From: Candidatus Wolfebacteria bacterium GW2011_GWB1_47_1 | Lineage (GTDB): Bacteria; Patescibacteriota; Minisyncoccia; UBA6257; UBA9933 | Length of the DNA: 64,000 nucleotides | Reading direction: 5' to 3' | NCBI GenBank assembly: GCA_001029635.1 | Contig: CP011209.1 | Span: 157,352 to 221,351 of the forward strand | Shown here: positions 1 to 64,000 of the stretch, piece after piece | Position numbering within the stretch: the first letter of the stretch is position 1 | Layout: every line of letters starts with the position of its first letter | Program-made: the position numbers and the translations under genes | The notes under the pieces: model-generated | Database searches by the model: none | The model's input: only the letters and a program-made list of their open reading frames with translations | Told to the model about the DNA's origin: nothing

Positions 1-1245
1 CGAAAAGACTTTGCTTTTTCGCTCAGGTCCAAGCAGTACCTTCTCGATTGCTTCATACAGATCAACTTGAGGAATTTGCTTCTCGCTCTTGCGTGCCGCA
101 AGGATGGCCGCTTCGTTCATGATGTTTTCGAGATCAGCCCCAGAAAATCCCGGGGTTCGGACTGCGATCTGTTTCAGGTTGACATCTTTTGCCAGTGGTT
201 TTCCTCGTCCATGGATCTGTAAGATCGCTTCGCGATCTTCCATGTTCGGTAAATCAACCATTACGCGCCGATCGAAGCGTCCTGCGCGTAAAAGAGCGGC
301 ATCAAGGACGTCAGGGCGATTGGTCGCCGCAAGGACAATGACATTCGTATCCTTATCGAATCCATCCATCTCGACCAAGATCTGGTTTAATGTCTGCTCT
401 CGCTCATCATGTCCACCTCCGACACCCGCTCCCCGTTCGCGCCCGATGGCATCGATTTCGTCGATGAACAAAATGGAAGGAGCTGCGCGCTTTGCCGTCT
501 CGAACGCATCGCGCGTTCGAGAAGCCCCGACACCAACAAACATTTCTACAAACTCGGATGCTGAAATATGGAAGAATGGCACACCCGCCTGTCCGGCGAC
601 TGCGCGCGCAAGCAACGTCTTCCCGCAGCCCGGAGCGCCCAAAAGCAGTACGCCCCGCGGGATCTTCGCACCCATCTCGAGATACTTCTTCGGATTCTTC
701 AAAAAGTCTACAACCTCCATGAGTTCCTGCTTCGCTTCCTTTAGTCCCGCAACATCATCAAACGAAACGGTTCCCTTAAATGGCGTAAACATTTTCAATT
801 TCGCCTTGCCAAACATGAATGCCTGATTTGCTCCGCCTTTTGCCTGGCGAAACATAAAGAAGAAGATGGCTCCAATAATGAGGATCGGTAGTAAGATCGG
901 CAACAGCATAGCAGCCCAAAATTTAAACCCGGATTCCTCAGTAATTGTGAAGCTTACCTGCTGCATCGCCTCGGAAGAAACGCCGTAGTTGGTCAACGTT
1001 TCAGTCAGTCCAGCTTCGGCCTCCTTTTTGGAAATACCAATATCCCCATTCTTCAGCTCAAGATTGAGCGCATCGCCATTCACGGCGATCTTCGCGACTT
1101 CTCCCGCGTTGATTTTGATTGCAACTTGATCGAGTGTCAGCTGGATAGGTTCCTTGGTCTCTTTATACGCAAGCGAAAACAGGATCGCGATCACAAAAAA
1201 GATCCCGACCGCCCACAAAATGTTCTTGGTCAAAAATTTCATCAT
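1..1245 (-). CDS. ftsH: ATP-dependent zinc metalloprotease FtsH, N-terminal about 415 aa; C-terminus lies beyond the window start
   Basis: Reverse-strand translation starts [17 protein letters not shown] (TM region), then Walker [23 protein letters not shown], Walker [12 protein letters not shown] and the SRH region [18 protein letters not shown]. The + strand ORF 89..826 in the track is its antisense artefact. Confidence 0.85.
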
Positions 1246-1292
1246 AGTTGTTTTATTATAAACCGAGCGAACGTATTAATAAAGAAGGAATA

Positions 1293-1321
1293 TTGACACC
1301 TCTCCAGTATAGTCGTATAAA
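1293..1321 (+). promoter_or_regulatory. Sigma70-like promoter TTGACA-N17-TATAAA upstream of the small Cys-rich gene
   Basis: TTGACA at 1293-1298, 17-bp spacer, TATAAA at 1316-1321; the GGAGGAG RBS precedes the ATG at 1361. Confidence 0.45.
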
Positions 1322-1360
1322 AATACCAGTAGTTTAACTACGCGGAACACCGGAGGAGCT

Positions 1361-1555
1361 ATGGAAGAAGAAAGTAACAACGGACCAGTTACAGAAGAAG
1401 ATCTCATCAACTGCTTGAAATGCAGTCAAATCATCATCTCACCCACAACCGCACGAAAGTGTCCGAACGATGCACATCACCTCTGCGCAACCTGCGCCCT
1501 TTCCGAGCACGGCCAGTGCCCCCAGTGCAAAGCACAGCTCGAACCCGCAGAATAG
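1361..1555 (+). CDS. Small Cys-rich zinc-ribbon-like protein (64 aa)
   Basis: Good RBS. CxxC, CxxC and CPxC motifs; the C-terminus GQCPQCKAQLEP resembles the C-terminus of the next ORF; terminator follows. Confidence 0.55.
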   Translation: MEEESNNGPVTEEDLINCLKCSQIIISPTTARKCPNDAHHLCATCALSEHGQCPQCKAQLEPAE

Positions 1556-1563
1556 TTCACCCC

Positions 1564-1589
1564 AGCCGGCGCATGCGCCGGCTTTTTGT
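1564..1589 (+). terminator. Rho-independent terminator
   Basis: GC hairpin AGCCGGCGCATGCGCCGGCT followed by a T-run. Confidence 0.6.
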
Positions 1590-1670
1590 ATGGAAATAGT
1601 AGGAGTTGACAACAATAACAAAAGAGTATATAAAATATACAGTTCTATCTACTCTGTTCAAGGAGGCGCC

Positions 1671-2096
1671 ATGTCTGTCGCACAAGATAAAAAGGCAGTT
1701 CATCTGATCTGCGCAAAATGCGGAGACGCGATTACAGCAGGAGGAGCCGAATGTCGTGAGACAAGCAAAGAAGAGCTGTTCATACAGAGCAAATACCCGC
1801 ACTACGAAAGCGACAAGCGGCGCGACGAAGCAGTGCTGTTACTCCAAGAGGGCGGTATTGAGGCATGGCCACTCGGATGCGAAGCCCCGGGGACACCCAA
1901 GCCGCACTTCTTCGTGCTGTGGGAGATCCGCGAGGCCTGGAAGGCGAGGATTCGAAGTGGACTCGTCCCAGGGGTAATATGGCACTCCGCTGAATGTCTT
2001 TCACAGAAGCGTTTTTGCCTCTGCGACGCATGTGCGGTGACAACTATGCACAGGTGCCCACTGTGTGCCGCACAACTCACCCCGATCACGCAGTGA
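1671..2096 (+). CDS. Cys-rich hypothetical protein (141 aa), paralog-like to the 1361 gene
   Basis: RBS AAGGAGG 5 nt before the ATG at 1671. CAKC, CLCDAC and HRCPLCAAQLTP motifs; the C-terminal motif CP-x-C-x-AQL-x-P is shared with the upstream small protein. Confidence 0.5.
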   Translation: MSVAQDKKAVHLICAKCGDAITAGGAECRETSKEELFIQSKYPHYESDKRRDEAVLLLQEGGIEAWPLGCEAPGTPKPHFFVLWEIREAWKARIRSGLVPGVIWHSAECLSQKRFCLCDACAVTTMHRCPLCAAQLTPITQ

Positions 2097-2099
2097 TCC

Positions 2100-2128
2100 C
2101 AAGACCGGCTCCCGCCGGTCTTTTTTTA
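2100..2128 (+). terminator. Rho-independent terminator
   Basis: AAGACCGGCTCCCGCCGGTCTT hairpin followed by T7. Confidence 0.6.
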
Positions 2129-2196
2129 TTGACACAAAACGGATTCGGATATATAGAGTACATAGCACGACTCATTTTCTGAAAAGAGGAGCACAT

Positions 2197-2499
2197 ATGA
2201 GCATTCGAACCAAGGCGGTATTCTCAACGGGCCTACGAGCAAAGACGGCTATCTGGCCGGGAGACCTGGTGCGCTATGACGTGGGTGGCGTCTATATCTG
2301 GCGCCGAGGAGACACCACGCTAGAAAAACCGAACGGGGATAAATACCTCGTTAAAAATCCCGGCATACTGAGTGTCTCCCAGATGGGCGACATAGCCCAG
2401 GATACCGCGCATCTCCTCGCGCTTATATGCGAATTGCCCGTATTCACGGTGTTAGGCCCAGAGGATCGGACCGCATACCAGATCGGAGAACAGAAATAA
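2197..2499 (+). CDS. Hypothetical protein (100 aa)
   Basis: RBS AAAAGAGGAG upstream of the ATG at 2197; a terminator hairpin follows. Confidence 0.45.
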   Translation: MSIRTKAVFSTGLRAKTAIWPGDLVRYDVGGVYIWRRGDTTLEKPNGDKYLVKNPGILSVSQMGDIAQDTAHLLALICELPVFTVLGPEDRTAYQIGEQK

Positions 2500-2502
2500 C
2501 GG

Positions 2503-2531
2503 CAAAGCCGGCGTATGCGCCGGCCTTTTTA
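2503..2531. terminator. Bidirectional terminator between the 2197 gene (+) and trxB (-)
   Basis: AAAGCCGGCGTATGCGCCGGCCTTTTT hairpin with A/T runs on both sides. Confidence 0.55.
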
Positions 2532-2563
2532 TTTCTCACATCTCTTACCTCTATTCACTTACC

Positions 2564-3502
2564 TCACTTTTTCAGCCACATCTGTATGCTATTCGCAGCA
2601 ATAGCCCCCTCAGAAGCTGCCGTGATGATCTGCTTGAATTTATTCGAACCAGTAGTGATATCCCCAGCAGCCCACACACCCGCATACGAGGTTTTGCATT
2701 CCTTGTCGATTTCCACATAGCCATCAGCATCGATCGCGAGCTGTAGACCCTCAGTAAACCCGACCTGCGGGTCGGCTCCGATTTCCACAAACACTCCAGC
2801 AACCGCAAGCGTGGCGCTGCCCGCATGTTCTCTATCAAGTGCAACCTCCGTTACAGCAGCCTCCCCATTGATGGAGGTGATGTTCGTGTCGTAAACAACT
2901 TCTATATTGGAAGCCTCTTCAATGCGTTTCTTCCAGAACTCCTCGCAACGCAAAGCAGAGCCTCGATAGATCACATAAACCTTGCGCGCAATATCGGCAA
3001 GATACAGGGCTGAGATAGCTGCACTATCATTTCCCCCAATAACCGCAACATCCTTATCTTTAAAAAAGAACCCGTCGCACGTCGCACAGAACGAAACGCC
3101 TTGCCCTGAAAATTCCGCTTCACCGGGAATGTGCAAATGACGATGTTCGGTTCCGGTGGCGACCAGTACCGTCTTCGCGTGTACTATATTGCCATTGTCC
3201 AGCTCGAGCGCAAACACAAGACCTTCCTTTTCAATACCCTTTACTTTAGCAACCACAAAAGGCACTCCATAACTTTTTGCATGTGCAACAGCCTTTTGCG
3301 CAAAATCAAACCCTGTTATTTTTTCATCCCCAAGCCAATTGCCGATCTCATGTGACTTGGTTGCCGTCCCTCCGAACAAATCCCCGATCACAATACTCGT
3401 AAGCGCATACCGCGAAAGGTACACCGCCGCAGACAACCCCGCAGGACCTGCTCCGATGATCGCGGTATCGAACAATTGTATCTCTTGTTTCGTCGTTTCC
3501 AT
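2564..3502 (-). CDS. trxB: Thioredoxin-disulfide reductase
   Basis: FAD motif GAGPAGLSAAVY, redox-active CATC, NADPH motif VAVIGGNDSA, 312 aa. Ends in a TGA stop directly followed by the terminator. Confidence 0.9.
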   Translation of the reverse strand: METTKQEIQLFDTAIIGAGPAGLSAAVYLSRYALTSIVIGDLFGGTATKSHEIGNWLGDEKITGFDFAQKAVAHAKSYGVPFVVAKVKGIEKEGLVFALELDNGNIVHAKTVLVATGTEHRHLHIPGEAEFSGQGVSFCATCDGFFFKDKDVAVIGGNDSAAISALYLADIARKVYVIYRGSALRCEEFWKKRIEEASNIEVVYDTNITSINGEAAVTEVALDREHAGSATLAVAGVFVEIGADPQVGFTEGLQLAIDADGYVEIDKECKTSYAGVWAAGDITTGSNKFKQIITAASEGAIAANSIQMWLKK

Positions 3503-3539
3503 AGATAGATTGTATACTATTCTCTTTTTCCTGTCCCAA

Positions 3540-3881
3540 TTAGACGAGCTTGGTTAACGCTTCCCTCAACTCCTCCTCGATAACCTCCTTCGGACGGTAG
3601 CCTACAAAGCTTGCCACAACCTGCCCATTTTTAAACAACTGCATATTAGGAATACTTTGGATGTGATATTCCGCGGCGATCTCGTGCGAGGTCGGCTCAT
3701 CCACATTCAACTTTGCGACTTTCACCTGATCGCCCATATCATGCGCGATAGCATCGAGGATAGGACCCATCATAATGCACGGACCGCACCACGGCGCCCA
3801 AAAATCAACAAGTACCGGCAGTGTCGATTCCAACACCTCCTCCTTAAAATTTTCAAATGTTACTTCGATTGGTTTTTTCAT
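3540..3881 (-). CDS. trxA: Thioredoxin
   Basis: WAPWCGPC active site, 113 aa. Confidence 0.9.
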   Translation of the reverse strand: MKKPIEVTFENFKEEVLESTLPVLVDFWAPWCGPCIMMGPILDAIAHDMGDQVKVAKLNVDEPTSHEIAAEYHIQSIPNMQLFKNGQVVASFVGYRPKEVIEEELREALTKLV

Positions 3882-3893
3882 ACAAAAAAATGA

Positions 3894-4136
3894 TTAATTA
3901 AATTTGAACAACGCTTTGATATATGCTTCGCCTAGATGCTTGCAACGGTCATCATCTTTGAGTAGCTCAACCCCCAGCGAAGAGATTGATTGGCGGATAG
4001 CAGATATTTGAGTGATCACGTCAACGCAAGCGCGTTCTTCCTCGATCATCGAACGGATTCCGCGCAATTGTCCTTCGATGCGGGCAATACGATCAACGAC
4101 ATCCTTCTTTTTGGAGAGTTGTTCTTTATTTCCCAT
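3894..4136 (-). CDS. CsoR/RcnR/FrmR-family metal- or thiol-sensing transcriptional repressor (about 80 aa)
   Basis: Small all-helical protein with conserved Cys residues (RACVD, DRCKH). The start is set at MGNKEQ because the upstream in-frame ATG lies inside the -10 element; the mRNA is likely leaderless. Confidence 0.7.
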   Translation of the reverse strand: MGNKEQLSKKKDVVDRIARIEGQLRGIRSMIEEERACVDVITQISAIRQSISSLGVELLKDDDRCKHLGEAYIKALFKFN

Positions 4137-4147
4137 ATTGGTATAGT

Positions 4148-4168
4148 ACATACCCCCAGGGGGTATGT
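4148..4168. promoter_or_regulatory. Perfect 21-bp palindromic operator ACATACCCCC-A-GGGGGTATGT (CsoR-type) embedded in the promoter for the csoR-trxA-trxB operon (minus strand)
   Basis: The palindrome sits in the spacer between -35 TTGACA (reverse complement of 4166-4171) and -10 TACTAT (reverse complement of 4143-4148). The G/C-tract ATACCC...GGGTAT architecture is typical of CsoR-family operators. Confidence 0.6.
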
Positions 4169-4355
4169 CAAGACATGGGTATTTATTGACTAAGAGTCAT
4201 TATATCTATACAATAGTTTCACATTGCATTCTACATTCTTAGCCATCTGCATTTTTGTTGTCGGTTATAGATTGTAGGTTGTTAGTTGTATTCCGCATTC
4301 CTAATCCCTTTGCATTCCTGTTATCGGTCATAGGTTTTCGGTTATCAGTTATTTT

Positions 4356-4429
4356 GCACTCGTAGCTCAATTGGTTAGAGCACCCGCCTGTCACGCGGGA
4401 GGTTACCGGTTCGAGCCCGGCCGAGTGCG
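4356..4429 (+). tRNA. tRNA-Asp (GTC)
   Basis: Canonical cloverleaf; anticodon loop CTGTCAC; acceptor GCACTCG/CGAGTGC; discriminator G; CCA not encoded. Confidence 0.9.
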
Positions 4430-4446
4430 CATTGAATGTTACTAGC

Positions 4447-4477
4447 AAAAAAGACGAGTAAAAAGCTCGTCTTTTTT
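4447..4477 (+). terminator. Rho-independent terminator after tRNA-Asp
   Basis: AAAAAAGACGAG-TAAAAAG-CTCGTCTTTTTT. Confidence 0.65.
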
Positions 4478-4494
4478 GCTTCCCCTCTTTAATC

Positions 4495-4668
4495 TGCGAG
4501 CATGTAAAAATAGGGATCAGCTGGACGAAGAAAATCTCCTCAGAAACTAAGGGTCTAGGACCCGTCAGCCAGACGGGCGAGCCTTAGTTTTGCAAGAGAT
4601 TTTAGAGTCCGGCCCCTATTTTTATTCCGCGAGCGACTTTTTTGGTACTTTTTTCTAGAAAAAAGTAC
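4495..4668. repeat. Copy A of the roughly 143-bp TIR/hairpin element (4495-4637) plus the adjacent GTAC-N14-GTAC palindrome (4645-4668)
   Basis: Terminal inverted repeats tGCGAGCatGTAAAAATAGGG and CCCCTATTTTTAttccGCGAGCgac; internal long stem with apex CCCGTC-AGCCA-GACGGG. Three more copies lie at 12796, 21805 and 33837. Confidence 0.7.
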
Positions 4669-4713
4669 AGGGGAAACTTGAGGGACCCTCTTCATTTCCT
4701 ATATACTATTTGC

Positions 4714-5214
4714 ATGGAGCTACGAACCAATGAGGGTCATCGCATCACCTCGACCGCCATCATTCACAAGAACGGTAAGTTTTTAATTACCAAGCGGAGC
4801 CCACACAAAAAGGCATTCCCAAACAAATGGACTGTTCCGGGTGGCGGATTGGAAACCGAGGATTACACCAGCACCCCGAAGACGACTGCCGACCACTGGT
4901 ATTATGCGATTGAAAATTCCCTCCGTCGAGAAATTCTTGAAGAAGTAAATCTAGAGGTAGGCAAAGTGGACTACCTGCTCGATATGGCATTTATCCGACC
5001 CGATGGATGGCCTGTTATCGTATTAAGTTACTACTGCCCTTATAAATCAGGGTTGGTAAAGCTCGACGAAGACGCCGTAGATCATGCATGGGTCACCTAC
5101 GAAGAGGCACGAAATTACGATCTCATTGATGGGATTCTCGCCGAAATAGAAATGGTGGACAAAATTCTCAAAGGAGAAGACCCGAGGACCGTATCGTTTA
5201 ATCATATTGCATGA
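4714..5214 (+). CDS. NUDIX hydrolase
   Basis: Nudix box GGGLETED...LRREILEEVNLEV. The start is chosen at MELRTNEG because the ORF-track 5' extension overlaps repeat copy A. Confidence 0.75.
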   Translation: MELRTNEGHRITSTAIIHKNGKFLITKRSPHKKAFPNKWTVPGGGLETEDYTSTPKTTADHWYYAIENSLRREILEEVNLEVGKVDYLLDMAFIRPDGWPVIVLSYYCPYKSGLVKLDEDAVDHAWVTYEEARNYDLIDGILAEIEMVDKILKGEDPRTVSFNHIA

Positions 5215-5216
5215 CA

Positions 5217-5247
5217 AAAAAGCCGTGCGCCTAAGGCGCACGGCTTT
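5217..5247. terminator. Bidirectional terminator between the NUDIX gene (+) and the MazG gene (-)
   Basis: AAAGCCGTGCGCCTTAGGCGCACGGCTTT hairpin. Confidence 0.6.
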
Positions 5248-5250
5248 GTC

Positions 5251-5799
5251 TTAGGTCTCGATAAGAAATCGCTCCCTATCTCGGACACTGACCTTATGCA
5301 CGCTTGCATTGAATGCATCGTCCATCGTGCATTCAAGTCGTTCGCATAGCGATTCAAGTGCTCGAATCGCATTCCCGAGCTTTATCTCAACGGTCAGAAT
5401 GGAAAGAAGTTGAGACGTGTTATTCGCTCCATACCGAACATCCACCTCTTCGATAAGCTGTCCGGCGCAGGCGTGCAATCTGGCATGCAATGAAAGGGGT
5501 GAGTGATTACGGGACGCATGCGTCTGTAGTGTGCCAATCCAATAAGCGCGATCGAGATTATACCCGTTCGCGTTGGCAAAGCAAACCAGTGTATAGAGGA
5601 CGTCTCCGATTTCTTCAACGACATCACCTTCCGGCTCATTCCACCGCTTCCGCTTGTCCCCGTGCAGATGATTGATCTCACGGGCAACTTCGCCTATCTC
5701 CTCGGATAGACGAGCCATGATCGAAAGCGGCGTCCAGTAACCCCACTGGAGAGACTGAAACAGTTCCTCAATCTTGCGTTGATATGATTGGTATCTCAT
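5251..5799 (-). CDS. MazG-family nucleoside triphosphate pyrophosphohydrolase
   Basis: MazG EE/EExxD-like helices: LSEEIGEVAREI, EEIGDVLYTLV. Confidence 0.65.
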   Translation of the reverse strand: MRYQSYQRKIEELFQSLQWGYWTPLSIMARLSEEIGEVAREINHLHGDKRKRWNEPEGDVVEEIGDVLYTLVCFANANGYNLDRAYWIGTLQTHASRNHSPLSLHARLHACAGQLIEEVDVRYGANNTSQLLSILTVEIKLGNAIRALESLCERLECTMDDAFNASVHKVSVRDRERFLIET

Positions 5800-5948
5800 A
5801 TATCCCCCACCAATACCCTACGATAAAATTTCTACCCCCAGAATACACCCCCGGCAGAAAAATACAAGACAAAAGAAAAAGGACCGCACACCTAAGATGT
5901 CCAGTCCCCTTCATTCCCAAATTAGTTGATTATACGAGGTAAATCTCT

Positions 5949-6452
5949 TTACAGAACCTCCAGTTGCGCGCTCTGCATACCAAAGAGATATGCCTGGCGG
6001 CCATCTTCCATGAAGATGTCGACATGAGTTGTGCCATTGTACCGACTGTTCATTCGGTCTTCAACGACAAACACCTTATCTCCGAACAGTTTCGGGATGC
6101 GAAACTTCGTTCCCATTGGGAGGAAGTTGGCGGCCGCGATACCATCCCGTACATACGACCCGGAGGCCGTGATGAACGGAGTGTCGTCCGTCTGGTCGAC
6201 GCTACTAGTGTAGGCACTAACCTTGGCGCTGTAGAATCGCTTCTCAGCCTGGGTTGGTGCTACGATCGATTCTCGCTGGGGCATTGCTGCCTGCGCGACA
6301 ATTGTTCCTTCAAGCGCCTGGATCTCCTGGAAAGCCGTCATAGCTTCAGCAGGGTTAGCCGCTTGGGTAGCGAACGAAAGGTCCTTCATTGCAAAGAGTG
6401 CATTGATGCCCAGAAGGGCAAAGACGATTAAAAATCGTTTACTACTGCTCAT
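5949..6452 (-). CDS. Secreted 3D-domain (MltA/YuiC-like) protein
   Basis: Signal peptide, then the 3D-domain pattern YSAKVSAYTSSVDQTDDTPFITASG...DRMNSRY. The ATG is at 6452; the track ORF begins at a TTG codon at 6464. Confidence 0.6.
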   Translation of the reverse strand: MSSSKRFLIVFALLGINALFAMKDLSFATQAANPAEAMTAFQEIQALEGTIVAQAAMPQRESIVAPTQAEKRFYSAKVSAYTSSVDQTDDTPFITASGSYVRDGIAAANFLPMGTKFRIPKLFGDKVFVVEDRMNSRYNGTTHVDIFMEDGRQAYLFGMQSAQLEVL

Positions 6453-6559
6453 ATTGCAATACAAAATCCCCTTATCGAGGATCTTGATATAAGGCTAACA
6501 GGGGTTCCAAGTAGTGTCAAGCAAGGGCTTTCAGAAAAATAAATACTTGTCAAGTGAAG

Positions 6560-6588
6560 AAAAAAGGCGCCCGAAAGGCGCCATAGCA
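6560..6588. terminator. Hairpin terminator between convergent genes
   Basis: AAAAAAGGCGCCCGAAAGGCGCC. Confidence 0.5.
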
Positions 6589-7161
6589 TTAATTTACCCT
6601 CACTTGGAAATTCTGGTACACGCACATCCCCCGCTCCCGGATGATATTCTGGGTCTTTCGGCTCCCATAATCGAGTATTCGCAGCTTCCCATCCGAGATG
6701 CAGAAATTATTAATCGAGGTAAAATGATGTGCATCCGAATACAGCACTCGCTCCTCAATAAACTTCTGAAGTTGTCCCCTAAATTCCCACTGATCCATCA
6801 CAAGTGGCTCTCCGCGTAATTGGATGTTTACAAGCCCGAAGAACGAGAAGTATGTGGGCTGTGCGAACGAATGTCGCTCAACAAGACAAAACCAGTACTC
6901 ACGCCAATTATCCATAACTCCTTTGAACACGAGCCTCCTAAACCCCAGAAACCCCTCGCTCTCCATTGGGTAAGAGAACCAGCGGGAAAACGGGACGAAG
7001 GCGGTTCCTCGAACAAACCCCAGGACACTACGATACAGCGCGATAAGACGAATAATCGGAAATTTAAAAACGAGTCCAAGAGATATGATTTCAACAACAA
7101 CCCGATTGGTGCCAACATAAATAACACACCGTTCGGCAAGCCACTGCGGGATCGTTCGCAT
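6589..7161 (-). CDS. Hypothetical protein with a kinase-like motif (possibly LPS-kinase/RIO-like)
   Basis: HHFTSINNFCISDGKLRILDYG resembles a protein-kinase catalytic/DFG region; otherwise unrecognised. Confidence 0.35.
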   Translation of the reverse strand: MRTIPQWLAERCVIYVGTNRVVVEIISLGLVFKFPIIRLIALYRSVLGFVRGTAFVPFSRWFSYPMESEGFLGFRRLVFKGVMDNWREYWFCLVERHSFAQPTYFSFFGLVNIQLRGEPLVMDQWEFRGQLQKFIEERVLYSDAHHFTSINNFCISDGKLRILDYGSRKTQNIIRERGMCVYQNFQVRVN

Positions 7162-7231
7162 GAGACCTCCTTACTTAGAATATAAGTTTCTATCCCCATT
7201 CTATGTGCACCCCACTACTAAGGTCAATGAA

Positions 7232-7262
7232 CACAAAAATCGCCAGACTGGCGATTTTTGTG
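7232..7262 (-). terminator. Terminator downstream of the minus-strand tRNA pair
   Basis: AAAAATCGCCAGTCTGGCGATTTTT hairpin. Confidence 0.6.
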
Positions 7263-7269
7263 TTCAGGA

Positions 7270-7345
7270 GGTGGGCCTGTCCAGATTCGAACTGGAGACC
7301 TCTACAATGTCAATGTAGCGCTCTAACCAACTGAGCTACAGGCCC
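7270..7345 (-). tRNA. tRNA-Val (GAC)
   Basis: Reverse complement is GGGCCTGTAGCTCAGTTGGTTAGAGCGCTACATTGACATTGTAGAGGTCTCCAGTTCGAATCTGGACAGGCCCACC, a canonical cloverleaf. Confidence 0.88.
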
Positions 7346-7360
7346 ATGTACACAACTAAC

Positions 7361-7434
7361 GGTGGGCGTGGAAGGAATCGGACCTTCGACCTCTGTCTTA
7401 TCAGGACAGCGTTCTACCACTGAACTACACGCCC
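7361..7434 (-). tRNA. tRNA-Ile (GAT)
   Basis: Reverse complement is GGGCGTGTAGTTCAGTGGTAGAACGCTGTCCTGATAAGACAGAGGTCGAAGGTCCGATTCCTTCCACGCCCACC. The anticodon loop CTGATAA is canonical, but the T-loop reads TCCGATT (C at position 55), which is unusual. Confidence 0.8.
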
Positions 7435-7556
7435 AAGTAACAAAAAATATACACTGCTTTCATCAATAAATCAACCCTGTAGTAATTTTTAGCACTCCGT
7501 TAAAAGCAATTTTTATACATGTAATATGCCGAAATCTACTACAGGACAATCATTAT

Positions 7557-7766
7557 TCATTCTTCAATGACAATACCAAGGTCCTTAGCCTTCTGCAGAT
7601 CAAACATAACCACGCCTCCTTGTAGCCCATCGCCTCCACCTGCGGTGCCTTGTAAGGCCTTGCGTACGAACATAAGCGCATTAAAAACTCCTCCAACGAG
7701 GATAAACAAGAGAACTATCGCGATAGTGGGAAGTACTATTTTCTTTTTTGATAGCATTATCTTCAT
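7557..7766 (-). CDS. Small membrane protein (69 aa), hypothetical
   Basis: One TM helix IVLPTIAIVLLFILVGGVF; weak evidence. Confidence 0.3.
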   Translation of the reverse strand: MKIMLSKKKIVLPTIAIVLLFILVGGVFNALMFVRKALQGTAGGGDGLQGGVVMFDLQKAKDLGIVIEE

Positions 7767-7773
7767 AAAAATA

Positions 7774-8325
7774 TTAAAAAGAGATCACATATCCGCTCAT
7801 AACCGCTCTGAGAGCATTTTCGCCCCGGATAATATCGAGGCTGGCAAATTTGACGAAGTAATTACTCCGCTCGACAAGTGTGAAAAACTGAGCCAAGTCA
7901 TTTAGTGTGTGTGATCCTTCCAAGGAAAGCTCAAAACTTGTCTTTCGCAGATCTCCGGACTGTGGGCCCGTCTCCTCCTTGAATCGAGGTGAGCCATTAA
8001 ATCCGGCCTGCTCCGCAAGGAAATTTATATCAGTAGAAAACGCAAGAAGTTGCTCTTTTGAAGTAAGTTTGCGATCAATCTGAGGAAGGTACTGTTGCGC
8101 CTTTTCGGCATCGCCTTGCAGTAAGGCCAGAGCGCTTAACGCCTGCTCTTTTGATTGTATTTCCGTACGCGCACTTTGGATCGAAAGGAATTTTGTATCG
8201 ATGCGGGTCATTGTATACCAAATACCGCCGCACAAAACACCGATAATAGTACATGCAACGACAAGCGTACGAATAAAATTTCTCTTAGGTTCCATATAGA
8301 TAAGTATACCGTAAATAATATTCAA
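7774..8325 (-). CDS. Hypothetical membrane-anchored protein (PilO-like topology: N-terminal TM plus coiled coil)
   Basis: TM segment LVVACTIIGVLCGGIWY followed by a predicted coiled-coil. The start could be M11 (MEPKRNF, 8295). Confidence 0.4.
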   Translation of the reverse strand: MNIIYGILIYMEPKRNFIRTLVVACTIIGVLCGGIWYTMTRIDTKFLSIQSARTEIQSKEQALSALALLQGDAEKAQQYLPQIDRKLTSKEQLLAFSTDINFLAEQAGFNGSPRFKEETGPQSGDLRKTSFELSLEGSHTLNDLAQFFTLVERSNYFVKFASLDIIRGENALRAVMSGYVISF

Positions 8326-8419
8326 TTTAAAATTTAAAATTTAAAAGCGCCTTAAACACTTTTTGGTTTTTACATTTAGAATTTTAAATTTTAAATTATG
8401 CAGTATATACTTACTTGAT

Positions 8420-9295
8420 ATGGAGAAAAATTTTTCCTCAATTCGATTGGGTGATGAGTACTATCCACTACTCCTTAAGGAAATAGCGAAGCCGCCAAAA
8501 GAATTGCATTATATAGGAACACTTCCTCCGGCAGACATGATGGCAGTGGCAATAGTAGGAACACGCAAGGCAACGACGCAAGGCAAATTGTTTGCAAAAA
8601 AGATCGCGCATGATCTTGCGAAACAAGGGATCATCATTGTGAGCGGGCTCGCACTTGGAATCGACACCGTAGCTCACGAAGGAGCTATAGAGGCAAATGG
8701 AGTAACGATGGCAGTGCTTTCCGACGGTATAGAGACAGTGTATCCCTCTCGAAACGCGGCACTCGCAGATAAGGTTCTCTCACTGGGCGGAATCCTGCTT
8801 TCGGAATACCGAGCATCATCTCCCTATTACCCAGGTCAATTTATCCAACGAAATAGAATTATCAGCGGCCTATGCGTAGCAACCATTGTTGTAGAAGCCC
8901 CCGAACGATCGGGCACGTTAGCAACCGCACGCTTTGCCCTCGAGCAGGGACGCGAAGTATTTGTGATCCCGGGCCCGGTCGATCACCCGAACTATACTGG
9001 CTCACACCAACTAATACGGGATGGCGCACGTCTCGTAACCTCGGCAAAGGACGTATATGAAGACCTTGGAGTACGGATACCTGGGGAAGTATCTACGGGA
9101 CAAATGGCTCTAGGGGAGACACGCGATCCGAATGAAACTATGGTAGTCGAAGCCCTCACAAAGGCCGGCAAATCCCTATCGGTTGACAAAATCGCCGAAC
9201 TCACTACTATGGATGCACGCGCGATCAACACAACAATCGCATCGTTAGTAATGGAAGGGATAGTAAAAGAAACAGAACACGGATACACTATATAG
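8420..9295 (+). CDS. dprA: DNA processing protein DprA (Smf)
   Basis: Rossmann-like DprA motifs AVAIVGTRKAT, IVSGLALGIDTVAHEGAI, GTLATARFALEQGREVFVIPG. Confidence 0.85.
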   Translation: MEKNFSSIRLGDEYYPLLLKEIAKPPKELHYIGTLPPADMMAVAIVGTRKATTQGKLFAKKIAHDLAKQGIIIVSGLALGIDTVAHEGAIEANGVTMAVLSDGIETVYPSRNAALADKVLSLGGILLSEYRASSPYYPGQFIQRNRIISGLCVATIVVEAPERSGTLATARFALEQGREVFVIPGPVDHPNYTGSHQLIRDGARLVTSAKDVYEDLGVRIPGEVSTGQMALGETRDPNETMVVEALTKAGKSLSVDKIAELTTMDARAINTTIASLVMEGIVKETEHGYTI

Positions 9296-9299
9296 AATT

Positions 9300-11306
9300 A
9301 TGAAACTCGTTATCGTTGAGTCTCCAACAAAAGCAAAGACTATCTCAAAATTTTTAGGAAAGGGGTATCAGATCGAATCTTCCTTTGGCCACATTCGCGA
9401 CCTTCCGAAGAGCAAGCTTGCAATCGATATCGAGCATGACTTTGAACCGAGCTACATCATCCCGGTAAAGGCAAAAAAACGAGTTACGCAGCTAAAAAAG
9501 GACGCCGCAAAGGCAGACATCGTCATCCTCGCATCCGACGAAGACCGCGAAGGAGAGGCAATCGCGCATCACTTGACCGAAGCGCTTAAACTGACGGATC
9601 GCCCGGCAAGCCAAGTGCAAAGAATCACGTTTCATGAAATCACCAAGACTGCGATCGAAGAAGCGCTCAAGCATCCGCGCACGATCAACGAAGACCTCGT
9701 ATATGCACAGCAGGCACGACGCGTACTCGACCGCTTGGTTGGATATAAGCTCTCCCCCTTCCTTTGGGAAAAGGTTATGAAGCGCCTCTCTGCGGGCCGC
9801 GTGCAATCGGTAGCGCTCCGTCTTATTTGTGATCGCGAGGACGAGATTAAAAAATTTATTGCGGAAGAATATTGGACCATTTCTGCACTATTCAAAAAAG
9901 AACGTAGCGAAACGGCAATCGAAACTAATCTTGTCTCTATCGACAAAAAAACGCTAGCGAAATTTGACATCCCAGACAAGGAACTGGCCAACGCTCTCAA
10001 GAAGCAGTTAAACGAATCAATCTTCTCGGTCGCAAAGATCGAAGAAAAAGAATCACACAAGAATCCACTGGCACCGTTTACAACCAGCACGCTGCAACAG
10101 GAAGGCAGCAAGAAGCTGCGCTATTCCGCAAAGCAGACCATGGCGATCGCGCAAGGTCTGTATGAAAAGGGATTGATCACCTATATGCGTACCGACTCGG
10201 TAAACCTTTCAAAGGAATCCTTGGATGGCGCAAAAAGTTGGATCATTGAACACCTTGGAGTGCAATATGCGACAGATGCACCACGCACCTTTAAGACAAA
10301 ATCAAAGCTTGCCCAGGAAGCGCACGAGGCCATTCGCCCGACAAACCCATCGCTCACCCCTGAACTCTTCCAAGTAGACGACGATCCGAAGGCAAAGAAA
10401 TTGTACGAGTTGATTTGGCGGCGCTTTATCGCATCGCAGTTACCACAAGCGGTCTTCAAGACAACATCATTCGATATCGAAGGCACTAACGAAAAGGCAC
10501 ATAAAACATTTGGCCTCCGCACAAGCGTGACCATGACGACATTTGATGGCTTTCAAAAGATCATGCCATCTGGAGCGGAAGAAAAGGTAATGCCAAGGCT
10601 GATCGAAGGAGAAACGTTAGAAGCGGAAAAAATCATCCCGGTTCAACACTTCACCGAACCACCAGCACGCTACGACGAAGCAAGTCTCATTAAAATACTT
10701 GAAGAATACGGCATCGGCCGCCCTTCAACGTACGCGCCGACTATCTCAACCATCCAGGCGCGCAACTACGTCGAGAAGACCGACCAACGACGCTTCAAGC
10801 CGACCGAAATCGGCGAAGCGGTAAACGAGATGCTAGTCGCCCATTTTCCACAAATCGTAGATGTGCAGTTTACCGCAAAGATGGAAGATGAGTTCGACGA
10901 GGTCGCCGAAGGTCACAAAAAATGGTCGGATGTGATCAGAACCTTCTACGTCCCCTTCGAAAAAAACCTCGAACAAAAAATGAAGGAGGTTCCCAAGATC
11001 GAACGCGCGTTAGAAGTCTCGGATGAGCTCTGCGAAAAATGTGGCAAACAAATGCTCATCAAATACAGCCGCTTTGGAAAATTTCTCGCCTGTTCGGGAT
11101 TCCCCGAATGCAGGAACACAAAAAAGATCCTAACCGAGGAAGAAAGGCTGCTCGGCAAATGCCCCACATGCAAAGAAGGGGACATCATCAAGCGAAAATC
11201 AAAACGCGGTCGCGCATTCTACGGATGCTCACGCTACCCAGATTGTGATTACGCCTCCTGGAAGAAGCCAGGCGAAAAAGAAGAGGGTGACGACACTATT
11301 GAGTAA
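9300..11306 (+). CDS. topA: DNA topoisomerase I (compact, 668 aa, C-terminal zinc ribbons)
   Basis: TOPRIM MKLVIVESPTKAKTI...EGEAIAHH; catalytic Tyr region GLITYMRTDS; C-terminal C4 ribbons CEKCGK...CSGFPEC and CPTCKEG...CSRYPDC. Confidence 0.9.
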   Translation: MKLVIVESPTKAKTISKFLGKGYQIESSFGHIRDLPKSKLAIDIEHDFEPSYIIPVKAKKRVTQLKKDAAKADIVILASDEDREGEAIAHHLTEALKLTDRPASQVQRITFHEITKTAIEEALKHPRTINEDLVYAQQARRVLDRLVGYKLSPFLWEKVMKRLSAGRVQSVALRLICDREDEIKKFIAEEYWTISALFKKERSETAIETNLVSIDKKTLAKFDIPDKELANALKKQLNESIFSVAKIEEKESHKNPLAPFTTSTLQQEGSKKLRYSAKQTMAIAQGLYEKGLITYMRTDSVNLSKESLDGAKSWIIEHLGVQYATDAPRTFKTKSKLAQEAHEAIRPTNPSLTPELFQVDDDPKAKKLYELIWRRFIASQLPQAVFKTTSFDIEGTNEKAHKTFGLRTSVTMTTFDGFQKIMPSGAEEKVMPRLIEGETLEAEKIIPVQHFTEPPARYDEASLIKILEEYGIGRPSTYAPTISTIQARNYVEKTDQRRFKPTEIGEAVNEMLVAHFPQIVDVQFTAKMEDEFDEVAEGHKKWSDVIRTFYVPFEKNLEQKMKEVPKIERALEVSDELCEKCGKQMLIKYSRFGKFLACSGFPECRNTKKILTEEERLLGKCPTCKEGDIIKRKSKRGRAFYGCSRYPDCDYASWKKPGEKEEGDDTIE

Positions 11307-11307
11307 T

Positions 11308-11340
11308 AAAAAGGCGACCCGATGGGGTCGCTTTTGTTTC
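11308..11340 (+). terminator. Terminator after topA
   Basis: AAAAAGGCGACCCGATGGGGTCGCTTTTGTTT. Confidence 0.6.
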
Positions 11341-11367
11341 TGCTCCAGACTGGAGCCTATTGGATCA

Positions 11368-11643
11368 TCAGCAAAGATCATAGCAGTCGCAGTCGATCAT
11401 GGAGCTCCAAGGTTTCTTGGGGCACAGCTTCTCGTGATACTCGAACATTGCTTGGGTGGTGACGAACCAGTCGCCACAATGCGGGCATTTGCGCTGCTTG
11501 CGCTCGGTCGCCCCAGGACGCTGCGAACATTCGGCATGTTCGTGTCGCTGCATGGCGGCGGTGAAGCATATCGCTCGGAAAATCTTGCACCACGAACAGG
11601 TGCGGCCAAGTACGCTAAGCCGAACATCTTTAAGACTCCTCAT
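11368..11643 (-). CDS. Small protein with two C2HC/C2H2-like zinc-finger motifs (91 aa)
   Basis: MRSLKDV...CSWC-x14-HEHAEC...CPHC-x13-HEKLC. Strong RBS AGGAGG 6 nt upstream. Its ATG overlaps the last codons of the upstream gene. Confidence 0.5.
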   Translation of the reverse strand: MRSLKDVRLSVLGRTCSWCKIFRAICFTAAMQRHEHAECSQRPGATERKQRKCPHCGDWFVTTQAMFEYHEKLCPKKPWSSMIDCDCYDLC

Positions 11644-12007
11644 CGCCTTCCTCCTTCTCGGGCAGATGGCCGACCAGATGTTCTTCGGTAGTCTGTATTG
11701 AGCGATCGATATGCTCGGCAAAGGCACGCAACTGGGCCGAAATGACCCCGCCTGACTGCTTGATGGAATCGATCTTTGTTGCAAGATCAGCTCCTAATAT
11801 GACGCCGGCAGCAGCCATCGTGTGTGCGCGAATAGTTTCACCATAGAAGCGATCTATCCGTTTGTCGAGAAGTTTTAACTCCTCCATCGCGACACGCTCT
11901 TCTGCCATCGTGTCCTGTTGAAAAACGCTTCCTTTGGCGGTTACCATGGGGCTTTTTTGGCCACGATAGTGCCCAACCCCCTTGCAACTATCCGGACATC
12001 CTGGCAT
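11630..12007 (-). CDS. Hypothetical protein (125 aa)
   Basis: RBS GGGAGG 6 nt before the ATG at 12007; no recognisable domain. The overlapping + strand ORF 11245..11691 is rejected. Confidence 0.5.
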   Translation of the reverse strand: MPGCPDSCKGVGHYRGQKSPMVTAKGSVFQQDTMAEERVAMEELKLLDKRIDRFYGETIRAHTMAAAGVILGADLATKIDSIKQSGGVISAQLRAFAEHIDRSIQTTEEHLVGHLPEKEEGDEES

Positions 12008-12249
12008 ACGATACCTCCCTATATTATTGTGAAATGGACTGCTAATATAGTAGTACCACTGAAGGGTATATTTGTCAAAAAAACAGCCCGAAGGCTGCTT
12101 GGTTTAGGCTGCGCATCCGGGAGGGCCCGGTCATTAGAGGGGACCTTGTCGCCCTCCATCCCTATGTTTCCTCCTGCCGCGGACAGGAAAAACGGAAACG
12201 GTCTAGGCGCCCCCGGATGCACATTTGTTGTGTTTCCAAAAAGATCTGG

Positions 12250-12333
12250 TGTACCCCGACAGGGCTTGAACCTGCACGAGACTGCTCTCACTCGATGGTA
12301 ATCGAGCGCGTCTACCAATTCCGCCACGGGGAC
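12250..12333 (-). tRNA. tRNA-like gene, type II (Leu-type D-arm, long variable arm); anticodon arm non-canonical, so possible pseudogene or variant
   Basis: Reverse complement ...TGGCGGAATTGGTAGACGCG...GGTTCAAGCCCTG..ACCA. The anticodon region CTCGA-TTACCA-TCGAG gives a 6-nt loop, and the acceptor stem has mismatches. Confidence 0.45.
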
Positions 12334-12345
12334 AGAAAATCTTTT

Positions 12346-12426
12346 TGGTCGGAGTGAGTGGGTTCGAACCACCGACCTTCGCTGGGATCATCCATACGAT
12401 GCGCTACCGGGCTGCGCTACACTCCG
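12346..12426 (-). tRNA. tRNA-like gene (Pro-type D-arm, GGTGGTTCGAACCCACT T-arm, CCA encoded); no canonical anticodon stem-loop could be drawn
   Basis: Reverse complement CGGAGTGTAGCGCAGCCCGGTAGCGCA-TCGTATGGATGATCCCAGCGA-AGGTCGGTGGTTCGAACCCACTCACTCCGACCA. The region between the D- and T-arms is 4 nt too long and fits no 5-bp/7-nt anticodon arm. Confidence 0.4.
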
Positions 12427-12463
12427 ACACAATCGTTAAATCTAAAAAGTTTTGTTCCGAAAC

Positions 12464-12540
12464 TGGCGCGCGAGGCAGGACTCGAACCCGCGACCTCAAT
12501 CCGTGAAGGATTGCGCTCTACTCGACTGAGCTACTCGCAC
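12464..12540 (-). tRNA. tRNA with a canonical cloverleaf whose anticodon loop CTTCACG places TCA (UCA) at positions 34-36; discriminator G, CCA encoded
   Basis: Reverse complement GTGCGAG-TA-GCTC-AGTCGAGTA-GAGC-G-CAATC-CTTCACG-GATTG-AGGTC-GCGGG-TTCGAGT-CCTGC-CTCGCGC-G-CCA. Position 37 would be C, which is atypical. Confidence 0.5.
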
Positions 12541-12795
12541 GCAAATTTGGTGAAGGTGTGAGGAATTGCACCTCCAGCGAACCCAATAAAGGCCCGTCCA
12601 ATAATTTGCACCCTCAAACTTTGAGTTTATACAAAGAGCTACTACCCGCAACATGAAGGGGATGTGCTTTTAAGCTACAATCCCGAAGGTTATGGTCCTA
12701 CTGGGCACACCCATCTCCTCCATGTCTTGGAAAGTAATACCATACTCCATTACGGATCCTTTGTCAACGGAATATTCTAGAATAGTTTCGTTCTA

Positions 12796-12940
12796 TGCGA
12801 GCCCGTAAAAATGGTGGCCAAGATGGGTGTAGGGAATTTCCCCAGAAACCGAAGGTCGGGGTCCCGTCAGCAAGACGGGCAATCCTTCGGTTTTGTGAGA
12901 AATTTTCAAATCCATCCGCCATTTTTACTTCGGCTCGCGA
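12796..12940. repeat. Copy B of the roughly 143-bp TIR/hairpin element (associated GTAC palindrome at 13104-13123)
   Basis: TIRs tGCGAGCccGTAAAAATGGtGG and CCgCCATTTTTACttcgGCTCGCga; apex CCCGTC-AGCAA-GACGGG; the long stem shows compensatory changes relative to copy A. Confidence 0.7.
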
Positions 12941-13154
12941 TTTGAGCCTTGGCGTTGTGACTGGGGTCGTTGCTAGCGAGTACCCGAGCGTGCAACGCGA
13001 CGGAATGCAGGGCGCGCATCATTCTTTCGCGCGCGCTGCCTAGTGATCCTGCAACGTGCCGGCATGTCGGCGTAGTATATGTTTTTACACAAAGCCGACG
13101 GCCGTACTTTATTAAAAAAGTACGAAAAGATGAGCCCCGCATCCGCAGGAATGA

Positions 13155-15293
<2,139 letters not shown>

Positions 15294-15299
15294 CAAAAG

Positions 15300-15330
15300 A
15301 ACACCCAGGCTTACGCCTGGGTGTTTTATT
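15300..15330. terminator. Bidirectional terminator after ligA
   Basis: ACACCCAGGCTTACGCCTGGGTGTTTTATT. Confidence 0.6.
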
Positions 15331-15343
15331 ATTCTCGTAAAGA

Positions 15344-16021
15344 TTATTTAATGAGCAGGAAGGAAACTTCACACTGCGGAACAACGTGATAGGGAATAAT
15401 CCCGTACCGGGCAAACTCTCCCCCTAGGTAGTGACTTGCATCCGCCCACGTTTCTTCAAAAACGTAGACTCCAACACCCCCACGCCCATAAAGCTCGATA
15501 ATACGAGGGCGACTTTGCTGCAGAAACGTGGCGATGCACGCGGCCATCACCGAATGAGGTTGCGGTGACTCCTTCTCTCTGACCTTCAGAAATGCGTCAT
15601 AAAACCGCTGAGTATCGTTGATCACAGCCTCACACAGCAGTGTGTACGAAATGATCTTCCCGTCGACCGGAAAATGCATAGTAATGGACGCCAGCAATTG
15701 GGGCCTGACCGGAATTAATCTCGATCCGCCTACGCTCTTCTTGTCGTAGAAAAACGGGGTTTTGTGATAACAACAGACCGTATCTCCACTGACCTCAAAA
15801 ACGTCCCCGGGGCAATACGTACTCCGAGAAAGTGCCTTTGCGTGAAAAAGCGCGTGCGCCATAGCCACGACAATCACAACCGGACCGCCAATCATAAGCA
15901 GGTCGCTTTTAATCACCACCCCCAGTATTTCCAAGCCGAGCGCCAAGGGAATGCCGATAAAAGAGGTATAGAGCCTCTTCCGCTTCATGCTCAAAAACTC
16001 ATCCGCATAAATCTCGATCAT
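15344..16021 (-). CDS. Hypothetical membrane-associated protein (225 aa)
   Basis: TM segments near the N-terminus (IGIPLALGLEILGVVI, GGPVVIVVAMAHALF); no recognised domain. Confidence 0.45.
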   Translation of the reverse strand: MIEIYADEFLSMKRKRLYTSFIGIPLALGLEILGVVIKSDLLMIGGPVVIVVAMAHALFHAKALSRSTYCPGDVFEVSGDTVCCYHKTPFFYDKKSVGGSRLIPVRPQLLASITMHFPVDGKIISYTLLCEAVINDTQRFYDAFLKVREKESPQPHSVMAACIATFLQQSRPRIIELYGRGGVGVYVFEETWADASHYLGGEFARYGIIPYHVVPQCEVSFLLIK

Positions 16022-16148
16022 GTAATAACCTCCGCTAAAGAATTAAGCTGCTGGATATATATAACAATATTTACATAAATTTGTCAATTATTATTTAGCG
16101 GGCGATTAATTAGTACAAAAAGCGCGTCTCTCGACGCGCATAGTTAAC

Positions 16149-16559
16149 TTACAGAAAAATTCCCCGCTTGCGCAGCTGGGTATTAAATACCTCCCAGACT
16201 ATCCTGTGGCGACTAACCCTGTCTTTTGCCCAAAGTTGGCGATACAAGGAGTACAGGAGAGGATCTCTTTTTTGGGGGCGATATTCAGACTCATCTGTAA
16301 AGACCGTAATAAGGACGCCCCGATGACACAACTGTGCTTGGAGCTCCTTCCACTCTTCTTCGTCATGATTTTCCTGCACCATATTCAGCTCCCGGAGATG
16401 TTGAAATAGTACATTTATCTCCCCGTCGGAAAATCGCCCTTCGTAATAATCACCGAGGGCGATCAACTCTTTTACAGACCGCGCAATAGGAGTATTATTA
16501 GCCTTCTCCTGTGTCATACCCGCCATAATTCCCGACGGTCTTGGAAATCCTTTTTGCAT
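16149..16559 (-). CDS. Hypothetical protein (136 aa)
   Basis: ORF with a plausible start; no recognised motifs. Confidence 0.4.
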   Translation of the reverse strand: MQKGFPRPSGIMAGMTQEKANNTPIARSVKELIALGDYYEGRFSDGEINVLFQHLRELNMVQENHDEEEWKELQAQLCHRGVLITVFTDESEYRPQKRDPLLYSLYRQLWAKDRVSRHRIVWEVFNTQLRKRGIFL

Positions 16560-16716
16560 GGTTATCCCCCCGTTAATTGTGAAATGCGCGAAGCCCCGCC
16601 TTATATACTATATGGTTCATACCATAAAATATATTTTTATGTCAACCAACTACCAATTCCCTCTTTCATTTTTGGCGGATTGATGATGTAATAAAGAAAT
16701 CATCTTATTTGTTATC

Positions 16717-18498
16717 ATGAATAAGACCCATAGTATGCACGATTTTAAAAAAGCCACGTTTGAAAATCTAATCAAGACGATCGAATATCGTCGCAAGCTT
16801 CCCGATATCGAAATAGAACTTTTGCAAAAGGCTTTTTTGACCGCACAAAAAGCACACGAGCCCCAAAAACGCAGCTCGGGGGAACCATACTTTAATCACG
16901 TATTTCAGACTGCAATCAAGCTTGCAGAATGGGGACTCGACACATCCACCATCTCGGCAGGATTACTGCACGACACGGTGGAAGATACATCATACAAACT
17001 GGAAGCGCTCAAGAAAGACTTCGGCGACGAGATCGCCTTTTTGGTCAACGGAGTTACCAAGTTGGGACACCTTAAATACCGGACTTCTCCTCAGACAGAA
17101 AAGGAACGCATGGAGCAAGCTGCAGAAAACTTGCGTAAGATGATTCTGGCAATCAGCGAAGACCTTCGCGTGGTCTTTATTAAACTCGCAGACCGTCTCC
17201 ATAATATGAAGACGCTCGGAGCTGTACCCCCCCAAAAACAAAAGCGTATCGCTTTGGAAACTCTCGAAATCTATGCTCCGCTTGCATACCGCCTCGGCAT
17301 GCAAGGACTGTCAGGAGAGCTCGAAGATATTACCTTTATGTATCTGCATCCCGAAGAATATAGATGGATGACGGAGCACGTGAAGGAGCAGTACGATGAG
17401 CGAGTTCAGTATCTCGAAGCAGTTGAGATACTTCTCCGCGAAGCGCTCAAGAAGGCTGGTATCACCCCGGTGAAGATAGATTACCGGGCGAAGCGCATCT
17501 CAAGTTTATATAAGAAATTATTGCGGGCAAACATGAGCCTTGAGCAAATCTACGATCTCGTCGCCCTGCGTGTTATTGTAAACACGATCGAAGATTGTTA
17601 TACCGCACTCGGGATCGTGCACCAAATATGGCCGCCACTACCGGGCCGCATTAAGGACTATATCGCATTACCAAAACCGAACGGGTATAAGAGCCTGCAT
17701 ACGACAGTATTTTGTGAGGACAAAAAAATAACCGAAATCCAAATCCGCACATTACAAATGCACGAAGAAGCAGAAAACGGAATTGCGGCACACTGGGCAT
17801 ATAGCCAAGCAAAGACCTCCAAGAATTTCATGGAGGGTAATAAAAACGTGACAGCAAACCAAGCAGACATTGCCTGGGTACAGCAACTGCGTAATTGGCA
17901 AAAGGATTTCACCGACCCGGAAGAATTTCTGCATTCGCTAAAAATTGATTTCTTCAAACATCGCGTATTCGCGATCACTCCAAAAGGAGAAGTGATCGAT
18001 CTCCCTGCCGGATCGACGCCGATCGATTTCGCATACCAGATTCATAGCGAGATAGGAGATCATTGTGTCGGCGCGAAAGTAAACGACAAGATGGTTTCTT
18101 TGGATTATCAGATCCAGTCAGGAGACCTTGTTGATATATTAGTACAAAAGAACAAAAAGCCTTCCGAGTCATGGCTGCAATTCGCAAAAACAGCGAGCGC
18201 AAAGTCAAAGATTCGCACCAATCTTAAAAAAGAAACTTCGTTTATGCGCAAAGCTCGCCAGCTCGAGCTACGCATCACTGCAGCCGATCGCGTAGGACTA
18301 ATCAAAGATCTATCTGCCGTCATATCTCGAGCGCGCGTCAACATTCTTAACCTTACCCATATCAGCCCCGCGCAAAAGACATCATTCCCTATTATCAAAA
18401 TAATTTGTGATATTGATAATAGGGAAAAGACCGAGAAGCTTATTCTAAAATTAAAGGGGGTAACGGGGGTTAAAGAAATCCATCATCAGATGATCTGA
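16717..18498 (+). CDS. rsh: Bifunctional (p)ppGpp synthetase/hydrolase RelA/SpoT homolog (RSH)
   Basis: HD domain HD motif LLHDTVEDT, synthetase domain (RIKDYIALPKPNGYKSLHTTV), TGS and C-terminal ACT-like region. TGA stop immediately followed by a terminator. Confidence 0.9.
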   Translation: MNKTHSMHDFKKATFENLIKTIEYRRKLPDIEIELLQKAFLTAQKAHEPQKRSSGEPYFNHVFQTAIKLAEWGLDTSTISAGLLHDTVEDTSYKLEALKKDFGDEIAFLVNGVTKLGHLKYRTSPQTEKERMEQAAENLRKMILAISEDLRVVFIKLADRLHNMKTLGAVPPQKQKRIALETLEIYAPLAYRLGMQGLSGELEDITFMYLHPEEYRWMTEHVKEQYDERVQYLEAVEILLREALKKAGITPVKIDYRAKRISSLYKKLLRANMSLEQIYDLVALRVIVNTIEDCYTALGIVHQIWPPLPGRIKDYIALPKPNGYKSLHTTVFCEDKKITEIQIRTLQMHEEAENGIAAHWAYSQAKTSKNFMEGNKNVTANQADIAWVQQLRNWQKDFTDPEEFLHSLKIDFFKHRVFAITPKGEVIDLPAGSTPIDFAYQIHSEIGDHCVGAKVNDKMVSLDYQIQSGDLVDILVQKNKKPSESWLQFAKTASAKSKIRTNLKKETSFMRKARQLELRITAADRVGLIKDLSAVISRARVNILNLTHISPAQKTSFPIIKIICDIDNREKTEKLILKLKGVTGVKEIHHQMI

Positions 18499-18499
18499 C

Positions 18500-18530
18500 A
18501 AAGAGAAGCGTTATGCGCTTCTCTTTGTCA
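18500..18530 (+). terminator. Terminator after the RSH gene
   Basis: AAAGAGAAGCGTTATGCGCTTCTCTTTGTC. Confidence 0.65.
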
Positions 18531-18629
18531 TTTTAAAAAGGTATGCTCTAGGTGCGTGATCAATCCAATTATGTTCGCATAGTAAGAAAAATTATGTACA
18601 ATATATGAAAACACTTCGCATATAAATGA

Positions 18630-18807
18630 GTTACGCAAAATGTCGTTCGGCTTCACTCCATTTTTCGTAACGTGGAGCTTTGCGAGGGTTGGGCTTCCTC
18701 TCTTCCCTATCGGGACAAGTAAACAAGCCTCGCACCACATCGCCTAACAACCGCTTGGCGGCGTCCGCCCAAATCCCGCTCCGCGGGACTTCGCAAAGCT
18801 CCACGTT
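18630..18807. repeat. Cassette-associated repeat copy 1: hairpin module, left IR AACGTGGAGCTTTGCGAGG (18669-18687), 40-bp core in orientation A (18688-18727), right IR interrupted by a 57-bp insertion
   Basis: Shares more than 60 bp with copies 2 and 3. The core is the exact reverse complement of the core in copy 2. Confidence 0.75.
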
Positions 18808-18841
18808 ATACGCAATTCTTTAAAACCTTAGCGCCATTAAG

Positions 18842-19465
18842 ATGAAAATATTCAAAAATGGATTAATAACAGGTCTGCTTCTTCAGTTGGCGGTAGGGCC
18901 TGTCTTTTTCTTTATTGTAAATTTAACGTTGCAAAAAACAATTCTCGACGGTTTTGTTGCGGTTTTTGCGGTGACATTGGTCGATTATTTGTACATCACG
19001 CTTGCAATTTTAGGGATTGGAAAATTGTTCGAAAAAAAGAAAGTTAAAAGAATTTTCAGTATAGTCAGTTCTATAGTCCTTATGATATTTGGCGTTATTT
19101 TAATTAAAGGAATTTTGGGAAGTAATATTTCAATAAACGTAGCTACTGATTCAAAAAATCTTCTAACAAGTTTTACCTCTGTTTTTTTTCTCACAATTTC
19201 CAGCCCCATGACAATAGTTTTCTTTACTAGTCTTTTCACCGCAAAAACCGTTCAATATAACTATGCAAAACGAGAATTGGTTATTTTTGGTTTTGCAACT
19301 GGCCTGGCAACATTTATATTCCTGGGGTTAACTGTCTTTTTATCCTCTTTAATCAAAGGAAATATTCCTATGTTATTAATCCAATTTTTGAATGCATTAG
19401 TTGGATGCTTACTAATTGGTTATGGAGCGGTAAGACTGAGAACGGTTTTAAAGAACAGCGTATAA
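18842..19465 (+). CDS. LysE/RhtB-family amino-acid exporter (AT-rich cassette gene)
   Basis: N-terminal LITGLLLQLAVGPVFF matches the LysE family signature; about 6 TM segments; codon usage is AT-rich compared with its neighbours. Confidence 0.7.
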   Translation: MKIFKNGLITGLLLQLAVGPVFFFIVNLTLQKTILDGFVAVFAVTLVDYLYITLAILGIGKLFEKKKVKRIFSIVSSIVLMIFGVILIKGILGSNISINVATDSKNLLTSFTSVFFLTISSPMTIVFFTSLFTAKTVQYNYAKRELVIFGFATGLATFIFLGLTVFLSSLIKGNIPMLLIQFLNALVGCLLIGYGAVRLRTVLKNSV

Positions 19466-19696
19466 CAAAGAATATCTGGTTCAAAATTTTCATATCAAGT
19501 ATAATAAAAAAGGAGTGTGAAAATTTCTCGACCCAAATTTTTCTTTCGCTGCTACAGAAAAACTTCAGATATTCTTAACGTTACGCAAAATGTCGTTCGG
19601 CTTCACTCCATTTTTCGTAACGTGGAGCTTTGCGAGGCTTGTTTACTTGTCCCGATAGGGAAGAGAGGAAGCCCAACCCTCGCAAAGCTCCACGTT
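19466..19696. repeat. Cassette-associated repeat copy 2 (full length): upstream module ACAAAGAATATCTGG..., hairpin module, perfect 19-bp IRs (19619-19637 and 19678-19696) flanking the 40-bp core in orientation B (19638-19677)
   Basis: AACGTGGAGCTTTGCGAGG-[CTTGTTTACTTGTCCCGATAGGGAAGAGAGGAAGCCCAAC]-CCTCGCAAAGCTCCACGTT. Confidence 0.8.
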
Positions 19697-19761
19697 AGCT
19701 GAAATAATCAAAATTTTTATCTTTATTAATAATAATTATCTGGGGCTTTTTTATTTTTTCT

Positions 19762-20301
19762 ATGCATGATTTAGCACTTCCATTTATACTTTCACAAGTT
19801 GCGATGTTCATCGCAATGGGCTTTGATTTTCTGAGTCTGCAATATAAAAAACGTGAGCATACATTTTTATGCCTAATTGTTTCGGCTAGTTTGATAAGCG
19901 CCCATTATTTTTTATTGAATAAAACAGCGGCTGGTGTTATTGTTTCGATTTCGGTTCTTCGATTTATTACTTGCTATTTTACAACGAATAAAAAATACTT
20001 GTTTATATTTATTGCGCTAAACACGATTTCATTATTTTTCACATATAAAGATCCTACCGATTTAATTATCTATATTGGCTTGATTATATTTATTATCGGT
20101 AATTTTCAGGAAGATAATCGGCTGATGAGAAAATTGATGATGGGTGGAACATCCTTGATTGTGGTGTATAATGCAGTTATCTTCTCACCGATGGGAGTTA
20201 TCGCTGAGGGCGTATTTTTGATTAGTGGTTTCATCGGCTATTATCGTCATTATGTGAAAAATAATGAAAAAATAAAAAAGCCCCAGATAATTATAGAATA
20301 A
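19762..20301 (+). CDS. YgjV-like inner-membrane protein (AT-rich cassette gene)
   Basis: Several TM helices in 179 aa; a weak resemblance to the YgjV family; very AT-rich. Confidence 0.45.
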   Translation: MHDLALPFILSQVAMFIAMGFDFLSLQYKKREHTFLCLIVSASLISAHYFLLNKTAAGVIVSISVLRFITCYFTTNKKYLFIFIALNTISLFFTYKDPTDLIIYIGLIIFIIGNFQEDNRLMRKLMMGGTSLIVVYNAVIFSPMGVIAEGVFLISGFIGYYRHYVKNNEKIKKPQIIIE

Positions 20302-20317
20302 GGAATATAAAAATTTA

Positions 20318-20496
20318 GATTACATCAGCTAACAAAGAATATCTGGCTCAAAAATTTTTCACTTTTACATTTTCAGATGAAAGAAAAATTTTCTCGACCC
20401 AAATTCATTTCCGCTACGCTTCAATGAACTTCAGATATTCTTAACGTTACGCAAAATGTCGTTCGGCTTCACTCCATTTTTCGTAACGTGGAGCTT
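20318..20496. repeat. Cassette-associated repeat copy 3 (truncated after the left IR)
   Basis: ACAAAGAATATCTGGCTCAAAAA...CTTCAGATATTCTTAACGTTACGCAAAATGTCGTTCGGCTTCACTCCATTTTTCGTAACGTGGAGCTTTT, then diverges. Confidence 0.7.
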
Positions 20497-20673
20497 TTTT
20501 GAAATTTTTTAGAACAAGAATGACGTCCTCCCCGCACTCCCATCCTCTACTCTTTCCACGACGGAATGGATCGTGCGGGGTTTCCTGGTAAGGTAGTAAA
20601 AAAAGGCGGCAAAATTTTGTCGTCCCGGGACTTAAAACTCTCTAAAATGATTGCGTATGTTTAGCTCGTGTGA

Positions 20674-20946
20674 TTAATCAGCCAACAAATCAACACGGAA
20701 AACTATATTGCAATCGCAACTACCGCCATTCTCATCGAAGTACTTAAGAGTGGCTTCGATATCGACGTTTCCCATTTTTTCGAGTATCTCTTTTGCTAGA
20801 GATCTTTCCTTGAAATGATCACAACTCCAGGTGGCATCATCGGAGTCTGCTCTTTTTCTAAAGTGGCAACCATCTGGTCCTGACAGCTGACTTACAAATT
20901 CATCCCAACGAGGATTGTCAATGTTCATAATTTCCATGTCTAGCAC
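20674..20946 (-). CDS. Hypothetical small Cys-containing protein (90 aa)
   Basis: ORF with Cys/His residues (CHF, CDH, CDC); no confident family assignment. Confidence 0.4.
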   Translation of the reverse strand: MLDMEIMNIDNPRWDEFVSQLSGPDGCHFRKRADSDDATWSCDHFKERSLAKEILEKMGNVDIEATLKYFDENGGSCDCNIVFRVDLLAD

Positions 20947-21099
20947 CTCCCTTTGCCGAAATTTGACATATGTTGTAGAAATATTAATTTTTTAGTTAAA
21001 CACCAAAAAAGATATAAATCAAGTCAAACATATACAAAAATAGAAGAAATTTCAAAAGGGTTTGGAAATAAGGGGGGGGTTAGGTACCTTTAAATTTAA

Positions 21100-21140
21100 A
21101 AAACGCACGGTCTTATGAATAAGACTGTGCGTTTTTATTT
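21100..21140. terminator. Hairpin terminator downstream of rnpA
   Basis: AAAACGCACGGTCTTATGAATAAGACTGTGCGTTTT. Confidence 0.55.
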
Positions 21141-21458
21141 CGCAAACTCAAATTCCTTTATTATTTGCTTAATATCTCCCTTAGTAAACTGTTTAGTCTC
21201 TGGATAAATAAGGATCATCACGTCTTGCCCTTCACTGTTTTGTAGATTTCGCCCCCGAATACCTTCATAAAACATTCTCTTGATTTTATTTCGCTCCGTT
21301 GCCCGCTTATCTACCTTCTTCCCCACTACAACACCAAAACGGCTATATGAAAGCCCATTTGGTACATATTTTACCGCAAAAAAAGGGCCTTTCTTTACAA
21401 AAGTAGGCCTTTTTTTGATAAATTCAGCAATATTAAGCTTGAATTTCTTTGCAAGCAT
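21135..21458 (-). CDS. rnpA: Ribonuclease P protein component
   Basis: Basic 107-aa protein; conserved RNR motif region KRATERNKIKRMFYEGIRG; sits next to rpmH. Confidence 0.8.
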   Translation of the reverse strand: MLAKKFKLNIAEFIKKRPTFVKKGPFFAVKYVPNGLSYSRFGVVVGKKVDKRATERNKIKRMFYEGIRGRNLQNSEGQDVMILIYPETKQFTKGDIKQIIKEFEFAK

Positions 21459-21465
21459 TAGATCT

Positions 21466-21600
21466 AATCAGCGAAGAACGCATTTAGTTAAGTGAAGTGC
21501 TAGGCGCGGGAAGGTTAGCGCGAAAGCCGTATTATTTATACGGCGACCAAGCTGACAGGGGCCCGCAACACCGCAATTCGCCAACTAAATGCGTTCTTTT
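21466..21600. repeat. Copy Y of a conserved roughly 85-nt structured element (core 21489-21576) enclosed by an 18-bp inverted repeat, in the rpmH-rnpA spacer
   Basis: Core GCTAGGCGCGGGAAGG...GAAAGCCGTATTATTTATACGGCGACCAAGCTGACAGGGGCCCGCAACACCGCAATTCGC matches the element at 34538-34620. Flanks GAAGAACGCATTTAGTT and AACTAAATGCGTTCTT. Confidence 0.6.
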
Positions 21601-21746
21601 TAAGAAGCTTTTTTGACCGTAAGCTGCTTCCGTCCCTTTCGGCGACGTGCCAAAAGTACGCGTCGTCCACCCGGGGTCGAAGTACGCTCCAAAAACCCGT
21701 GGGTTCGCGCTCTTTTTCGCTTGTTTGGTTGGTATGTGACTGACAT
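21600..21746 (-). CDS. rpmH: 50S ribosomal protein L34
   Basis: Translation [48 protein letters not shown]. It is not in the ORF track because it is under 60 aa. Confidence 0.85.
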
Positions 21747-21804
21747 AATGGTCTACTATATCGGAATTAGTTAGAAAATGCAAGGGGGTATTCTCTTTCT
21801 GAAT

Positions 21805-21975
21805 CCTGCAGCAAGCTATAAAAAGTGGGCAAAAATGATTGAAGAAAATTTCTCTTAAAATCGAGAATTTGGGACCCGTTTATTAACGGGTAATTCTCGA
21901 TTTTTTAGAAATTTTAAAGATCATTCCACTTTTTATCCCGCTTGCAGGCTTTTGCGTACTTTTCTAGAAAAGTAC
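21805..21975. repeat. Copy D of the roughly 143-bp TIR/hairpin element (21805-21948) plus the GTAC palindrome (21956-21975), inside the oriC region
   Basis: TIRs CCTGCAGCAAGCtATAAAAAGTGG and CCACTTTTTATcCCGCTTGCAGG; apex CCCGTT-TATT-AACGGG (compensatory relative to A and B). Confidence 0.7.
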
Positions 21976-22034
21976 ATAAAAACTCTTTTTGAATATGTTC
22001 TCGACGAGTATTGCATCTGCCCGATGAGACAATT

Positions 22035-22150
22035 TGTGGATATGTGGATAATTCTCGGTATAACTCTTTTTACTTTCACTTTTAGCCTATTTTTAATAAA
22101 ACCAAGTTCAAAAAACCCTTTATTTATGCGGGTCATATGAGTTATCCACA
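22035..22150. promoter_or_regulatory. oriC part 1: DnaA boxes upstream of dnaA (TGTGGATA-TGTGGATAA at 22035-22051; TTATCCACA at 22142-22150) with an AT-rich stretch between them
   Basis: Perfect consensus TTATCCACA boxes in the rpmH-dnaA intergenic region; the gene order rnpA-rpmH-dnaA-dnaN is the classical origin context. Confidence 0.7.
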
Positions 22151-22259
22151 CCTATTCCCCATTTTTTTACTTTTCCACACTATTCGCTATAATTTTATAA
22201 ATCTGTATAATGATTTTTAGTAACACATAGAGAAGTGTGTTGTCGTTATTTCTTACACC

Positions 22260-23627
22260 ATGGAACTCGATCAACTCTGGAAATCCGCTCTTGCTGAGCT
22301 TGAAATACAAATGACCCAGCCGAACTTTTTAACCTGGTTTAAAAACAGTCGACTTATCGATCGATCCGCCGAAGGAGAACTTGTAGTATCCCTTTCAAAT
22401 AATTTTGCAAAAGAATGGGTTGAAAATAAATACCATAAATCAATTCTTGAAATTCTTATCTCTTTGGATGACTCCGTGAGGCGCGTTCGGTATACGGTTG
22501 CCATTCTCCCAACGGAACCTCAAAAACCCCTCACAGATAGCAAAAAAGAGCGTTCCGGGGCTCCTCAGCAGGCTACGTTTGATGAATTCAAAATCGATCC
22601 AGAGACAAATCTCCACCCAAAATACACGTTTAAGTCATATATAGTGGGTTCTTCAAACGAATTAGCATATGCTGCTTCCCTCGCCGTTATTAAGGATATG
22701 GGGAAAAAGTACAATCCACTGTTTATTTATGGAGGATCGGGTCTTGGAAAGACCCATTTAATGCAATCTATTGGTAATCAAATTCGCCAGACCCATGGAA
22801 ATACCACAAAAGTAAAATATATTCCTTCCGAAAAATTCGTAAATGACATTGTATTTTCCATTAAAAACAAAAGAATGGAGGATATGAAGCGCATCTACCG
22901 CTCGGTAGATGTACTCATTATTGACGATATCCAATTTATCGCCGGAAAGGCAGCGAGTGAAGAAGAATTTTTTCACACGTTTAATGCCCTGTATGATAAT
23001 GATAAACAAATAATACTTTCATCCGATCGCCCTCCTCATGAAACTGCCATACTTGAAGAGCGCCTTCGTTCCCGCTTTAGTAGCGGAATGATCGTGGATA
23101 TTTCTTATCCGGACTATGAAATGCGCCTTGCTATCATTAAAAAGAAGCTTGAGCAGGAAAATATATCCATTCCTGATTCGGTTACCGAATTTATTGCCGA
23201 AAAGATGCAGCGTAATATTCGTGAGATAGAAGGAGTCTTGAAAAAGATCATGTTTTATCAGGATGTGAAAGGAGTTGAGGTGACTCGGGGAATAGTGGAG
23301 GAAATCATTGATAAAACGACGAAGCATTCCTTTAAAAATGTAACACCAAATCAGGTTATGCAAGTCGTTGCCAATTTCTTCGAACTTGCCGAAAAGGACC
23401 TAACCGACCAAGGAAGAAGAAAGGAGGTTGTTGAGCCGCGCCAGATCGCAATGTATTTAATGAAAGATCTCCTGGGGATGTCCTACTCGGATATCGGGTA
23501 TAAGATGGGGAAAAGAGATCATTCAACCGTTATGCACGCATGTGATAAAATCTCGACATTACTCACAACCGACCAGAAGTTGGGTAATAAACTTACTTCG
23601 ATTAAGGAAGTTATCAACAGTAAATAA
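22260..23627 (+). CDS. dnaA: Chromosomal replication initiator DnaA
   Basis: AAA+ Walker A GGSGLGKTHLMQ, Walker B LIIDDIQF, sensor and C-terminal DNA-binding domain (DIGYKMGKRDHSTVMHA). Confidence 0.92.
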   Translation: MELDQLWKSALAELEIQMTQPNFLTWFKNSRLIDRSAEGELVVSLSNNFAKEWVENKYHKSILEILISLDDSVRRVRYTVAILPTEPQKPLTDSKKERSGAPQQATFDEFKIDPETNLHPKYTFKSYIVGSSNELAYAASLAVIKDMGKKYNPLFIYGGSGLGKTHLMQSIGNQIRQTHGNTTKVKYIPSEKFVNDIVFSIKNKRMEDMKRIYRSVDVLIIDDIQFIAGKAASEEEFFHTFNALYDNDKQIILSSDRPPHETAILEERLRSRFSSGMIVDISYPDYEMRLAIIKKKLEQENISIPDSVTEFIAEKMQRNIREIEGVLKKIMFYQDVKGVEVTRGIVEEIIDKTTKHSFKNVTPNQVMQVVANFFELAEKDLTDQGRRKEVVEPRQIAMYLMKDLLGMSYSDIGYKMGKRDHSTVMHACDKISTLLTTDQKLGNKLTSIKEVINSK

Positions 23628-23641
23628 TATTCATCCCGTTG

Positions 23642-23771
23642 TTATCCGCAAAAATAAATTCTAAAAAAGCGCTTGCCTAAAAGCAATTTACCACTTATCC
23701 ACACTATCCACACCCCTATAACTACTTCTACTATTTTTATTAATACTATAGAAGAACAGGGATGCGGATAA
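23642..23771. promoter_or_regulatory. oriC part 2: DnaA-box cluster between dnaA and dnaN (TTATCCGCA 23642-23650, TTATCCACA 23696-23704, TATCCACA 23705-23712, TGCGGATAA 23763-23771)
   Basis: At least four boxes within 130 bp, suggesting a bipartite origin flanking dnaA. Confidence 0.65.
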
Positions 23772-23793
23772 CATCCTAAACAGAAATTTACCT

Positions 23794-24912
23794 ATGGAAC
23801 TCATTGTACTGAAAACGAACCTCAAGGAAGGGATTGCTGCACTCGGAAAGATCGGATCTGAAAATGCATCATTGCCGATCCTTAAAAATTGCCTAATTGA
23901 AACGCAAGAGAATAAGATAAAGTTTTCAGTAACTAATTTGGAAGTGGCAATATCGAGTGTTATTCCGGCGAAGGTAGTAAAAGATGGTAGTATCACAGTT
24001 CCACTAAGTATCCTCTCCTCTATTATTAATAACCTTGAGAGTGAGCGGGTAAGTTTGGAAACAAAGGTAAATAATCTGGTAATAAAGACGGAAAACTATC
24101 AGGCGAAAATACAAGGAACAAAAAAGGAGGAATTTCCGATCATTCCAAAGATCGGAAACGAAAGTGAATATCTAGAGATAGAAAGCGGATTATTAAAAGA
24201 CGGCCTTCTCTCGATAATCAATGCGAGTCAAGGTTCGGCAATTCGACCGGAACTGGGAGGTATCTTGTTTGACTATCAAGTGAATATTATAAAGTTTGCC
24301 GCAACGGACAGCTTTAGACTTGCTGAAAAGACTATTGATGAGAATCAATATAAGACAAACATCGAACAGAAATTAAAAACGATCATACCGCTAAAAACTA
24401 TTCAGGAGTTGGTGCGGGTGATGTCTGAGAAAGATGACGAAAAGATACAAATTTACTTTGATCAGAGCCAGGTATTATTCCGAACCGATAAATTTGAGCT
24501 GGTATCAAGAGTGATCAACGGAGAATTTCCTGATTATCAACCGATTATCCCGAAAGAGACTGTTATCGAAGTGGTGGTAAACCGGGAGCAGCTAGTGAGT
24601 GCGCTAAAATTAACAGGTTCGTTTTCTGATAAGATGAATGAGGTTAGGATGATCATTAAAGATGGAGTAAAAAATATCGAATTATTCTCATCAAACCCAA
24701 TATTGGGAGAAAACCAATACTTAATACCGGCGAAGATCAAAGGTGATTCGATCGAGATTGTCTTTAACTGGAAGTTTCTCTTTGATGGAATGAAAAGTAT
24801 CACAACAGAAAATATTACCATCGGATTAAATGGGGATAATAAGCCCGCAATTATTAGACCAATGAACGCAAAGGATTATTTTTATATAATCATGCCGATT
24901 AATAATACATAA
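23794..24912 (+). CDS. dnaN: DNA polymerase III beta sliding clamp
   Basis: 372 aa with a three-domain clamp pattern; N-terminal MELIVLKTNLKEGI. Confidence 0.88.
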   Translation: MELIVLKTNLKEGIAALGKIGSENASLPILKNCLIETQENKIKFSVTNLEVAISSVIPAKVVKDGSITVPLSILSSIINNLESERVSLETKVNNLVIKTENYQAKIQGTKKEEFPIIPKIGNESEYLEIESGLLKDGLLSIINASQGSAIRPELGGILFDYQVNIIKFAATDSFRLAEKTIDENQYKTNIEQKLKTIIPLKTIQELVRVMSEKDDEKIQIYFDQSQVLFRTDKFELVSRVINGEFPDYQPIIPKETVIEVVVNREQLVSALKLTGSFSDKMNEVRMIIKDGVKNIELFSSNPILGENQYLIPAKIKGDSIEIVFNWKFLFDGMKSITTENITIGLNGDNKPAIIRPMNAKDYFYIIMPINNT

Positions 24913-25044
24913 GAGCTATGAGGTTAGAGGTCGGAGATTGGAGTTATGAGATATAAGAGGTATGAAAAGTATTTATACCCCTTATCTCTAATTTCTAACC
25001 TCCGATCTCATATCTCCATCCTCATATCACACAACAAAAAAACA

Positions 25045-25075
25045 ACTCTGTAAAAAATCTCCCGCTAAGGGAGAT
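25045..25075. terminator. Bidirectional terminator between dnaN and the PBP gene
   Basis: AAAAATCTCCCGCTAAGGGAGATTTTTTG, a perfect hairpin. Confidence 0.65.
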
Positions 25076-25094
25076 TTTTTGTGTAAACGATATT

Positions 25095-27194
25095 CTATCT
25101 GTTCTGTATAGCCCATGCGCGTACAGGAGCCTCCCAGAGTCCATATTGTGGATCCTGTGAAGGATTCCCTGGGATAGGGCCTGATGAGTCTGATCGATCG
25201 GCATAATGGAGAATAGAATGAATTTCACCATTCGATAGATAATTACCATCAAACATCGGTTTAGCGACGGAGATTGATTCCGGTTTATTAAATGTTTCAA
25301 TAGGGAATTTAGTAAGGGCCTCGTTCATAAATGTGCTCCAAATAGGAACTGCTGCAAGAATACTACCACCACTGCGTTGCATAGGAGTATTATCGTTATT
25401 TCCCGCCCATACGCCAACGACAAGCGAAGGAGTATAGCCGAGAACCCATGCGTCTCGATAATCATTGGTAGTTCCGGTTTTGAGAGCGACATCCCTATCC
25501 GGAAAGACGGTAAGGTTGAAACTACTTTCAAAGAGCGGGCGACGGGCATCCTGGTCAGAAAGAATATCATTAATCAAGCGTGGATATTGAGGCTCGATAA
25601 CTTGTGATGAGCGATCGAGATATTTTTCGAGGATACTCCCTTGGTCGTCTTCTACACTAAGAACAAAAGATTGCTGATGTTTAATTCCGTCTTGTGCAAA
25701 AACGGAATATCCTCCAACCATATCGATTAGTCGAACTTCCCCTCCCCCAAGAACAAAGGAGAGTCCATAGCGTTTTGGGTCGGTGAGTGTAGTGAGCCCA
25801 AAATTATATGCATTCGTTATGGTATCGTCGATACCAGCGAGATAAAGAGTCTTTACGGCAGTCACGTTAATCGATTGGGCAAGGGAATTACGCAATGATA
25901 TTGGGCCGCGATAGGTGTGATCATAATTTTCAGGGCGATAACTATTAGTTCCACTCGTATCAAACTCCGTAGAAACATCGAAAAGGATCGTTTCAGGGGT
26001 ATATCCCTTCTGGAACGCCGTCATATATGCAAACGGTTTAATAGATGATCCTGGTTGACGAAGTCCCTGAACGGCGACATTGAAGTTTCCATCGATTGTT
26101 GTGTCGAAATAGTCGGCAGAACCTACAAGTGCGAGTATTTGTCCAGTCTTGGGGTCTTCTGCGACGAGGGATGCGTTGTGTCCCTTATATAATTCTGTGT
26201 TGCGGGCAGCCCCTTCCATTACCGCACGCTCGGCTACTTGCTGAAGATCATAATCAAGTGTGGTAATAACCCGTAATCCCCCCTTATTAATGACATCTTC
26301 CCCATATTTATCAATGAGATAATCACGGACCGTCATAGAAAAATGAGGAGCCTTAATGGATCCGATAGTCTGTTCAAGAAAACGAGGCGAAATTTTGAGA
26401 TTATCATCCCGTTGTTTTTTAGTAATATGTCCAGCGGAATACATTTCCTCCAATACACGGTCTTTTCTCTTAAGTAATTCATCCTTATGAGAACCCCAAG
26501 GAGAATAATAACTGGGAATCTGTACGATAGCAGCAAGAGTTGCCGACTCAAGAAGTGTAATGTCCTTCGCCTGTTTGCCGAAGTATGTCTGCGCTCCAGC
26601 CTCGATACCGTTAGCACCTGCTCCGTATGGGATTTGGTTAAGATAAAGGTTGAGAATTTGGTCTTTGTCGTAGTAACGTTCAATCCAAAAAGCAAGAATG
26701 ATCTCCTTCACTTTACGGGTATAGGTACGTTCCGGGGTAAGAAACGCATTTTTAGCTAACTGTTGTGTAATAGTAGAGGCCCCCTGTGAAATACCGCCAC
26801 GGATGATATTTACGAAAAAAGCACGAAAGATACCCTTGATATCAATGGCGGAATGCTCATAAAATCCGCTATCTTCGATGGCAACAGTCGCCTGCTTTGC
26901 ATACGTAGGGATTTGTTCATAAGGAATAACCGTGCGCTTTCCCTGGGCGTTTACTTCGTAAAGAAGAATTTTTCCTGTTCTATCATATAGCTTCGTAGAT
27001 TCAGTCATTTGCCAACTCCCTGATTGTTGAGGATCAGGTAGACTCTTGGCGATCCGAGCGACTTGAATAACACTAATAATGCCGATAAGAAAAAAAAGAA
27101 CAAACGCGATAGATGTGATCTTTATAATAAGCGCACGTTTGGTATGTACTTTTGTGTCCCTGCGGGGTTGTTTATAGTGGGTGGAGGGTGTCAT
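25095..27194 (-). CDS. Class A penicillin-binding protein (transglycosylase/transpeptidase, PBP1A-type)
   Basis: N-terminal TM anchor; GT51 motifs AIEDSGFYEHSAID and RGGISQGASTITQQ; transpeptidase SxxK (GSSIKPF), SxN and KTG (LKTGTTND). Confidence 0.88.
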   Translation of the reverse strand: MTPSTHYKQPRRDTKVHTKRALIIKITSIAFVLFFLIGIISVIQVARIAKSLPDPQQSGSWQMTESTKLYDRTGKILLYEVNAQGKRTVIPYEQIPTYAKQATVAIEDSGFYEHSAIDIKGIFRAFFVNIIRGGISQGASTITQQLAKNAFLTPERTYTRKVKEIILAFWIERYYDKDQILNLYLNQIPYGAGANGIEAGAQTYFGKQAKDITLLESATLAAIVQIPSYYSPWGSHKDELLKRKDRVLEEMYSAGHITKKQRDDNLKISPRFLEQTIGSIKAPHFSMTVRDYLIDKYGEDVINKGGLRVITTLDYDLQQVAERAVMEGAARNTELYKGHNASLVAEDPKTGQILALVGSADYFDTTIDGNFNVAVQGLRQPGSSIKPFAYMTAFQKGYTPETILFDVSTEFDTSGTNSYRPENYDHTYRGPISLRNSLAQSINVTAVKTLYLAGIDDTITNAYNFGLTTLTDPKRYGLSFVLGGGEVRLIDMVGGYSVFAQDGIKHQQSFVLSVEDDQGSILEKYLDRSSQVIEPQYPRLINDILSDQDARRPLFESSFNLTVFPDRDVALKTGTTNDYRDAWVLGYTPSLVVGVWAGNNDNTPMQRSGGSILAAVPIWSTFMNEALTKFPIETFNKPESISVAKPMFDGNYLSNGEIHSILHYADRSDSSGPIPGNPSQDPQYGLWEAPVRAWAIQNR

Positions 27195-27415
27195 AAGAGA
27201 AAGAGGATCAGATGGATATTACACAATAAAAAATTTATAAAGTCAATAATAATAAAGAGGAGGAAAAGAAGGATTGTCTAAGGTTAATTGTACCTGAAAT
27301 AAACAAACAAAAAAACCGACGTATATCCTGTAGTGGTTTTCAACTTAATTAAATTTGCCATAGGCAAACCGTTGAAAATCTACTACAGGACAAGGCGGTT
27401 TTTCTATATACTCTA

Positions 27416-27646
27416 TTAGAGATCCCCTTCTTCTTCGTCTCCCCATTCGAAATCTGCAAATTCGTCGATCTCATCCTCGCTTCCGACGACATCATCTTCT
27501 TCCGGCTCGGCCTCAAAACCATAGCCGACATGATCATCGGCAACCTTCTTCTTCGGGGTTTCGATATCCTCATCCCCTATCTCAAAGATAAGATCTTCAC
27601 TCTCAACATAATTCTGAACAGGTGTGGCAACACGTTGGTGTGTCAT
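27416..27646 (-). CDS. Small highly acidic protein (76 aa), hypothetical
   Basis: More than 35% D/E residues; ORF upstream of the PBP gene on the same strand. Confidence 0.35.
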   Translation of the reverse strand: MTHQRVATPVQNYVESEDLIFEIGDEDIETPKKKVADDHVGYGFEAEPEEDDVVGSEDEIDEFADFEWGDEEEGDL

Positions 27647-27902
27647 TTAAAATTGCTGGTTGTGTAAAAGTAATAAAATATGACCTTTATTTGAGATACA
27701 TAGTAATGGATTTTAAATAACTGTCAACTGTTTTAAAAGTAAGGTAGTAAAGGATTAAAAAATAAGCAATTAATTAGCAAAAGCGTAAAGTTGTCACAAA
27801 GAGGAGAATAGGTATAATGTGGGTAAAGAAGAAATGTGGGGCTGTATATATACACGGTGCACATTTGTATATTTGTTCGATTTGTATGTTTGTGATTACC
27901 CT

Positions 27903-30900
27903 ATGAAATTTGTCCACCTCCACACGCACTCCCACTATTCATTACTTGATGGTTTGGCAAAGATAGATGATCTCATTGATCGAGCAAAGGAACTTGGGAT
28001 GGAAGCACTCGCACTTACTGACCACGGGAATCTCTATGGGGCAGTTGAATTTTATGTAAAAGCAAAGAAGGCGGGTATTAAGCCGCTCCTTGGATTGGAG
28101 GCATATGTGGCAAAAGGAAGTAGACTAGATCGGCAATTAGTAAAGGATGAAAGCACGGGAACCGGCAAGAAGGCAAAAGAAAATTACAACCATCTTACGC
28201 TTATTTGTGAGAATGAGACGGGATGGAAAAATCTTTTAAAATTGTCATCAAGCTCCCATTTAGAAGGGTTTTATTATAAGCCACGTATCGATCGAGAGAT
28301 ATTAAATCAATGGCACGAAGGGCTTATTGCCCTATCGGGATGTCTTGGAGGAGAGATAGCACAATTTTGTGTACAAGGAAGAATGGAAGAGGCAGAAGCA
28401 ACGGCAAGGGAATATCTAAGCATATTCGGCAAAGATAATTTCTTTATAGAAATTTGGCATTTGCCACACATTCCTGATGCGGCAATCGCGGTAAAGGGAT
28501 TAAAAGAGATAGCAAAAAAGTTGAATATTCCCATGGTTGCAACAAAGGATATTCATTATGCGCGACCGGAAGACGCGCAATATCAAGATATTCTACTTGC
28601 GGTGCAGACAGGAAATACGGTGAATGACGCAAATCGTATGTCGATGATGGATGAGAATTATGCCATGAATTCGGCAGAAGAAATGGCAAGCTGGTTTCCT
28701 GATGTGCCTGAGGTGATAGAAAATACGAATAAGATTGCAGAGCGCTGTAATGTGACGCTTGAACTTGATGTGGTACGGTTGCCGAAGTTTGAAACACCGG
28801 GAGGGATGGATAGTATGGATTATCTCGAAAAACTTATTCGAGAGGGACTGTCGAGTCGGTACAAAGAAATAACACAGGAGGTGACCGATCGCATGGAATA
28901 TGAGATTGGAGTCATCCGTAATACGGGATATGCGGATTACTTTTTAATTGTGCAGGACTACATCAAATGGTCGCGTGATCACGGTGTAGTTGTCGGACCG
29001 GGTCGCGGATCGGCGGCAGGAAGTCTAGTTGCCTACGTGCTTACGATTACTGACGTCGATCCGATAAAATATGACCTACTTTTTGAGCGATTTCTTAATC
29101 CGGATCGCATTCAGATGCCCGATATCGACATTGACTTTGCGGATACCCGACGCGATGAAGTGGTAAATTATGTAAGGGAAAAGTATGGAGCCGATCGCGT
29201 TGCACAGATTATCACCTTTGGGACGATGGCGGCGCGCGCGGCTATCCGTGACGCGGGGCGCGCACTTGGATTGTCGTATGGGTTCTGTGATCAGGTTGCA
29301 AAACTTGTTCCCGCCCCCCCGACGCCGGTAAAAAGTCTTAAACAAGCTATGGAAGTAGTGGAGGAGTTGCGCACGATGTATGTGACCAATCCGGACGCAA
29401 AGAAATTACTCGACGCGGCACAAAAATTGGAAGGAGTTGCTCGACATGCATCGGTGCATGCCTGCGGAATTATCATTTCGGCAGAACCGTTGACCGACGT
29501 GGTCGCCTTGCAGCGGTCGCCGCAAAATGAAAATTCGGTCATCACGCAATTCGAACAAGGGATTATTGAAAAGTTGGGGCTGCTCAAAATGGACTTCTTG
29601 GGGTTGCGCAACCTGACAATCATCGAAGAAGCACTTCGATTGGTAAAAGAAAGTACGGGAGAACTGCTGAATATTTCGGATATTTCACTGGAAGATCCAA
29701 AAACATTCGAGGTATTACAGAATGGAGATACGGTCGGAGTGTTTCAATTTGAATCATCCGGTATGCGACGCTATCTCAAAGAATTACGTCCGACGGAATT
29801 TGAAGATGTCGTCGCTATGGTCGCATTGTACCGACCGGGGCCGATGGAACTTATTCCCGATTATATCAATCGAAAATACGGACGCGAAGAAGTAAAATTA
29901 TTGCATCCGATGCTCAAGCCAATCCTTGGTAAGACCTATGGTATCGGAATCTACCAGGAACAGATGATGCGCATCGCGCGCGACCTCGCGGGATATACGC
30001 TTGCAGAGGCAGACACATTACGTAAGGCGATCGGGAAAAAGATACAATCACTACTCGACGAACAAGAGGGGAAGCTGATCAACGGTATGATCGCCAATGG
30101 TATTAATGAGAAGGTTGCAAGAAAGATCTGGGAATTATTCCCACCGTTCGCAAAATATGGGTTTAATCGATCACACAGTGTCTGCTACGGGTTGATAGGC
30201 TATCAGACGGCATATCTCAAGGCGCACTACCCCATCGAATTTATGACTGCATTGTTCAATTCGGAGAGTGATGACGTGGAACGTATCGCATTTCTTATTG
30301 ACGAAGCAAAAAAACATTCCATTACGGTATCTCCTCCTGATATTAACGAGAGTGCTGTGAATTTCGCCCCGCAAGGAAAGATGATTAGATTTGGACTCGC
30401 CGCAATCAAAAATGTCGGGACGGCAGTGGTCGAGGCGATCATTGCGGAGCGGAAGGAGAACGGACCGTATGAAGGATTAGAGGACTTTTTGGCGCGGGTT
30501 AAGCACAAGGATGTGAATAAAAAATCCATAGAAAGTTTAACCAAGGCGGGGGTGTTCGACTCGTTTAAGATCGAGAGGGGTCAGGTGCTCGCGAACATGG
30601 ACGAGATTCTGCGCTATTCGCAGACGATGAAAAAAAACGAAACGTCCAATCAAACAAATCTATTTGGCACCGTGTATTCCAAGAGTGTGTTAAACCTACG
30701 AGAAGCCCCGCCTATTGCAAAGAAGGACAAACTGAATTGGGAAAAGGAATTACTTGGATTGTATATTTCCGACCATCCTCTTTCCGAGCATAAGGCGCAA
30801 TTGATGCAATATAAGGTCAAGGGGATCAAGGAGTTGCTTGCGCTTGACCAAAAAGATCAGAACAAGCATCGTATCGCAGGGGTTGTAACGAGTATTAAAA

Positions 30901-31106
30901 AGATTACGACAAAAAGTGGAAAGCCGATGGCATTTGCCCGCATCGAAGACGCGAATGAGAGCATTGAAGCGATCGTGTTTACGGAAACACTCGCCCGAAC
31001 TCAAAATCTTTGGTGTGAAAACAAATTAATTGTTGCCGAAGGGAAGCTTTCGGCAAAGGATTCGGATATGAAGTTTATCTGTGAAGGCGCAGTAGAGCTT
31101 GTTTAA
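27903..31106 (+). CDS. dnaE: DNA polymerase III alpha subunit
   Basis: PHP domain MKFVHLHTHSHYSLLDG, polymerase core motifs (GPGRGSAAGSLVAYVL, DIDIDF) and OB fold; about 1068 aa from the MKFVH start. Confidence 0.92.
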   Translation: MKFVHLHTHSHYSLLDGLAKIDDLIDRAKELGMEALALTDHGNLYGAVEFYVKAKKAGIKPLLGLEAYVAKGSRLDRQLVKDESTGTGKKAKENYNHLTLICENETGWKNLLKLSSSSHLEGFYYKPRIDREILNQWHEGLIALSGCLGGEIAQFCVQGRMEEAEATAREYLSIFGKDNFFIEIWHLPHIPDAAIAVKGLKEIAKKLNIPMVATKDIHYARPEDAQYQDILLAVQTGNTVNDANRMSMMDENYAMNSAEEMASWFPDVPEVIENTNKIAERCNVTLELDVVRLPKFETPGGMDSMDYLEKLIREGLSSRYKEITQEVTDRMEYEIGVIRNTGYADYFLIVQDYIKWSRDHGVVVGPGRGSAAGSLVAYVLTITDVDPIKYDLLFERFLNPDRIQMPDIDIDFADTRRDEVVNYVREKYGADRVAQIITFGTMAARAAIRDAGRALGLSYGFCDQVAKLVPAPPTPVKSLKQAMEVVEELRTMYVTNPDAKKLLDAAQKLEGVARHASVHACGIIISAEPLTDVVALQRSPQNENSVITQFEQGIIEKLGLLKMDFLGLRNLTIIEEALRLVKESTGELLNISDISLEDPKTFEVLQNGDTVGVFQFESSGMRRYLKELRPTEFEDVVAMVALYRPGPMELIPDYINRKYGREEVKLLHPMLKPILGKTYGIGIYQEQMMRIARDLAGYTLAEADTLRKAIGKKIQSLLDEQEGKLINGMIANGINEKVARKIWELFPPFAKYGFNRSHSVCYGLIGYQTAYLKAHYPIEFMTALFNSESDDVERIAFLIDEAKKHSITVSPPDINESAVNFAPQGKMIRFGLAAIKNVGTAVVEAIIAERKENGPYEGLEDFLARVKHKDVNKKSIESLTKAGVFDSFKIERGQVLANMDEILRYSQTMKKNETSNQTNLFGTVYSKSVLNLREAPPIAKKDKLNWEKELLGLYISDHPLSEHKAQLMQYKVKGIKELLALDQKDQNKHRIAGVVTSIKKITTKSGKPMAFARIEDANESIEAIVFTETLARTQNLWCENKLIVAEGKLSAKDSDMKFICEGAVELV

Positions 31107-31139
31107 CCGAAAAACCCATAACTCACAACCAATAACAAA

Positions 31140-31170
31140 AAAAGCCGGCGCGAGCGCCGGCTTTTTTGCA
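31140..31170 (+). terminator. Terminator after dnaE
   Basis: AAAAAGCCGGCGCGAGCGCCGGCTTTTTTG. Confidence 0.65.
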
Positions 31171-31268
31171 ATTTAGTTCATTTTGGCGTTTAATAAAAGC
31201 AAATATCACTTATATTTCCCGGCGTGGGCGCTATTCTTGCGGAGGCGGGAATCCAGTATGTAAAAACT

Positions 31269-33086
31269 ATGGAGCTGATTAAAAAAGAACAAAACAATAT
31301 CGAAAAAGTAAGGCATTCCCTCTCTCATTTATTGGCGGAGGCAGTTTTGAAGCAGTTTCCGGGGGCAAAGCTCGGCATCGGTCCGGTGATTGAAAACGGA
31401 TTCTATTATGATATCGATCTCGGAGATTCGAAGTTGGCCGAGAAGAATTTGCAGGTTCTGGAAAACCGCATAAAAGGCCTCGTAAAAAAAGGACTAGCCT
31501 TTACGAAAGAAGTGATAACCCATAAAGAAGCAAAGGAATTATTTAAAGATCAGCCCTATAAACTTGAGCTTATCGAGGATCTCGAAAGGGAGGGCAAAGA
31601 GCCAACCATCTACATAACCAAAGATAAGGACGCGACTATTTTTACGGATCTATGTGTGGGGCCGCACGTGGATTCGACCACTGAAATAGACCCGGAATCC
31701 TTTAAATTGCAGAAAATCGCAGGGGCATATTGGAGAGGCTCAGAAAAGAATCAAATGCTTACCCGTATTTATGGTGTGGCGTTTGAGAATAAGGAAGCTT
31801 TGGATCAATACCTCTTGATGATGGAAGAAGCAGAGAAGCGAGATCATCGAAAGCTTGGGAAGGAGCTTGATTTATTCCATATTGACGACATTGTAGGGCT
31901 TGGGTTGCCACTATGGCACCCTAAGGGAGCGCTATTGTGGCGTATCATCGAAGATTTCTGGTACGAGAAGCATTTGCAAGGAGGGTATGATCTCGTGAGA
32001 AGCCCGCATATTGGGAACCGATCCCTTTGGGAAACGTCAGGACATTGGGGGTTCTATAATAAATCGATGTATCCCCCGCTCGAGGTAGGGCAAACACTCG
32101 AAGATCGTCAGCACGAAGAAAAGGCGAAGACATCGGAGGAATATCTCTTAAAGCCGATGAATTGTCCATTCCATGTGCAGATCTACAAAAACGACATTCG
32201 TTCCTATCGAAGTTTACCATTCCGCTGGGCTGAATGCGGCACAGTTTATCGCTTTGAGAAAAAAGGAGAACTTTCTGGGTTGACCCGGGTTCGCGGGTTT
32301 ACTCAGGATGATGCACATATCATCTGCCGAAAAGATCAAGTAGAATACGAGCTAAAGCGCGTAATCGACTTTATACTCTTTATGTATAAGTCGTTCGGGT
32401 TTAATATCGAAGATGTGCATGTCTACCTTTCCCTAAGGGATCCGAAGGATAAGAGCAATTACGCGGGAAGCGATGAGGGATGGGAGTTCTCGGAGGGCGT
32501 ATTGAGAAAGGTGGCGCAAGAGAAAGGGCTCAATTTCGAAGAAGAAGAAGGAGAAGCCGCATTTTATGGGCCAAAGCTGGACTTCAAGATCCGAGACGCT
32601 ATTGGAAGGGAGTGGCAGTGTTCAACGCTGCAGTTCGACTTCAACCTTCCGGAGCGTTTTGATATGTCGTTTATTAACAATAAAGGAGAGCAGGAGCGTC
32701 CATATATGCTGCATCGAGCATTATTCGGCTCATACGAGCGGTTTATCGGTTTATTAATAGAACATTATGCTGGGGCGTTTCCTTTGTGGCTCTCCCCAAC
32801 TCAAGTAACGATCCTTAATGTAGGAGAAGATCACCTCGAATATGCAAAGGAGGTGGCTGACAAGCTAAGAGAAGGAGGGGTTCGGGTAGAAGTGGCAGAT
32901 GAAAATACGAGTGTGGGAAAGAAGATCCGATCCGCAGAGATGAAAAAGACACCATATGTGCTTGTTGTAGGAGACAAAGAGGTCGAGGCAAGGTCAGTTG
33001 CCGTCCGCAAGCGCGGAGAAGGAGATCTCGGAGTAAAAGAGTTGGATGTATTTATAGAAGAAATTAAAGGTGAAATAAAGAAATAA
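31269..33086 (+). CDS. thrS: Threonine--tRNA ligase (compact form lacking the N-terminal TGS domain)
   Basis: Class II motifs (FRWAECGTVYRFE, GFTQDDAHIIC, HRALFGSYERFIGLLIEHYAGAFPLWLSP) and a C-terminal anticodon-binding domain; the start could also be 31224. Confidence 0.85.
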   Translation: MELIKKEQNNIEKVRHSLSHLLAEAVLKQFPGAKLGIGPVIENGFYYDIDLGDSKLAEKNLQVLENRIKGLVKKGLAFTKEVITHKEAKELFKDQPYKLELIEDLEREGKEPTIYITKDKDATIFTDLCVGPHVDSTTEIDPESFKLQKIAGAYWRGSEKNQMLTRIYGVAFENKEALDQYLLMMEEAEKRDHRKLGKELDLFHIDDIVGLGLPLWHPKGALLWRIIEDFWYEKHLQGGYDLVRSPHIGNRSLWETSGHWGFYNKSMYPPLEVGQTLEDRQHEEKAKTSEEYLLKPMNCPFHVQIYKNDIRSYRSLPFRWAECGTVYRFEKKGELSGLTRVRGFTQDDAHIICRKDQVEYELKRVIDFILFMYKSFGFNIEDVHVYLSLRDPKDKSNYAGSDEGWEFSEGVLRKVAQEKGLNFEEEEGEAAFYGPKLDFKIRDAIGREWQCSTLQFDFNLPERFDMSFINNKGEQERPYMLHRALFGSYERFIGLLIEHYAGAFPLWLSPTQVTILNVGEDHLEYAKEVADKLREGGVRVEVADENTSVGKKIRSAEMKKTPYVLVVGDKEVEARSVAVRKRGEGDLGVKELDVFIEEIKGEIKK

Positions 33087-33087
33087 C

Positions 33088-33118
33088 AAAAAACCAGGCA
33101 TAGCCTGGTTTTTTTGTG
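33088..33118 (+). terminator. Terminator after thrS
   Basis: AAAAAACCAGGCATAGCCTGGTTTTTTTG. Confidence 0.65.
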
Positions 33119-33169
33119 CGATTCTGTAAACTTTTTACTATGGATGGTATACTCCTATGATAAAGAGAT

Positions 33170-33772
33170 ATGATGGAATTATTACTGACAAACTTCACGG
33201 AAATAGGGATTTTTGCGACATACACAATCATCTTTTTCGGCATGTTTGTCGAAGGGGAAGCTTTTTTAATACTGGCAGGCATTTTAGTGCGCGGGAAGGT
33301 GATCGATTACACAGATACAATACTTATCGCGCTTTTTGCGGTCGTTTTGCACGATGTTGGGTACTGGGCGATTGGGAAAAAGCTCGGAATGAGTAGAAAA
33401 ACGCAATTTTGGTTCATAAATACGGAGAAAATGGGGAAAATATTTAAAAAACTCCAAAAAAGAGAGGGTTTATATATTTTTATGTCAAAATTCGCTTGGG
33501 GGATGAACCGATTTACGCTTCTTTCGAGTGGATATTTTAGTACACCACTGCAAAAATTTCTAAAGTACAGTGTCCCCGCGGCATTTATCTGGACGACGAC
33601 CTTTGTTTCAGTGGGATATATGTTTGCCGATAGGGCTGGATTATGGAAAAAGGATGTAAAGAATGTAGCTCTGCTCGCGGCTGTATTTTTTGTCGGAATG
33701 ATCGTTTTTGAGTATCAGGTTGGGAAGTCAATCAAAGAAGACGCCAATCTTCCTAACGGGGAAGACTGCTAA
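33170..33772 (+). CDS. DedA/TVP38-family membrane protein
   Basis: DedA signature region FFGMFVEGEAFLILAGILV... plus multiple TM segments. Confidence 0.65.
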   Translation: MMELLLTNFTEIGIFATYTIIFFGMFVEGEAFLILAGILVRGKVIDYTDTILIALFAVVLHDVGYWAIGKKLGMSRKTQFWFINTEKMGKIFKKLQKREGLYIFMSKFAWGMNRFTLLSSGYFSTPLQKFLKYSVPAAFIWTTTFVSVGYMFADRAGLWKKDVKNVALLAAVFFVGMIVFEYQVGKSIKEDANLPNGEDC

Positions 33773-33836
33773 AGCAGTATAATAGACCTGCAATTACCTA
33801 AAACAAAAGAACAAGAGGAAGGGTCGAATTCTCGTT

Positions 33837-34005
33837 GCGAGCTGTGAAAATAGGGATAAAATAGGCGCAAAAAATCTCCTCAAAAATAGAGGAGCTGGGT
33901 CCCGTATAAAGGATGGGAGATTTTCGATTTTGTCAGAGATTTTTAAGCCTATTACCTATTTTTAGTCCGTTCGCGCTTTTTGCCGTACTTTTATTAAAAA
34001 AGTAC
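33837..34005. repeat. Copy C of the roughly 143-bp TIR/hairpin element (33837-33976) plus the GTAC palindrome (33985-34005)
   Basis: TIRs GCGAGCtGTGAAAATAGGgataaaATAGG and CCTATtaCCTATTTTTAgtccGTTCGCGC; apex CCCGT-ATAAAGG-ATGGG. The downstream 35 nt GAAAGAGTGAATTCCCGCCTCCGCGGGAATGAAGC parallels the region downstream of copy B. Confidence 0.7.
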
Positions 34006-34057
34006 GAAAGAGTGAATTCCCGCCTCCGCGGGAATGAAGCAGCTATGACAAAAAACA

Positions 34058-34086
34058 TTGACTAATTAAAGAACTGCAGGTATTAT
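34058..34086 (+). promoter_or_regulatory. Sigma70-like promoter TTGACT-N17-TATTAT for the tRNA-Val / S12 operon region
   Basis: TTGACT at 34058-34063, 17-bp spacer, TATTAT at 34081-34086, about 37 nt upstream of tRNA-Val. Confidence 0.5.
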
Positions 34087-34122
34087 ATATGCACTTGAGA
34101 AGTGGAGATTTTATCTACAAAA

Positions 34123-34196
34123 GGGTGATTAGCTCAGTTGGTTAGAGCACCTCGTTTACACCGAGGGGGTCGGGGGTTCGAATCCCTCATCACCCA
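34123..34196 (+). tRNA. tRNA-Val (TAC)
   Basis: GGGTGATTAGCTCAGTTGGTTAGAGCACCTCGTTTACACCGAGGGGGTCGGGGGTTCGAATCCCTCATCACCCA, canonical. Confidence 0.9.
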
Positions 34197-34506
34197 CCCT
34201 TTTCGAAGCATTGCTTCGATTTGGAATAGCCACCGAAATGGAAAATACGTACGGAGCTGATACGGACGTACTAATCATCACGGAGCGGCAAACTACATCG
34301 GGAAACACACGACGACACGAGTAAAAAGAAGTGTCGGAGCAGGTACTGGTGTAGCTGTTTGAAACCCTTTTGGATCATTGCATTCATGGCGAAAGAATCA
34401 CTCCCTTGATTCGATATCATGCGCAAAAATCCGATAAAAGGGATTGTATTCGTGTGTCTAATAATAAAAACCGAATGCGTAATAAATATACGTGTTCGAA
34501 AAATAA

Positions 34507-34637
34507 AGAGAACTTAGTGATTTTAGATGAAATGCGAGGCGCGGGAACGGCTCGAGGAAGCCGTACTTACCGGTACGGCGACCGAAGAGAGGGGGACCCG
34601 CAACGAAGCAGTTCGCTAAAAACATAAGTTCTCAGAG
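34507..34637. repeat. Copy X of the conserved roughly 85-nt structured element (core 34538-34620) with a flanking imperfect inverted repeat, in the long leader upstream of rpsL
   Basis: Core GCGAGGCGCGGGAACGG...GAAGCCGTACTTACCGGTACGGCGACCGAAGAGAGGGGGACCCGCAACGAAGCAGTTCGC; flanks AGAGAACTTAG and CATAAGTTCTC. Confidence 0.6.
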
Positions 34638-34641
34638 AAGG

Positions 34642-35058
34642 ATGCCAACTATAAGACAACTAATAAAGACAGGACGACAGAGTAAATCTGTTAAGTCGAA
34701 GTCTCCGGCAATGGGTCTGTATTTCAACACGATCCACAACAAGCCGGTGAGCTCGACGTCTCCGTTTAAGCGCGGAGTATGTTTGAAGGTGTTTACCACC
34801 ACTCCGAAGAAGCCGAACTCGGCGCTTCGAAAGGTCGCGCGTATTCGTTTGACCAACGGTATGGAAGTTACCGCATACATCCCGGGAATGGGACATAACT
34901 TGCAGGAACACTCGGTCGTCATGATTCGTGGCGGACGCGTTAAGGACTTGCCAGGTGTGCGATATCACATCGTTCGCGGCGTACTCGATACGACCGGATG
35001 TGTGAAGATGAACCAGAGCCGCAGCAAGTATGGGGCTAAGAAGGCGAAAAAAGCGTAA
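34642..35058 (+). CDS. rpsL: 30S ribosomal protein S12
   Basis: [12 protein letters not shown]...[19 protein letters not shown]... Confidence 0.93.
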
Positions 35059-35077
35059 AGCGTAATAAAAAAAAGAT

Positions 35078-35545
35078 ATGCGAAGAAATAGAAAATTCAA
35101 AAAGTATCATACGCCGGACGTAAAGCACGGATCCATCGCCTTGAGCCGATTCATCAATTACATGATGTTTGACGGAGAAAAGACGGTTGCGGAACGGGTT
35201 GTATACGGAGCGTTCAATATTATAGAAAAAGAAATGCAGATGAACCCGATGGAAGTGTTCGAGAAGGCGCTAGAAAACGCCTCTCCCCTCCTCGAAGTAG
35301 TCAGTAAGCGCGTTGGTGGTGCGAACTATCAGGTTCCCCGCGAAGTACGCGCAGAACGAAAGTTTTTCTTGGGTTGCAAGTGGATGATCGATGCGGCACG
35401 AGCTAAAAAAGGCAAGGCCATGTCAGAGCGTCTCGCTGAAGAACTCATCGCTTCCTATAAGGGCGAAGGAACTGCGATCAAGAAGAAGCAGAACGTGCAC
35501 AAGATGGCCGAAGCAAACCGCGCCTTTGCACACTTTGCAAGATAA
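35078..35545 (+). CDS. rpsG: 30S ribosomal protein S7
   Basis: 155 aa, S7 pattern (DGEKTVAERVVYGAF...), positioned between rpsL and fusA. Confidence 0.9.
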   Translation: MRRNRKFKKYHTPDVKHGSIALSRFINYMMFDGEKTVAERVVYGAFNIIEKEMQMNPMEVFEKALENASPLLEVVSKRVGGANYQVPREVRAERKFFLGCKWMIDAARAKKGKAMSERLAEELIASYKGEGTAIKKKQNVHKMAEANRAFAHFAR

Positions 35546-35655
35546 CTAAAAAGGAAAACGGAATATGAAAAATGGAAAAGGGAACGATGGAATAGTGCTT
35601 AATTAAAGGCAAAGACCACCCTATTCCGAAATCCCTATTCCGAAACCCATTATTT

Positions 35656-37803
35656 ATGAGACAATATCCAATAGAAAGATATCGCGACATTGGAATTATT
35701 GCCCACATTGATGCGGGCAAGACAACAATCAGCGAACGTATTTTGTTCTATACTGGCATCTCACATCGCATCGGCGAAGTGCATGAAGGAGAAGCCATCA
35801 TGGACTGGATGGAACAGGAGCGAGAGCGTGGCATCACTATTACGTCTGCCGCGACAAACTGCTTTTGGACATCGAGCAGAAAAACGCGCCATTTGAAGAC
35901 AAATGAGGAGCGTCAAGAGGCAAAGAGAGGGAACGAACATCGCATCAACATTATCGATACGCCGGGCCACGTAGACTTTACCGTTGAAGTGGAGCGCTCA
36001 TTACGCGTACTCGACGGAGCGGTGTGTGCATTCGATGGCGTTGCGGGAGTTGAGCCACAATCGGAAACGGTGTGGCACCAGGCGGACAAGTACAAGGTTC
36101 CGCGCATGTGCTTCATCAACAAGTTGGATCGCACTGGAGCAAGCTTTGACTATTCGTTTAAGACAATCCACGAGCGATTAACCACCAACGCGGTGGCCAT
36201 CCAGTATCCGATCGGTTCAGAAGCTGCGTTCGAAGGAGTCGTTGACCTGATGACCATGAAGGCGATCCGCTTCCAGGGTGATCATGGCGAAAACATCATC
36301 GAAGGAGAAATCCCGGCAGACTTGAAGGAAAAGGCGGAAAAGATGCATGCGGAACTAGTCGAAAAGATCGTCGAGACCGATGAGGCATTAATGGAAAAGT
36401 ATCTCGCAGGAGAAGAGCTTTCAGAAGAGGAATTGCGCGGTGGATTGCGACGGGCAACCATCGACAATAAGATCGTGCCGGTATTGACCGGTTCGGCCTT
36501 GAAGAACAAAGGCGTGCAGCTTTTGCTCGACGCAGTGCTCGATTATCTGCCGTCACCGGTAGATGTCGACGAACTGAAGCCGGCAAAGGGTACCGACATC
36601 AAGGACGAGACGATCGAATTGTTCCGTAAGCCGAACGACGAAGAGCCATTCACGGCGCTTGCGTTCAAGATCGCGACTGACCCGTTTGTCGGATCACTTA
36701 CCTACTTCCGCGTATACTCGGGTGTGCTTAAGAAGGGTAGCTACGTATTGAACTCCACAAAGGGAGATCAGGAGCGTATTAGCCGCATCGTGCGCATGCA
36801 CTCGAACAAGCGTGAAGAAGTTGACGAAATGTATGCGGGAGACCTTGGCGCTATCGTCGGGTTGAAGAATACATCGACCGGAGACACCTTATGCGATCCG
36901 GAAAAGCCGATCATTCTTGAGAGAATTACCTTCCCTGAGCCGGTTATCTCGGTTCGTATCGAGCCAAAGACGAAGGCTGACCAGGAGAAGATGGGTATCG
37001 CAATGCGACGCCTTGCAGAAGAAGATCCGACCTTCCGAATCGAATCCGACCAGGAAACGGGAGAAACGATTATCAAGGGAATGGGGGAACTGCACCTTGA
37101 AATTCTTATCGACCGTATGAAGCGTGAGTTTAATGTTGAAGCAAACACGGGACGACCGCAGGTAGCGTATCGCGAAGCCATCAAGGGCGAAGCGGATGCT
37201 GAAGGAAAGTATGTGAAGCAATCTGGCGGTAAGGGCCAATATGGTCACGTAAAGATCAAGATGAAGCCGTCAGAACAAGGCAAGGGATTTGTCTTTAATA
37301 ACCAGATCAAAGGAGGAGCGATTCCGCAGGAATTTATCTCCCCTGTTGAAAAGGGATTGCGCGAATCAATGGATAAGGGTGTCATCGCAGGATTTCCGTT
37401 GTCTGATGTCGAAGTGACATTGTACGATGGATCATTCCACGAAGTAGACTCATCCGAAATCGCGTTCAAACTCGCCGCAGGCATGGCATTCGCCGAGGCA
37501 GCGAAGAAGGCAAAGCCGGTATTGACCGAACCGTTCATGCAGGTGCAGGTGCTCGTGCCGACCGAGTTCATGGGTGATATCACCGGTGACATCAACTCGA
37601 AGCGCGGACGCATTGAAGCGATGAATGATCGCTCAAACATTAAGGTTATCGACGCACAGGTACCGTTGTCCGAAATGTTCGGATACGCGACTAAGCTGCG
37701 CTCCATGACGCAAGGTCGAGGAAGCTTCTCTATGGTCTTTGACCACTATGAAGAAGTGCCGAACAACATCACCCAACAGATCGTTGAAGGCAAAAAACAG
37801 TAA
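35656..37803 (+). CDS. fusA: Elongation factor G
   Basis: G domain [21 protein letters not shown]; five-domain EF-G architecture with an insertion in the G domain. Confidence 0.92.
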
Positions 37804-37863
37804 TTTGACTTAAACTACTTATTTCGGTACAACAAGAAATAAGCGGAATAAGACTGAAAAGAT

Positions 37864-38205
37864 ATGGATTATACAATTGACGCAAAAAATCAAAATATGG
37901 GGCGACTTGCAACGGAGATCGCAACGATCTTGCAGGGCAAGAAGAACCCGAACTATGAGCCGCGTCTCGCCGGAGAAGATCGGGTGATCGTAAAGAACAT
38001 CGACGGTATGACGGTCAGCGGAAAGAAGGAAACCGACAAGGTCTACTACCACCACACTGGATACATGGGCGGACTCAAAGAAGAAACCTATGAGGAGGTC
38101 GTGGCAAAGAAAGGAAAGCAGGAGGTGTTGCGACGTGCGGTTATGCGCATGTTGCCGAAGAACCGATTGCAAGTTCCCCGCATGAAGCGGTTGATCATCG
38201 AATAA
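37864..38205 (+). CDS. rplM: 50S ribosomal protein L13 (short form)
   Basis: IDAKNQNMGRLATEIATILQGKKNP... is typical of the L13 N-terminus; followed by rpsI as in the conserved rplM-rpsI operon. Confidence 0.8.
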   Translation: MDYTIDAKNQNMGRLATEIATILQGKKNPNYEPRLAGEDRVIVKNIDGMTVSGKKETDKVYYHHTGYMGGLKEETYEEVVAKKGKQEVLRRAVMRMLPKNRLQVPRMKRLIIE

Positions 38206-38212
38206 TAAAACT

Positions 38213-38767
38213 ATGACGGAAACAACTAAAAAAATAAAACACGAAGAAGCCGATGAGGTTCTCGAAGTGACCGAAGACGTGCTGACGCACGAGGAGGAAG
38301 CTGATGAAGACCTGGCAATCGAGGAAGTAGCTGTCGCCGATGACACCGCCGAGGGAAAGCCGAAGCGCGGAGCCAAGAAGGAGAAATACTTCGAAGCCGT
38401 CGGACGCCGAAAGACCGCCGTTGCTCGCGTCCGCCTCTTCACTAAAATGGAAGGCATCAAGATCAACGATAAGACTTTGAAGGGATACTTCGGAGTTGAG
38501 CGTTTTGAAAAGGATGTTGAGAGTCCGCTGGATAAGATGAAGATTGCCGACAAGCTCGGAGCGATCATCAAGGTAAAGGGCGGAGGACCGATGGCGCAGG
38601 CACAGGCCGCGCGTCTCGGAATCGCACGGGCATTGATCAAGTTCAACCCGGTATTCCAGAAGCGCTTGCGCAGACTCGATCTGTTGACTCGCGATCCGCG
38701 AGCAGTAGAACGAAAGAAGCCGGGCCTCAAAAAGGCACGACGCGCACCGCAGTGGAAGAAGCGCTAA
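38213..38767 (+). CDS. rpsI: 30S ribosomal protein S9 with an acidic N-terminal extension
   Basis: Core YFEAVGRRKTAVARVRL...GGGPMAQAQAARLGIARAL...KKPGLKKARRAPQWKKR. Confidence 0.88.
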   Translation: MTETTKKIKHEEADEVLEVTEDVLTHEEEADEDLAIEEVAVADDTAEGKPKRGAKKEKYFEAVGRRKTAVARVRLFTKMEGIKINDKTLKGYFGVERFEKDVESPLDKMKIADKLGAIIKVKGGGPMAQAQAARLGIARALIKFNPVFQKRLRRLDLLTRDPRAVERKKPGLKKARRAPQWKKR

Positions 38768-38854
38768 GAATTTTCATAATTCTTTACTTGCCGTCTCTCT
38801 GCCGAGCATAAACCCGTGTACTCTTGTATCTTGCGATAAGAGACACACAACAAA

Positions 38855-38882
38855 AAAACAACCCCGAAGGGTTGTTTTTTTG
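38855..38882 (+). terminator. Terminator after rpsI
   Basis: AACAACCCCGAAGGGTTGTTTTTTT. Confidence 0.6.
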
Positions 38883-38985
38883 TTGTGTGTCGGCACTCTC
38901 GCACGCCGCCAAGGGTTATGACCGGCGGAGTGCGGAGACTGGTATCCAGTTGCATTTCCCTATACTTTTTTGCATCATAAAATCA

Positions 38986-39456
38986 ATGCAGTATAAAACA
39001 ACCTCATCTACTGAAACAAAAAAGATTGCAAAACTTTTTGCGGAAGAATTAATAAAGACGAAGCCTGGCAAAAAGGCATTCGTGGTTATTTTTAAAGGCG
39101 ACCTTGGTGCAGGAAAGACCACGTTCATCCAGGGTCTGATGAAGGAGTTGGGGGTAAAAGGAAAAGTGATGAGCCCGACTTTTACCCTGCTCCGTTCGTA
39201 TTCTTTGGTATCCCGATCAAAGAGGAGTATCGTCGCGGGAGCTGAGTTCGCAAAAGTACACCACTTTGATTGCTACCGCATTGGCGATGTGAGCGAAATG
39301 AAAGAACTCGGGTTTGGGGAGTTGCTCGCCGATCCGCAAAATATCATCTTAGTGGAGTGGCCCGAGCGCATTACAAAGGTGCTTCCCCACGAAAAGATTT
39401 CAGTAGTGCTATCCTATGGCGAGACCATCAACGAACGCACGATTGAAGTAATATAA
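38986..39456 (+). CDS. tsaE: tRNA threonylcarbamoyladenosine biosynthesis ATPase TsaE (YjeE)
   Basis: P-loop FKGDLGAGKTTFIQGL, conserved SPTFTL and HFDCYR motifs. Confidence 0.8.
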   Translation: MQYKTTSSTETKKIAKLFAEELIKTKPGKKAFVVIFKGDLGAGKTTFIQGLMKELGVKGKVMSPTFTLLRSYSLVSRSKRSIVAGAEFAKVHHFDCYRIGDVSEMKELGFGELLADPQNIILVEWPERITKVLPHEKISVVLSYGETINERTIEVI

Positions 39457-39469
39457 AATGAATGACACA

Positions 39470-39500
39470 AAAAAGACGCACAGTATTGTGCGTCTTTTTT
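39470..39500. terminator. Terminator after tsaE
   Basis: AAAAGACGCACAGTATTGTGCGTCTTTTTT. Confidence 0.65.
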
Positions 39501-39624
39501 GTATTCCTCGCAGTGCGACGAGATATACATTTCTGTGGGCCTCCGCAGCGCGGTAGCGCGAGGACGAGTAAAATATTCAGCAGAATATTTTACGTGCGCA
39601 CAGAAACGTCATACCGAGAAGCTG

Positions 39625-42600
39625 TTATTGCCCCGCACCTCGCAAGAACTTGAAGGTGTCTTCGAAATTCTTAAAGATGACGTCGAAAATCGACTCACCC
39701 TTTTGTGGCGTGATGACTGTACGAGGACCGAATGTCGTCTTGTTGCCTGCCGAGTCGGTTGATTCGATCTTCATCTGATAGATCGTACCTGGCTTGAGGC
39801 TCGAAAGAATGATCGCATGATTATTGGTATATGTATCGAGCTGTTCTTCCTTGTTGGCAAATCCGTCCTTTACCTGTCCTGCTCCTTCCTGATAATAGAT
39901 GACGGAATTGGACAATTCATCCGTTACCCAAGTAATAACGGTCTGTACTCGGTCGTTTCGACCGGGGACAAGCGCTCCGTCTACTTTAAAGTTGGAGATC
40001 TTTGGAGCGGTGATATCGCGTACCGTCGAAACGGTCAGGGGAGCTCCGCCTTCAATCAAGTTGCCCTTTTCGTTGTATCCGAATACCGTTACTTCATATG
40101 CAGTTGCCGGGACAAGCTTATCGATGAGAATCTCGTGCTCCTTAACAAGCGTATTTTCTATCTTGCGCTGAATTTCTCCGGTTCTTACATTTTTGTATTC
40201 CACAATGGTTGATGCGGTATCTTCCGTGCTCCAAACAACATTGAAGGAAGTATTCTTTATGTTTATTACGCGTGCCGAGATTCTTGAGGCCTTTGTTGTG
40301 AAGGTTGTGTCTTGGCTACTACCCACAACTTGAGGTAGGGAGAACGATCTCACCATAAAGTGATATTTGGTATTTGGTTCCAATCCTACCAGGGTAAGCT
40401 GATGATCCGTTTCCTTTGATTCTGTGCGGGATATTTCTCCTACATACGGGTTTGGCCGCGTTGCGTCAAACTCGCTTTCTTTTGCGTAGAGAATGACTGC
40501 ATACGATTTGATGTTCGTCTTCCAGCTTATATCAGCCGTATTTTCGGTTATGGCCGTAATGCGGGGTTCTTCCACAAACGGCGGCAATACTCCCGGCAAA
40601 ATAGATTCGATGGTTTGCTCAACCTCTTCCTCATACTGTTTTACATCCTCCACAGTTCTGAGGCCAGGGCTTGCCTGGGTGAGATATTTAGTTTTGAAGG
40701 TCTGGCTTTCGGAGATCATCCGATTTGCCGACTTGTCGATCGCCTCGGCTTCAAACTTGTATTCCGTACCCATTTTCAACCCCGTTATTGTGAATTTATG
40801 ATGAGTCGTCCAATCGCGATGGCTGATGGTATCGGTAAAGGCATCTTTCCCATAATGCAAGAATCCAAGTGAAGGTTCGCTTGCATCAAACTCGATTATG
40901 GCTCCAAACGCAGTTGTGGTCGCTATTGTTATGTTCGAGATCGTCGGCGCGGTAGTGTCTTTTACCTCTGGCGGTGTAGACTGGCTCGCTCCTCCACCGA
41001 TAGTTACCACGCGCACTTCACCCTCCTGGGTTGTGGCAAACGTTGTAGACGTTGATACGGCCGCATTTCCCGATCCATCTCGGGATTCCACTGAAAACGC
41101 ATACGTCGTATTTGGAGTCAATGCGGTTCCCGCGTCCAATCCAATATTGACTGAGTGATACACGGAGAGGGTGGCGTCTGCCGGCGTATAGGTATTCATC
41201 GTAGAAGAACTTGCCCCATACCGCACTTGTGACGTTGCGGGCTCGCTTGTCTTCCAAAATACACTCACGCTGTTTGGTGTGCGGATTGGCGTAGAAACCT
41301 GAGAGATCGCCGGAGGGAAGGTATCGTTGGTCGTGCGGAAGGTGCGGTATGTACCACCGTTATCATCCATTGTGGTATTGCCCTGTACATCGGTCGATTG
41401 TACCGAGTAATAGTAGGTAGTCCCTGCGGCGAGGCCGGTGACGGGAACGGTATGGATAAAGTCTTCGGTTGTTGATGCATCTCCCACGGGGAGTGACGTT
41501 CCCCATACTTCCTTATATCCATTAAAGGACTGACTTACCGCATAGCGCACTAAGGTATCAGCAGTCTTATTGGTATGCCAGCTGACGAGCGCATTGGCAT
41601 CGGTAATGCCTTCGCCCGTGATCTGGGTGATATAGGGACCCGCAGTTGTATGGAAGGTATAACCCGCTCCGCTATTGTCATCGATTCCTTCATTAAGATT
41701 GGAATCCTTTGATGCAACCTTGAACACATAATCACTATCCGGGACAAGGGCCGAGAGTGTTACGCTGTGTGTTTGTCCGGCTCCCTGTTCTGTTGCGGTC
41801 ATGCCATAGGCGGCATCGCCTACTTTATTGTAGGACACGATTCCATCCGCGTCTTCATCGGTCTCCCACGTAATAGTCGCCCAGGTTGAGTGGACTACCG
41901 GTGCGGAAGGAGCGACGGTAAAGAGTGGTGCGTTAGAGTCGGAGCTACCGCGGCCGTCCGGGACATCGGTGAGTACTGGCGAGTACGCAGAAGTATCGTC
42001 GTCCGTATCGACGACAGCGATGCGATATGTGTACTCGGTCGATGATGCAACTTCGTTGTCGAGATAATAGGCCTGGAGCAATGTGGTCTGCGTGGCAAGT
42101 AAATCAAAGGTTATGCCATCAGCTGCCCGTTCCACGAGATAGTGCTTGAAGGTAGAGTTGGCAACATTGCCATGTACCGGCCATGAAATAAATTCCTTAT
42201 AGAGTTGGAGATCCGCCTTTGAGATATCAGTGAAGTCGATTCTGCTTGGCGCGCTCGGCGCAACGATAGATTGCTGACTTATGTTGCCCGAGCCATCGCG
42301 CACCTGTACGTAAATGGTCGGATAGCTCGAAGTCGCCACAGTCCATGTAAGCGATGATGCAGCTGTTGCGTTGGCATCAATCCACTGACCATCGGTCGCA
42401 TTGGTTGCCGACGATGACGAGGCGGTGAAGTTGGCAAATTCAGAGAAACGATATTGGAACGCCCCCTCGTCAGAGAATGCGAAGGTTAGTGCATTGGTGC
42501 GTGCGTCAAAGCGTGCCGTGGTGATCGTCGGGTCGGTAGTATCAATGACGAACGCGGAAGTTGTCGCGGTTGCGGTGCTGAAGATTGCCTCTTGGTCGTT

Positions 42601-45600
42601 GATCGTGATCCTGATCATCGCGGTGTTGGAGTAGACGCCATCAATATCTGCCTTGGCATCCCAATAGGCGCCGAGTACTGTAGCGGTCGCGCCGATCGGC
42701 TGTAAGCCGTTGGTGCCGCTTTCGAGCACGAGAGATGGAGAGGATGTCGCAATATCGGTCCAGGTGGAGCCATTGTCGGTTGAATACGCGAAGGACGGCT
42801 CGATGCGTCCCGGGATAGTTACGCCTTCCGCGGTATCCTCATCAAGAATGGTGTAGTTGACATGAACCTGTCCGTAGCGGGCATCGGTGGAGTCCGATAT
42901 GACACTTGCTGACTGCGATGAAAACGCCGGTCGGATATTGTACCCCGCACTGTTTGTATCGGTTGCTTCGTCTATATTGCCAAAGACATCGCGGATACGC
43001 ACGGTGATTGTTTCGCTGCGCGAGTCCACATGCCAAGGGAAGGTTGTTGTCGCAAGGGTAACACCATCGGATGCGAAGGCATCCCCCCAACTGTCTTCGG
43101 TTGCGACTCCTCCAACATAACCGTACCAGGTGGTACCGCCATTGCGGGAGAACTGCGCCTGAATCTGCTCATTGATCGGATGACCCGATAGTGAGACGAG
43201 GCGTAAGGTGACGTCTTTGGAGTCGGTGACTACAATTTCACTGGAATCGTTGATCAGTAAGGAACCGCCTGATAAGGTCGGTGGGGTGATGTCGAGAATA
43301 AACGAAGTCGATGTCGCGATACCGAGGTTATTGAGTTGCTCGGCATCATTTGCCGTTACGCGGATTCGAACATCGTCTTGTGAGACGTTATTAAGCTCCG
43401 TTTTTGCGTCCCAGTGTGCGGTGAACGATGCTGGGGTTGCCGATACCGTAGTGGACGCAATGTCCCCCGTTACGAGACTGGCCGGAATCCAAGTCGATTC
43501 CCCATCAAGTGAATAGGCAAAGGATGGTGTCGCTGCTATGTTATCAAGATCGGCGATCGTGTATTCGATGGTAACATCGGCATTGTTTGGATCAGGTGTC
43601 TGTGCCGCAGTAACCGTTACGATCGGTGCGCTGTTATATGACACGGTATTGGAATCAGTTGCGGGGCCATGGCCAAGAGTATCCATGATACGCACAGAGA
43701 TAGTTTCGGTCTTTTCGCCTAAGACAATATCCCACGCAACGGTTGACGTTGATGAGAACGACGTGCCATAGGCATCCTGTGCACCGATGGTGCCGTCGGC
43801 ATTTGCCGCATACCAAGTTACGCCGTCATGGGAAAGCTGTGCAATAATCAGCTCGCCTACCGGGGATCCGGTGACATCGGCCAACGTCACGGTGACGTTG
43901 GCGGAGGCTGCTTGTACGGTAGCGGAAGATCCGTTGATTACCACTGATGATTCGGTGAGTGCCGGCGCGGAAGTATCAAGATATAATGACGCATCAATCG
44001 ATGCGGAGAGGTTTCCCGCGATATCAATGTAGCGAACAGAGACGGTTTTGGTTGCGTCTCCCGCCGTAAGGGCATATGCCTTCGTGGTTGCGTATGATTC
44101 CGCGGAGGTCCAGGTGGTGCCATCTCCGGAGAATTGCATCTGAGTCACCGAATTATTGTCGGTTGCAGATAGATGCAAGACGACGTCGGTCGAGGTAGCA
44201 TAGGCGGATCCATCATTGATAACAAGGGTTCCGGTTGGTTCCTGGGTATCAAGCGTAATCGTATCGCTCGCGGTTTCGGAAATAAGGCCGGATCCATCGA
44301 TGACCTGCGCGGAAACACCTTGTATTCCATCGACACTCGGAATGGTCACGGATGATGTTGTCGCAAACGCAGACCAAGTAGACCAGGTAGCTCCTTCATC
44401 GGTTGAGGTCCGCATCTGGCTAGCCCCTGACCCTGCATCGGTTGCGGTGACCGTGAGGGTAACGGTTATGCTATTGGCAAACGCATTGTTGTCGTTAATA
44501 ACTAGTGAGATGACAGGCGCAATGGTGTCGATAAGAATATTGGCATTAGCCGATACGGACATATTATTACGTGCGTCACGGAACTGTGAGTAGACAGTCT
44601 TTAATCCCTCTCCCGTCGCAAGGGTATATGCTTTGGATGTCGCATATGATTCCCATGCAGACCAGTCGGTGTCGTTGTCGGAAAAGCGCATTGAGGCAAC
44701 TGATGATCCGGTATCAGTCGCAGAGAGATTTAATGTAACTGCCGTGGATGATGCATAGCTTGCGCCGCTATTAATGGCAATGGTTCCTGATGGAGCAATG
44801 GTATCGATCGCGAAATTTGCACTCGTTAATGATGCGGTATTACTGAATGTATCTGCATCGTCGGCGGTAAACCGAATGGCAAACGCGGAGCCACTCACGG
44901 CGCCTGCATACTGCGTCGCATCCCAGTAGGCGGAATATGAGGTATCAGTACCTGTCCCCACGGCAATCGGGGAACCAAATGCAACGCCAGCCGCATCGGT
45001 GAGTTGATTGATAGGAAGCGTTGCCCATAGCGAACCATCATACCATTCAAATGACGGTATCACCTGGTTTGTTGTGGAGTCGGTATCTCGGAGCGCGAAG
45101 TCGATCTTTATCTTGCCGAAGTTTGCGTCGGTAGAAGAAGCAAGTTGTGCGGCAGTAATAGACGCAATGGTTGGCGGTACGTTGTATGTATAGGTAGGGG
45201 TTACATCGTCAACCCTCGGCGTATATATTCCGTCAGAGGTGAGATCTACCTTGTATTGGAAATATTGATCTCCCGATCCATCCTGCATGGACGCGGGAAT
45301 TGAGGAAGAACCGCAGGTTACGGTGTCTGTAATCTTTCCACAGGCATTGGTGAAGGCTGTCCATATGCCAAGCGTATCGGTAGATGCGCCGGTACGGAGC
45401 GACACGGTAACGGAGGTATTAGCCGGAAGAGTCGTATCTTCTTTCCAGCTCAATCCGGTCATTATATTGGTCGCACTCGTGGAATTGTATAGGGAGGAAA
45501 GAAGCGAGCTTGTGGAAGCGTATCGTGCATATGTAATGGAAACGTCATCCAGTGACGGTGACTGCGAAGTATTTGCCGTCGAGAGCGTTGCCTTGTACTG

Positions 45601-48600
45601 AATGTATCGATGGCCCACCACTGCACCCAACGTGCTCAAGGAGATGCCGGTGTTAGTGGAAGCAGTGCCAAAGGATGCCGCATCAGAAAGATCAGCGGCA
45701 TTGCTGGTGCGCACCTGCATCGAAACAGTCTGTCCGCCCGAATTTGTCCACGAGAGATTGCCCCAGTTTGCCACTGCACTGCCCGCGTCCAAGACGCCGG
45801 AGGTGAAGGAGCCGGATGGATGGTAGCTGCCCGGGAAGGTAACAGACCCGGTCACGCTGTCGAGTGAGGGGGTAACTGCAGTATTTCCCCCGTTTGCCAA
45901 GGTAGCCTGATACCAGAGGTAGCGGCTATTAGATGGAGCGCAAGTCGTGTTAAGGGTGATTGACCCATTGGCGGAAACAGTCCCGGAATCGCAGGTGCCC
46001 GAAGCAAAGCTTGGCGCGCTCGCCGAGGTAGTTCCTTTAACCTTGATGCTGAAAGTTGTTCCCGAAGGATACTGTCCTGCGTACGCAAACGAGTTCCAGG
46101 TGTATGCGGCTGCGGAACCGGCGTCAAAGTAGGAAGTGTAGGTCCCGGAAGTGGCATACGATACGAGTATTCCAGGTACAAAAACAGTGTCTACAGTAGC
46201 AGTTGGCTGGATTGGAGCAGTAACACTGCCGGTCGTCGCCCCGTTGCCGACTTGGCCGGCGCCGTCATCTCCCCAGCACCATAAGCTTCCGTCGATGTAG
46301 GAGCAGGTGTGATTGTACCCCGTAGCAACCTGCGTCACGCCACTTGCAACGACCGTGGCAGGGGAATGTATGGCACCGGTAGTAGCCCCGTTGCCGATTT
46401 GGCCTAGACTGTCATCTCCCCAGCACTGCAGACTCCCGTCCGTCTTAACGGCGCAGGTGTGATTTTTCCCCGTAGCAACCTTCGTCACGCCACTTGCAAC
46501 GACCGTGGCAGGGGAAGTTATATTACCGGTGGTTCCCCCGTTACCGACTTGTCCCCAGCCATCATATCCCCAGCACTGCAGACTCCCTGATACGACGGCG
46601 CAGGTGTGATTGTCCCCCGCAGCAACCTGCGTCACACCGCTTGCGATAGCCGTGACAGGGGCAATCATGTCGTAGTTGGTCGCCGGCCCGTTGCCGACCT
46701 GGCCGGCGCCGTCACTCCCCCAACACTGCAGACTCCCGTCAGTCTTGACGGCACAGGTGTGTTTGGTCCCCGCGGCAACCTGTGCCACTCCACTTGCGAT
46801 GACCGTGACAGGGGAAGTTATGGCGCCGGTGGTCCCTCCGTTGCCAAGCTGCCCGTAGTTGTCATACCCCCAACACTGCAGACTCCCCGATACGACGGCG
46901 CAGGTGTGTTCGTACCCCGCAGCAACCTGCGTCACGCCACTTGCAATGACCTGGAACGGAGAAACGACATTGCCAGTCGTCGCCCCGTTGCCGACTTGGC
47001 CGTAGCTGTCATATCCCCAACATTGCAGACTCCCCGATACGACGGCGCAGGTGTGTGCGTACCCCGTAGCAACCTGCGTCACGCCACTCGCGATGACCTG
47101 GAACGGAGAAACGACATTGCCAGTCGTCGCCCCGTTGCCGATTTGGCCGTAGGTGTCGGATCCCCAGCACCACAGACTTCCGTCCGAGCTCTTAATGGCG
47201 CAGGTGTGAGTGCCTCCCCCGGCAACCTGGGATCCTAAAAGGGGTCCAGGCCCTTGGATGGATGGCTGGACTGGAGAAGTAATGTTACCGGTGGTTGCTC
47301 CGTTGCCGACTTGGCCTAGACTGTCATCCCCCCAACACCACAAACTCCCGTCCGTCTTGAAGGCGCAGGTGTAGTAGGTTCCCCCGGCAACCTGACTCAC
47401 TCCGGAAATTCCCGCGACTTGCACCGGCGAGAGCTGATCTTGCTCTAGGGCGTTGCCTAATTGGCCATATAGAATACTAGAATACGCATCGCTATAGCCA
47501 TTAGATCCCCAACACCACAAACTCCCGTCTGTCTTGACGGCGCAGGTGTGGTAATATCCCGTAGTTACCTGACTCACTCCGCTGGCAATGGTCTGGACTG
47601 GAGAGGTGACACTACCACTAGTTGTTCCGTTGCCGATCTGTCCGTTGCTGTTATATCCCCAGCACCACAGACTCCCGTCTGTCTTGACGGCGCAGGTGTG
47701 TAAGAAGCCCGCAGTTACCTGGCTCACTCCGCTGGCAATAATAGGGGCTGGAAGCATGACATAACCAGTGGTTGGTCCGTTACCAATCTGCCCGGCAGAG
47801 TCATTTCCCCAGCACCACAGACTCCCGTCTGTCTTGACGGCGCAGGTGTGGTAGACTCCCGTAGTTACCTGACTCACTCCGCTGGCAATGATCTGGTTCG
47901 GAGACGTGGTAAGGCCCCCGATCGATCCGATGCCGACCTGTCCATCGCTGTTATATCCCCAACACCACAAACTCCCGTCTGTCTTGACGGCGCAGGTTTG
48001 ACTCTTTCCTGCGGAAACCTGGACCACTCCGGAAATTCCTGCGACTTGCACTGGAGAGGGCTGATCTGACGGTATAGTATTGCCGAGTTGGCCAGTTAGA
48101 TCATAGCCATATCCTGACTCATAACCGTTAATTCCCCAGCACCACAGACTCCCGTCCGTCTTGACGGCGCAGGTATGACTGCTCCCCGCAGAAACCTGCG
48201 TCACTCCGCTGGCAATGATCTGGACTGGAGATGTAATAGCTCCTCCGATCACTCCGTTGCCAATCTGTCCATGATCGTTATATCCCCAGCACCACAGACT
48301 CCCGTCCGTCTTAACGGCGCAGGTGTGGTAATCCCCTACGGAAATTTGTGAAGACGTATCACGTAACGTTACGCTCGAATTAGAGCCGCTTACCCCGTTT
48401 AGGTTTGTGTCCGCATTTGCACCATATGCCCACCCTCCTTGCTGAGAGGGAGTTGCGACGGTGGATGTGTCATCGGTCGTTGTAATGCTTCCGGTCACGG
48501 ATTGCGTTGTGAGTGTAATCGAAGTTCCTGTCCCGCTTCCGGTAAGCGTGGTCGTTGCGGTGGTATACGCGCCATACGCAAACCCGCTTGCGGTTGTAGT

Positions 48601-48864
48601 TGCATCGCTTGTCTGGGTTATGGTCGTCGTCGCAAGCGGAAGGGTTAGCGCAGTCGAGGTCGCCAAGGTTGCCGAATTAAACTGTGTCCATCCCGTGCGG
48701 TTTGCCGATTCTGTTGCGATAGTGGCGGTTGCCCCGCCCGTCCACGCGTTTTGTGAAAAGCTCGCCGTAGTAGCCGCCTGCACAAAGTCTCCTTGTCCGA
48801 CTACAACGGATAGCAACGTAACCGCAACGGTTGCGACGGTAAGGGCTGATTTGAATATCTTCAT
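39625..48864 (-). CDS. Giant secreted surface protein (about 3080 aa from the MKIFKSALTV start): signal peptide, Ser/Thr-rich region, about 15 RCC1-like beta-propeller repeats, then multiple FN3/Ig-like domains
   Basis: Signal peptide MKIFKSALTVATVAVTLLSVVVGQGDFVQA. The motif HTCAVKTDGSLWCWGYNxxGQxGNG repeats about 15 times (RCC1/ATS1-type blades); FN3-like segments (TWATITWETDEDADGIVSYN, KHYLVERAADG...YTYRIAVVD). The internal track ORFs on both strands are artefacts. Confidence 0.85.
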   Translation of the reverse strand: MKIFKSALTVATVAVTLLSVVVGQGDFVQAATTASFSQNAWTGGATATIATESANRTGWTQFNSATLATSTALTLPLATTTITQTSDATTTASGFAYGAYTTATTTLTGSGTGTSITLTTQSVTGSITTTDDTSTVATPSQQGGWAYGANADTNLNGVSGSNSSVTLRDTSSQISVGDYHTCAVKTDGSLWCWGYNDHGQIGNGVIGGAITSPVQIIASGVTQVSAGSSHTCAVKTDGSLWCWGINGYESGYGYDLTGQLGNTIPSDQPSPVQVAGISGVVQVSAGKSQTCAVKTDGSLWCWGYNSDGQVGIGSIGGLTTSPNQIIASGVSQVTTGVYHTCAVKTDGSLWCWGNDSAGQIGNGPTTGYVMLPAPIIASGVSQVTAGFLHTCAVKTDGSLWCWGYNSNGQIGNGTTSGSVTSPVQTIASGVSQVTTGYYHTCAVKTDGSLWCWGSNGYSDAYSSILYGQLGNALEQDQLSPVQVAGISGVSQVAGGTYYTCAFKTDGSLWCWGDDSLGQVGNGATTGNITSPVQPSIQGPGPLLGSQVAGGGTHTCAIKSSDGSLWCWGSDTYGQIGNGATTGNVVSPFQVIASGVTQVATGYAHTCAVVSGSLQCWGYDSYGQVGNGATTGNVVSPFQVIASGVTQVAAGYEHTCAVVSGSLQCWGYDNYGQLGNGGTTGAITSPVTVIASGVAQVAAGTKHTCAVKTDGSLQCWGSDGAGQVGNGPATNYDMIAPVTAIASGVTQVAAGDNHTCAVVSGSLQCWGYDGWGQVGNGGTTGNITSPATVVASGVTKVATGKNHTCAVKTDGSLQCWGDDSLGQIGNGATTGAIHSPATVVASGVTQVATGYNHTCSYIDGSLWCWGDDGAGQVGNGATTGSVTAPIQPTATVDTVFVPGILVSYATSGTYTSYFDAGSAAAYTWNSFAYAGQYPSGTTFSIKVKGTTSASAPSFASGTCDSGTVSANGSITLNTTCAPSNSRYLWYQATLANGGNTAVTPSLDSVTGSVTFPGSYHPSGSFTSGVLDAGSAVANWGNLSWTNSGGQTVSMQVRTSNAADLSDAASFGTASTNTGISLSTLGAVVGHRYIQYKATLSTANTSQSPSLDDVSITYARYASTSSLLSSLYNSTSATNIMTGLSWKEDTTLPANTSVTVSLRTGASTDTLGIWTAFTNACGKITDTVTCGSSSIPASMQDGSGDQYFQYKVDLTSDGIYTPRVDDVTPTYTYNVPPTIASITAAQLASSTDANFGKIKIDFALRDTDSTTNQVIPSFEWYDGSLWATLPINQLTDAAGVAFGSPIAVGTGTDTSYSAYWDATQYAGAVSGSAFAIRFTADDADTFSNTASLTSANFAIDTIAPSGTIAINSGASYASSTAVTLNLSATDTGSSVASMRFSDNDTDWSAWESYATSKAYTLATGEGLKTVYSQFRDARNNMSVSANANILIDTIAPVISLVINDNNAFANSITVTLTVTATDAGSGASQMRTSTDEGATWSTWSAFATTSSVTIPSVDGIQGVSAQVIDGSGLISETASDTITLDTQEPTGTLVINDGSAYATSTDVVLHLSATDNNSVTQMQFSGDGTTWTSAESYATTKAYALTAGDATKTVSVRYIDIAGNLSASIDASLYLDTSAPALTESSVVINGSSATVQAASANVTVTLADVTGSPVGELIIAQLSHDGVTWYAANADGTIGAQDAYGTSFSSTSTVAWDIVLGEKTETISVRIMDTLGHGPATDSNTVSYNSAPIVTVTAAQTPDPNNADVTIEYTIADLDNIAATPSFAYSLDGESTWIPASLVTGDIASTTVSATPASFTAHWDAKTELNNVSQDDVRIRVTANDAEQLNNLGIATSTSFILDITPPTLSGGSLLINDSSEIVVTDSKDVTLRLVSLSGHPINEQIQAQFSRNGGTTWYGYVGGVATEDSWGDAFASDGVTLATTTFPWHVDSRSETITVRIRDVFGNIDEATDTNSAGYNIRPAFSSQSASVISDSTDARYGQVHVNYTILDEDTAEGVTIPGRIEPSFAYSTDNGSTWTDIATSSPSLVLESGTNGLQPIGATATVLGAYWDAKADIDGVYSNTAMIRITINDQEAIFSTATATTSAFVIDTTDPTITTARFDARTNALTFAFSDEGAFQYRFSEFANFTASSSSATNATDGQWIDANATAASSLTWTVATSSYPTIYVQVRDGSGNISQQSIVAPSAPSRIDFTDISKADLQLYKEFISWPVHGNVANSTFKHYLVERAADGITFDLLATQTTLLQAYYLDNEVASSTEYTYRIAVVDTDDDTSAYSPVLTDVPDGRGSSDSNAPLFTVAPSAPVVHSTWATITWETDEDADGIVSYNKVGDAAYGMTATEQGAGQTHSVTLSALVPDSDYVFKVASKDSNLNEGIDDNSGAGYTFHTTAGPYITQITGEGITDANALVSWHTNKTADTLVRYAVSQSFNGYKEVWGTSLPVGDASTTEDFIHTVPVTGLAAGTTYYYSVQSTDVQGNTTMDDNGGTYRTFRTTNDTFPPAISQVSTPIRTPNSVSVFWKTSEPATSQVRYGASSSTMNTYTPADATLSVYHSVNIGLDAGTALTPNTTYAFSVESRDGSGNAAVSTSTTFATTQEGEVRVVTIGGGASQSTPPEVKDTTAPTISNITIATTTAFGAIIEFDASEPSLGFLHYGKDAFTDTISHRDWTTHHKFTITGLKMGTEYKFEAEAIDKSANRMISESQTFKTKYLTQASPGLRTVEDVKQYEEEVEQTIESILPGVLPPFVEEPRITAITENTADISWKTNIKSYAVILYAKESEFDATRPNPYVGEISRTESKETDHQLTLVGLEPNTKYHFMVRSFSLPQVVGSSQDTTFTTKASRISARVINIKNTSFNVVWSTEDTASTIVEYKNVRTGEIQRKIENTLVKEHEILIDKLVPATAYEVTVFGYNEKGNLIEGGAPLTVSTVRDITAPKISNFKVDGALVPGRNDRVQTVITWVTDELSNSVIYYQEGAGQVKDGFANKEEQLDTYTNNHAIILSSLKPGTIYQMKIESTDSAGNKTTFGPRTVITPQKGESIFDVIFKNFEDTFKFLRGAGQ

Positions 48865-49075
48865 TCTATTGTAGCGTTTAGAGAATTGCATTGTATGTAT
48901 AAGTGTGTGTTTGTTTGAATAGGTTCTTCGTGTGGTATCACTTCGTAGTGGGGCTGGCTGTATATAAATCCCTTGGGGTGACTCCGGGGGTCGACTTCCA
49001 CCGGGGTCCCGATATCGTTTTTTAAAATGCAAAAATTCACTTTTTTGAAAAGTGTTCCGCAGTTCACGTATACGC

Positions 49076-49146
49076 AATGACGCACGCAAGAGTGTCATGT
49101 GTGTTCGTAGAGAATTCGTTTTTCATTTCCACGCAAATAGAAATGA
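49076..49146. promoter_or_regulatory. Conserved upstream region of giant gene 1 (AATGACGCACGCAAGAGTGTCAT ... TTCCACGCAAATAGAAATGA), repeated in inverted orientation upstream of giant gene 2 (58831-58892)
   Basis: 23-bp and 20-bp blocks are identical at both loci in the same orientation relative to each gene, 200-250 bp upstream of the start codons. Confidence 0.55.
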
Positions 49147-49253
49147 TTAACCAATGTTCAGTTATATCTACCCCATGTAGATTATTATCATTATACTATA
49201 TGCAAATATTTTTGCATAGTGCATAACAATGGTTCTTCCCGTATACTAAATGG

Positions 49254-50681
49254 ATGAAACGAATTTTATTTTTTATTGTTCCGATTATCGTTCTGGTAGT
49301 CGGTGTATATTTTTTTGCGCCATCAAAAAATCATAGCAAGGTGCTCGTCATCGGCATTGATGGAGCAACCTGGGATATTGCTCAGCCGATGATTGACCGA
49401 GGGGAACTCCCCACACTTAAAATGCTCATCGATTCGGGCATCTCGGGACATCTAGCCTCAATTGATCAGCCCGTCGTACCGGCCGCCTGGGTATCTTTTG
49501 CGACCGGGCAAGAATCCGGCAGTACGGGGGTCTTTGATTTCTTAACCCCCATATCCAACTCCTATGATTTTCGCATTATTGCCCCGGGAGAGCTCAAAAC
49601 CCCTGCCCTTTGGGAGCTTATCGGCAATGCAGGGAAAAAAGTTGGCCTAATTAACTTTTTATTTTATCCTGCCCCTGTGGTTAACGGGTTTTCGATATCC
49701 GGAGAACTTACGCCTGCCGATCTCCTTAGTGAGCTTGCCGATTCCACATACCCAAAGTCTCTTAATCAAGAGCTTTCCGCCGTTGGTCCCTACCATATTG
49801 ACGCAAAAAAGTTTGAAGATCCTGAAGGTTTTCTTAAAAGCATCAATACTTCCCTTGTTGAGCGTACAAATAGTGCCGAATATCTGGTACGAACCAAAAA
49901 AGTGGATGCTTCCTTCGTTATTTTTAATGAGACGAATCGCTTGCAGCATTTTTTCTGGAAATACCAAGATCCCCGTAATTCAGCCTACATTCCGGGCAAC
50001 CCGTATGAACGCGCGATCAGCGATCACTATAAGGCGCTTGATAATGCCATAAAAAGGCTTATTGCGGCTGCCGACGAAGATACTCGAGTTCTCGTCTTCT
50101 CGAATCATGGGTTTGGAGGTCTCTATAAGATCGTTTCCATCAATACATGGCTTCAACAGCAGCATTTGATCTCGTTTTCCCCTGATTTGGGGCAAAAATA
50201 TGCAGATATCGTTAACTGGCATGAGACGCAGGCATTTTTCCCAAGTCAATTTCAAGGTATCTTTATCAATGCGACCGGTCGCTATCCACAGGGTATTGTC
50301 ACTGAGACACAATATGAGACACTTCGCTCTCATATCATCGATCGCATACTCACGCTCCGCGATCCGCAGACGAATGCACTGATCGTGACCAAGGCGGAAC
50401 GAAGAGAGGATGCCTATCCAGGAGCGAACAATGCCTCACTTCCTGATATTATTCTTACCTTCGCACCAGGCTATCATGCATCCAATGAGGTTGGTGGGGC
50501 GCTCGTCAGACCCTCTACCTATTGGTCGGGCATCCACAATCAAGATGGTATGTATATCTTGTCGCATCCTGAACAGAAACCCACCAAGCGCGATGCACAC
50601 ATCCTTGATCTTGCTCCGACGATATTGCAAATGCTCGATATTCCTATACCAAAGAATCTAACAGGAACGCCTATTATCTAG
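49254..50681 (+). CDS. Alkaline-phosphatase-superfamily protein (type I phosphodiesterase / nucleotide pyrophosphatase-like), membrane-anchored
   Basis: N-terminal TM segment; VLVIGIDGATWD metal-site motif typical of the AlkP/NPP family; HGFGG and further family hallmarks. Confidence 0.65.
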   Translation: MKRILFFIVPIIVLVVGVYFFAPSKNHSKVLVIGIDGATWDIAQPMIDRGELPTLKMLIDSGISGHLASIDQPVVPAAWVSFATGQESGSTGVFDFLTPISNSYDFRIIAPGELKTPALWELIGNAGKKVGLINFLFYPAPVVNGFSISGELTPADLLSELADSTYPKSLNQELSAVGPYHIDAKKFEDPEGFLKSINTSLVERTNSAEYLVRTKKVDASFVIFNETNRLQHFFWKYQDPRNSAYIPGNPYERAISDHYKALDNAIKRLIAAADEDTRVLVFSNHGFGGLYKIVSINTWLQQQHLISFSPDLGQKYADIVNWHETQAFFPSQFQGIFINATGRYPQGIVTETQYETLRSHIIDRILTLRDPQTNALIVTKAERREDAYPGANNASLPDIILTFAPGYHASNEVGGALVRPSTYWSGIHNQDGMYILSHPEQKPTKRDAHILDLAPTILQMLDIPIPKNLTGTPII

Positions 50682-50766
50682 AACCGATCCGGCTTTGCCC
50701 CGCCATCGCGCAGACCCCTTCTAGCGGACCCGATCATTTGACTCGTGCTCAGTATGGATACACATA

Positions 50767-50796
50767 AAAAACACTCAGCCGTATGGCTGAGTGTTT
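50767..50796. terminator. Bidirectional terminator between convergent genes
   Basis: AAAACACTCAGCCGTATGGCTGAGTGTTTT. Confidence 0.65.
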
Positions 50797-50802
50797 TTCA
50801 TG

Positions 50803-52092
50803 TCAGAGTTCTCCTGCGGTCATTGCCCAGAAGGTTCCCTTGTCGATAGTATTCTTTTTCCAGGTATCGCCTTCTTTATAATATTGCATGAGGTGCCCCT
50901 CGCTGATATTATTCAGTCCGACCGGTTTGCTATCCTTTGGCCGAATGATGGACAGTGAATTTACATATACCTCGTAGTTCGCATCCTTGTCGATATCATA
51001 GGCGAATGCGTCATATCCTCCGCTATTTTTGCCCACAAACTCAGGCAGCTTGGATAGATTATCTATCTCCGTCTTTACGAAATCGCTCCCCGTAAAGTCA
51101 TACATAAATACGTATCCATCCGGGTCGGTTGAAACGAATAGCTCTTCACGTCCGTCGTTGTCAAAATCCTTCGCGGTGATTGCCTTGTTGTTATCTTGTT
51201 TTACGTTGTCATCAATCACGCGCTTTTCCCATACGCCATCCTTTTTTGCGTATGCGACTAATATGCTGTTTGGCCATGTACCCGCCACAATTACATTGCG
51301 CCCATCGCCATAGAGGTTATGCGCAATTGATAATCTGCGATGTTGTCGTCCCTCAAGGTGTCCGGCAATTTCCCGTACCCATTTGCCGCCTTCGTAATGA
51401 TATACGCCAACCCAACTTTCCGGTTCGCCCTTATACATGTTTCCGGTACCGTGTGCGGCGATGAGCTCATTTTTCCCGTCTCCATCTACGTCAGCGATTT
51501 CTACCGTATGGATCGCGGTTTGATATGTTTTTCCACTTGGCGTTATCACAGTGCGGCCATCATCCCCGTCCATTTCCCGCGTGATATTTTGCATTACCAC
51601 ATCTTTTTTCCACTGCTGGTCGCCTTCATTCCATGTGTATACGATAACCATCCCCTCTCCATGTGTTGCGATGACAATCGAGTTCGTGCCATTGTTGTAC
51701 GCATCGCCTATTTCAATATCTCGGCAGAATGGCTCGCCCATCGAATCCACGACGGATGACCTGAACCCATCATTTGTTTTTTCGTAGATTTTTATCGCGC
51801 AATGATCGCTGTCATATGTCCGTTTGTTGATTGTTGCGACAACCATGGCAACACCGTTATTTTTCACGTCGCCAACTTTAATGTCAAAGATCGATTCTTC
51901 CCCCACTTCATCAATCACCTGCTTTATAAATGTGCCATCCTCGAGCTTATATGCGATAAGTTGTCCTGGAACAAGCGTTCCCCCGAATACATACTGCTCC
52001 TTTTTAGGTATGCCATATTGCTGAATAAGCACAAATGCGATAATAATAACTGCCACTGCGATACCCGTTCTGTATTTTTTTATAAATTCCAT
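50803..52092 (-). CDS. Membrane-anchored FG-GAP/VCBS-repeat beta-propeller protein
   Basis: TM anchor IAVAVIIIAFVLI; repeated D-x-D/N-x-D-G-xxE-L motifs (DVDGDGKNELIA, DFDNDGREELFV, DKDANYEVYV). The start is chosen at MEFIKKY, 5 nt after the upstream stop. Confidence 0.6.
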   Translation of the reverse strand: MEFIKKYRTGIAVAVIIIAFVLIQQYGIPKKEQYVFGGTLVPGQLIAYKLEDGTFIKQVIDEVGEESIFDIKVGDVKNNGVAMVVATINKRTYDSDHCAIKIYEKTNDGFRSSVVDSMGEPFCRDIEIGDAYNNGTNSIVIATHGEGMVIVYTWNEGDQQWKKDVVMQNITREMDGDDGRTVITPSGKTYQTAIHTVEIADVDGDGKNELIAAHGTGNMYKGEPESWVGVYHYEGGKWVREIAGHLEGRQHRRLSIAHNLYGDGRNVIVAGTWPNSILVAYAKKDGVWEKRVIDDNVKQDNNKAITAKDFDNDGREELFVSTDPDGYVFMYDFTGSDFVKTEIDNLSKLPEFVGKNSGGYDAFAYDIDKDANYEVYVNSLSIIRPKDSKPVGLNNISEGHLMQYYKEGDTWKKNTIDKGTFWAMTAGEL

Positions 52093-52096
52093 AATG

Positions 52097-52705
52097 TTAG
52101 TTACACGTAAAACTTTCCAGTTGTTTTTTTGCTCGGTCGACACCGAATGTATGTTTAGACGAAAGTATTTCTATATTAACAAGTTTTTGTGCTTCGGGAC
52201 AATATACCAATGTTAGCATTCCCTTGTAGATCGCCTGGTCTTCAGTCATCACCATATAGGAGAAATAGCGATCTGCGAATGCCAGGAAGGAGGGTGTTTC
52301 CCTCCCTTGTATTTCTACCGTTTCTTTTTGGGGTTTAAGCTGGTCTGGCACCTGTGCTACGGCTGCGATGAGGTCCGCGTAAATTCCAAGAATCTCCTCT
52401 GGTGCAAAGTGCGCATCCATTGTTTGAAAAATACCCTCCGTCCTTTTTATCGCCTCCTCCTCAGTGACGCGGTCTATTATTTTTATGCGAATGATATCCT
52501 CGTTGCTTTTCGCAGTCAGCTCGATATTTTTATTTCCGCCATAAAAGAATTCATCATACGCGCTCACGCGAAACCCGTCATCGTATATCGCGATCCCCTG
52601 TGTCCAGAGGTGCCACCGGAGTGTATACGAGCCATACCAGAGTATCCCCGATATTGCCGCGAGCAACGCGACACCTCCCGCAACTCTATAAGTATTTTTT
52701 TTCAT
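52097..52705 (-). CDS. Hypothetical membrane-anchored protein (202 aa), operon member
   Basis: N-terminal TM VAGGVALLAAISGILWY; its start overlaps the permease stop (ATGA). Confidence 0.5.
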   Translation of the reverse strand: MKKNTYRVAGGVALLAAISGILWYGSYTLRWHLWTQGIAIYDDGFRVSAYDEFFYGGNKNIELTAKSNEDIIRIKIIDRVTEEEAIKRTEGIFQTMDAHFAPEEILGIYADLIAAVAQVPDQLKPQKETVEIQGRETPSFLAFADRYFSYMVMTEDQAIYKGMLTLVYCPEAQKLVNIEILSSKHTFGVDRAKKQLESFTCN

Positions 52706-53397
52706 CGTATTATGCGCTTACTTATGAGTTCGACCCCCGCCAGTATGACCAGTGTTGGAAATATGCTGAGTAATAGTATTTCTCCGGTAGAAACGATCGA
52801 TTCCTTTCCGAAAAGCAGCATCGTTCCTTGGTACAGATAGGTTGCTGGTATCCATTTCGCGATCGCTAGTTGTGTTGCCGACCGCAAGGGGACAAGAACC
52901 CCAGAAGCCGTAAGTATTGCGAACATGCTTGACGCAAACAATAGCGTCCTCATTTCCGCGACAAACGGCACAAGTAATACGCCGACCGTACTTGCAAAGA
53001 GCGCTGTAGAAAGGAATGCGAATGAATGCGCTCCAATTGCCTCTCCCGCTCCGCTCGGCGATAGTAGCCAAATCCCTGCGAGTAGCGGCAAAAACTGCAC
53101 TGTCATTATGAGGGTGTTGGCAATAATTTCACCCCACACAACATATACCGGACGTATCGGCGCAACCGCAATCGTTTGTAATGCTCCCTTTGCCCTGTCT
53201 TCTCCCAGCGCTTGCCCCACGCCAAATATTCCGAAGATGAGCGTAAGTATGGTTATTACCGAAGCGACAAAAAATACATTGGTCGGCAATGCCATAAGCG
53301 GTATGACTGCGATTGCGGGAATGACCATGCGCAATATAAATAACCCTCGCCGCTTTGCTATCGTTTGCATTCTTTTTTTTATAATAGACTGTATCAT
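52702..53397 (-). CDS. ABC-2-type transporter permease
   Basis: Six TM segments in 231 aa; translationally coupled (4-nt overlap) to the ATPase gene. Confidence 0.7.
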   Translation of the reverse strand: MIQSIIKKRMQTIAKRRGLFILRMVIPAIAVIPLMALPTNVFFVASVITILTLIFGIFGVGQALGEDRAKGALQTIAVAPIRPVYVVWGEIIANTLIMTVQFLPLLAGIWLLSPSGAGEAIGAHSFAFLSTALFASTVGVLLVPFVAEMRTLLFASSMFAILTASGVLVPLRSATQLAIAKWIPATYLYQGTMLLFGKESIVSTGEILLLSIFPTLVILAGVELISKRIIR

Positions 53398-54308
53398 TGC
53401 AAGTGTATTCCTGTCTTTTGCAAAAAGACATCCGCTAAGGTTGCCCGATTGATCCGAATATCACAGATATCCCCCCCTGCATCCACGATGCCTCGTATGA
53501 TTTCCGCAAGTGCTCCACGCTCCGCGCTCATGCGAACGCGCCCATCTTTTACCGCTACCGATTTGACGCCATTTATTTCTCCGATTTTTTGTATGGCAAT
53601 AAAATTCTTAAGGTGGAGATCTATCTCTTGCAGATCGACAATATCCGCAAGGAGTGCAGTCACCGTTTCTTTATTGATAATAGTCCCCTGATGTACGAAT
53701 GCCACCGTATCACATATAGATTCAGCTTCCGTGATCTCGTTTGTAGTGAGCAGTATCGCAGATCCTTCGCGCGCCAGTCTCTGTAGCCGTTCTTGCACCA
53801 CATATTTCGACGCGTAATCAAGCCCCGTAAAAGGCTCATCGAGTATAAGCACCTTTGGTTTTCGCAGTATTGCCTCCGCAAGGTCGACTTTTCTCCGCAT
53901 TCCAAACGAATAATTTTTCATGGGAATGTCGAGTGCGTCGCTCAGGAATAATTCCTTTACGATTTCTTCATCAAACGCTTTCTGCTTATATAATTTATTT
54001 ACGAAGGCAATATTTTCCCTCCCCGTCAGATCCTCGAAGTAGGAACTTGTCTCGAATACAATCCCCGCTTCGTTTCCAACTGCAGCTTCTGCGATTCTTG
54101 AATCGTAACCCCCTATCGTATACCAACCCGCTGTAGGATTCTGATACCCTGCAAGCGTTCGTATGAGCGTAGACTTCCCTGATCCATTCGACCCCAAAAT
54201 CCCCATAATCTCGCCGGGTTCCACTAAAAAGGTAGCTTCTTTGATTCCTCTACCTGATGTTTTGTATACCGATGCAAGCTGCTGCACCACAATGCCGTGC
54301 TTGTTCAT
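53394..54308 (-). CDS. ABC transporter ATP-binding protein
   Basis: Walker A GSNGSGKSTLIRTL, signature region and Walker B VLILDEPFTGLD. Confidence 0.85.
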   Translation of the reverse strand: MNKHGIVVQQLASVYKTSGRGIKEATFLVEPGEIMGILGSNGSGKSTLIRTLAGYQNPTAGWYTIGGYDSRIAEAAVGNEAGIVFETSSYFEDLTGRENIAFVNKLYKQKAFDEEIVKELFLSDALDIPMKNYSFGMRRKVDLAEAILRKPKVLILDEPFTGLDYASKYVVQERLQRLAREGSAILLTTNEITEAESICDTVAFVHQGTIINKETVTALLADIVDLQEIDLHLKNFIAIQKIGEINGVKSVAVKDGRVRMSAERGALAEIIRGIVDAGGDICDIRINRATLADVFLQKTGIHLQ

Positions 54309-54357
54309 ATGACTTCTTTGCGTATAATGAAGAGTATATCATATTTTTTTATTACCC

Positions 54358-55788
54358 ATGCAGCGCACATCATTTATCGGACTTCTCGCTACTGCCGCCA
54401 TTGCCGGGGTTGGTGGTGTTTTCTACGTTACTCCCACGCTTCGATCGCAAATTGCATCCCGCTCAACGCACTCCGCGCCAACGGCAAGCATTGACACGCT
54501 TGCGTCACGGGTCGAAGAGCGTCTTATTGAAATGGGCTATTTGGAGAGTGGGGATGCCCCACCTTCTCAATCGGTTGCAGAAACCCTTGTCACGCCAAAG
54601 CCGCTCCAGTCACTTCCCCCCTCCCTTACAAAAAAACCGATCCGCCCATCCGGCGAAAAGGTTATTGTGATTGGCGCGGCAACGAACGGAGCACAGGAAA
54701 GTAAAGGGGTAATCGTTGTCGTGCACCCATCGCGTAATTTTGCGCACGAAATCATCCCATTTTCTACGCTCATCAGCCATGCAACATTTTTTGATACGGA
54801 CGGAGATGGGCATGATGAGTTGTTATCCGCAACGATGGGATCGCTCCATACGCTTACTCCCCGTCAGGATTGGAAATCAGCCATCTTTGCTACCACGCCC
54901 GAATTTCGTTTACGTAAGCTGGCAAAAGGAGATATTGATGGCGATGGTCAACGGGAGCTTGCCGTGAGCACGCATAAAAATGGACAGACGATTCTTCTCC
55001 GGCACGTGCAGGGCATATGGAAGCAGACTATTCTTGGACAGCGGATGTACGGGGAGGGCGCTACCGAAAATCACGATGTATTGATGGCCGACCTCGATCG
55101 TGATGGCAAGGATGAGGTCATCGCAACCCCGACCACGGCAAAGGTGATGGGTCAAATAGATGCATGGGGGGGGAAGTTACAAGTGTTTGACTATGAAAAT
55201 AACGCCTGGTCAAACAAAATCATCGACTCCTTTTCCGGTGGATCGTTCGCTCGACGAGTACTCTATGCCGATGCTGACAATGACGGGTCAAAGGAACTCG
55301 TAGCGCTCATCGAGGGTGATCTACGTAACAGCCGCGTTTCTCAGTATGCTTCGTGCAATAATTGTGAGGATCGCCCGCTCACGCTTGTTTCATATATATA
55401 CGAAAAAGGTTTATACACACGGAAAGTTCTTCTCACGCCGAAACAACTCGTGGTTCATAGTCGAATAGCATTCTCGCCTTCCTTCGCAATTGCCGATGTA
55501 ACCGGCTCGGGGGAAAATTCGATTATCGTAACGACCCCTACCGGAATCATAGTATTTACTGATGGAACCATGTCTTCGGTCGATACATTTGGGGATGTTT
55601 CGCTCTTTACCCTCATTACGGACATCGACGAAGATGGTGTTAATGACATTGTCGTATATTCACACCAGCAAGAGAGCCTGCTTGCCTACTCATTACGCGA
55701 TGGCATTTGGGATAAAAAGGTACTTGCACACATACCGCTTAATGACACGAAGCTATTCGTTTGGTCAATCGAATTGGGAACCATCTGA
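54358..55788 (+). CDS. Secreted FG-GAP/VCBS-repeat beta-propeller protein
   Basis: Signal peptide [20 protein letters not shown]; repeats [63 protein letters not shown]. Confidence 0.6.
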
Positions 55789-56236
55789 GCGCAGCGAAAA
55801 TACCCCAAATAAAATGACCCCCATAAAGTGGACACGAAATAAAAACATCGTGTCTATTTTTTTGTATCACCATTCATCCCCGGGAGTAAAACTATCGGCT
55901 TTGGTCGATCGTTTAAAATTATCACGCTTCAGCCCATCGATCATCTCTGAAGAGGCGGGAGTTTTCATCTCAATAGATTTTAGCTCAAGGCTAAAATGAC
56001 ACACCAAGCGCATGGTCATCCTGGACTTGTCTCGCACTGAGCTTGCCGAAGTGATCCGGAATCTCGTGTACTTGCCACAAGATCCTGAATCCGTTGACTG
56101 ACGGATCAGAATGACAGATCGCTCTGGTGCTAATTTTCGTCCGAAATACGTATTAGATATATAGGCGTTGACCGGTCGGATAAAAATGGATATAAGAAAG
56201 GTAGTACGAGTAAGAATGAAAAAGGAGGAGGCGGAC

Positions 56237-56686
56237 ATGCAAAAAGTATTGGTTGTGATGCAGGATGATGTGGCGAGTTTGCGGGACGAGCGGATCAGCT
56301 ACGAAGGAGGCATCGTACCAAAGAGGAGTGGGGCAGGAGCGCAGTGTACGCGGGAGATACTCTCGGAGATTATTGCCCTGGCGGGCATACATGTTGTTGA
56401 GGCGAAAGACGAGGCGGTTCTCTCCCGGGCAATAGATGAACAAGGGGCCGAGATTGGAGTTGCGTTAGTAGTCCAACAAGGGGCAGGCAACTACGAGAGC
56501 CTTAAGTATCTGGAAAAGATACGGAGCACCTGCGGGGAACGAATTGTCGTTATTGGCATAGCAGAGAGCGTTCAGTGCATGGAGGCAATGGTTACACTTC
56601 GGGTGGATAAGTTGCTTGGAGCTCCCTTGGGAAACATAAACCTGGACGAGTTACTTAAGGTAGTTCAGGGGTATGTAATGAAATAA
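56237..56686 (+). CDS. Hypothetical protein with a receiver-like (CheY-fold-like) pattern but no phospho-acceptor Asp
   Basis: Strong RBS AAGGAGGAGG; an alternating beta/alpha pattern (KVLVVMQDD...IGVALVV...IVVIGIA); weak call. Confidence 0.35.
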   Translation: MQKVLVVMQDDVASLRDERISYEGGIVPKRSGAGAQCTREILSEIIALAGIHVVEAKDEAVLSRAIDEQGAEIGVALVVQQGAGNYESLKYLEKIRSTCGERIVVIGIAESVQCMEAMVTLRVDKLLGAPLGNINLDELLKVVQGYVMK

Positions 56687-56687
56687 A

Positions 56688-56722
56688 AAATGGCGAGCCT
56701 CCGGGCTCGCCATTATTGTTAT
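56688..56722. terminator. Bidirectional terminator
   Basis: AAAAATGGCGAGCCTCCGGGCTCGCCATTATTG. Confidence 0.6.
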
Positions 56723-57120
56723 AAAAAAATATTACTGTAATGTACTACGTCAAAATAATTTTTGCCGAATTTATACGAGGAAGGTGAGGGAGAAGATAAA
56801 AGGATGATGGAGATAAGATCGATGCGCCAGCCCTTCGAGGGTGGAACAAGATTGGGATGTTTATTTGCGTAATAGGTAGCCATTCGGGAAAGTTTGAAGA
56901 ACTTTGAACGGGTAAGATTATCTTCGGGGGTTAGGGAGGCAGGAGAAGAAAGCGTCTTCACTTCAACCAGGACAAGAGTGCCGTCGGGATCACGCGTGAC
57001 GATATCGAGTTCTCCGAAGGAGGTTCGGACATTGGTTTCGATAATGGAATAGGAAATGTCACGGAGATAAGATGCTGCGCAAGCTTCGCCAAGTGAGCCA
57101 ACAGAAAGGTGAGTGATCAT
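56719..57120 (-). CDS. YraN/UPF0102-family endonuclease
   Basis: GEACAASYLRDISYSIIETNVRTSFGELDIVTRDPDGTLVLVEVKT matches the UPF0102 signature (GE...A..YL...GY...N.R...GEIDI...LVFVEVK). Confidence 0.7.
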   Translation of the reverse strand: MITHLSVGSLGEACAASYLRDISYSIIETNVRTSFGELDIVTRDPDGTLVLVEVKTLSSPASLTPEDNLTRSKFFKLSRMATYYANKHPNLVPPSKGWRIDLISIILLSSPSPSSYKFGKNYFDVVHYSNIFL

Positions 57121-57180
57121 AAGAGTAGTATATATAGGAAGGCGATATTTTGGAAATAAAGAGCTCGGAAGTTATTGCCA

Positions 57181-57206
57181 GGTTATCCACAAAGTTATGT
57201 GGATAA
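57181..57206. promoter_or_regulatory. Palindromic pair of DnaA-box consensus sequences TTATCCACA-AAGTTA-TGTGGATAA
   Basis: Perfect 9-mers in inverted orientation 6 bp apart, immediately upstream of the parS array. Confidence 0.6.
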
Positions 57207-57229
57207 CTATGGGGCAATTCTGCCGATAT

Positions 57230-57600
57230 TTGTTTCACGTGAAACATTTAGGAGACAAGGAGGTGGAAAAATGGTTAATATTTGTTTCACGTGAAACAAA
57301 AGAACCATAAAAAGAGGGAATTAGGTGCGGAGATTTGAGAAAGTGTTTCACGTGAAACAAAAGATATAAAAAAAAGGGGGCGAGATAGCTAAAAATGTTT
57401 CACGTGAAACAAAGTGCTCTAAGGACTGTGAAACAAAAATGTTTCACAGTGAGAAAAGGGAGATAAATTGTTTCACGTGAAACAATTTATTAAAAGATAG
57501 GGGTGGAATATGAGATAAAATGTTTCACGTGAAACAAATATCGGCAATTTGCCAAATGTGAAACAAAAGTGTGAAACAATATTAAAAACTGTCAAACAAA
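57230..57600. repeat. Tandem array of six perfect 16-bp parS consensus palindromes TGTTTCACGTGAAACA (57230, 57282, 57343, 57395, 57468, 57520), one everted variant (57428-57447), and three half-sites (57556, 57568, 57589)
   Basis: Each copy is identical to the ParB/Spo0J binding-site consensus TGTTNCACGTGAAACA; spacing is roughly 50-75 bp; located between the YraN gene and the recombinase gene. Confidence 0.75.
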
Positions 57601-57810
57601 ATATGTCAACTGGTGATAAAGCGATGAAGATGAGTTGTATCCCCTCCGGCGCCCGCTTCTTGCGGGCGGGCGCCGGAAAAATAGCAGAAAATGCGAGGAG
57701 GAAATAGAGCCTTCCACTTAGAAATTGTCATTAGTAATTAAAAATTTTAAATTACAAATTAAAAATTACCCCATATGTCCTGTCGTAAAATATTTGCTAT
57801 ACTATCTGTA

Positions 57811-58719
57811 ATGGATATTAATATCTTACTAAAGGAATATTTGGATTACCTCGAGATCGAGAAGAACAGATCAAAAAAGACGGGAGAGAATTATGGAAGG
57901 TATCTGCAGAAATTTATCGATACCGAAGGTATTAGGACTGAGGAGGATATAACGATAGGGCGAGTAAGAGACTTTCGTCTTCACTTGGCGCGTTCCTCGA
58001 ACGGGAGAGGCGATCAATATAACAAGTCAACACAAAGCTACTATATAATAGCATTGAGAAACTTCCTGAAATATTTGGCAAAAAACGATCATAAGGTTCT
58101 TTCTCCTGATAAGATAGAATTGCCGAAGGTTCCGATGCGACAGATTGAAGTAATTGAGTATGACGAGCTGGAGCGGTTATTAGGCGCAGTAAACGGGGGC
58201 GACACAAAAGCACTTCGCGACAGGGCGATATTGGAGGTACTCTTTTCAACCGGGCTACGTATCTCAGAGTTATGTAGCTTGAACCGATATATGGATTTTG
58301 ACCGTGGTGAAGTGACAGTAAGAGGGAAGGGAAATAAATTACGGGTAGTGTTCTTGGACACGAAGGCCGTGGCGGCGATCAAACAATATCTCGATAGGCG
58401 GGGTGACGCCGAGGAGGCAATGTTTGTAAGTTACACCAAGGCGGCAAGCCCGAAGGTGATTGGACGGATCATCCCACGGGCGGTGCAGCGCTTAGTTGAT
58501 CATTACTCGCGCAAGGCAGGAATAGCAAAGCACGTGCATCCACACATGCTACGTCATTCTTTTGCTACCGATCTTTTGATCAATGGAGCCGACCTGCGGT
58601 CTGTCCAAGAGATGCTCGGACACGCCAATATTGCCACAACACAGATCTACACCCATATTACAAATAAGGAACTTAAAGAGGTTCATCAGGCGTTCCATGG
58701 AAAAAGAAGAAAACAGTAA
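57811..58719 (+). CDS. Tyrosine site-specific recombinase (XerC/XerD-like)
   Basis: Catalytic R...HxxR...Y pattern: RDRAILEVLFSTGLRISEL, HPHMLRHSFATDLL, IATTQIYTHI. Confidence 0.85.
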   Translation: MDINILLKEYLDYLEIEKNRSKKTGENYGRYLQKFIDTEGIRTEEDITIGRVRDFRLHLARSSNGRGDQYNKSTQSYYIIALRNFLKYLAKNDHKVLSPDKIELPKVPMRQIEVIEYDELERLLGAVNGGDTKALRDRAILEVLFSTGLRISELCSLNRYMDFDRGEVTVRGKGNKLRVVFLDTKAVAAIKQYLDRRGDAEEAMFVSYTKAASPKVIGRIIPRAVQRLVDHYSRKAGIAKHVHPHMLRHSFATDLLINGADLRSVQEMLGHANIATTQIYTHITNKELKEVHQAFHGKRRKQ

Positions 58720-58721
58720 AA

Positions 58722-58756
58722 CAAAAAACACCTTCGGGGTGTTTTTTGTTGCGCGC
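58722..58756 (+). terminator. Terminator after the recombinase gene
   Basis: AAACAAAAAACACCTTCGGGGTGTTTTTTGTTG. Confidence 0.65.
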
Positions 58757-58983
58757 GCTATACAGTAAAAAATAAAAAGCGTATAATAATAATAATCTAC
58801 ATGGGGTAGATATAACTGAATATTGGTTGATCATTTCTATTTGCGTGGAAGTGAAAGACAAATAAAAATGTGACACTCTTGCGTGCGTCATTTTACATAG
58901 TTGATATAGTGAACACTTGCGTAAAAAGTGTGCTTTTATGTTTAAAGATAAAAAGCACCGAGGATCTCTGCTTACGGAGGCGA

Positions 58984-61900
58984 ATGGAAAAGAAGAAGGG
59001 AGGCGGAGGCGGGTGTTACGGGAATAATGAGATTCGGGAGGCTCATGTAATAAGACGAAAAGTAAAGGCTATAAAAATATATTTCAAAACCGTGCAAACT
59101 ATTGTAAACAATAATCGAATAAGGAGCGGCTTAGGGAGGGTAACCGTAATTGCGTTCATGCTATCGATAATCATGGCGCAGGCAAATATTACAAAAGGGG
59201 CAACTTATACGTTCGTCCAGACCGATTGGAGCGGTGGGGCTTCTGCAGAAATGGCGGCACATCTAACTGACCGAGCAGGGTGGAACAGATATAATACCGC
59301 ATCGAGTTCAATAACAATATCGACCGTAGGAGAGATCACGCTTGCACAAACCAGTACATCTTCAACGCAAACCAGTGAAGTTGACTTTGCCGCGGGGACG
59401 TTGGCGAGTACTACAATCGTAGGGGCTGGGATGACGGCGAATGTGCAACTATCCTCAAATTATATTTCGATTGCCGGAGGTGGTTATCATTCGGTTGCAC
59501 TTAAGAGCGATGGTACGGTCTGGGCATGGGGGCGTAATAACTACGGAGAGTTGGGAGAGGGGAGTGGAATAAGTAAGTCTACCCCAGTGCAAGTTTCTGG
59601 TCTGAGCGATGTAATCGCAGTTTCTGCGGGGGGGGATCATGCGCTTGCCCTTAAGAGCGATGGTACGGTCTGGGCATGGGGATATAATGCAAACGGGCAG
59701 TTAGGGGATGGGACGACGATTAACAAAACCACCCCAATCCAAATAGCAGGCTTGAGCGGAGTTCGTACTGTTTTGGCTGGGAGTCTACACTCGCTCGTTC
59801 TTAAAGATGATGGCACTGTTTGGGCATGGGGCGAGAATGGCCAGGGGCAGTTAGGGGACGGGACGACAACTGACAAAACCACTCCGGTGCAGGTAGTGGG
59901 TTTGACTGGAGTTGAATCGATCGGTGGAGGGAATGATAGTAGCCATTCGTTTGCGCTTAAAGATGATGGCACTGTTTGGGCATGGGGCGATAATTACAGT
60001 GGACAATTAGGGGACGGGACGACAACTGACAAAACCACTCCGGTGCAGGTAGTGGGTTTGACTGGAGTTGAATCGATCGGTGGCGGCTTTTACTTCTCAG
60101 TTGCGCTTAAAAACGACGGGACGATCTGGACATGGGGAGCAAATACTTACGGGCAGCTAGGTAATGGCAGTACGACTGGTAGTAGGTCTATTCCTGCGCA
60201 GGTAGTAGGGTTAGCTGATGTCAGCGCGATCTCTGCCGGTTTTGGCCATACCATTGCGCTTAAAAACGACGGGACGATCTGGACATGGGGGTATAATACG
60301 AGTGGACAGATCGGGGATGGAACAATCGTAAATAGATTGACTCCCGCGCAGATAGCGGGTTTGACCGGAGTCGGAATTATTGGCACAGGTAATAATCATT
60401 CCCTTGTTGTAAAAACCGACGGCTCGGTTTGGACATGGGGTAAAAATGATATAGGGCAGTTGGGAGATAATACCGCAACAAATAGACTAACACCGACGCA
60501 GGTATGGTCTTCTGTCCCCTCGGGATATTTTTCTGGAGGGAAGATACCTACTTCCGCAACGACCACTACGATCGCAGCGGGAGATAATTTTTCCCTTGCC
60601 CTTAAAACCGACGGCACTGCTTGGGCGTGGGGGCATAATTACTACAAACAACTAGGGGATGGGAGTACGATTCAAAAATCAGCGCCATCGCAAGCGCTAA
60701 CCTCGGGAGAGATTAGCTCGGTTGACGGTGGACAATATCATACGATCTTCCTTAAAACCGATGGAACAGTTTGGGCATCGGGAGCTAATAATTATGGACA
60801 ACTAGGAGATGGAACAACGAGTGGTAAGGCTACACCCGTGCAAGTTTCTGGTCTTGTTGGAGTTAGCGCAATAAGTGGGGGGAGTAATCACACTATTTCA
60901 GCAAAAGCAGACGGCACTGTATGGGTATGGGGTTACAATAATTATGGGCAATTGGGGAATGGGACGACGACGGATAGTCTGATCCCAATTCAAGTTCCTG
61001 GCTTGACCGGGATTAGTGGTGTCGCAGGCGGTGAAAGTCATTCGCTCGCCCTTAAAACCGACGGCACCGTCTGGGCATGGGGATATAATACAAACGGACA
61101 GCTAGGCAACGGGACAACAACGAACAGTCTGATCCCGATTCAAGTTTCCAACTTAACAGGGGTCAACGCAATTGCCGCCGGGCGATTCTTTTCGCTCGCC
61201 CTTAAAACCGACGGCACCGTCTGGGCATGGGGAGCTAATAGTAGCGGGCAACTAGGAGATGGAACAACGGTAAACAAACTAATCCCGACGCAGGTGTTGG
61301 GGGTTTCCGGAGCGAGCGCCATTGCCGCCGGCTTCTCGCATTCACTCGTACTTAAAACCGACGGCACCGTCTGGGCATCGGGATTTAATAATTATGGACA
61401 ACTAGGAGATGGAACAACGGTTAATAAGTCTATGCCAATCCAAATCCCCAGCTTGACCGGAGTAAGCGCTGTGGCAACTGGTGCGTATCACTCGCTCGCG
61501 CTCAAGAATGACGGCACTGTTCAATCATGGGGGTATAATGCTGTTGAGCAACTGGGAGATACGACGGTTACCAGTCGGTCTACTCCAGGAGTAGTTAAGG
61601 GATGGATTACTGCGATGGATAATATATCAGTGGGCACGATCTATCGAACAGTCGGATTACTTACATCACAGGTTATAGACACCGGACAAAAAAGTGCATA
61701 CGGTACAATGACATTCACCTCGACGATTCCGGCCGACGCCGGAATGAGTGTCGACATACATTCAGGCAATAGTGCCACGCCGGATGGTTCGTGGACGGAG
61801 TGGCAAACAAATATTATAAGCGGAGACGCTATTGCGTCTCAAAATGGAAATCGGTATGTGCAATACCGAGTGAACTTCACTTCGAACGGGGTTGTTACGG

Positions 61901-64000
61901 CGCAATTGAGTGATGTTACAATTAATTATTCCTCGTACCCGACGTTGCAAACACTCACATCTTCCATATATGACACTGGTGTGGCGGAAAACCTATTAAA
62001 TAAAATTATGTGGAGTGCGTCAACCACGGTGGTAAGCACGATCACGTTTCAACTGAGAACTTCCGCAAACGGAGAGACATGGACGGATTGGTATGGTGTG
62101 GATGGAGTAGGGTCATACTTTACTGCGTCTGATGGCACGCAAACGATGCCCGCACTATTTTCTGACGGCTTAGGAGATAGGTATATACAGTACCGGGTCT
62201 TTATTACGTCTGACGGTTCCGCAACGCCTGTGTTGATTGATACGGCTATAACATACGTGGTAAATGCACCGCCTGAGTTCGACTCGGTAGCAAGCACCAC
62301 AGCCACGCAGGTTTCTGACTCAGCAAACGAAAATTGGGGGAAGGTGGTGGTTAATTATTCAGTACGCGATAGTGATGCGGATACGGGGACTGCTCAACCT
62401 GGATATGTGACTCCTATATTTGAATATAATATCGGTAGCGGATGGCAGCCGATCTCATCAAGCACACTTGCAACGGGCGATAAAGAAAATAAGGAGGTGC
62501 AAACTTCGCTATACACGGCATATAGCGCGACCTGGGATGCGAAAGTTGAAATACCGGAACAGTATTCCGCAACTGCGCAGATTCGTGTTTCGGTGAGCGA
62601 TCGTGAAGCAGCTAATGCGACCACAACCGTCACCACGGCGAATTTTGTACTCGACACTAAGAAGCCCACATTTGCGACGGTAGCTTCTGATGGTGCTAAT
62701 GGCATCCTTGCCTATGCCGCATCGGACGATACGAATATAGCATATCGATTGTCCAATAATGCTGACTTGTCTCCGGATAATACAAATGCAACTGCGGGGA
62801 TTTGGGTTGATGCCGGGGCGACCAGCGTAAGCGCATCAACGACATGGATATTTACTGGGGATCCGCTTGCGCAATTGGCGTACTGCAATGTACATGATCT
62901 GTATGGCAATACTGCGACCAATACGATTGTACTTCCCGCAAGGCCGGAGAATTTTGATCTTAAGGATGTTTCAAACAATGTAACTCAGGAATTTCGCGAG
63001 TTTCTTTCCTGGAAAACATATACTGCAACGACCTCCGCGAATTTCTCGCGGTACGAAGTGTGGCGCAATGCCGACGGAGGAGCGTACTCTCTCTACCATA
63101 CTATTGGGGCCGCGCAAGGTGGACCTGATCTTAACTATTATATGGATGCGGTAGTTGCGTCTTCGACGATGTATGGATATAAGATTCGGGTTATTGATAC
63201 TGATGGCGACGGCTCTCTATGGGCAATCACTCCATCCGATCAACCTGATGGACAAGGGGGTACGGATGTTACTTCTCCTGATATTTCTGCCGTGACCACT
63301 GCGGAGCGACAATCGAATTGGGCGAAAATAACCTTCACTACGGATGAACCCACGTTCGCTTCGGTGACCTATAAAAAAGTGGATGGATCTGGGGAGACAA
63401 TCGCATCATCAACCTCACTTGGAACGAGCCACATAGTTGCGCTTCCGAATCTTGATCAGAATACGGTATATAGCTATAAGATATTTGCGGTGGATATATA
63501 CGGAAACGGTGCAACGGTAGACAATGGGGGCGAGTGGTATACGTTCACTACGCGACGCGGAACAAGGATATCCGATGTGACCGCTACGATCGTTGACGAT
63601 AAAAACGCGGTCATTGTATGGAATACAGACACGGATGCAAATTCCGCCGTTACGTATGCTACCAATGTGGCGAGTCTGAACAATGCGACCAACACAATTA
63701 CCGTGCAGAGTGCATCGCTAGTGGGAGGACCTCCGTATCAGCACAGCGTGACACTGACCGACCTGGCGGCACGCACTACCTATTGGTATTCCGTTTCATC
63801 TACTGACGAGGCGGGCGACGTTGCAACGGACAAAAACAATCTCGCATATTATTCTTTTACCACATCGTATGATCAAAAACCGCCGGTGATCTCGGATGTT
63901 TCCGTGCCGGTCACCGCACAGAATAGTATTGTGGCATACTGGAAGACAAATGAGCTTGCCGATGCGCGTCTTTCTATCGGAACGGCATCCTCTACGTACT
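58984..64000 (+). CDS. Second giant secreted RCC1-repeat/FN3 surface protein (paralog of 39625..48864), 5' partial; continues beyond the window end
   Basis: Continuous + strand frame from the ATG at 58984 (RBS GGAGG) to the window end with no stop; the track omits it because it is unterminated. Hydrophobic signal-like segment VTVIAFMLSIIMAQA; at least 18 RCC1-like repeats (GGYHSVALKSDGTVWAWGRNNYGELG...), then domains collinear with gene 1 (e.g. YIQYRVFITSDG, APPEFDSVAST). The start may instead be the ATG at 59158. Confidence 0.8.
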   Translation, partial: MEKKKGGGGGCYGNNEIREAHVIRRKVKAIKIYFKTVQTIVNNNRIRSGLGRVTVIAFMLSIIMAQANITKGATYTFVQTDWSGGASAEMAAHLTDRAGWNRYNTASSSITISTVGEITLAQTSTSSTQTSEVDFAAGTLASTTIVGAGMTANVQLSSNYISIAGGGYHSVALKSDGTVWAWGRNNYGELGEGSGISKSTPVQVSGLSDVIAVSAGGDHALALKSDGTVWAWGYNANGQLGDGTTINKTTPIQIAGLSGVRTVLAGSLHSLVLKDDGTVWAWGENGQGQLGDGTTTDKTTPVQVVGLTGVESIGGGNDSSHSFALKDDGTVWAWGDNYSGQLGDGTTTDKTTPVQVVGLTGVESIGGGFYFSVALKNDGTIWTWGANTYGQLGNGSTTGSRSIPAQVVGLADVSAISAGFGHTIALKNDGTIWTWGYNTSGQIGDGTIVNRLTPAQIAGLTGVGIIGTGNNHSLVVKTDGSVWTWGKNDIGQLGDNTATNRLTPTQVWSSVPSGYFSGGKIPTSATTTTIAAGDNFSLALKTDGTAWAWGHNYYKQLGDGSTIQKSAPSQALTSGEISSVDGGQYHTIFLKTDGTVWASGANNYGQLGDGTTSGKATPVQVSGLVGVSAISGGSNHTISAKADGTVWVWGYNNYGQLGNGTTTDSLIPIQVPGLTGISGVAGGESHSLALKTDGTVWAWGYNTNGQLGNGTTTNSLIPIQVSNLTGVNAIAAGRFFSLALKTDGTVWAWGANSSGQLGDGTTVNKLIPTQVLGVSGASAIAAGFSHSLVLKTDGTVWASGFNNYGQLGDGTTVNKSMPIQIPSLTGVSAVATGAYHSLALKNDGTVQSWGYNAVEQLGDTTVTSRSTPGVVKGWITAMDNISVGTIYRTVGLLTSQVIDTGQKSAYGTMTFTSTIPADAGMSVDIHSGNSATPDGSWTEWQTNIISGDAIASQNGNRYVQYRVNFTSNGVVTAQLSDVTINYSSYPTLQTLTSSIYDTGVAENLLNKIMWSASTTVVSTITFQLRTSANGETWTDWYGVDGVGSYFTASDGTQTMPALFSDGLGDRYIQYRVFITSDGSATPVLIDTAITYVVNAPPEFDSVASTTATQVSDSANENWGKVVVNYSVRDSDADTGTAQPGYVTPIFEYNIGSGWQPISSSTLATGDKENKEVQTSLYTAYSATWDAKVEIPEQYSATAQIRVSVSDREAANATTTVTTANFVLDTKKPTFATVASDGANGILAYAASDDTNIAYRLSNNADLSPDNTNATAGIWVDAGATSVSASTTWIFTGDPLAQLAYCNVHDLYGNTATNTIVLPARPENFDLKDVSNNVTQEFREFLSWKTYTATTSANFSRYEVWRNADGGAYSLYHTIGAAQGGPDLNYYMDAVVASSTMYGYKIRVIDTDGDGSLWAITPSDQPDGQGGTDVTSPDISAVTTAERQSNWAKITFTTDEPTFASVTYKKVDGSGETIASSTSLGTSHIVALPNLDQNTVYSYKIFAVDIYGNGATVDNGGEWYTFTTRRGTRISDVTATIVDDKNAVIVWNTDTDANSAVTYATNVASLNNATNTITVQSASLVGGPPYQHSVTLTDLAARTTYWYSVSSTDEAGDVATDKNNLAYYSFTTSYDQKPPVISDVSVPVTAQNSIVAYWKTNELADARLSIGTASSTY

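Follow-up and report, generated by a model that had tools for sequence, protein, structure and literature searches.

The window, by which we mean the whole 64-kb stretch of DNA that was analyzed, contains a short transcription unit on its minus strand. The first gene of the unit (positions 3894 to 4136) codes for an 80-aa repressor of the CsoR/RcnR family (MGNKEQ..., PF02583). The second gene, trxA (3540 to 3881, minus strand), codes for a thioredoxin with a WCGPC active site; its product matched the Pfam Thioredoxin family and scored 113.5 bits against TIGR01068, for which the cut-off is 96.8. The third gene (2564 to 3502, minus strand) codes for a trxB-like product, a flavoprotein of the low-Mr thioredoxin reductase (TrxR) family with a CATC redox center and a match to Pfam Pyr_redox_2. 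An intrinsic-terminator-like hairpin on the minus strand (2504 to 2527) ends the transcription unit. The hairpin is bidirectional and also closes a convergent ORF at positions 2065 to 2499.

The trxA gene starts 12 nt past the csoR stop codon, and the gene order was the same in relatives. Because the gap is only 12 nt, we regard trxA as co-transcribed with csoR. When the gap and the 3' end of csoR were searched for a separate trxA promoter, nothing passed the promoter scan. Thus, the csoR-trxA part of the csoR-trxA-trxB operon proposed in the first-pass annotation of this DNA was retained. In the case of trxB, the proposal needed to be qualified. An internal promoter-like site with 9 of 12 matches and no operator (GGGACA/17 nt/TACAAT/6 nt/ATG 3502; positions 3509 to 3537, minus strand) precedes the gene, and the TAnAAT-6 nt-ATG arrangement was kept 5' of trxB in six relatives, also with no operator. 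These sequences suggest that trxB is probably expressed both by read-through from csoR-trxA and from its own promoter. Since that promoter is conserved and operator-less, trxB would be only partly under the repressor in the window, and control of the TrxR-like gene by the repressor may be partial here.

The trxB product had been called a thioredoxin reductase. Its membership in the low-Mr TrxR fold was clear, as matches to TrxR entries in the PDB reached 9e-60. The published criteria for an NADPH-dependent thioredoxin reductase (NTR) are a CxxC motif together with GxGxxA and HRRxxxR (PMC10880999). CATC is present in the trxB-like product, but the two NAD(P)H motifs are absent; in an alignment to E. 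coli TrxB, the product has GGNDSA in place of GxGxxA and YRGSALR in place of HRRxxxR. In addition, its score against TIGR01292 (296.8) was under the cut-off of 343.45. Because the NADPH motifs are missing, we only infer a thioredoxin reductase activity for this and other TrxR-like enzymes.

Operator, promoter, and start codon of csoR

A perfect palindrome of 21 bp, ACATACCCCC-N-GGGGGTATGT, is located at positions 4148 to 4168. As the first-pass annotation had stated, it consists of 10-nt arms around a 1-nt center (10+1+10), and the repeat finder showed that the arms are 100% complementary. On the minus strand, the operator reads ACATACCCCC-T-GGGGGTATGT from 4168 to 4148, with T as the center base (direct reading of positions 4200 to 3880). 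The operator core is TAC-N9-GTA with a C5/G5 tract. The Streptomyces CsoR operator consensus, ATATACCCCTNAGGGGTATAT, was defined experimentally in S. lividans, and the 5'-TAC-X9-GTA-3' dyad in that consensus is essential for binding (PMC3902906). The palindrome at 4148 to 4168 has the form of the published TAC-N9-GTA / ATATACCCCTNAGGGGTATAT consensus, which agrees with its earlier description as an operator of the CsoR type.

The palindrome occupies the spacer of the csoR promoter, TTGACA/17/TACTAT, on the minus strand. This promoter, which had been proposed previously, ranked at the top of the promoter-like sites in a scan of positions 2000 to 5000, with 10 of 12 matches. The -35 hexamer TTGACA is located at 4166 to 4171, and the operator opens with the final three bases of this hexamer. 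The -10 hexamer TACTAT is located 17 nt past the -35 hexamer, at 4143 to 4148, and the operator closes on its first base. A promoter-overlapping operator with a G/C tract between inverted TAC/GTA repeats is a mark of the CsoR/RcnR superfamily, and this is the arrangement found ahead of csoR.

The exact core ATACCC-N5-GGGTAT was found as a single copy in the 64-kb window, and none of 100 shuffles contained it. The only other operator-like match in the window, at 12053, has two mismatches. We did not accept 12053 as a further regulon site because two matches at this stringency are expected by chance; 61 of 100 shuffles had at least two. A reading of the palindrome as an RNA hairpin or terminator was also set aside. 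The palindrome is upstream of the predicted minus-strand transcription start, and no real plus-strand gene ends there. In addition, the palindrome arms are kept and the center is free to vary, which is the pattern of a protein site.

Six bases, ACCAAT, separate the -10 hexamer from the csoR ATG (4134 to 4136, minus strand). The A of the ATG is the seventh base past the -10 hexamer and is also the predicted transcription start. No GGAGG-like sequence was found ahead of this ATG. An upstream ATG at 4151, which is given as the start by the ORF lister and in some database entries, was rejected: it is located within the operator/-10 region, and relatives have no such ATG, which is why we take 4136 to be the conserved csoR start. 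The gap between the -10 element and the ATG was exactly 6 nt in 10 close relatives; the bases in the gap differed (ACCAAT, AGTGCT, ACTCGT, GTCGCC, and others), and none of the 10 had an SD ahead of the csoR ATG. A fixed -10/ATG geometry with no conserved bases is what a leaderless start predicts. Hence, the data support the proposal that the csoR mRNA is leaderless, with its predicted start at the MGNKEQ start codon. The same layout, TAnnnT-5/7 nt-ATG with no SD, precedes several genes in the window, including trxB and the genes with starts at 4714, 8295, 13191, 49254, and 57120, and SD-like sequences are rare in the window. Leaderless starts therefore look common in this genome, as far as the window indicates, and are no speciality of csoR.

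We compared 80 genome loci, metagenome loci, and four contigs of close relatives. A TAC-N9-GTA operator was present upstream of the orthologue, or of the head gene of its operon, in 80 of the 80 genome loci. With the relaxed TAC-N9-GTA motif, 79 matches were located within 260 nt 5' of the 80 orthologues, compared with about 18 expected by chance for the whole 450 kb. Four of the 80 loci had no match in the 260 nt; in these loci, a perfect site was located further upstream, ahead of another gene that heads the operon. The operon-heading gene codes for a YgaP-like TM protein (DUF2892) in three of the loci (L012, L034, and L073) and for a DUF302 protein in the fourth (L079). About 70 of the 80 loci contained the strict 12-base core in exactly one copy, each time at the same upstream position. 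These comparative data make the arrangement of operator and gene, which is shared by many Patescibacteria (CPR), more than a chance association of sequences. A core of the ATACCC-N5-GGGTAT type was also found 5' of canonical x-C-H-C csoR genes in the outgroup loci. Since the operator matches the Streptomyces consensus and the canonical csoR sites in form, DNA recognition is typical of the family.

Ten distinct close relatives (65 to 81% identity) shared the arrangement TTGAC-ATACCCC...GGGGTAT-(G/A)TAnnAT-6 nt-ATG. TTGAC was directly 5' of ATACCCC in all 10, and the TAnnAT -10 element was at the identical position in 9 of them; the remaining relative (L153) had a weaker TAAGAG. The operator overlapped the core promoter at every locus. 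In the Wolfebacteria-like clade, it occupied the spacer. In the Moranbacteria-type loci, the operator, AATATACCCC-N5-GGGTATATT, overlapped a TAATAT -10 element and the predicted start site, and the ATG was located 22 to 29 nt beyond the operator center, which implies short-leader mRNAs. In both promoter layouts, a protein bound at the operator would keep RNA polymerase out.

Genes associated with the regulator in relatives

We clustered the same-strand genes located directly downstream of the regulator and annotated representatives. Genes for a TrxR-like flavoprotein were found in 75 loci, genes for glutamate dehydrogenase (GDH) in 29, genes for TrxA in 22, and genes for an SDR oxidoreductase in 11. 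The TrxR-like proteins were of two types: orthologues of the window gene product (50 to 78% identity) and proteins nearer to the C-terminal half of AhpF (about 33% identity). The gap between the regulator gene and the TrxR-like gene was only 5 to 12 nt in L053, L068, L021, and L042; co-transcription in these loci is thus hardly doubtful. The GDH and SDR genes in the same operons would be consistent with provision of reduced nicotinamide cofactors.

Motifs for P-type ATPases (DKTGT), HMA domains (GMxCxxC), and the rhodanese active site were not found in any of the 93 clade loci searched (507 kb). In contrast, 34 of 64 canonical CsoR loci contained HMA motifs, and 16 of 64 contained DKTGT. Among the immediate downstream gene families, we saw no gene for SQR, persulfide dioxygenase (PDO), CoA-persulfide reductase (CoAPR), or formaldehyde dehydrogenase. 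The first-pass annotation had remarked that thioredoxin and thioredoxin reductase genes are an unusual regulon for a CsoR-family protein, and the clade-wide pattern, in which TrxR-like and TrxA genes recur and copA, copZ, and rhodanese motifs are missing from all 93 loci, bears this remark out. One operon (L046) carries a gene for an SBF/ACR3-type transporter.

Fold and cysteine signature of the repressor

The 80-aa protein belongs to the CsoR family, as had been proposed, and the Pfam matches, PDB sequence matches, and fold matches were concordant. Residues 10 to 61 aligned to PF02583 with an E value of 9e-20 and a score of 71.3 bits (cut-off, 22.8). The best PDB sequence matches were CsoR, InrS, CstR, and FrmR, and the sequence similarity to CstR was no higher than that to Cu-CsoR or InrS. 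The AF2 monomer model had a pLDDT of 87.8, with helices at residues 2 to 32, 37 to 61, and 70 to 76. The top 19 Foldseek matches in the PDB were all CsoR-family proteins (CsoR, InrS, CstR, and FrmR), with probabilities of 0.97 to 1.00. Thus, the model predicts the three-helix, all-helical protomer with a Cys at the N terminus of helix 2 that is typical of the superfamily. The DNA-binding RxxR motif (R16 and R19) and Gln43 were invariant in the family; the corresponding RxxR and Gln residues are required in S. lividans CsoR (PMC3902906).

The ligand positions were examined in two sets of alignments. HMMER aligned residues 9 to 64 with S. lividans CsoR without gaps and residues 11 to 61 with Geobacillus CsoR, and in these alignments Cys37 matched the X Cys and Asp62 matched the ligand His. 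A MAFFT alignment of the family with 30 canonical x-C-H-C proteins (LLDDHARHC) from metagenome loci agreed with this placement, as Asp62 was at Y, Cys65 was at Z-1, and a Lys was at Z. This alignment also included five reference sequences, which agreed with the published residue numbers. The first-pass annotation had pointed to Cys residues in the contexts RACVD and DRCKH and had read them as an x-C...C-H motif. Both residues, Cys37 and Cys65, are present. The His of the motif (His67) is replaced by Asn, Ser, Arg, or Lys in relatives. In the alignments with characterized family members, Cys37 was in register at X, the His of Y was replaced by Asp, and the second Cys was at Z-1.

The signature was highly conserved. 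The X Cys was present in 153 of 153 family proteins, and a second Cys was located at +28 in 150 of them and at +27 in the other 3. Each of the 153 proteins has exactly two Cys residues. Position Y was Asp in 152 of the 153 proteins, position Z was Lys, Arg, Ile, or Gln, and the core had no His in 120 of the 153. Residue 2 is Gly in the window protein and varies in the family (Gly, Glu, Val, Thr, and others). Pro2, His3, and a conserved N-terminal His were absent from the family alignment, and there was no Tyr before the X Cys. In the monomer model, Cys65 is predicted to be in the loop between helix 2, which ends at residue 61, and a short helix 3 (residues 70 to 76). Canonical members extend about 20 residues further beyond the second Cys.

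We compared this signature with those of the characterized classes. The Cu(I)-sensing CsoR class (x-C-H-C) was rejected because the His and Cys at Y and Z (+25 and +29) are missing and copA/copZ motifs were absent from the 93 loci; the NCBIfam RicR score was 58, against a cut-off of 175. The RcnR/InrS class (H-C-H-H/C), which has His3 and His residues at Y and Z, was rejected because there is no conserved N-terminal His, 120 of 153 cores have no His at all, and the NCBIfam RcnR score was 35.2 (cut-off, 138). The FrmR class (P-C-H-x), which uses the N-terminal amine of Pro2 with Cys35 and His60, was rejected because Pro2 is absent, Y is Asp, and the NCBIfam FrmR score was 32.7 (cut-off, 133). 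In the case of CstR, the window family has two invariant Cys residues and no His ligand, as CstR does, but its second Cys is one residue before Z (two residues in three proteins). In addition, its downstream gene families are TrxR-like, GDH, TrxA, and SDR genes rather than the rhodanese, SQR, PDO, and CoAPR genes of a CstR-type detoxification neighborhood. Judged by its sequence, the 80-aa protein is a clear member of the superfamily that lies within none of the characterized classes.

A protein with this signature might sense a metal or metalloid. Specifically, two thiolates could hold Cu(I), or Cys37, Asp62, and Cys65 of the partner subunit (Cys65') could hold a thiophilic ion such as As(III), Cd(II), Hg(II), or Zn(II), and the thioredoxin system would be induced to repair metal-induced thiol damage. 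Most members of the family are metal sensors, the Cu-CsoRs and canonical x-C-H-C csoR genes have this same operator, and the invariant Asp at Y could be a ligand; the transporter gene in L046 also points in this direction. We nevertheless consider such a sensor very improbable. The His ligand is missing from all members, the second-shell Tyr ahead of the X Cys is absent, and a loop Cys that shifts between +27 and +28 is a poor fit to a fixed coordination geometry. Moreover, P-type ATPase and HMA motifs were found in none of the 93 clade loci, against HMA motifs in 34 of 64 canonical CsoR loci, and the NCBIfam scores were far under the RicR, RcnR, and FrmR cut-offs.

The protein might instead sense formaldehyde or another aldehyde, as FrmR does, or regulate its own gene in response to a different metabolic cue, for example, a nucleotide or the redox state of a flavin, with the Cys residues having a structural role. 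It is a member of the FrmR/RcnR superfamily, and a metabolic or NAD(P)H-linked signal could be indicated by the GDH and SDR genes in its operons. Many members carry the label "FrmR family" in the JGI annotation. However, FrmR needs Pro2 and Cys35, and residue 2 is Gly here and variable in the family; the immediate downstream families also showed no formaldehyde dehydrogenase gene. Furthermore, exactly two Cys residues in each of 153 proteins would be hard to explain in a helical bundle if they were only structural. We rank this as the least probable of the readings considered.

Proposed thiol switch and its relation to known systems

The best explanation of the data, to which we assign a probability of roughly 0.6, is derepression of the thioredoxin system by a two-Cys thiol switch that acts via the operator in the csoR promoter. 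We favor a thiol switch because exactly two Cys residues are conserved, the metal ligands are absent, the partner genes are all redox genes, and CstR provides a precedent, as it shows that a member of this family can function as a dithiol switch (PMC8643695). In the proposed mechanism, the reduced 80-aa repressor would bind the 21-bp palindrome in the -35/-10 spacer of its own promoter. The bound repressor would block RNA polymerase, and the leaderless csoR-trxA transcript, which reads on into trxB, would be repressed. The sensor would be formed by Cys37 at the start of helix 2 and by Cys65 of the partner subunit in the loop past helix 2. Oxidative modification of Cys37 and Cys65' would release the repressor, and expression of thioredoxin and the TrxR-like protein would increase. 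Candidate modifications are an intersubunit disulfide, a per- or polysulfide bridge, and electrophilic alkylation. Repression would be restored by re-reduction, for which the induced thioredoxin system itself is a plausible agent, and the unit would thus act as a self-limiting thiol-redox homeostat. The sequence data establish the family of the protein, the operator with its placement, and the conserved partner genes; repression, sensing by the Cys pair, and feedback through Trx are parts of the proposed model.

Several observations run against the thiol switch. The second Cys is off the canonical register, and the monomer model puts it in a predicted loop; its nearness to Cys37' is thus an assumption. 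The trxB gene in the window has the conserved operator-less promoter described above, and the TrxR-like enzymes, for which a reductase activity is presumed, have no NADPH motifs. Also, Asp62 and Lys60, which are both invariant, could point to a ligand that is not an oxidant.

A narrower version of the thiol switch, with a defined inducer, is a CstR-like sensor of persulfides or other reactive sulfur species. In such a sensor, a di-, tri-, or tetrasulfide would bridge Cys37 and Cys65', and Trx and TrxR would serve as a depersulfidase. The two-Cys, no-His signature is that of the x-C-x-C sensors. A weak hint of sulfur comes from the YgaP-like TM (DUF2892) or DUF302 genes that head the operon in 4 of the 80 loci. 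YgaP of E. coli is a membrane rhodanese, and we treat this as a lead only. Thioredoxin-like proteins of S. aureus reportedly reduce protein persulfides (PMC6196236). In contrast, the genes that define CstR neighborhoods are those for rhodanese, SQR, persulfide dioxygenase, and CoA-persulfide reductase (PMC8643695); rhodanese active-site motifs were found in 0 of 93 loci, and the other three were not seen among the immediate downstream gene families. The Cys spacing is 28 rather than 29, and CstR is no nearer in sequence than Cu-CsoR or InrS. We therefore think that a dedicated persulfide sensor is unlikely, though less so than a metal sensor.

The thiol switch can be extended to a broader proposal, which we advance tentatively and hold to be somewhat short of an even chance. 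The window family would be a fifth effector class of the CsoR/RcnR superfamily, a direct thiol-disulfide sensor of oxidants or electrophiles that is reset by its own thioredoxin system. In many genome-reduced Patescibacteria, it would be the principal transcription factor for thiol-redox control, perhaps the sole one, and GDH or SDR would provide reducing power for the non-canonical TrxR-like enzymes.

Of the known systems, CstR of S. aureus, Enterococcus faecalis, and Streptococcus pneumoniae (PMC8643695) shares the fold, the superfamily, and the operator style with the window family. Both have two conserved Cys residues and no His ligand, the window protein would repress a thiol or sulfur stress operon as CstR does, and it likely also works via intersubunit Cys-Cys chemistry. 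However, the second Cys of CstR is at +29, and that of the window family is at +28 or +27, in a loop past a shorter helix 2. The window family also differs from CstR in its invariant Asp at Y, a helix 3 that is shorter by about 20 residues, and its occurrence in Patescibacteria. Its regulon consists of Trx, TrxR-like, GDH, and SDR genes, whereas that of CstR consists of rhodaneses, SQR, and persulfide dioxygenase or CoA-persulfide reductase.

The Cu(I)-CsoRs of M. tuberculosis, B. subtilis, and S. lividans have the PF02583 fold, the RxxR and Gln contacts, autoregulation, and essentially the same TAC-N9-GTA operator with a G tract (ATATACCCCTNAGGGGTATAT) in common with the window family. In contrast to the Cu(I)-CsoRs, the window family has Asp for His and a Z Cys that is shifted by one residue, and the RicR score is a third of the cut-off. 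The Tyr that precedes the X Cys is missing, and neither copZ nor copA was nearby in 93 loci.

RexT of Nostoc, an H2O2 sensor of the ArsR-SmtB family, controls the thioredoxin gene trxA2 (PMC8960804). RexT is likewise a member of a metal-sensor family that was re-used as a Cys-based redox sensor and derepresses a thioredoxin gene. However, its winged helix fold and its operator are unrelated to those described here; thus, the likeness is one of working logic and not of membership. TTHA1953 of Thermus thermophilus is a CsoR-family regulator of a sulfur oxidation pathway (PMC10318464). It resembles the window family in having a regulon other than metal efflux but differs in its targets (sox) and lineage.

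An SSN survey of PF02583 distinguishes Cu, Ni/Co, formaldehyde, and persulfide classes as well as uncharacterized clusters. The word thioredoxin had 0 occurrences in the searched full text of that survey. Our literature search for CsoR-family or CPR regulators linked to trxAB found none; its coverage was incomplete, and an earlier description may exist. Taken together, a familiar repressor family and operator are combined with a new ligand signature, a new regulon, and a new lineage. In its sensing logic the system is most like CstR, in its physiological logic it is like RexT, and its operator, fold, and autoregulation match those of CsoR.

The Patescibacteria (CPR) are a huge and nearly entirely uncultured group with very few transcription factors, and for almost none of these have a signal, a site, and a regulon been predicted. 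The analysis described here provides one CPR factor with a defined operator, two promoter variants, and a conserved regulon (Trx, TrxR-like, GDH, and SDR). The resulting model of CPR thiol/redox stress sensing is directly testable with a synthetic 80-aa protein and the 21-mer. The CsoR/RcnR field gains a subfamily whose new ligand-position signature is C, D, and a Cys at Z-1, together with a short helix 3. The regulon of this subfamily is that of neither metal efflux, formaldehyde detoxification, nor sulfide detoxification, which bears on how effector specificity evolves on an unchanged DNA-binding scaffold and operator.

All homologues of the 80-aa protein were from Patescibacteria (Wolfebacteria, Moranbacteria, and Parcubacteria); they are 76 to 100 aa in length and carry only generic names. 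In a set of 1.84 billion proteins clustered at 50% identity, the short architecture was present in only about 15 to 20 representatives of 3938 family matches. Some of these representatives have Glu, His, Lys, or Asn at Y, or a Cys at Z-2.

The trxB product and its own promoter-like element

The product of the trxB-like gene (2564-3502, minus strand) retained the CATC redox centre, and both of its nucleotide-binding-type motifs differed from those of Escherichia coli TrxB. Specifically, GGNDSA was found in place of GGGNTA (GxGxxA), and YRGSALR was found in place of HRRDGFR (HRRxxxR). Under published motif criteria (PMC10880999), the trxB product is a non-NTR. Its TIGR01292 score was under the cut-off. 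The closest PDB relatives were ordinary low-Mr TrxRs (Sulfolobus TrxB-3, 9e-60), whereas the clostridial FFTRs were not among the best PDB relatives.

An operator-less, promoter-like element (TAnAAT, 6 nt, ATG) was located directly before trxB at 3509-3537 (minus strand). The same element, again with no operator, was conserved in five loci that carry regulator orthologues in related Patescibacteria (L001, L002, L005, L155, and L156). Because trxB has its own conserved promoter-like element that lacks the operator, repressor control of TrxR expression in this clade is probably only partial.

Surroundings of csoR and variation in the csoR-trxA gap

In the region at 4186-4480, a divergent plus-strand promoter (TTGACT at 4186-4191, a 17-nt spacer, and TACAAT at 4209-4214) was positioned back-to-back with the csoR promoter. 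The divergent promoter faced a tRNA-Asp gene (4356-4430), and about 135 nt separated its predicted start from the tRNA. Beyond tRNA-Asp was a perfect 15-bp hairpin (4444-4480) that resembles a terminator working in both directions. Directly upstream of the tRNA-Asp/csoR region were genes for a NUDIX hydrolase and a MazG-like protein (4714-5799), an arrangement that was kept in the close relatives L153, L156, and L157. Both genes are from families with a "house-cleaning" role towards nucleotides, and their presence may be in keeping with a theme of oxidative damage around csoR.

On the other side of csoR, the gap to trxA was widened in relatives by strongly folding elements (-37 to -67 kcal/mol), which were found in L002 (3217-3353), L005 (3217-3373), L153 (3244-3437), L156 (3343-3430), and L082 (2723-2783). 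Their termini were GTCATTCC(C/G)G...C(C/G)GGAATGAC, and the elements look like small palindromic repeat insertions. No such folding element was present in the 12-nt csoR-trxA gap of the window.

Candidate additional regulon members

In a few loci, the operator preceded a gene for a YgaP-like transmembrane (DUF2892) or DUF302 protein, and the regulator gene came next (L012, 905-1102; L034, 2719-2922; L073, 2024-2914; L079, 2531-2968). In L046 (3044-4111), a gene for an SBF/ACR3-type transporter was located between the regulator gene and trxA. The regulon may also include these genes, which would give it a link to sulfur or metalloids. In L059, two operator-like sites, ATACCCCCATGGGGTAC and ATACCATAAGGGGGTAT, were found 26 nt apart at 1348-1390, and the regulator gene lay roughly 1.65 kb further downstream. 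The pair preceded other plus-strand ORFs, including one for a shikimate-dehydrogenase-like protein, and may mark a second regulated promoter.

Start codons, stop codons, and unusual genes in the window

Many genes in the window had a -10-like TAnnnT located 5-7 nt ahead of the ATG and no Shine-Dalgarno sequence; examples are the starts at 3502(-), 4714(+), 8295(-), 13191(+), 49254(+), and 57120(-). Shine-Dalgarno-like sequences were scarce in the window, and this start-site geometry raises the possibility that mRNAs of this genome are typically leaderless.

Odd tRNA-like genes were clustered at 12251-12540 (minus strand). ARAGORN identified a tRNA with a UCA anticodon (12464-12540; labelled SeC; Rfam tRNA, 51.7 bits), an 81-nt "tRNA-Ile" with no Rfam match, and a tRNA of undetermined type (12251-12333; 29.4 bits). 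The UCA-anticodon tRNA could be a UGA-reading tRNA. However, trxB ended at a UGA where its relatives also end, and this codon therefore seems to signal termination here. By far the largest ORF in the window was a single ORF of 3157 aa (39625-49098, minus strand).

Follow-up and report, generated by a model that had tools for sequence, protein, structure and literature searches.

An undescribed family of modular intergenic repeats with a long hairpin in Candidatus Wolfebacteria

The DNA analysed here is a stretch of 64,000 nucleotides (the window) from Candidatus Wolfebacteria bacterium GW2011_GWB1_47_1, in which an earlier note had described four copies of an intergenic element of roughly 143 bp with inverted ends and a long covarying hairpin. 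The note did not recognize the family and left it between MITE-like DNA and a structured non-coding RNA, and the question raised by the locus is what kind of element this is. We found that the copies belong to a family of intergenic repeats with a long hairpin, not described before, in Candidatus Wolfebacteria (Parcubacteria/CPR). All four were present where the note had placed them (Table 1), on the + strand and with a mean column identity of 73%. When the whole 64 kb was scanned with a covariance model, filters off, exactly these four strong matches were returned (131–148 bits), and nothing else scored above 26 bits except their own reverse strands. Each copy folded into one long imperfect rod hairpin of ~140 nt (MFE −47 to −74 kcal/mol), with z values of −4.2 to −10.4 against dinucleotide shuffles. 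The neighbours were also as described, namely a NUDIX gene, ligA, rpmH/dnaA with DnaA boxes, and tRNA-Val followed by rpsL, as was the adjacency to promoters. The description of the individual copies was accurate except that the labels C and D had been swapped relative to coordinate order: the copy at 21805 is the one with CCTGCAGCAAGC...TATAAAAAGTGG and CCCGTT..AACGGG, and that at 33837 carries CCCGT..ATGGG.

Table 1. Modules of the four repeat units in the window and features next to them (window coordinates; MFE in kcal/mol; z against dinucleotide shuffles; bits are covariance-model scores).
Feature	Position	Strand	Remarks
P1 of copy A, long hairpin with GC-rich base	4495..4637	+	MFE −66.5, z −7.1; 148 bits
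T-run after P1 of copy A	4640–4645	+	
P2 of unit A, small AU-rich hairpin GTACTTTTTT-CTAG-AAAAAAGTAC	4645..4668	+	basal pairs covary across units
Promoter-like site of NUDIX gene, TTGAGG-18-TATACT	4678..4707	+	10 nt after unit A; context, not repeat
P1 of copy B, with shortened T-run TTTGAG	12796..12940	+	MFE −74.4, z −8.7; 133.9 bits
X module nested in unit B, hairpins CTTGGCGTTG..GCAACGTGCCGG and GTCGG..CCGAC	12941..13102	+	
P2 of unit B (GTACTTTATTAAAAAAGTAC)	13104..13123	+	
P3 of unit B, small GC hairpin	13135..13150	+	
ATGACA tail of unit B P3	13151–13156		−35 spacing from TATGCT, upstream of ligA
P1 of copy C, between rpmH and DnaA boxes/dnaA	21805..21948	+	MFE −59.0, z −10.4; 130.9 bits
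P2 of unit C	21956..21975	+	
dnaA coding region	22260–23627		
P1 of copy D, upstream of tRNA-Val/rpsL promoter	33837..33976	+	MFE −46.9, z −4.2; antisense −33.8; 143.4 bits
P2 of unit D	33985..34005	+	
P3 of unit D, TTCCCGC-CTCC-GCGGGAA	34017..34034	+	
Promoter-like site of tRNA-Val, TTGACT-17-TATTAT	34058..34086	+	context, not repeat

The long hairpin had been taken for the whole element. Comparison of the units revealed that it is one part (P1) of a larger mosaic of hairpin modules, in which P1 is followed by a U-run and a second hairpin (P2), both missed before, and optionally accompanied by two further modules, P3 and X. P1 is an imperfect hairpin of ~145 nt with a stem of ~60 bp, internal loops of at most 5 nt and a GC-rich base of 7 bp, UGCGAGC/GCUCGCG, containing five G-C pairs (in order U-G, G-C, C-G, G-C, A-U, G-C and C-G). 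Its terminal helices, UGCGAGC..GUAAAAAUAGGG / CCCUAUUUUUAC..GCUCGCG, paired in all copies, so the terminal inverted repeats that the note had likened to those of a MITE are present, and they are the basal helices of one continuous hairpin rather than a separate feature. Some unpaired positions were highly conserved, namely an internal loop CUCA/GUAA and a GG beside the apical clamp; the apical loop and the clamp varied between lineages. A run of at least four T residues (T4–6) began 1–2 nt after P1 in 12 of 14 units, as the U-tract does behind the stem of a terminator, and no A-run mirroring it was found upstream of P1. The shortest T-runs, TTTG, were those of units B and G, each directly before an X module; in C′, the other unit in which X follows P1, the run is TTTTG, the shortest among the remaining units.

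P2, an AU-rich hairpin of ~20 nt (GTACTTT-loop-AAAGTAC) located 4–8 nt after the T-run, was present in all 14 units examined. Three of its four basal pairs showed compensatory change (G-C, C-G, A-U; U-A to C-G; C-G to U-A). Two variants, GTAC..GTAC and CTAC..GTAG, compensate each other and both occur on one contig (L009), indicating that P2 is a hairpin and ruling out a protein operator. Many units continue with GAAAAAGATG and then P3 (TTCCCGC-CTCC-GCGGGAA-TGA), an optional, small, REP-like GC hairpin. Solitary P3-like palindromes were also found, one at window position 61727 and six in L024, where an inverted doublet in the leader of ligA is among them. The idea that the P3 region encodes a small peptide was rejected, as the reading frames were not kept between units. 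The optional X module comprises two hairpins in ~160 nt. It was found only inside P1 units and was nested at two different positions within them, after P1 in B, L010 and L024 and in the P1 apical loop in L023. In unit B it lies between P1 and P2; this copy had at first seemed to be without P2, which the nested X had displaced.

Related copies were sought by scanning metagenome contigs with the conserved core and then applying the covariance model. Of the loci returned by the metagenome scan, 13 were true and five were chance matches (L006, L008, L014, L015 and L016), with copies E, F, G, H and I on groundwater contigs, and the model identified four more distinct copies, J in L009, A′ and K in L023 and C′ in L024, K being present also in L024 with the identical score of 94.0 bits. 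The window genome has a fifth copy, Z (L058, 7699–7849), 832 nt to the left of the window start, which makes five P1 copies in ~77 kb of that genome. Scans with the conserved-core pattern gave 0 matches in genome contigs, a scan of viral contigs likewise gave 0, and blastn against phage and plasmid collections returned no match.

The covariation that the note had reported was upheld in this larger set. Over 13 distinct copies, in an alignment that was fitted to the covariance model, 94.8% of the cells paired and 33 of 54 pairs had changed in a compensatory manner on both sides; none of 500 shuffles reached any of these measures, and slid controls paired at 37–53%. An independent MAFFT/RNAalifold analysis of nine distinct copies recovered the same structure, with 26 of 54 pairs compensatory. 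The copies have diverged from one another by 25–30% with their stems intact, and the decayed stems that the note associated with a plain MITE were not seen in the copies examined. With Rfam 15 at gathering score only tRNAs matched, and E-value searches with units A, B and D gave chance-level matches only (E of at least 0.48), in agreement with the note, which had not recognized the family. In the literature searched on hairpin repeats, ncRNAs and MITEs of CPR/Wolfebacteria, dispersed structured repeats in CPR/Patescibacteria were not described.

The two strands of the hairpin were found to be unequal. Consensus pairs on the element strand included 44 G-U against 4 A-C, counts that are not independent since the copies are related by descent, and 32 against 4 when the conserved basal U-G was excluded. 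In 12 of 14 copies, folding of the sense strand was favoured over that of the antisense strand by 3–13 kcal/mol. Copy Z is the only one inverted relative to both of its neighbours, with the terminator of ftsH(−) on one side and the promoter of tRNA-Ile(−) on the other, and no other copy folds better in antisense than in sense (−66.8 against −61.0 kcal/mol for Z). It has three A-C pairs and two G-U pairs, and at its base the U-G pair that is invariant elsewhere is replaced by C-A, equivalent to U-G when the opposite strand is read. Z shares its replichore and absolute orientation with copies A–C, indicating that the bias tracks the direction of transcription and not replication. The wobble bias and its reversal in Z are suggestive of a constraint acting in RNA transcribed from the flanks, and the argument is held at that strength because there is a single inverted copy, whose P2 carries one G-U on the element strand. 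The GC-skew minimum near 22–24 kb and the DnaA boxes upstream of dnaA place oriC beside copy C. A hairpin formed in replication-linked single-stranded DNA, as in IS200/IS605-like elements, was rejected, as orientation does not switch across the skew minimum (A–C and D lie on opposite sides of it in one shared orientation) and Z contradicts it.

The genomic context of the units was then compared. Those at the NUDIX and tRNA-Val genes lie 10–55 nt upstream of promoter-like sites, unit B directly abuts the promoter-like site of ligA, and unit C lies upstream of the DnaA boxes. The genes downstream of units (NUDIX, ligA, dnaA, tRNA, 23S rRNA and uvrD) are functionally unrelated and have promoter-like sites of their own after the unit; that of the NUDIX gene is kept in L023 and L024, the empty site included. 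Half of the sites (6 of 12) adjoin tRNA or rRNA genes. Where the neighbouring genes are in tandem, the unit was co-directional in five cases (A, D, F, G and J) and opposite in one (Z); three units (E, I and K) have a convergent gene ahead of them, and two (B and C) are flanked by divergent neighbours. A position at the 3′ end of a transcription unit fits nine of the 11 upstream contexts, the exceptions being B and C, and a canonical terminator already precedes half of the units (A, E, J, K and A′).

The copies become similar to one another precisely at the base of the hairpin. No shared promoter was found upstream of P1, where the flanks are unrelated even between positional orthologues, indicating that no promoter travels with the unit. 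An element-borne promoter was rejected, as no −35/−10 is conserved upstream of the hairpin, and so was TGTAAAAAT in the left arm as a promoter: RNA would start inside helix 2, yet helix 2 covaries. At ligA, unit B was inserted immediately upstream of the −10 region, between this region and a TTGTCAA that is shared with the divergent tRNA promoter. The stronger proposal that it split the ligA −35 from the −10 was softened, given that the ligA promoter of relatives resembles an extended −10 (TGGTATACT) with a gap of ~20 nt to TTGTCA. Judging by spacing in the sequence, the P3 tail ATGACA and TATGCT could possibly form a hybrid ligA promoter.

Occupancy of the sites was compared with L023 and L024, Wolfebacteria genomes with 79% LigA identity. 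Site A (tRNA-Asp to NUDIX) is filled in the window genome and in L023, there with X in the apical loop, and is empty in L024. Site B (upstream of ligA) is filled in the window genome and empty in L023; in L024 it has no P1 and holds a P3 doublet. The window genome and L024 are filled at site C (rpmH to dnaA), L023 is not, and site K is empty in the window genome and filled in both relatives. Insertion polymorphism of the kind known from MITEs was thus found at sites A, B, C and K across three genomes. The family is confined to a narrow Candidatus Wolfebacteria clade: no copy was found in 21 kb of L068, where DnaA is 85% identical and gene order is shared, in L070, L072 and L074, in relatives at 65–69% identity or at 28 other Patescibacteria ligA loci.

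Truncated left arms were located just upstream of copies F and H. Target-site duplications, which the note had proposed to look for around each copy, were found neither at the filled and empty sites A and C nor at site B in comparison with L023, and the flanks of 14 copies had none in common. The gene tables covering ~77 kb of the window genome contained no transposase domain, no RAYT gene was seen in these ~77 kb, and no solo arm beside an ORF was found. Mobility would explain the polymorphism; the word 'mobile' is used here for presence/absence patterns, which deletions could also yield. The two possibilities that the note had offered were therefore each retained in part. The patchy sites, truncation and nesting belong to the MITE side, which lacks a target-site duplication and, in ~77 kb, a transposase; the strand bias of the wobble pairs belongs to the RNA side, where the lack of a shared promoter speaks against an independent ncRNA gene.

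In kind, the family may be likened to ERIC, Correia/NIME and REP/BIME repeats, to which it is unrelated in sequence. The ERIC/IRU elements of Enterobacteria are imperfect palindromes of 127 bp found in transcribed intergenic regions. They are similar in size and form one long imperfect hairpin; they too are intergenic and present or absent between related genomes, have no known transposase and have been proposed to exert effects at the RNA level, and they are co-transcribed with their neighbours, as the Wolfebacteria units probably are. They differ in that there is no sequence similarity and in belonging to another phylum than the CPR family, whose copies are more diverged from one another and which has a one-sided U-run and an obligatory P2, with or without P3 and X. 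Correia/NEMIS and NIME repeats of Neisseria are likewise promoter-adjacent hairpins in mosaics with small GGGAAT-type palindromes, and Correia/NEMIS elements may act as terminators, RNase III targets and sources of promoter hexamers. P3, TTCCCGC-N4-GCGGGAA, has what we take to be a counterpart in appearance in Neisseria dRS3, ATTCCC-N8-GGGAAT. However, Correia elements have 26-bp terminal inverted repeats, a TA target duplication and an IHF site, whereas in the Wolfebacteria family no duplication was found and pairing runs along the whole element. REP/BIME and REPIN-RAYT systems share with it dispersed extragenic hairpins, mosaic combinations and long persistence at a site, but P1 is longer and carries a U-run. 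A REP doublet or REPIN, that is two inverted short palindromic REPs, was rejected, as each arm of P1, when folded alone, lacked structure and was no more stable than shuffles (z −1.3 to +1.7).

Classical MITEs are also small, non-coding and multi-copy, with terminal inverted repeats, insertion polymorphism and nested insertions. The absence of a target-site duplication led us to reject this class; the family further differs in that no parent IS with matching ends was found in the ~77 kb searched, and in a P1 interior that is fully paired, covarying and biased in its wobble pairs towards one strand. Intrinsic terminators offer another likeness, a GC-rich basal helix followed within 1–2 nt by U4–6, located between transcription units and, for P1, mostly co-oriented with the upstream genes; in contrast to them, P1 has a stem of ~60 bp, not 5–14 bp, is a repeated family and is often redundant with a canonical terminator upstream. 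No Rfam model matched, 6S, SRP, Y RNA/YrlA, HEARO and OLE included. 6S RNA has a large central bubble that mimics an open promoter and is present in one or two copies per genome, and it was rejected on the small internal loops of P1 (at most 5 nt) and its five copies in 77 kb. In integrons, attC sites form a cassette array beside an integron integrase and have R″/R′ core sites RYYYAAC/GTTRRRY. The copies described here lie 8–12 kb apart among housekeeping genes on both strands and have GCGAGC/GCTCGC ends, on which ground attC was rejected, and XerC/D gave the best score for the window's single tyrosine recombinase. Retrons, omega-RNA, SRP and Y RNA were rejected with neither partner genes nor model matches.

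We give an even chance to the reading that the family is a lineage-restricted, non-coding, mobile-type mosaic hairpin repeat that is co-transcribed with its neighbours, constrained as RNA and terminator- or insulator-like. Insertions and deletions in intergenic DNA, as a rule immediately upstream of promoters, would account for the gain and loss of units; a unit in place would be transcribed along with its neighbours, and selection would preserve the pairing of P1 in the RNA. For units in the usual orientation, P1 and the U-run may form a factor-independent terminator or insulator between the upstream unit and the next promoter, and P1 may also be a 3′-end protecting hairpin for the upstream RNA. 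The one-sided U-run after a GC-rich base makes these the most economical functions. Termination is read from shape here, and a 60-bp stem far exceeds what a terminator needs; canonical terminators before half of the units make P1 redundant at those sites. Against co-transcription, B and C lie between divergent genes with no obvious incoming + strand transcript. A further-reaching proposal, possible but doubtful in our view, is that these are domesticated 'mobile terminator/insulator' RNA hairpins that organize transcription in a CPR genome of ~1 Mb with few regulators. They would insert directly upstream of promoters, come under RNA-level selection on the locally transcribed strand and donate promoter hexamers, as the P3 tail ATGACA before ligA might do, and their conserved internal loops would be bound by a host factor such as RNase III.

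Against this co-transcribed, terminator-like repeat stands the view that the units are purely selfish miniature mobile DNA of a MITE- or REPIN-like kind. The hairpin would then serve propagation only, for example through recognition of folded single-stranded DNA by a transposase or recombinase encoded elsewhere, and would have no host or RNA role. The presence/absence polymorphism among close relatives, the narrow taxonomic range, and the truncated copies and nested modules would all be expected of such DNA. Compensatory change has moreover been documented in mobile REPIN hairpins (PMC3116915), so that covariation alone is no proof of an RNA gene or function, and tolerance of G-T wobble is also expected of a strand-specific single-stranded DNA intermediate. 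Yet no target-site duplication was found, ~77 kb of the window genome held no transposase, and the copies, 25–30% diverged with intact stems, are not the mixture of near-identical recent and decayed ones that this view would predict. Orientation that tracks neighbouring genes and not replication direction, a wobble bias that flips in the inverted copy Z, and P1 arms that are not themselves palindromic, unlike REPs, also argue against it, and we consider it rather unlikely. The units could also be a multi-copy family of independent sRNA genes, P1 being a stand-alone, trans-acting or protein-binding RNA of ~150 nt that ends at its own U-run. This was judged improbable: no promoter is conserved and the flanks upstream of the hairpin base are unrelated, units are gained and lost among close relatives and absent from the one with 85% DnaA identity, the apical loop and clamp differ between lineages, and Rfam holds no match. 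It would nevertheless account for a hairpin and U-run that resemble an RNA with a built-in terminator, for the strong covariation and for the high conservation of some unpaired positions (the CUCA/GUAA loop and the GG by the clamp), and units B and C sit between divergent genes, where an own promoter would be needed.

A processing or insulation site of RNase III type, at which cleavage of read-through RNA, in either orientation, would part the upstream from the downstream transcript as at the intercistronic sites of phage T7, would suit a stem of more than 50 bp with small conserved internal loops, pairing apparently kept on whichever strand is locally transcribed, and the tRNA or rRNA genes that adjoin 6 of 12 sites. 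We regard it as very unlikely, as it leaves the one-sided U-run and P2 unexplained and its orientation-independence rests on the single inverted copy. The least likely of the rivals, with hardly any weight in our assessment, is a cis-regulatory 5′ leader of the attenuator or riboswitch type acting on the downstream gene. All four window copies do lie upstream of co-directional genes, but the promoter-like sites are downstream of the units, the genes concerned are functionally unrelated, three units (E, I and K) face a convergent gene and one (Z) is inverted, and orthologous genes in close relatives have no unit.

The family provides a clean, covariation-supported dispersed repeat in the CPR with a modular grammar of P1, P2, P3 and X, and its notable features are the CPR host, this grammar and the strand-specific wobble signal. 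Spurious ORF calls over the repeats, such as those at window 12795–13043 and L058 7675–7917, can be recognized with the covariance model, which is also usable as a strain-level marker in groundwater Wolfebacteria. If the reading of the units as co-transcribed hairpins constrained at the RNA level holds, the flip of the wobble bias would be a simple computational test of RNA- versus DNA-level constraint on palindromic repeats. The core genes flanked in this way would be dnaA/oriC, ligA, and the tRNA, rRNA and ribosomal-protein operons, and mobile hairpins that punctuate transcription would be tolerated, and perhaps put to use, even in bacterial genomes of the smallest size.

The X module, an optional two-hairpin element, was seen only nested within units of P1, the long imperfect hairpin of the dispersed repeat, lying in constant orientation either 3' of P1 or in its apical loop. 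Its first hairpin, CTTGGCGTTGC..GCAACGTGCCGG, contains a conserved 3x3 internal loop, the second has the form GTCGG..CCGAC, and Rfam gave no match for the module. P3, a small REP-like palindrome of the repeat unit (TTCCSGC-N4-GCSGGAA), was also found independently of P1, and an inverted doublet of it is inserted in the ligA leader of the related genome L024. The P3-type palindrome is a second, smaller repeat family. When the P1 model was compared with the long AT-rich hairpin there was a weak match on the minus strand (25 bits); this candidate was rejected as a family member, the likeness being one of hairpin shape only.

Modules of the repeat units and other features of the window (L023 and L024, related Wolfebacteria genomes; L010, groundwater metagenome contig)
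Feature	Window	Other sequences	Strand	Remark
X module	12941-13102	L010 6499-6588; L024 18498-18597; L023 2172-2260		
P3-type palindromes without P1	61727-61744	L024 1898, 2291, 2782, 9923, 9961, 18651		
AT-rich hairpin	24899-25035			between convergent dnaN and PBP genes
Putative ligA extended -10 promoter	13174-13193	L023 9985-10004		
Unusual tRNA calls	12251-12540		-	ARAGORN
71-nt repeat	18611-18681; 19561-19631; 20427-20497			three copies
Giant-protein genes	39625-49098; 58879 to window end		-; +	
Palindrome-rich region	57180-57600			upstream of 57775-58719

Expression of ligA appears to be driven by an extended -10 promoter in the window genome and its relatives. This element lies merely 7-11 nt from the ATG, a gap suggesting that the ligA mRNA is leaderless or near-leaderless. 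The ARAGORN calls comprised a 'SeC' tRNA with anticodon tca, one undetermined tRNA and an 81-nt tRNA-Ile; the Rfam score of one call was only 29.4 bits. The homologous locus of L023 and L024 carries tRNA-Asn together with a tRNA-like gene whose interior holds a long insertion.

The 71-nt repeat contains a hairpin (CGTTACG..CGTAACG), and two of its three copies are identical. They are placed around lysE and ygjV, within a stretch of low GC content (38%). Because this stretch is missing between relA and rnpA in L023, L024 and the syntenic relative L068, it is possibly an inserted island. Tandem 147-150-nt repeats at 46150-48350 and 59488-61540 are coding repeats of RCC1/WD40-like domains, which occur in two giant proteins (3157 aa and about 2235 aa).

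The palindrome-rich region contains a DnaA-box pair, TTATCCACA / TGTGGATAA (57183-57207), followed by six occurrences of a perfect 16-bp palindrome, TGTTTCACGTGAAACA, and several half-sites, TGTGAAACA. A XerC/D-like tyrosine recombinase is encoded immediately downstream, and GC-skew has a local minimum at ~56 kb. The region looks like an iteron, origin-like or regulatory region, separate from the dnaA-linked oriC.

Follow-up and report, generated by a model that had tools for sequence, protein, structure and literature searches.

A conserved unit of tRNA-shaped modules with non-canonical anticodon arms near the replication origin of Candidatus Wolfebacteria: candidate non-decoding tRNA mimics

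The 'tRNA-Other' of Bacillus cereus and the staphylococcal non-proteinogenic tRNA-Gly are, as the genes discussed here probably are, chromosomal tRNA-derived genes diverted from ordinary decoding. They differ in being single genes with a normal 7-nt anticodon loop. The bacterial Y RNA YrlA (RF02553), which is bound by Ro60/Rsr, is a non-decoding mimic of the acceptor, T- and D-arms joined to another functional module, as the present modules likewise would be. In Patescibacteria, group I introns at 35/36 self-splice and restore normal tRNA-Asn and tRNA-Asp (PMC13011429).

Here we analyze a 64,000-nt stretch (the window) of a Candidatus Wolfebacteria (CPR/Patescibacteria) chromosome. An earlier note had pointed to a trio of tRNA-like genes with non-canonical anticodon arms at 12250-12540, and ARAGORN, Rfam and direct reading of the sequence agree on it. 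All three lie on the minus strand, so the order of transcription is gene 3, gene 2 and gene 1 of that note, here called modules A, B and C. Judging from sequence comparison, we favor with moderate confidence an operon dedicated to stable RNAs, whose products would be tRNA mimics that do not decode, since the upper half of the tRNA is kept, CCA is encoded, the anticodon arm is lost, UCA is not conserved and UGA is a stop codon. In the literature, we found no published description of CPR tRNA-like RNAs and no earlier description of a multi-module operon with rebuilt anticodon arms.

The topA-ligA unit and its relatives

The three modules are enclosed in a non-coding unit of ~660 nt that runs on the minus strand from a promoter at 12767 to a terminator at 12077, in the order consensus promoter, structured leader, modules, structured tail and intrinsic terminator (Table 1). 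Leader and tail are without ORFs (a small candidate in the tail was rejected because it is not conserved). The unit sits in the gap between topA and ligA, near oriC, and the flanking genes are core chromosomal genes beside dnaA and dnaN. BLAST of 11900-12900 against phage and plasmid collections returned nothing but short tRNA-level matches, and with such flanks a phage or plasmid origin was rejected. A type III toxin-antitoxin arrangement (RNA array, terminator, small protein) was rejected as well, because the Cys-rich ORF downstream (11630-12007) has its own promoter; this ORF is 14-31% identical between species and is missing from six of ten species. Gene callers put spurious ORFs over the locus, and rnpA lies ~9 kb from the unit. 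The wider unit around the trio is absent from the earlier account.

Table 1. Features of the unit, in order of transcription (coordinates in the window)
Feature	Coordinates	Strand	Characteristics
Sigma-70-type promoter	12739..12767	-	TTGACA-17 nt-TATGGT; promoter scan, 10/12 matches
Leader element 1	12625..12732	-	conserved 5' end AUUACUUUCCAAGACAUGGAG, long hairpin, then UAGCUCUUUGUAU (12641..12629)
Module 0, degenerate tRNA-like	12548..12616	-	no D-arm; 8-bp closing stem and two hairpins; minimum-energy fold
Module A (gene 3)	12464..12540	-	G73-CCA; loop CUUCACG / UUCAC; D-loop without GG
Module B (gene 2)	12346..12426	-	Pro-like body (C1:G72, A73, CCA); 21-nt anticodon arm
Helix bracketing module C	12236..12348	-	CCAAAAAGAU (12348..12339, takes in the CCA of B) pairs with AUCUUUUUGG (12245..12236)
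Module C (gene 1)	12247..12333	-	Leu-like type-II body; loop UUACCA (6 nt); acceptor U bulge; A73-CCA
Tail RNA X	12110..12223	-	three-way junction, ~115 nt; 13-bp closing stem around two hairpins
Intrinsic terminator	12077..12100	-	AGCAGCCUUCGGGCUGU then U7; sequence and hairpin from scan

The locus is common to the window and nine other species of the Wolfebacteria clade, with LigA 75-81% identical and the promoter and terminator also kept. In the eight genomes of the clade in which both flanks are visible (L005, L006, L095, L097, L100, L101, L103 and L105), the topA-ligA gap holds two to four tRNA-like modules on the same strand; in L099, on a contig without topA, the modules lie directly upstream of ligA. 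A similar two-module unit is present in a Colwellbacteria genome (L012). The gap is identical in L094, which is the window's species, and in L102 (LigA 65%) it measures 231 bp and holds no module. Metagenome and genome scans with LigA returned no intermediate relatives above 79-81% identity. Module number and type differ from species to species, which could also be compatible with weak or shifting constraint.

The elements around the modules are conserved to different degrees. A perfect TTGACA with a 17-nt spacer is found at the same position in the six species with a type-I leader, and is seen in L005, L006, L100 and L101 too. The 5' end of the leader is identical among the window, L103, L099 and L097, and six species share the leader motif AGCUCUUU (AGUUCUUU in L099), which occurs once in the window. 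Downstream of the leader hairpin, UAGCUCUUUG (12641..12632) was compared over a 7-8-nt motif with the antitermination motif rrn boxA (5'-UGCUCUUUA-3'; PMC2724277), which the leader sequence UAGCUCUUUGUAU resembles; alternatively, this boxA-like motif could have been left over from the D-arm of a tRNA (UAGCUC). Module 0, with ACCA after the 3' strand of its closing stem, went undetected by Rfam, and homologues with covarying hairpins occur in L099, L103, L105 and the L097 spacer. The helix bracketing the last module (around module C, RNAduplex -13.6 kcal/mol, z = -5.6 vs shuffles) is kept in five species (the window, L095, L103, L105 and L099). For tail X, the consensus fold from the aligned window, L103, L095 and L097 has 40 pairs, 11 of them with compensatory change; its size and three-way junction are 5S-like, without sequence support for 5S. 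Leader and tail matched no Rfam family (5S, SRP, 6S, RNase P, GOLLD and ROOL included) at E up to 10, and known RNAs were therefore rejected for both. A terminator of the same kind closes every related locus.

These surroundings also bear on a reading in which the modules are processing handles only, that is, RNase P cleavage and stability signals that free and protect a functional leader and tail, much as in MALAT1-mascRNA or mitochondrial tRNA punctuation, with the arms as filler. Leader and tail are structured and conserved, and the bracketing helices look like rRNA processing stalks. RNase P recognizes just the parts that the modules conserve, the anticodon arm excluded, and arm length is highly variable (13 to about 75 nt). 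However, the tails are less constant than the modules, as L101 and L105 have essentially none and L005, L006 and L100 have another tail, with modules in every case. Moreover, punctuation needs one module and two to four are kept. Taken with the arm conservation given below, which also speaks against it, we regard this reading as possible but unlikely.

Anticodon arms and decoding

ARAGORN, one of the checks that the earlier note had proposed, called all three modules: A as 'tRNA-SeC (tca)' (12464-12540), B as 'tRNA-Ile (gat)' (12346-12426, 81 nt) and C as 'tRNA-??? (ac)' (12251-12333), where the two-base anticodon corresponds to the 6-nt loop. The Rfam tRNA model gave A, B and C 51.7, 47.4 and 29.4 bits vs 64.6-73.8 for the four ordinary tRNAs of the window, and their resemblance to tRNA is far above chance matches. 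The T stems pair 5/5 in A, B and C (loops UUCGAGU, UUCGAAC and UUCAAGC). The acceptor pairs 7/7 in A and B, and in C only with one U bulged, after which A73-CCA follows.

The particular folds proposed earlier stand. In module A, a cloverleaf with G73 and CCA, the loop CUUCACG indeed puts UCA at 34-36 and C at 37, following U33; C32 and G38 are pairable, giving 6 bp of stem and a 5-nt loop in the fold of lowest energy. Module B, with its CCA present and a body ~76% identical to phage tRNA-Pro genes, has 21 nt in place of the expected 17-nt arm, made up of 4 bp, a bulge, 3 bp and the 6-nt loop AUGAUC. Module C has the Leu-type body described (it matches E. coli tRNA-Leu at 100% over nucleotides 7-29 and has a long variable arm), the 6-nt loop UUACCA and an imperfect acceptor, the imperfection being the U bulge. 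None of the three has the canonical 5-bp stem and 7-nt loop with U33 and a purine at 37: A has C37 and the C32-G38 pair, B the 21-nt arm and 6-nt loop, and C the 6-nt loop.

One could still ask whether these are genuine decoding tRNAs, with A an opal (UGA) suppressor or tRNA-Sec, and B and C tRNAs whose loops are unusual or whose short introns are either taken out or put up with. Module A does present UCA at 34-36 in a 7-nt loop behind U33, and unusual tRNA introns do occur in Patescibacteria (PMC13011429). However, TGA is used as a stop, as the earlier note held, ending 7 of 20 long ORFs, the RSH gene among them, and this rules out global UGA recoding. The module A orthologues read CUC, AUC or GCU, not UCA (loops CUCUCAC in L095_2, UUGCUCA in L099_1 and UUAUCAC in L012_2). 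The suppressor option that had been raised for gene 3 is disfavored because UCA is not conserved in the orthologues, position 37 is C and UGA is a stop; the Watson-Crick 32-38 pair and the fold closing to a 5-nt loop also count against decoding. The earlier doubt about tRNA-Sec was well placed, since module A lacks the 8+5 helix, 6-bp D stem and long variable arm, and has instead a 7+5 acceptor/T geometry, with 4 bp in the D stem and 5 nt in the variable region. The 'SeC' label of ARAGORN reflects the UCA triplet alone, and no selA, selB or selD was found in the 64-kb window. The inserts are stem-extending hairpins of 4-60 nt (group I introns in such tRNAs take up some 200 nt or more) with no conserved anticodon and no match to group I intron families. 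Genuine decoding by the trio is thus extremely improbable. Searches for known non-coding RNAs gave no tmRNA by ARAGORN or Rfam, and no Rfam match to GOLLD or ROOL at the gathering threshold or at E up to 10.

Among all 29 modules of these loci, only three have an anticodon loop of canonical format (L095_1 GAA, L095_2 CUC and L012_2 AUC), and these might conceivably still decode.

Conservation of the modules

Pairing in the acceptor and T stems of the 29 modules holds in 346 of 348 cells (99.4%), dropping to 44-55% in slid registers, and 12 of 12 acceptor/T pairs have changes on both sides (matched by 0 of 500 shuffles), a covariation much of which is between paralogues and may reflect ancestral tRNA diversity rather than later selection, because the paralogous modules compared descend from different tRNA types. 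Orthologue comparisons are stronger evidence, with few sequences behind them. Compared with module C, the orthologues L105_4 (loop UUACCG) and L095_4 (CACACCA) have wholly different acceptor and variable-arm helices that are yet fully paired. The 21-nt arm architecture of module B is seen again in L105_3, and L095_3 has ~65 nt at that place. The T-loop is TTCRANY in 28 of 29 modules, and NCCA is encoded in 25 of 29 vs none of eight ordinary tRNAs from the same genomes (Fisher P = 1.3e-5).

It was suggested in the earlier note that the trio could be tRNA pseudogenes, and a former tRNA operon now in decay, or reduced to remnants at an integration site, would account for bodies that clearly come from Pro, Leu and Gly-type tRNAs, for the species differences in module number, for Rfam scores below those of ordinary tRNAs and for the few acceptor mismatches or bulges. 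Nevertheless, the defects are concentrated in the anticodon arm, with acceptor and T pairs surviving at the level given above with compensatory change, and promoter and terminator are kept across species at 75-81% LigA identity. CCA is encoded in the modules only, not in the ordinary tRNAs. There is no integrase or repeat at the locus, the sole recombinase gene being 45 kb distant, and CPR genomes are small and gene-dense. We consider decay very unlikely, and pseudogene, opal-suppressor and tRNA-Sec readings are all disfavored here. Of the options first put forward, a tRNA-derived regulatory RNA comes closest: a tRNA-derived functional ncRNA is the best fit of the three, although 'regulatory' is unproven.

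The anticodon arms themselves appear to be not simply neutral, given two observations. Between L005_2 and L006_2 there are 17 differences over 78 positions, none of which falls in the 19 positions of the arm (P about 0.002-0.004). The loop of the last module is a 6-nt YUAYCR in the window, L105, L101 and L103, whereas L095 and L097 have a related loop of 7 nt that includes CACC, and this motif persists though the stems, and even the body type, differ. Some arms are thus better conserved than the rest of the module, which counts against arms as filler between processing sites. The arms of Pro-like modules vary (AUGAUC, UUUACG, UCACCAG, CUAUCA, CUACCA or a ~65-nt insert). Pairing of the arm loop with the 3' end of 16S (UGAUCC in B vs GGAUCA) was considered and dropped, because the motif is not conserved in other Pro-like modules and because the usual CCUCC tail is reported to be missing in a Wolfebacteria genome (PMC10783764).

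The acceptor ends raise the question of aminoacylation. In this explanation the modules would be charged through acceptor-stem identity elements and serve as non-ribosomal carriers (cell-wall or N-terminal transfer, for example) or as charging sensors, kept off the ribosome because they have no anticodon. It is supported by the conserved encoded CCA and discriminator, by all six clear Gly-like modules (L005_1, L006_1, L100_1, L101_1, L103_1 and L105_2) having an invariant GCGGGAU acceptor, U73 and covarying T stems, and by the C1:G72 and A73 kept in Pro-like and the A73 kept in Leu-like modules. Bacterial LeuRS does not read the anticodon, which also counts in its favor. On the other side, recognition by ProRS and GlyRS normally depends on bases 35 and 36 of the anticodon, four modules have no CCA, and a bulge or a 3:70 mismatch is seen in several. 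Where CCA is encoded, a spacer follows it and it is partly paired in the bracketing helix, and there is no Fem, MurM or L/F-transferase gene in the window. We find carriers or sensors quite unlikely.

Proposed mechanism and described systems

Under the favored mimic reading, selection would retain the parts seen by tRNA-handling factors, namely the 7-bp acceptor, the T-arm (UUCRANY), the D-arm, the discriminator and the encoded CCA. The anticodon arm would have been rebuilt, as a short hairpin that is closed, a loop of 6 nt or a long hairpin insert, and could not read a codon. The transcript may be made like that of an rRNA or tRNA operon, from a strong consensus promoter with a boxA-like leader and module-bracketing helices. 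RNase P would cut 5' of each module, and RNase Z probably would not cut the modules, since CCA is an anti-determinant for RNase Z. The products would be stable non-decoding tRNA-like RNAs, free or joined to flanking RNA, whose upper half engages at least one tRNA-binding partner, with the rebuilt arm as a putative lineage-specific effector or recognition hairpin. Pfam scans of the 64-kb window returned no Ro60, RtcB, Fem-type or other candidate partner protein.

A more speculative idea, to which we give rather little credence, is that the whole 0.5-1 kb transcript, or pieces of it, forms a new CPR-specific ribonucleoprotein or RNA machine, its domains being tRNA-shaped, with CCA ends left open and arm hairpins that differ between lineages. 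It could possibly act as a scaffold recruiting tRNA-handling enzymes or as a set of anticodon-less amino-acid carriers outside translation. If true, genomes of only ~1 Mb would maintain, near oriC, a tRNA mimic of a new functional class.

Among free-standing bacteria, CPR/Patescibacteria have some of the most reduced genomes, so that a non-coding locus of 0.5-1 kb which is conserved and has a consensus promoter is probably not idle. If the modules are functional tRNA mimics, they would add a new bacterial class beside tmRNA and Y RNA, and would offer transcriptomic work on the few CPR systems that can be cultivated something concrete to look for. ARAGORN labels the modules SeC, Ile, Asn, Gly, Val and similar and misses the long-armed ones; such mislabeling can distort what is inferred about the genetic code of CPR genomes, their 'suppressor' calls and their tRNA counts. 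The encoded CCA would tell the two apart simply in these genomes, its presence marking a mimic and its absence a real tRNA.

How the unit relates to described systems depends on the feature compared. YrlA is circularly permuted, with its ends at the anticodon-stem position and a loop-capped acceptor, whereas the modules here have normal topology and an open acceptor with CCA. YrlA also has a Ro-binding stem and adjoins rsr, and there is no TROVE/Ro60 gene in the present window. The RF02553 match of 23.1 bits (gathering 69) reaches across two neighboring modules, from the T-arm of A to the D-arm of B, and a Y RNA was rejected on the sub-threshold match and wrong topology. The intron-bearing tRNAs of Patescibacteria share the phylum and anticodon-loop insertions that standard tools miss or mis-call, but the inserts here are short hairpins with no intron signature and no anticodon that could be restored. 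With rrn-type operons the unit shares a consensus promoter, a hairpin in the leader with AGCUCUUU after it (compared with boxA UGCUCUUUA; PMC2724277), several structured RNAs per transcript, spacer helices and a terminal intrinsic terminator; it differs in having no rRNA and in tRNA-shaped members apparently unable to decode, and its boxA role and RNase III cleavage are putative. MALAT1-mascRNA and tRNA punctuation likewise involve a tRNA-shaped element within a longer transcript, a putative RNase P target and an anticodon arm dispensable for that role. Those systems are eukaryotic or organellar and use single modules, whereas here arrays of two to four modules have encoded CCA and arms with signs of constraint.

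A tRNA-like trio and the unit around it

The earlier note had described by eye an odd trio of tRNA-like genes within 12250-12540, one with a UCA anticodon, and both ARAGORN and the Rfam tRNA model detect all three on the minus strand (modules A, B and C in the table, its genes 3, 2 and 1). ARAGORN reports seven tRNA-type genes in the window, four of them ordinary (Asp-GTC, Val-GAC, Ile-GAT and Val-TAC), and the Rfam model gives these 64.6-73.8 bits versus 51.7, 47.4 and 29.4 for the trio. Read on the minus strand, every feature given in that description holds. In module A the acceptor is perfect and leads into G73-CCA, and the loop CUUCACG places UCA at 34-36 and C at 37; since C32 is able to pair with G38, the minimum-energy fold is a 5-nt loop on a 6-bp stem. 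The Pro-like body of module B (~76% identity to phage tRNA-Pro genes) carries a 21-nt anticodon arm, which runs through 4 bp, a bulge and another 3 bp to a 6-nt loop. Module C is Leu-like and type-II and shares a 23-nt stretch with E. coli tRNA-Leu without a mismatch; its loop has 6 nt (UUACCA), and its imperfect acceptor, ahead of A73-CCA, becomes fully paired once one U is allowed to bulge.

The trio is embedded in a larger minus-strand unit between topA and ligA, comprising promoter, leader, module 0, modules A-B-C, tail and terminator, for which tRNA was the sole matching family in an Rfam search. The best reading of this unit is a dedicated stable-RNA operon producing predicted non-decoding tRNA mimics. 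Of the options raised by the earlier note, that of tRNA-derived RNAs fits best; its trio is part of something larger. In the first leader element the 5′ end is conserved and leads into a long hairpin; next comes UAGCUCUUUGUAU, which occurs once in the whole window and resembles the rrn boxA UGCUCUUUA (PMC2724277).

Features of the unit, its surroundings and related loci (window positions unless a contig is named)
Feature	Position	Strand	Description
Promoter	12767..12739	minus	consensus TTGACA-17-TATGGT; promoter scan
Leader		minus	~190 nt, 3′ of promoter; two elements
UAGCUCUUUGUAU	12641..12629	minus	in first leader element, after the long hairpin
Module 0	12616..12548	minus	second leader element; folds tRNA-like without D-arm; ACCA after closing stem
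Module A	12464-12540	minus	ARAGORN "SeC tca"; Rfam 51.7 bits
Module B	12346-12426	minus	ARAGORN "Ile gat", 81 nt; Rfam 47.4 bits
Module C	12251-12333	minus	ARAGORN span, "??? (ac)"; Rfam 29.4 bits
Bracketing helix			around module C, 10-12 bp; post-B spacer CCAAAAAGAU pairs with post-C spacer AUCUUUUUGG; -13.6 kcal/mol, z = -5.6 (RNAduplex)
Tail	12223..12110	minus	~115 nt; 13-bp closing stem, two hairpins
Terminator	12100..12077	minus	intrinsic
rnpA	~21135-21458	minus	
dnaA	22260-23627		
dnaN	23794-24912		
Ordinary tRNAs	4356-4430; 34123-34198	plus	
Ordinary tRNAs	7270-7345; 7361-7434	minus	
Ordinary tRNAs	L005, L006 around 1000-1320		relatives' contigs
L012 unit	L012 5455-5700	minus	TTGACA promoter, short leader, two CCA-encoding tRNA-likes, ~180-nt tail, terminator
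Tail Y	L005 5415-5640; L006 5340-5560; L100 3470-3675; L097 3050-3175	minus	second tail RNA of relatives

Several neighboring features were also observed. Directly past the terminator lies a small Cys-rich ORF (11630-12007, minus, 125 aa) with its own promoter and no Pfam match, syntenic in L099, L103 and L105 yet 14-31% identical and absent from six other species. Between the promoter and ligA, the 12800-13150 stretch holds a long GC-rich hairpin (~12845-12895, AAACCGAAGG...CCUUCGGUUU) and an 82-aa ORF called by gene callers (12795-13043, plus) without a Pfam match, and could represent a further RNA element or a structure in the ligA 5′ UTR. The modules and tail are overlapped by mechanical ORFs of 117-148 aa (11918-12301 plus, 12019-12372 minus, 11245-11691 plus); they are almost certainly spurious, and public records annotate some of them as genes (e.g., L004, L094).

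Chromosomal setting and relatives

The unit is flanked by dprA and topA upstream and by ligA, the RSH gene, rnpA, dnaA and dnaN downstream. The minimum of cumulative GC skew falls at ~22-24 kb, adjoining rnpA, dnaA and dnaN, and GC content falls to ~38% at 18000-28000, a stretch that is likely the replication origin; the locus is chromosomal and near that origin. Elsewhere in the window, a giant ORF of 3157 aa (39625-49098, minus) combines RCC1-like repeats with purple-acid-phosphatase N-terminal domains and fibronectin-III domains; it probably encodes a surface protein, of a sort common among episymbiotic CPR bacteria.

Public records assign the LigA protein to Candidatus Wolfebacteria. The entire topA-ligA gap is identical in a Wolfebacteria GW2011_GWA1_47_6 contig, and within the species collection two Wolfebacteria MAGs come closest, with 79% identical LigA. 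We compared ligA neighborhoods on relatives' contigs (LigA identity: L095, 81%; L097, L099 and L103, 80%; L005 and L006, 79%; and, more distant, L100 and L105, 77%; L101, 75%; L102, 65%), the comparative sample being 11 species with small orthologue sets. All relatives with LigA identity of at least 75% have a same-strand unit in the same gap, with a TTGACA-17-TA...T promoter, a structured leader, 2-4 tRNA-like modules and a terminator, and most have a tail RNA; the L099 contig holds no topA, and its unit lies directly upstream of ligA. In L102 the gap is just 231 bp and contains no module. The Colwellbacteria genome L012 (60% LigA) has an analogous unit elsewhere near ligA, whose modules, labelled Gly-gcc and Asp-atc by ARAGORN, lack GG in the D-loop and have the loops UUGCCUA and UUAUCAC. 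ARAGORN labels for the relatives' modules scatter (Asn, Phe, Glu, Val, Gly, Ser, Thr, "???") and long-armed modules are missed, while Rfam detects most at 34-66 bits. In some species the window's tail (tail X) is replaced or preceded by a second conserved RNA, tail Y (~220 nt, starting CAGUUUCCCRCYUGGURGYAAGGGCACACU...), without an Rfam match.

Conserved upper halves and remodelled anticodon arms

Across 29 catalogued modules, aligned over 35 columns covering the acceptor, T-arm and 3′ end, standard pairs fill 346 of 348 acceptor/T-stem pair cells (99.4%), and both partners vary in every one of the 12 pairs. None of 500 shuffles reached this, and slid registers pair at 44-55%; part of the covariation may be ancestral because the figure mixes paralogous modules from different tRNA types. 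Stem conservation appears more cleanly in the aligned orthologue sets. Three Leu-like orthologues have the acceptors GUCCCCG, GCGGAGG and AGUGGGA, all paired (one bulge or mismatch in two), and a different variable-arm hairpin in each; in Gly-like modules the T stems covary, with acceptor GCGGGAU and U73 invariant. The T-loop is TTCRANY in 28 of 29 modules. NCCA is encoded in 25 of 29, versus CCA in none of eight ordinary tRNAs of the same Wolfebacteria loci (Fisher P = 1.3e-5), which end in ACCT, ACCG, ACCC, GCAT, ACAA, ACAG, ACTT and ACTA. Encoded CCA is a simple marker of mimics versus real tRNAs in these genomes. Pseudogenes, as the earlier note had allowed, do not fit: under random decay one would not expect 346 of 348 stem pairs to survive the remodelling of a single arm, a consensus promoter and terminator to persist, or CCA to be gained.

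Just three modules have a canonical-format anticodon arm; the others comprise closed hairpins, 6-nt loops, bulged stem-loops of 19-29 nt and branched inserts of 40-75 nt, and none of the module types has a conserved anticodon. Short introns are unlikely, since the inserts extend the stem, lack a group I signature and would not restore a canonical loop. A suppressor or Sec role for module A is contradicted by UGA use as an ordinary stop (TGA ends 7 of 20 long ORFs in the window, including RSH, whose TGA end the earlier note had pointed out), C37, the possible 32-38 Watson-Crick pair, the 7/5 acceptor/T geometry, which bears out the doubt already cast on tRNA-Sec, and the loops of A-type modules (CUUCACG in A itself; CUCUCAC, UUGCUCA and UUAUCAC in orthologues), among which the UCA anticodon is not conserved.

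Judged from these comparisons, the arms are not purely neutral. The second modules of L005 and L006 differ at 17 of 78 positions and at 0 of 19 in the arm (P about 0.002-0.004), and in seven species the module immediately preceding the tail retains a YUAYCR loop of 6 nt or a related CACC-containing one, on Leu-like and Pro-like bodies alike. A Pro-like module of L101 (3578-3669, minus) has an extra D-loop hairpin, GAUCUC-UUUG-GAGAUC, besides a 6-nt loop CUACCA; remodelling is therefore not always confined to the anticodon arm.

Possible maturation and function

The upper half of a tRNA is the part read by RNase P, the CCA-adding enzyme, T-loop modification enzymes and EF-Tu, and a CCA in the gene acts as an anti-determinant for RNase Z; the modules would therefore likely be cut by RNase P on the 5′ side and left uncut by RNase Z on the 3′ side. 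Both the boxA and the RNase assignments are made from motif and analogy. Among three functions, we rank first, as somewhat favored, tRNA mimicry with the arm as effector hairpin. That the modules are pure processing handles for leader and tail RNAs is ranked second and seems improbable; aminoacylated non-ribosomal carriers come third, as a distinctly long shot.

Full-text literature searches covering CPR, Patescibacteria or Wolfebacteria yielded no relevant paper on tRNA-like RNAs, and no published operon was found that joins several tRNA-likes of normal topology with encoded CCA but no anticodon. Known non-decoding tRNA mimics include tmRNA, YrlA and mascRNA, and the unit's bracketing helices and boxA-like leader would parallel rRNA operons.

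Follow-up and report, generated by a model that had tools for sequence, protein, structure and literature searches.

A gene-cassette array without its own recombinase in a Candidatus Wolfebacteria chromosome, probably part of an integron-like gene-capture system

The closest described systems to the locus reported here are integrons, above all the sedentary chromosomal ones, in which a divergent tyrosine recombinase stands beside an attI site and the cassettes that come after it share one orientation and mostly hold a single ORF. An imperfect palindrome with AAC...GTT ends (attC), of which the structure is kept and the sequence varies, closes each of them. A canonical attC has a 7-bp R box, an unpaired central spacer and extrahelical bases opposite the bottom-strand AAC arm (PMC5027507). 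The integrase, IntI, carries in its catalytic domain an inserted helix, I2, which has been called necessary for cassette capture; its acquisition is thought to have given integron integrases single-strand cassette recombination, although "intermediates" are lacking (PMC7790495). Clusters of attC sites without an integrase are known as CALIN (IntegronFinder definitions, PMC9024848). Tyrosine recombinases of the type considered below, from bacteria of the Candidate Phyla Radiation (CPR), have been filed as Xer-like, with no role in mobile elements (PMC8138268).

The stretch analysed here – the window – comprises 64 kb of the chromosome of a Candidatus Wolfebacteria (CPR/Patescibacteria) with a genome of about 1 Mb. 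Positions 18570-20497 of its forward strand hold a short array of gene cassettes that lacks a recombinase gene to itself, and we read it, with a probability of roughly three in four, as the recombinase-less cassette array of an integron-like gene-capture system in which a conspicuous inverted core is a template-switch scar. The array runs from an attI-type region through an ORF-less mini-cassette (X1), a LysE cassette with its attC-like site, a second mini-cassette (X2) and a YgjV cassette with its attC-like site to a truncated third mini-cassette (X3); four to five structured sites can be counted in 18630-20497. The genes in and around it are relA/spoT, LysE, YgjV, DUF2695 and rnpA, and a switch in GC skew at 22-24 kb of the window places oriC 1.5-3.5 kb from the array. 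The cargo genes are indeed more AT-rich than their surroundings, as had been noticed previously (32.7% and 32.2% GC, against 45.5% in relA and 46.7% in the window), and their horizontal acquisition is consistent with the cassette context.

An earlier note on this DNA described three local copies of a composite repeat of about 230 bp around the LysE-type and YgjV-type genes. Its sequence statements all hold and the copies are real, but the unit divides into two sites: an attC-like site that closes an ORF cassette, and the ORF-less mini-cassette X; the upstream part of copies 2 and 3, some 125 nt, is thus a separate structured site. X1, the standard form, occupies 18630..18804 (+); X2, at 19580..19693 (+), is a derived form that has the same 5' part and is 61 nt shorter; X3, at 20446..20497 (+), breaks off within its left arm at 20497, where the array has its distal end. 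The three share a 42-nt left part, GTTACGCAAAATG...CGTAAC, which starts at 18630, 19580 and 20446 (chance expectation 0) and which in X1 spans 18630-18671 (GTTACGCAAAAT...TTTTTCGTAAC). As DNA, X1 folds at -40 kcal/mol with a z-score of about -7.5. A scan of the genome collection by the X pattern gave no matches, and a metagenome scan with a 20-mer from the X stem gave a single one (L009).

The two ORF cassettes are built alike. Cassette 1 (18805..19579, +) starts at G/TTATACGCAAT and carries a LysE-family ORF at 18842-19465 (Pfam LysE, E 5e-17), the stop codon of which is overlapped by R'' ACAGCGTATAAC (19455-19466). Its attC-like site, at 19455-19579, continues with L'' AAGAATATCTG, a CCCAAAT box and AACTTC plus L' CAGATATTCTT, and ends in AAC; the bottom strand folds with a z-score of -4.0, and the site fits the structure of the site family. 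Cassette 2 (19694..20445, +) starts at G/TTAGCTGAAAT, carries a YgjV-family ORF at 19762-20301 (Pfam Imp-YgjV, E 8e-35) and closes with an attC-like site at 20322-20445 (R'' ACATCAGCTAAC, 20322-20333; bottom-strand fold z -4.4), a near-identical counterpart of which occurs in another species (L048). When the start of this cassette is compared with its end in reverse complement, 23 of 27 positions agree. Around each ORF lies an inverted repeat of its own, GTTATACGC...GCGTATAAC and GTTAGCTGA...TCAGCTAAC, a feature missed in the earlier note. An Rfam scan of the array returned only Ms_IGR-8, at E = 0.21, a chance match.

Every cassette starts with GTT and ends in the inverse of its own start, true cassettes matching at 18-25 of 27 positions (permutation p < 1/5000), and after each ORF comes an imperfect palindrome that is structured and has AAC...GTT ends. 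Across 27 sites – hairpins of 64-210 nt in direct orientation – 89.3% of the predicted positions pair, where slid controls give 29-38%, and a covariation score of 0.388 compares with 0.05-0.08. Compensatory cells number 71 against about 22 in shuffles, a figure reached by none of 500 shuffles, and nine of 14 stem pairs have changed on both sides. The inverted repeats reach a length of 25-30 bp and contain an AA/TG mismatch that is fixed; between cassettes only GTT...CGAAAT / ACATCG...AAC is conserved, and the rest of each repeat is cassette-specific. In 27 arrays 46 ORFs lie in the sense orientation and 14 in the antisense, and some units carry several ORFs or none. Cargo is almost never common to two species (one weak pair was seen), and no LysE or YgjV cassette was found in the arrays of other species; the cassettes of L048 and of the sister array described below (L018) have similar ends and unrelated ORFs.

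Upstream of X1, at 18570..18629 (+), lies the attI-type region, abutted by the relA terminator (18496-18530) and with no recombinase ORF beside it. The sequence that precedes the recombinase gene in five CPR lineages can be aligned with it, and GAAAACACTTCG.ATA.AA...AGTT is invariant in the alignment. Within it a TTCGCA box (18574-18579) and a TACAAT box (18597-18602) are followed by TATATGAAAACACTTCGCATATAAATGA, which ends at the junction A/GTT (18629/18630). In a promoter scan the region comes out as a promoter directed towards the cassettes, and the conserved TTCGCA-17-TACAAT boxes may be the promoter from which they are expressed.

A central issue is the whereabouts of the recombinase. That no intI adjoins the array had been stated before, and in the whole 64-kb window no IntI was found: the sole tyrosine recombinase (57775-58719; 314 aa, 37 kb from the array) is an ordinary Xer-like one. 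The earlier note had suggested looking through the full genome for an integrase or invertase gene. A cognate tyrosine recombinase, P0001 (271 aa), lies about 57 kb from the array on the same JGI contig, but it is no canonical IntI, and no invertase is nearby. Beside it stands a sister array (locus L018) of the order attI-X1-A-X1-B-X1, the three X copies of which are 100% identical to one another and, over 176 nt, to X1 of the window. At that locus and in other CPR lineages, though not in the window, the recombinase adjoins attI and is divergent from the cassettes. P0001 scores 228 bits on NF040815 (cutoff 220); on the integron-integrase model TIGR02249 (cutoff 265), which it matches in two pieces, it scores 214 bits against 128 for the ordinary Xer of the genome. 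The catalytic R-K-H-R-H-Y is invariant. Where VchIntIA has 65 residues (177-241) P0001 has 22; its AF2 model shows no extra helix, the Foldseek alignment with 2A3V has about 46 gap columns, and the best matches to its fold are XerA and IntI, which come out nearly equal. P0001 is an IntI/XerA-like recombinase without the IntI-specific I2 insertion. One record that first linked the two arrays, L016, was rejected as proof that they are contiguous: a real arrangement of this kind would mean the loss of about 54 kb with relA and clpB in it, and it is therefore more likely that the assembly was joined across the 178-bp repeat X1. Assemblies break at the array, and several contigs end at X, which is ORF-less and GC-rich. 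A shorter relA-lysE spacer in L011 proved to be a scaffold gap (NN) and no variant.

The platform, in which a recombinase has attI at about -78 and the cassettes share one orientation, is seen again in many CPR lineages; in Moranbacteria, as in other groups, small co-oriented ORFs lie upstream of recombinase homologues. Homologues of P0001 number roughly 7,400. Among 24 close loci, 20 have the strict attI motif at a distance of 76-82 nt, and the other four have a near-match there. On the side and strand where sites are predicted, their motifs reach a density of 0.96 per kb; in controls it is 0.15-0.25 per kb. Cassette content varies among strains with an identical recombinase (L018, L023 and L009). 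We found no earlier account of a CPR integron-like platform in the literature, and an integron-like gene-capture system widespread in these bacteria is apparently undescribed. The broader proposition – a widespread, unrecognised CPR capture system of I2-less IntI/XerA-like recombinase, attI and mirrored attC-like hairpins, either sister or intermediate to integrons or independent of them – seems to us evenly balanced between true and false.

How closely does this platform approach an integron? The earlier note had seen the likeness to integron cassettes, and it goes further than the AAC...GTT palindrome after each ORF: the inverse core complements the start of the cassette to which it belongs, an attI-type region is present, the cargo is varied and for the most part differs from one species to the next, and ORF-less cassettes, assembly breaks and a bottom strand that is the more stable and the richer in G.T pairs are further points in common. 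There are also differences. The recombinase has no I2 and falls under the TIGR02249 cutoff. The conserved core is GTTnnnCGAAAT / ACATCGnnnAAC and not GTTRRRY, as had been noted, and the complementarity of the cassette ends is far longer than the 7 bp of integron core sites. In the ORF-sense strand the bulged bases, G, TT and a longer spacer, fall on the 3' arm, the one that carries the bottom-strand AAC and is opposite to the bulged arm of canonical attC; between AAC and the inner GTT a variable stem of 11-13 bp is paired, where attC has a short unpaired central spacer. A conserved ORF-less X often follows attI and, in this array, every cassette as well, and the hosts are CPR bacteria. The system is integron-like in its working, yet no canonical integron, because its recombinase is without I2 and its site bulges lie on the opposite arm. 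The window array, with its sites and no adjoining recombinase, resembles a CALIN, and it falls under that definition (at least two attC, no integrase nearby) only on the premise that its sites are attC-like.

From this anatomy and from the comparison with known systems we infer a mechanism. Through site-specific recombination at the GTT/AAC junctions, for which folded single strands are the probable substrate, P0001 would excise and insert cassettes in circular form, and it would act in trans on the window array. The placement of the bulges points to the top strand as the one recombined, whereas stability and G.T wobbles point to the bottom; with the cues in conflict, we rejected inferring the strand from site asymmetry. 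Several observations count against the integron-like reading: the I2-less recombinase and the non-canonical geometry of the sites; the strict alternation of X with ORF cassettes, which simple insertion at attI does not predict; and the unusual conservation of the recombinase (74-82% across CPR classes), which together with its overlap of downstream housekeeping genes looks housekeeping-like. If the broader proposition is true, I2 would not be required for capturing cassettes on folded sites, and a natural I2-less cassette platform would be a concrete object on which to test the question of I2. It would also represent a route of gene gain in tiny CPR genomes; integron finders that start from the integrase would not see such arrays, which cause assembly breaks in CPR genome bins.

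The same conservation and overlap lend themselves to another explanation, that P0001 is a housekeeping single-recombinase Xer (XerA/XerS-like), attI its dif, and the cassettes Xer-exploiting (IMEX-like) elements piled up there. In XerS/difSL, too, gene and site are adjacent. XerA is the best match to P0001 in sequence and in fold, I2 is absent from both, and attI contains a palindrome, TATACGAA-AACAC-TTCGTATA, the halves of which co-vary; moreover, CPR recombinases have been placed in a Xer-related 'Cand' group (PMC8138268), and the CTX phage, an IMEX, integrates as a folded single strand (PMC7790495), a precedent for a folded hairpin as substrate of an I2-less recombinase. We nevertheless consider this unlikely. 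A single dif in the terminus region is not what the genome shows: it has two attI-type sites and, in addition to P0001, the ordinary 314-aa Xer, which the integron-integrase model scores so much lower. With oriC at 22-24 kb and a genome of about 1 Mb, neither the attI-type region of the window (about 3.5 kb from oriC) nor the recombinase (about 57 kb) lies at the terminus. The inserted units are single-gene cassettes with structured sites of their own, in ordered arrays, and not phages or plasmids. Furthermore, the explanation overlaps with the integron-like one, in that the locus would still be a cassette platform. The pdif modules of Acinetobacter plasmids are likewise small gene modules bounded by sites for Xer-family recombinases. 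Those sites, however, are double-stranded XerC/XerD sites of about 28 bp in alternating orientation, whereas the covarying hairpins described here are in direct orientation and lie beside a dedicated recombinase.

It is very improbable that the units are ordinary intergenic repeats, whether REP/MITE-like palindromes or duplicated terminator or promoter modules, with no mobility at all. They are palindromic and repeated between genes, and X is ORF-less and GC-rich with several contigs breaking at it; but the many dispersed intergenic copies expected of REP, BIME or MITE families are wanting, for the repeats are confined to arrays and no copy was found elsewhere in the 64 kb. The earlier note had named a common intergenic REP family as the outcome that would overturn its account, and on this evidence that outcome did not materialise. 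(A cluster of motifs at 37.4-37.8 kb was rejected as a chance occurrence inside fusA.) Immobile repeats also sit poorly with a four- to six-fold enrichment of sites on a single side and strand relative to one family of recombinases, with compensatory changes across lineages, with cassette-specific pairing of start and end, and with strains that differ in cassette content.

It is likewise very improbable that the cassettes are transposon-like, their inverted repeats serving as transposase termini and the tyrosine recombinase being incidental. The repeats that flank the ORFs are, at 25-30 bp, much longer than integron core sites, and one array (L025) has an IS200/IS605-type Y1 transposase gene nearby. 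Most loci, however, have no transposase, there are no target duplications, the cassettes are always arrayed at a conserved attI beside the recombinase, and the repeats are mostly cassette-specific, unlike the ends that a transposase binds.

There remains the inverted core. In X1 the left arm (18668-18687) is followed by the core in minus orientation (18688-18727), an inner CCTCGCA (18728-18734), a 56-nt segment (18735-18790) that holds a second R'' ACATCGCCTAAC (18737-18748) and CCCAAAT, and the right arm (18791-18804). In X2 the core, in plus orientation (19638-19677), lies between perfect arms at 19618-19637 and 19678-19697; these had been reported as 19 bp long and measure 20 bp (TAAC...GTTA). 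The arm sequence AACGTGGAGCTTTGCGAGG is found at 18669 (+), 19619 (+) and 19678 (-), with a one-mismatch copy at 18789 (-). The core itself occurs once per strand and is, just as had been claimed, an exact reverse complement between copies 1 and 2, with 0 mismatches over 40 nt; 18668-18734 and 19631-19697 are 100% complementary over 67 nt. The 61 nt by which X1 is longer lie between TCGCA direct repeats (18730-18734 and 18791-18795).

From the exact inversion and the perfect arms the earlier note had proposed an invertase-type, phase-variable switch, in which a recombinase flips the 40-bp core between inverted repeats; this is almost certainly wrong, given that the two orientations occupy two different loci, that no invertase is nearby, and that a search of other assemblies for both orientations found the core fixed at each position (13/13, 7/7 and 15/15 records, these being consensus sequences from which minority orientations could escape). 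The core is in minus orientation before lysE and in plus orientation before ygjV in every assembly (the orientation of X2 is the same in 13/13 records), and all other X copies of the family have it in minus orientation. The inverted core is instead a fixed mutational scar of a replication slip. Template-switch mutations at quasi-palindromes homogenise the arms and invert the spacer (PMC8604942), and a single replication template switch at the X1 quasi-palindrome would have inverted the core, perfected the arms and removed the asymmetric 61 nt at once. One simulated switch on X1 yields X2 exactly (118/118). Template switching is a mutational process and not a functional element, and it concerns the inverted core only. 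It also has a parallel close by: the relA terminator, an unrelated hairpin, shows a similar flip of its loop between strains of the lineage.

What lies at window positions 18570-20497 is a genuine cassette array that belongs to an integron-like system, as the likeness to integron gene cassettes raised in the earlier note had suggested; it is not, however, a canonical integron, since its cognate recombinase, P0001, lacks the extra helix and falls short of the TIGR02249 cutoff (214 against 265 bits). The repeats and inverted core described in that note do exist and are local, with three copies of the 42-nt left part (18630, 19580 and 20446) and one copy of the 40-nt core per strand. The arm AACGTGGAGCTTTGCGAGG lies on the + strand at 18669 and 19619 and on the - strand at 19678, with a one-mismatch copy at 18789 (-), while the 67 nt of 18668-18734 show 100% complementarity to 19631-19697. 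None of these – left part, arm, core or 67-nt complement – is expected from shuffles. The cargo proved as AT-rich as claimed (32-33% GC in both ORFs against 45.5% in relA and 46.7% in the window); it comprises a LysE-family (E 5e-17) and a YgjV-family protein (E 8e-35). The array is flanked upstream by relA/spoT and its terminator, and downstream by DUF2695, rnpA, dnaA and dnaN. The AT-rich intergenic region between rnpA/rpmH and dnaA (21800-22260) is probably oriC, because the GC-skew sign change (20-24 kb) coincides with it; the array lies 1.5-3.5 kb away.

The ~230-bp composite repeat exists, but not as a single unit: it consists of two different sites back to back. The first is an attC-like site of ~125 nt (19455-19579 and 20322-20445) that terminates each ORF cassette and reads R'' (…AAC), a variable L'' stem, a CCCAAAT-box loop, AACTTC plus L', and a final AAC, after which the next unit begins at GTT. 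The second, X, is a mini-cassette without an ORF, GTTACGCAAAAT…TTTTTCGTAAC followed by a long hairpin (copy X1 at 18630-18804, X2 at 19580-19693 and the truncated X3 at 20446-20497). Both fold far better than shuffles (z -4 to -9). Each ORF is enclosed by an inverted repeat of its own, GTTATACGC…GCGTATAAC for LysE and GTTAGCTGA…TCAGCTAAC for YgjV, which classically marks a circularly permuted cassette. Positions 18570-18629 hold a full copy of the attI-type region, the recombinase gene being absent.

The earlier remark that no intI adjoins the array holds for the entire 64-kb window, whose sole tyrosine recombinase is an ordinary Xer of 314 aa (57775-58719 (+); XerC 246 bits, XerD 241 bits). 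Contig L016 led to P0001, a distinct recombinase of 271 aa situated on the 283-kb JGI contig that also carries the array, ~57 kb from it and 38 kb past the window's left end; NCBI labels it "integrase [Candidatus Wolfebacteria bacterium]". L016 itself was probably joined through X1 during assembly. At its native locus the recombinase (←) is followed, after ~75 nt, by attI, X1, cassette A, X1, cassette B, X1 and the array end. All three of these X1 copies share 176 nt with the window X1 at 100% identity, which makes copy 1 the standard form and copy 2 the exception. P0001 clears the cutoff of the "XerA / integron integrase" model (228 against 220 bits), its match to TIGR02249 is split in two pieces, and the ordinary Xer reaches 128 bits with the latter; judged by sequence, P0001 is far more IntI-like than that Xer. 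In P0001, 22 residues stand opposite 65 in VchIntIA, the AF2 model (pLDDT 79) contains no extra helix, and its near-equal best fold matches are XerA (E 2e-15) and IntI (E 1e-14). According to PMC7790495, cassette capture requires the I2 helix, which no other protein has. The catalytic residues are invariant. That recombinase and attI constitute a dif/Xer system is a reading weakened by their position (oriC at 22-24 kb), by the two attI-type sites and by the separate ordinary Xer in the same genome.

Homologues of P0001 (52-82% identity) occur in Moranbacteria, Paceibacterota, Saccharibacteria, Gottesman-, Shapiro-, Komeili-, Gracili- and Kaiserbacteria. Upstream of them are co-oriented small ORFs, including NUDIX, methyltransferase, KilA-N, VTT and a HepT/MNT pair, and the housekeeping genes downstream vary between genomes; the family's stop codon overlaps or abuts a different one in each (MFS, fmt, prfA, glycosyltransferase, tmk). 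Family identity between CPR classes is unusually high (74-82%), which may reflect strong constraint or a recent spread of the platform by transfer. The conserved upstream region comprises a TTCGC box and GTACA-TATACGAAAACACTTCG(Y)ATATAAnnnA|GTTnnnCGAAAT. Of 24 close loci, 20 have the strict attI motif at a distance of 76-82 nt from the start codon, and the other four a near-match at the same offset; changes at loci L041 and L048 are compensatory within the palindrome, L055 is interrupted by the contig end, and divergent loci retain TTCG(Y)ATAAnAACGA|GTT. In an incomplete collection of literature we found no description of such a cassette platform in CPR, which is absence of evidence only. Several unrelated cassettes (L027, L018, L009, L025; for example L018 9700-9610 (-)) carry after the GTTnnnCGAAAT start a conserved ~80-nt leader, …AAATTTTTTATCTTGG…GAAAATTTGATTTTTTAT…AGAGGGG…, perhaps a promoter or ribosome-binding module carried by the cassette. 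At L066, a distant lineage with a 56% identical recombinase, the first cassette starts with GTTATACGCAAT, the same 12 nt as the window LysE cassette; this may be coincidence.

Site structure was tested by aligning 27 sites arm to arm and counting pairs. Standard pairs filled 89.3% of cells (slid registers 29-38%; shuffles mean 74.0%), the covariation score was 0.388 (slid 0.05-0.08; shuffles mean 0.113) and compensatory cells numbered 71 (slid 7-18; shuffles ~22), neither of the last two values being reached in any of 500 shuffles; nine of 14 stem pairs are altered on both sides. Comparing each cassette start with the reverse complement of the same cassette's end gave a mean of 11.3 matching positions, compared with 8.1 when starts and ends of different cassettes were paired (p < 1/5000); clear cases matched at 18-25 of 27, and an AA/TG mismatch is fixed. 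ORFs are sense in 46 cases and antisense in 14, and the density of R''/R' motifs is 0.96 per kb where side and strand are as predicted, compared with 0.15-0.25 per kb elsewhere. Reading the repeats as REPs or MITEs, or the cassettes as transposons, fails on the distribution and covariation evidence.

Compared with canonical attC (PMC5027507), the CPR sites place their bulges (G, TT) and longer spacer on the 3' arm of the ORF-sense strand, their variable stem is paired whereas the attC spacer is unpaired, and the end complementarity of their cassettes is much longer. As in attC, the bottom strand is the more stable (16 of 17 sites) and G.T wobbles favour it (17 against 4 on the top strand). Given that bulge placement differs but stability and wobbles agree, the recombined strand cannot be inferred.

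The inverted core had been taken for an invertase-type switch. We reject this idea: core orientation is constant at each position in all assemblies, core(+) in the X before ygjV (13/13 records) and core(-) both in that before lysE (7/7, plus four deletion variants) and in all other X copies (15/15). A simulated single template switch on X1 yields copy 2 exactly (118/118); the switch would occur at TGCGAGG/CCTCGCA, with copy-back through core and left arm and subsequent rejoining. PMC8604942 describes this mechanism as homogenising arms and inverting spacers. The relA terminator hairpin (18496-18530; perfect 15-bp arms, 5-nt loop) has the loop TTATG in the window and most assemblies and CATAA, the exact reverse complement, in JGI L001 and L012: a small hairpin-loop inversion polymorphism between strains, in which the loop flips as the core does.

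X alternates strictly with ORF cassettes here, and at L058 a further ORF-less unit alternates with the ORF cassettes. An X-like ORF-less element comes first after attI at L029, L031, L040, L041, L056, L058 and L062; a second R'' motif lies in the long-hairpin loop of L058, L031 and X1. One possibility is that ORF cassette plus X forms the mobile unit. The array locus was also found in NCBI, JGI and ENA assemblies. The NCBI genome lacks 58 bp of the copy 1 loop, and L009 has a third cassette, a small zinc-ribbon ORF with copy-1-type X on its flanks, its own core/inverse core and a new compensatory L pair. The X interior is the break point of several contigs. A 1058-bp metagenome contig (L009 1-1058), its first 68 nt identical to its last 68, holds X1 and a single zinc-ribbon cassette, and represents either an assembly unit bounded by repeats or the cassette in circular or tandem form.

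Cassette B of L018, the array beside P0001, is inside-out, with only 15 nt between start and inverse core (8064-8092 +); its site loop (~8140-8340) holds a small reverse-strand ORF of ~66 aa, served by a strong promoter of its own (TTGACA-17-TATCAT with TG) and by a GGAGGA ribosome-binding site. Near the Paceibacteria array, L025 carries a perfect 29-bp tandem duplication (3504-3561) adjoining an IS200/IS605-type Y1 transposase gene (3547-4218). In the ENA contig L004 (1-3600), rubrerythrin-/hemerythrin-type genes upstream of ligA replace the window's dprA/topA, by either strain rearrangement or assembly chimera. The window also contains a giant ORF of 3157 aa at 39625-49098 (-).
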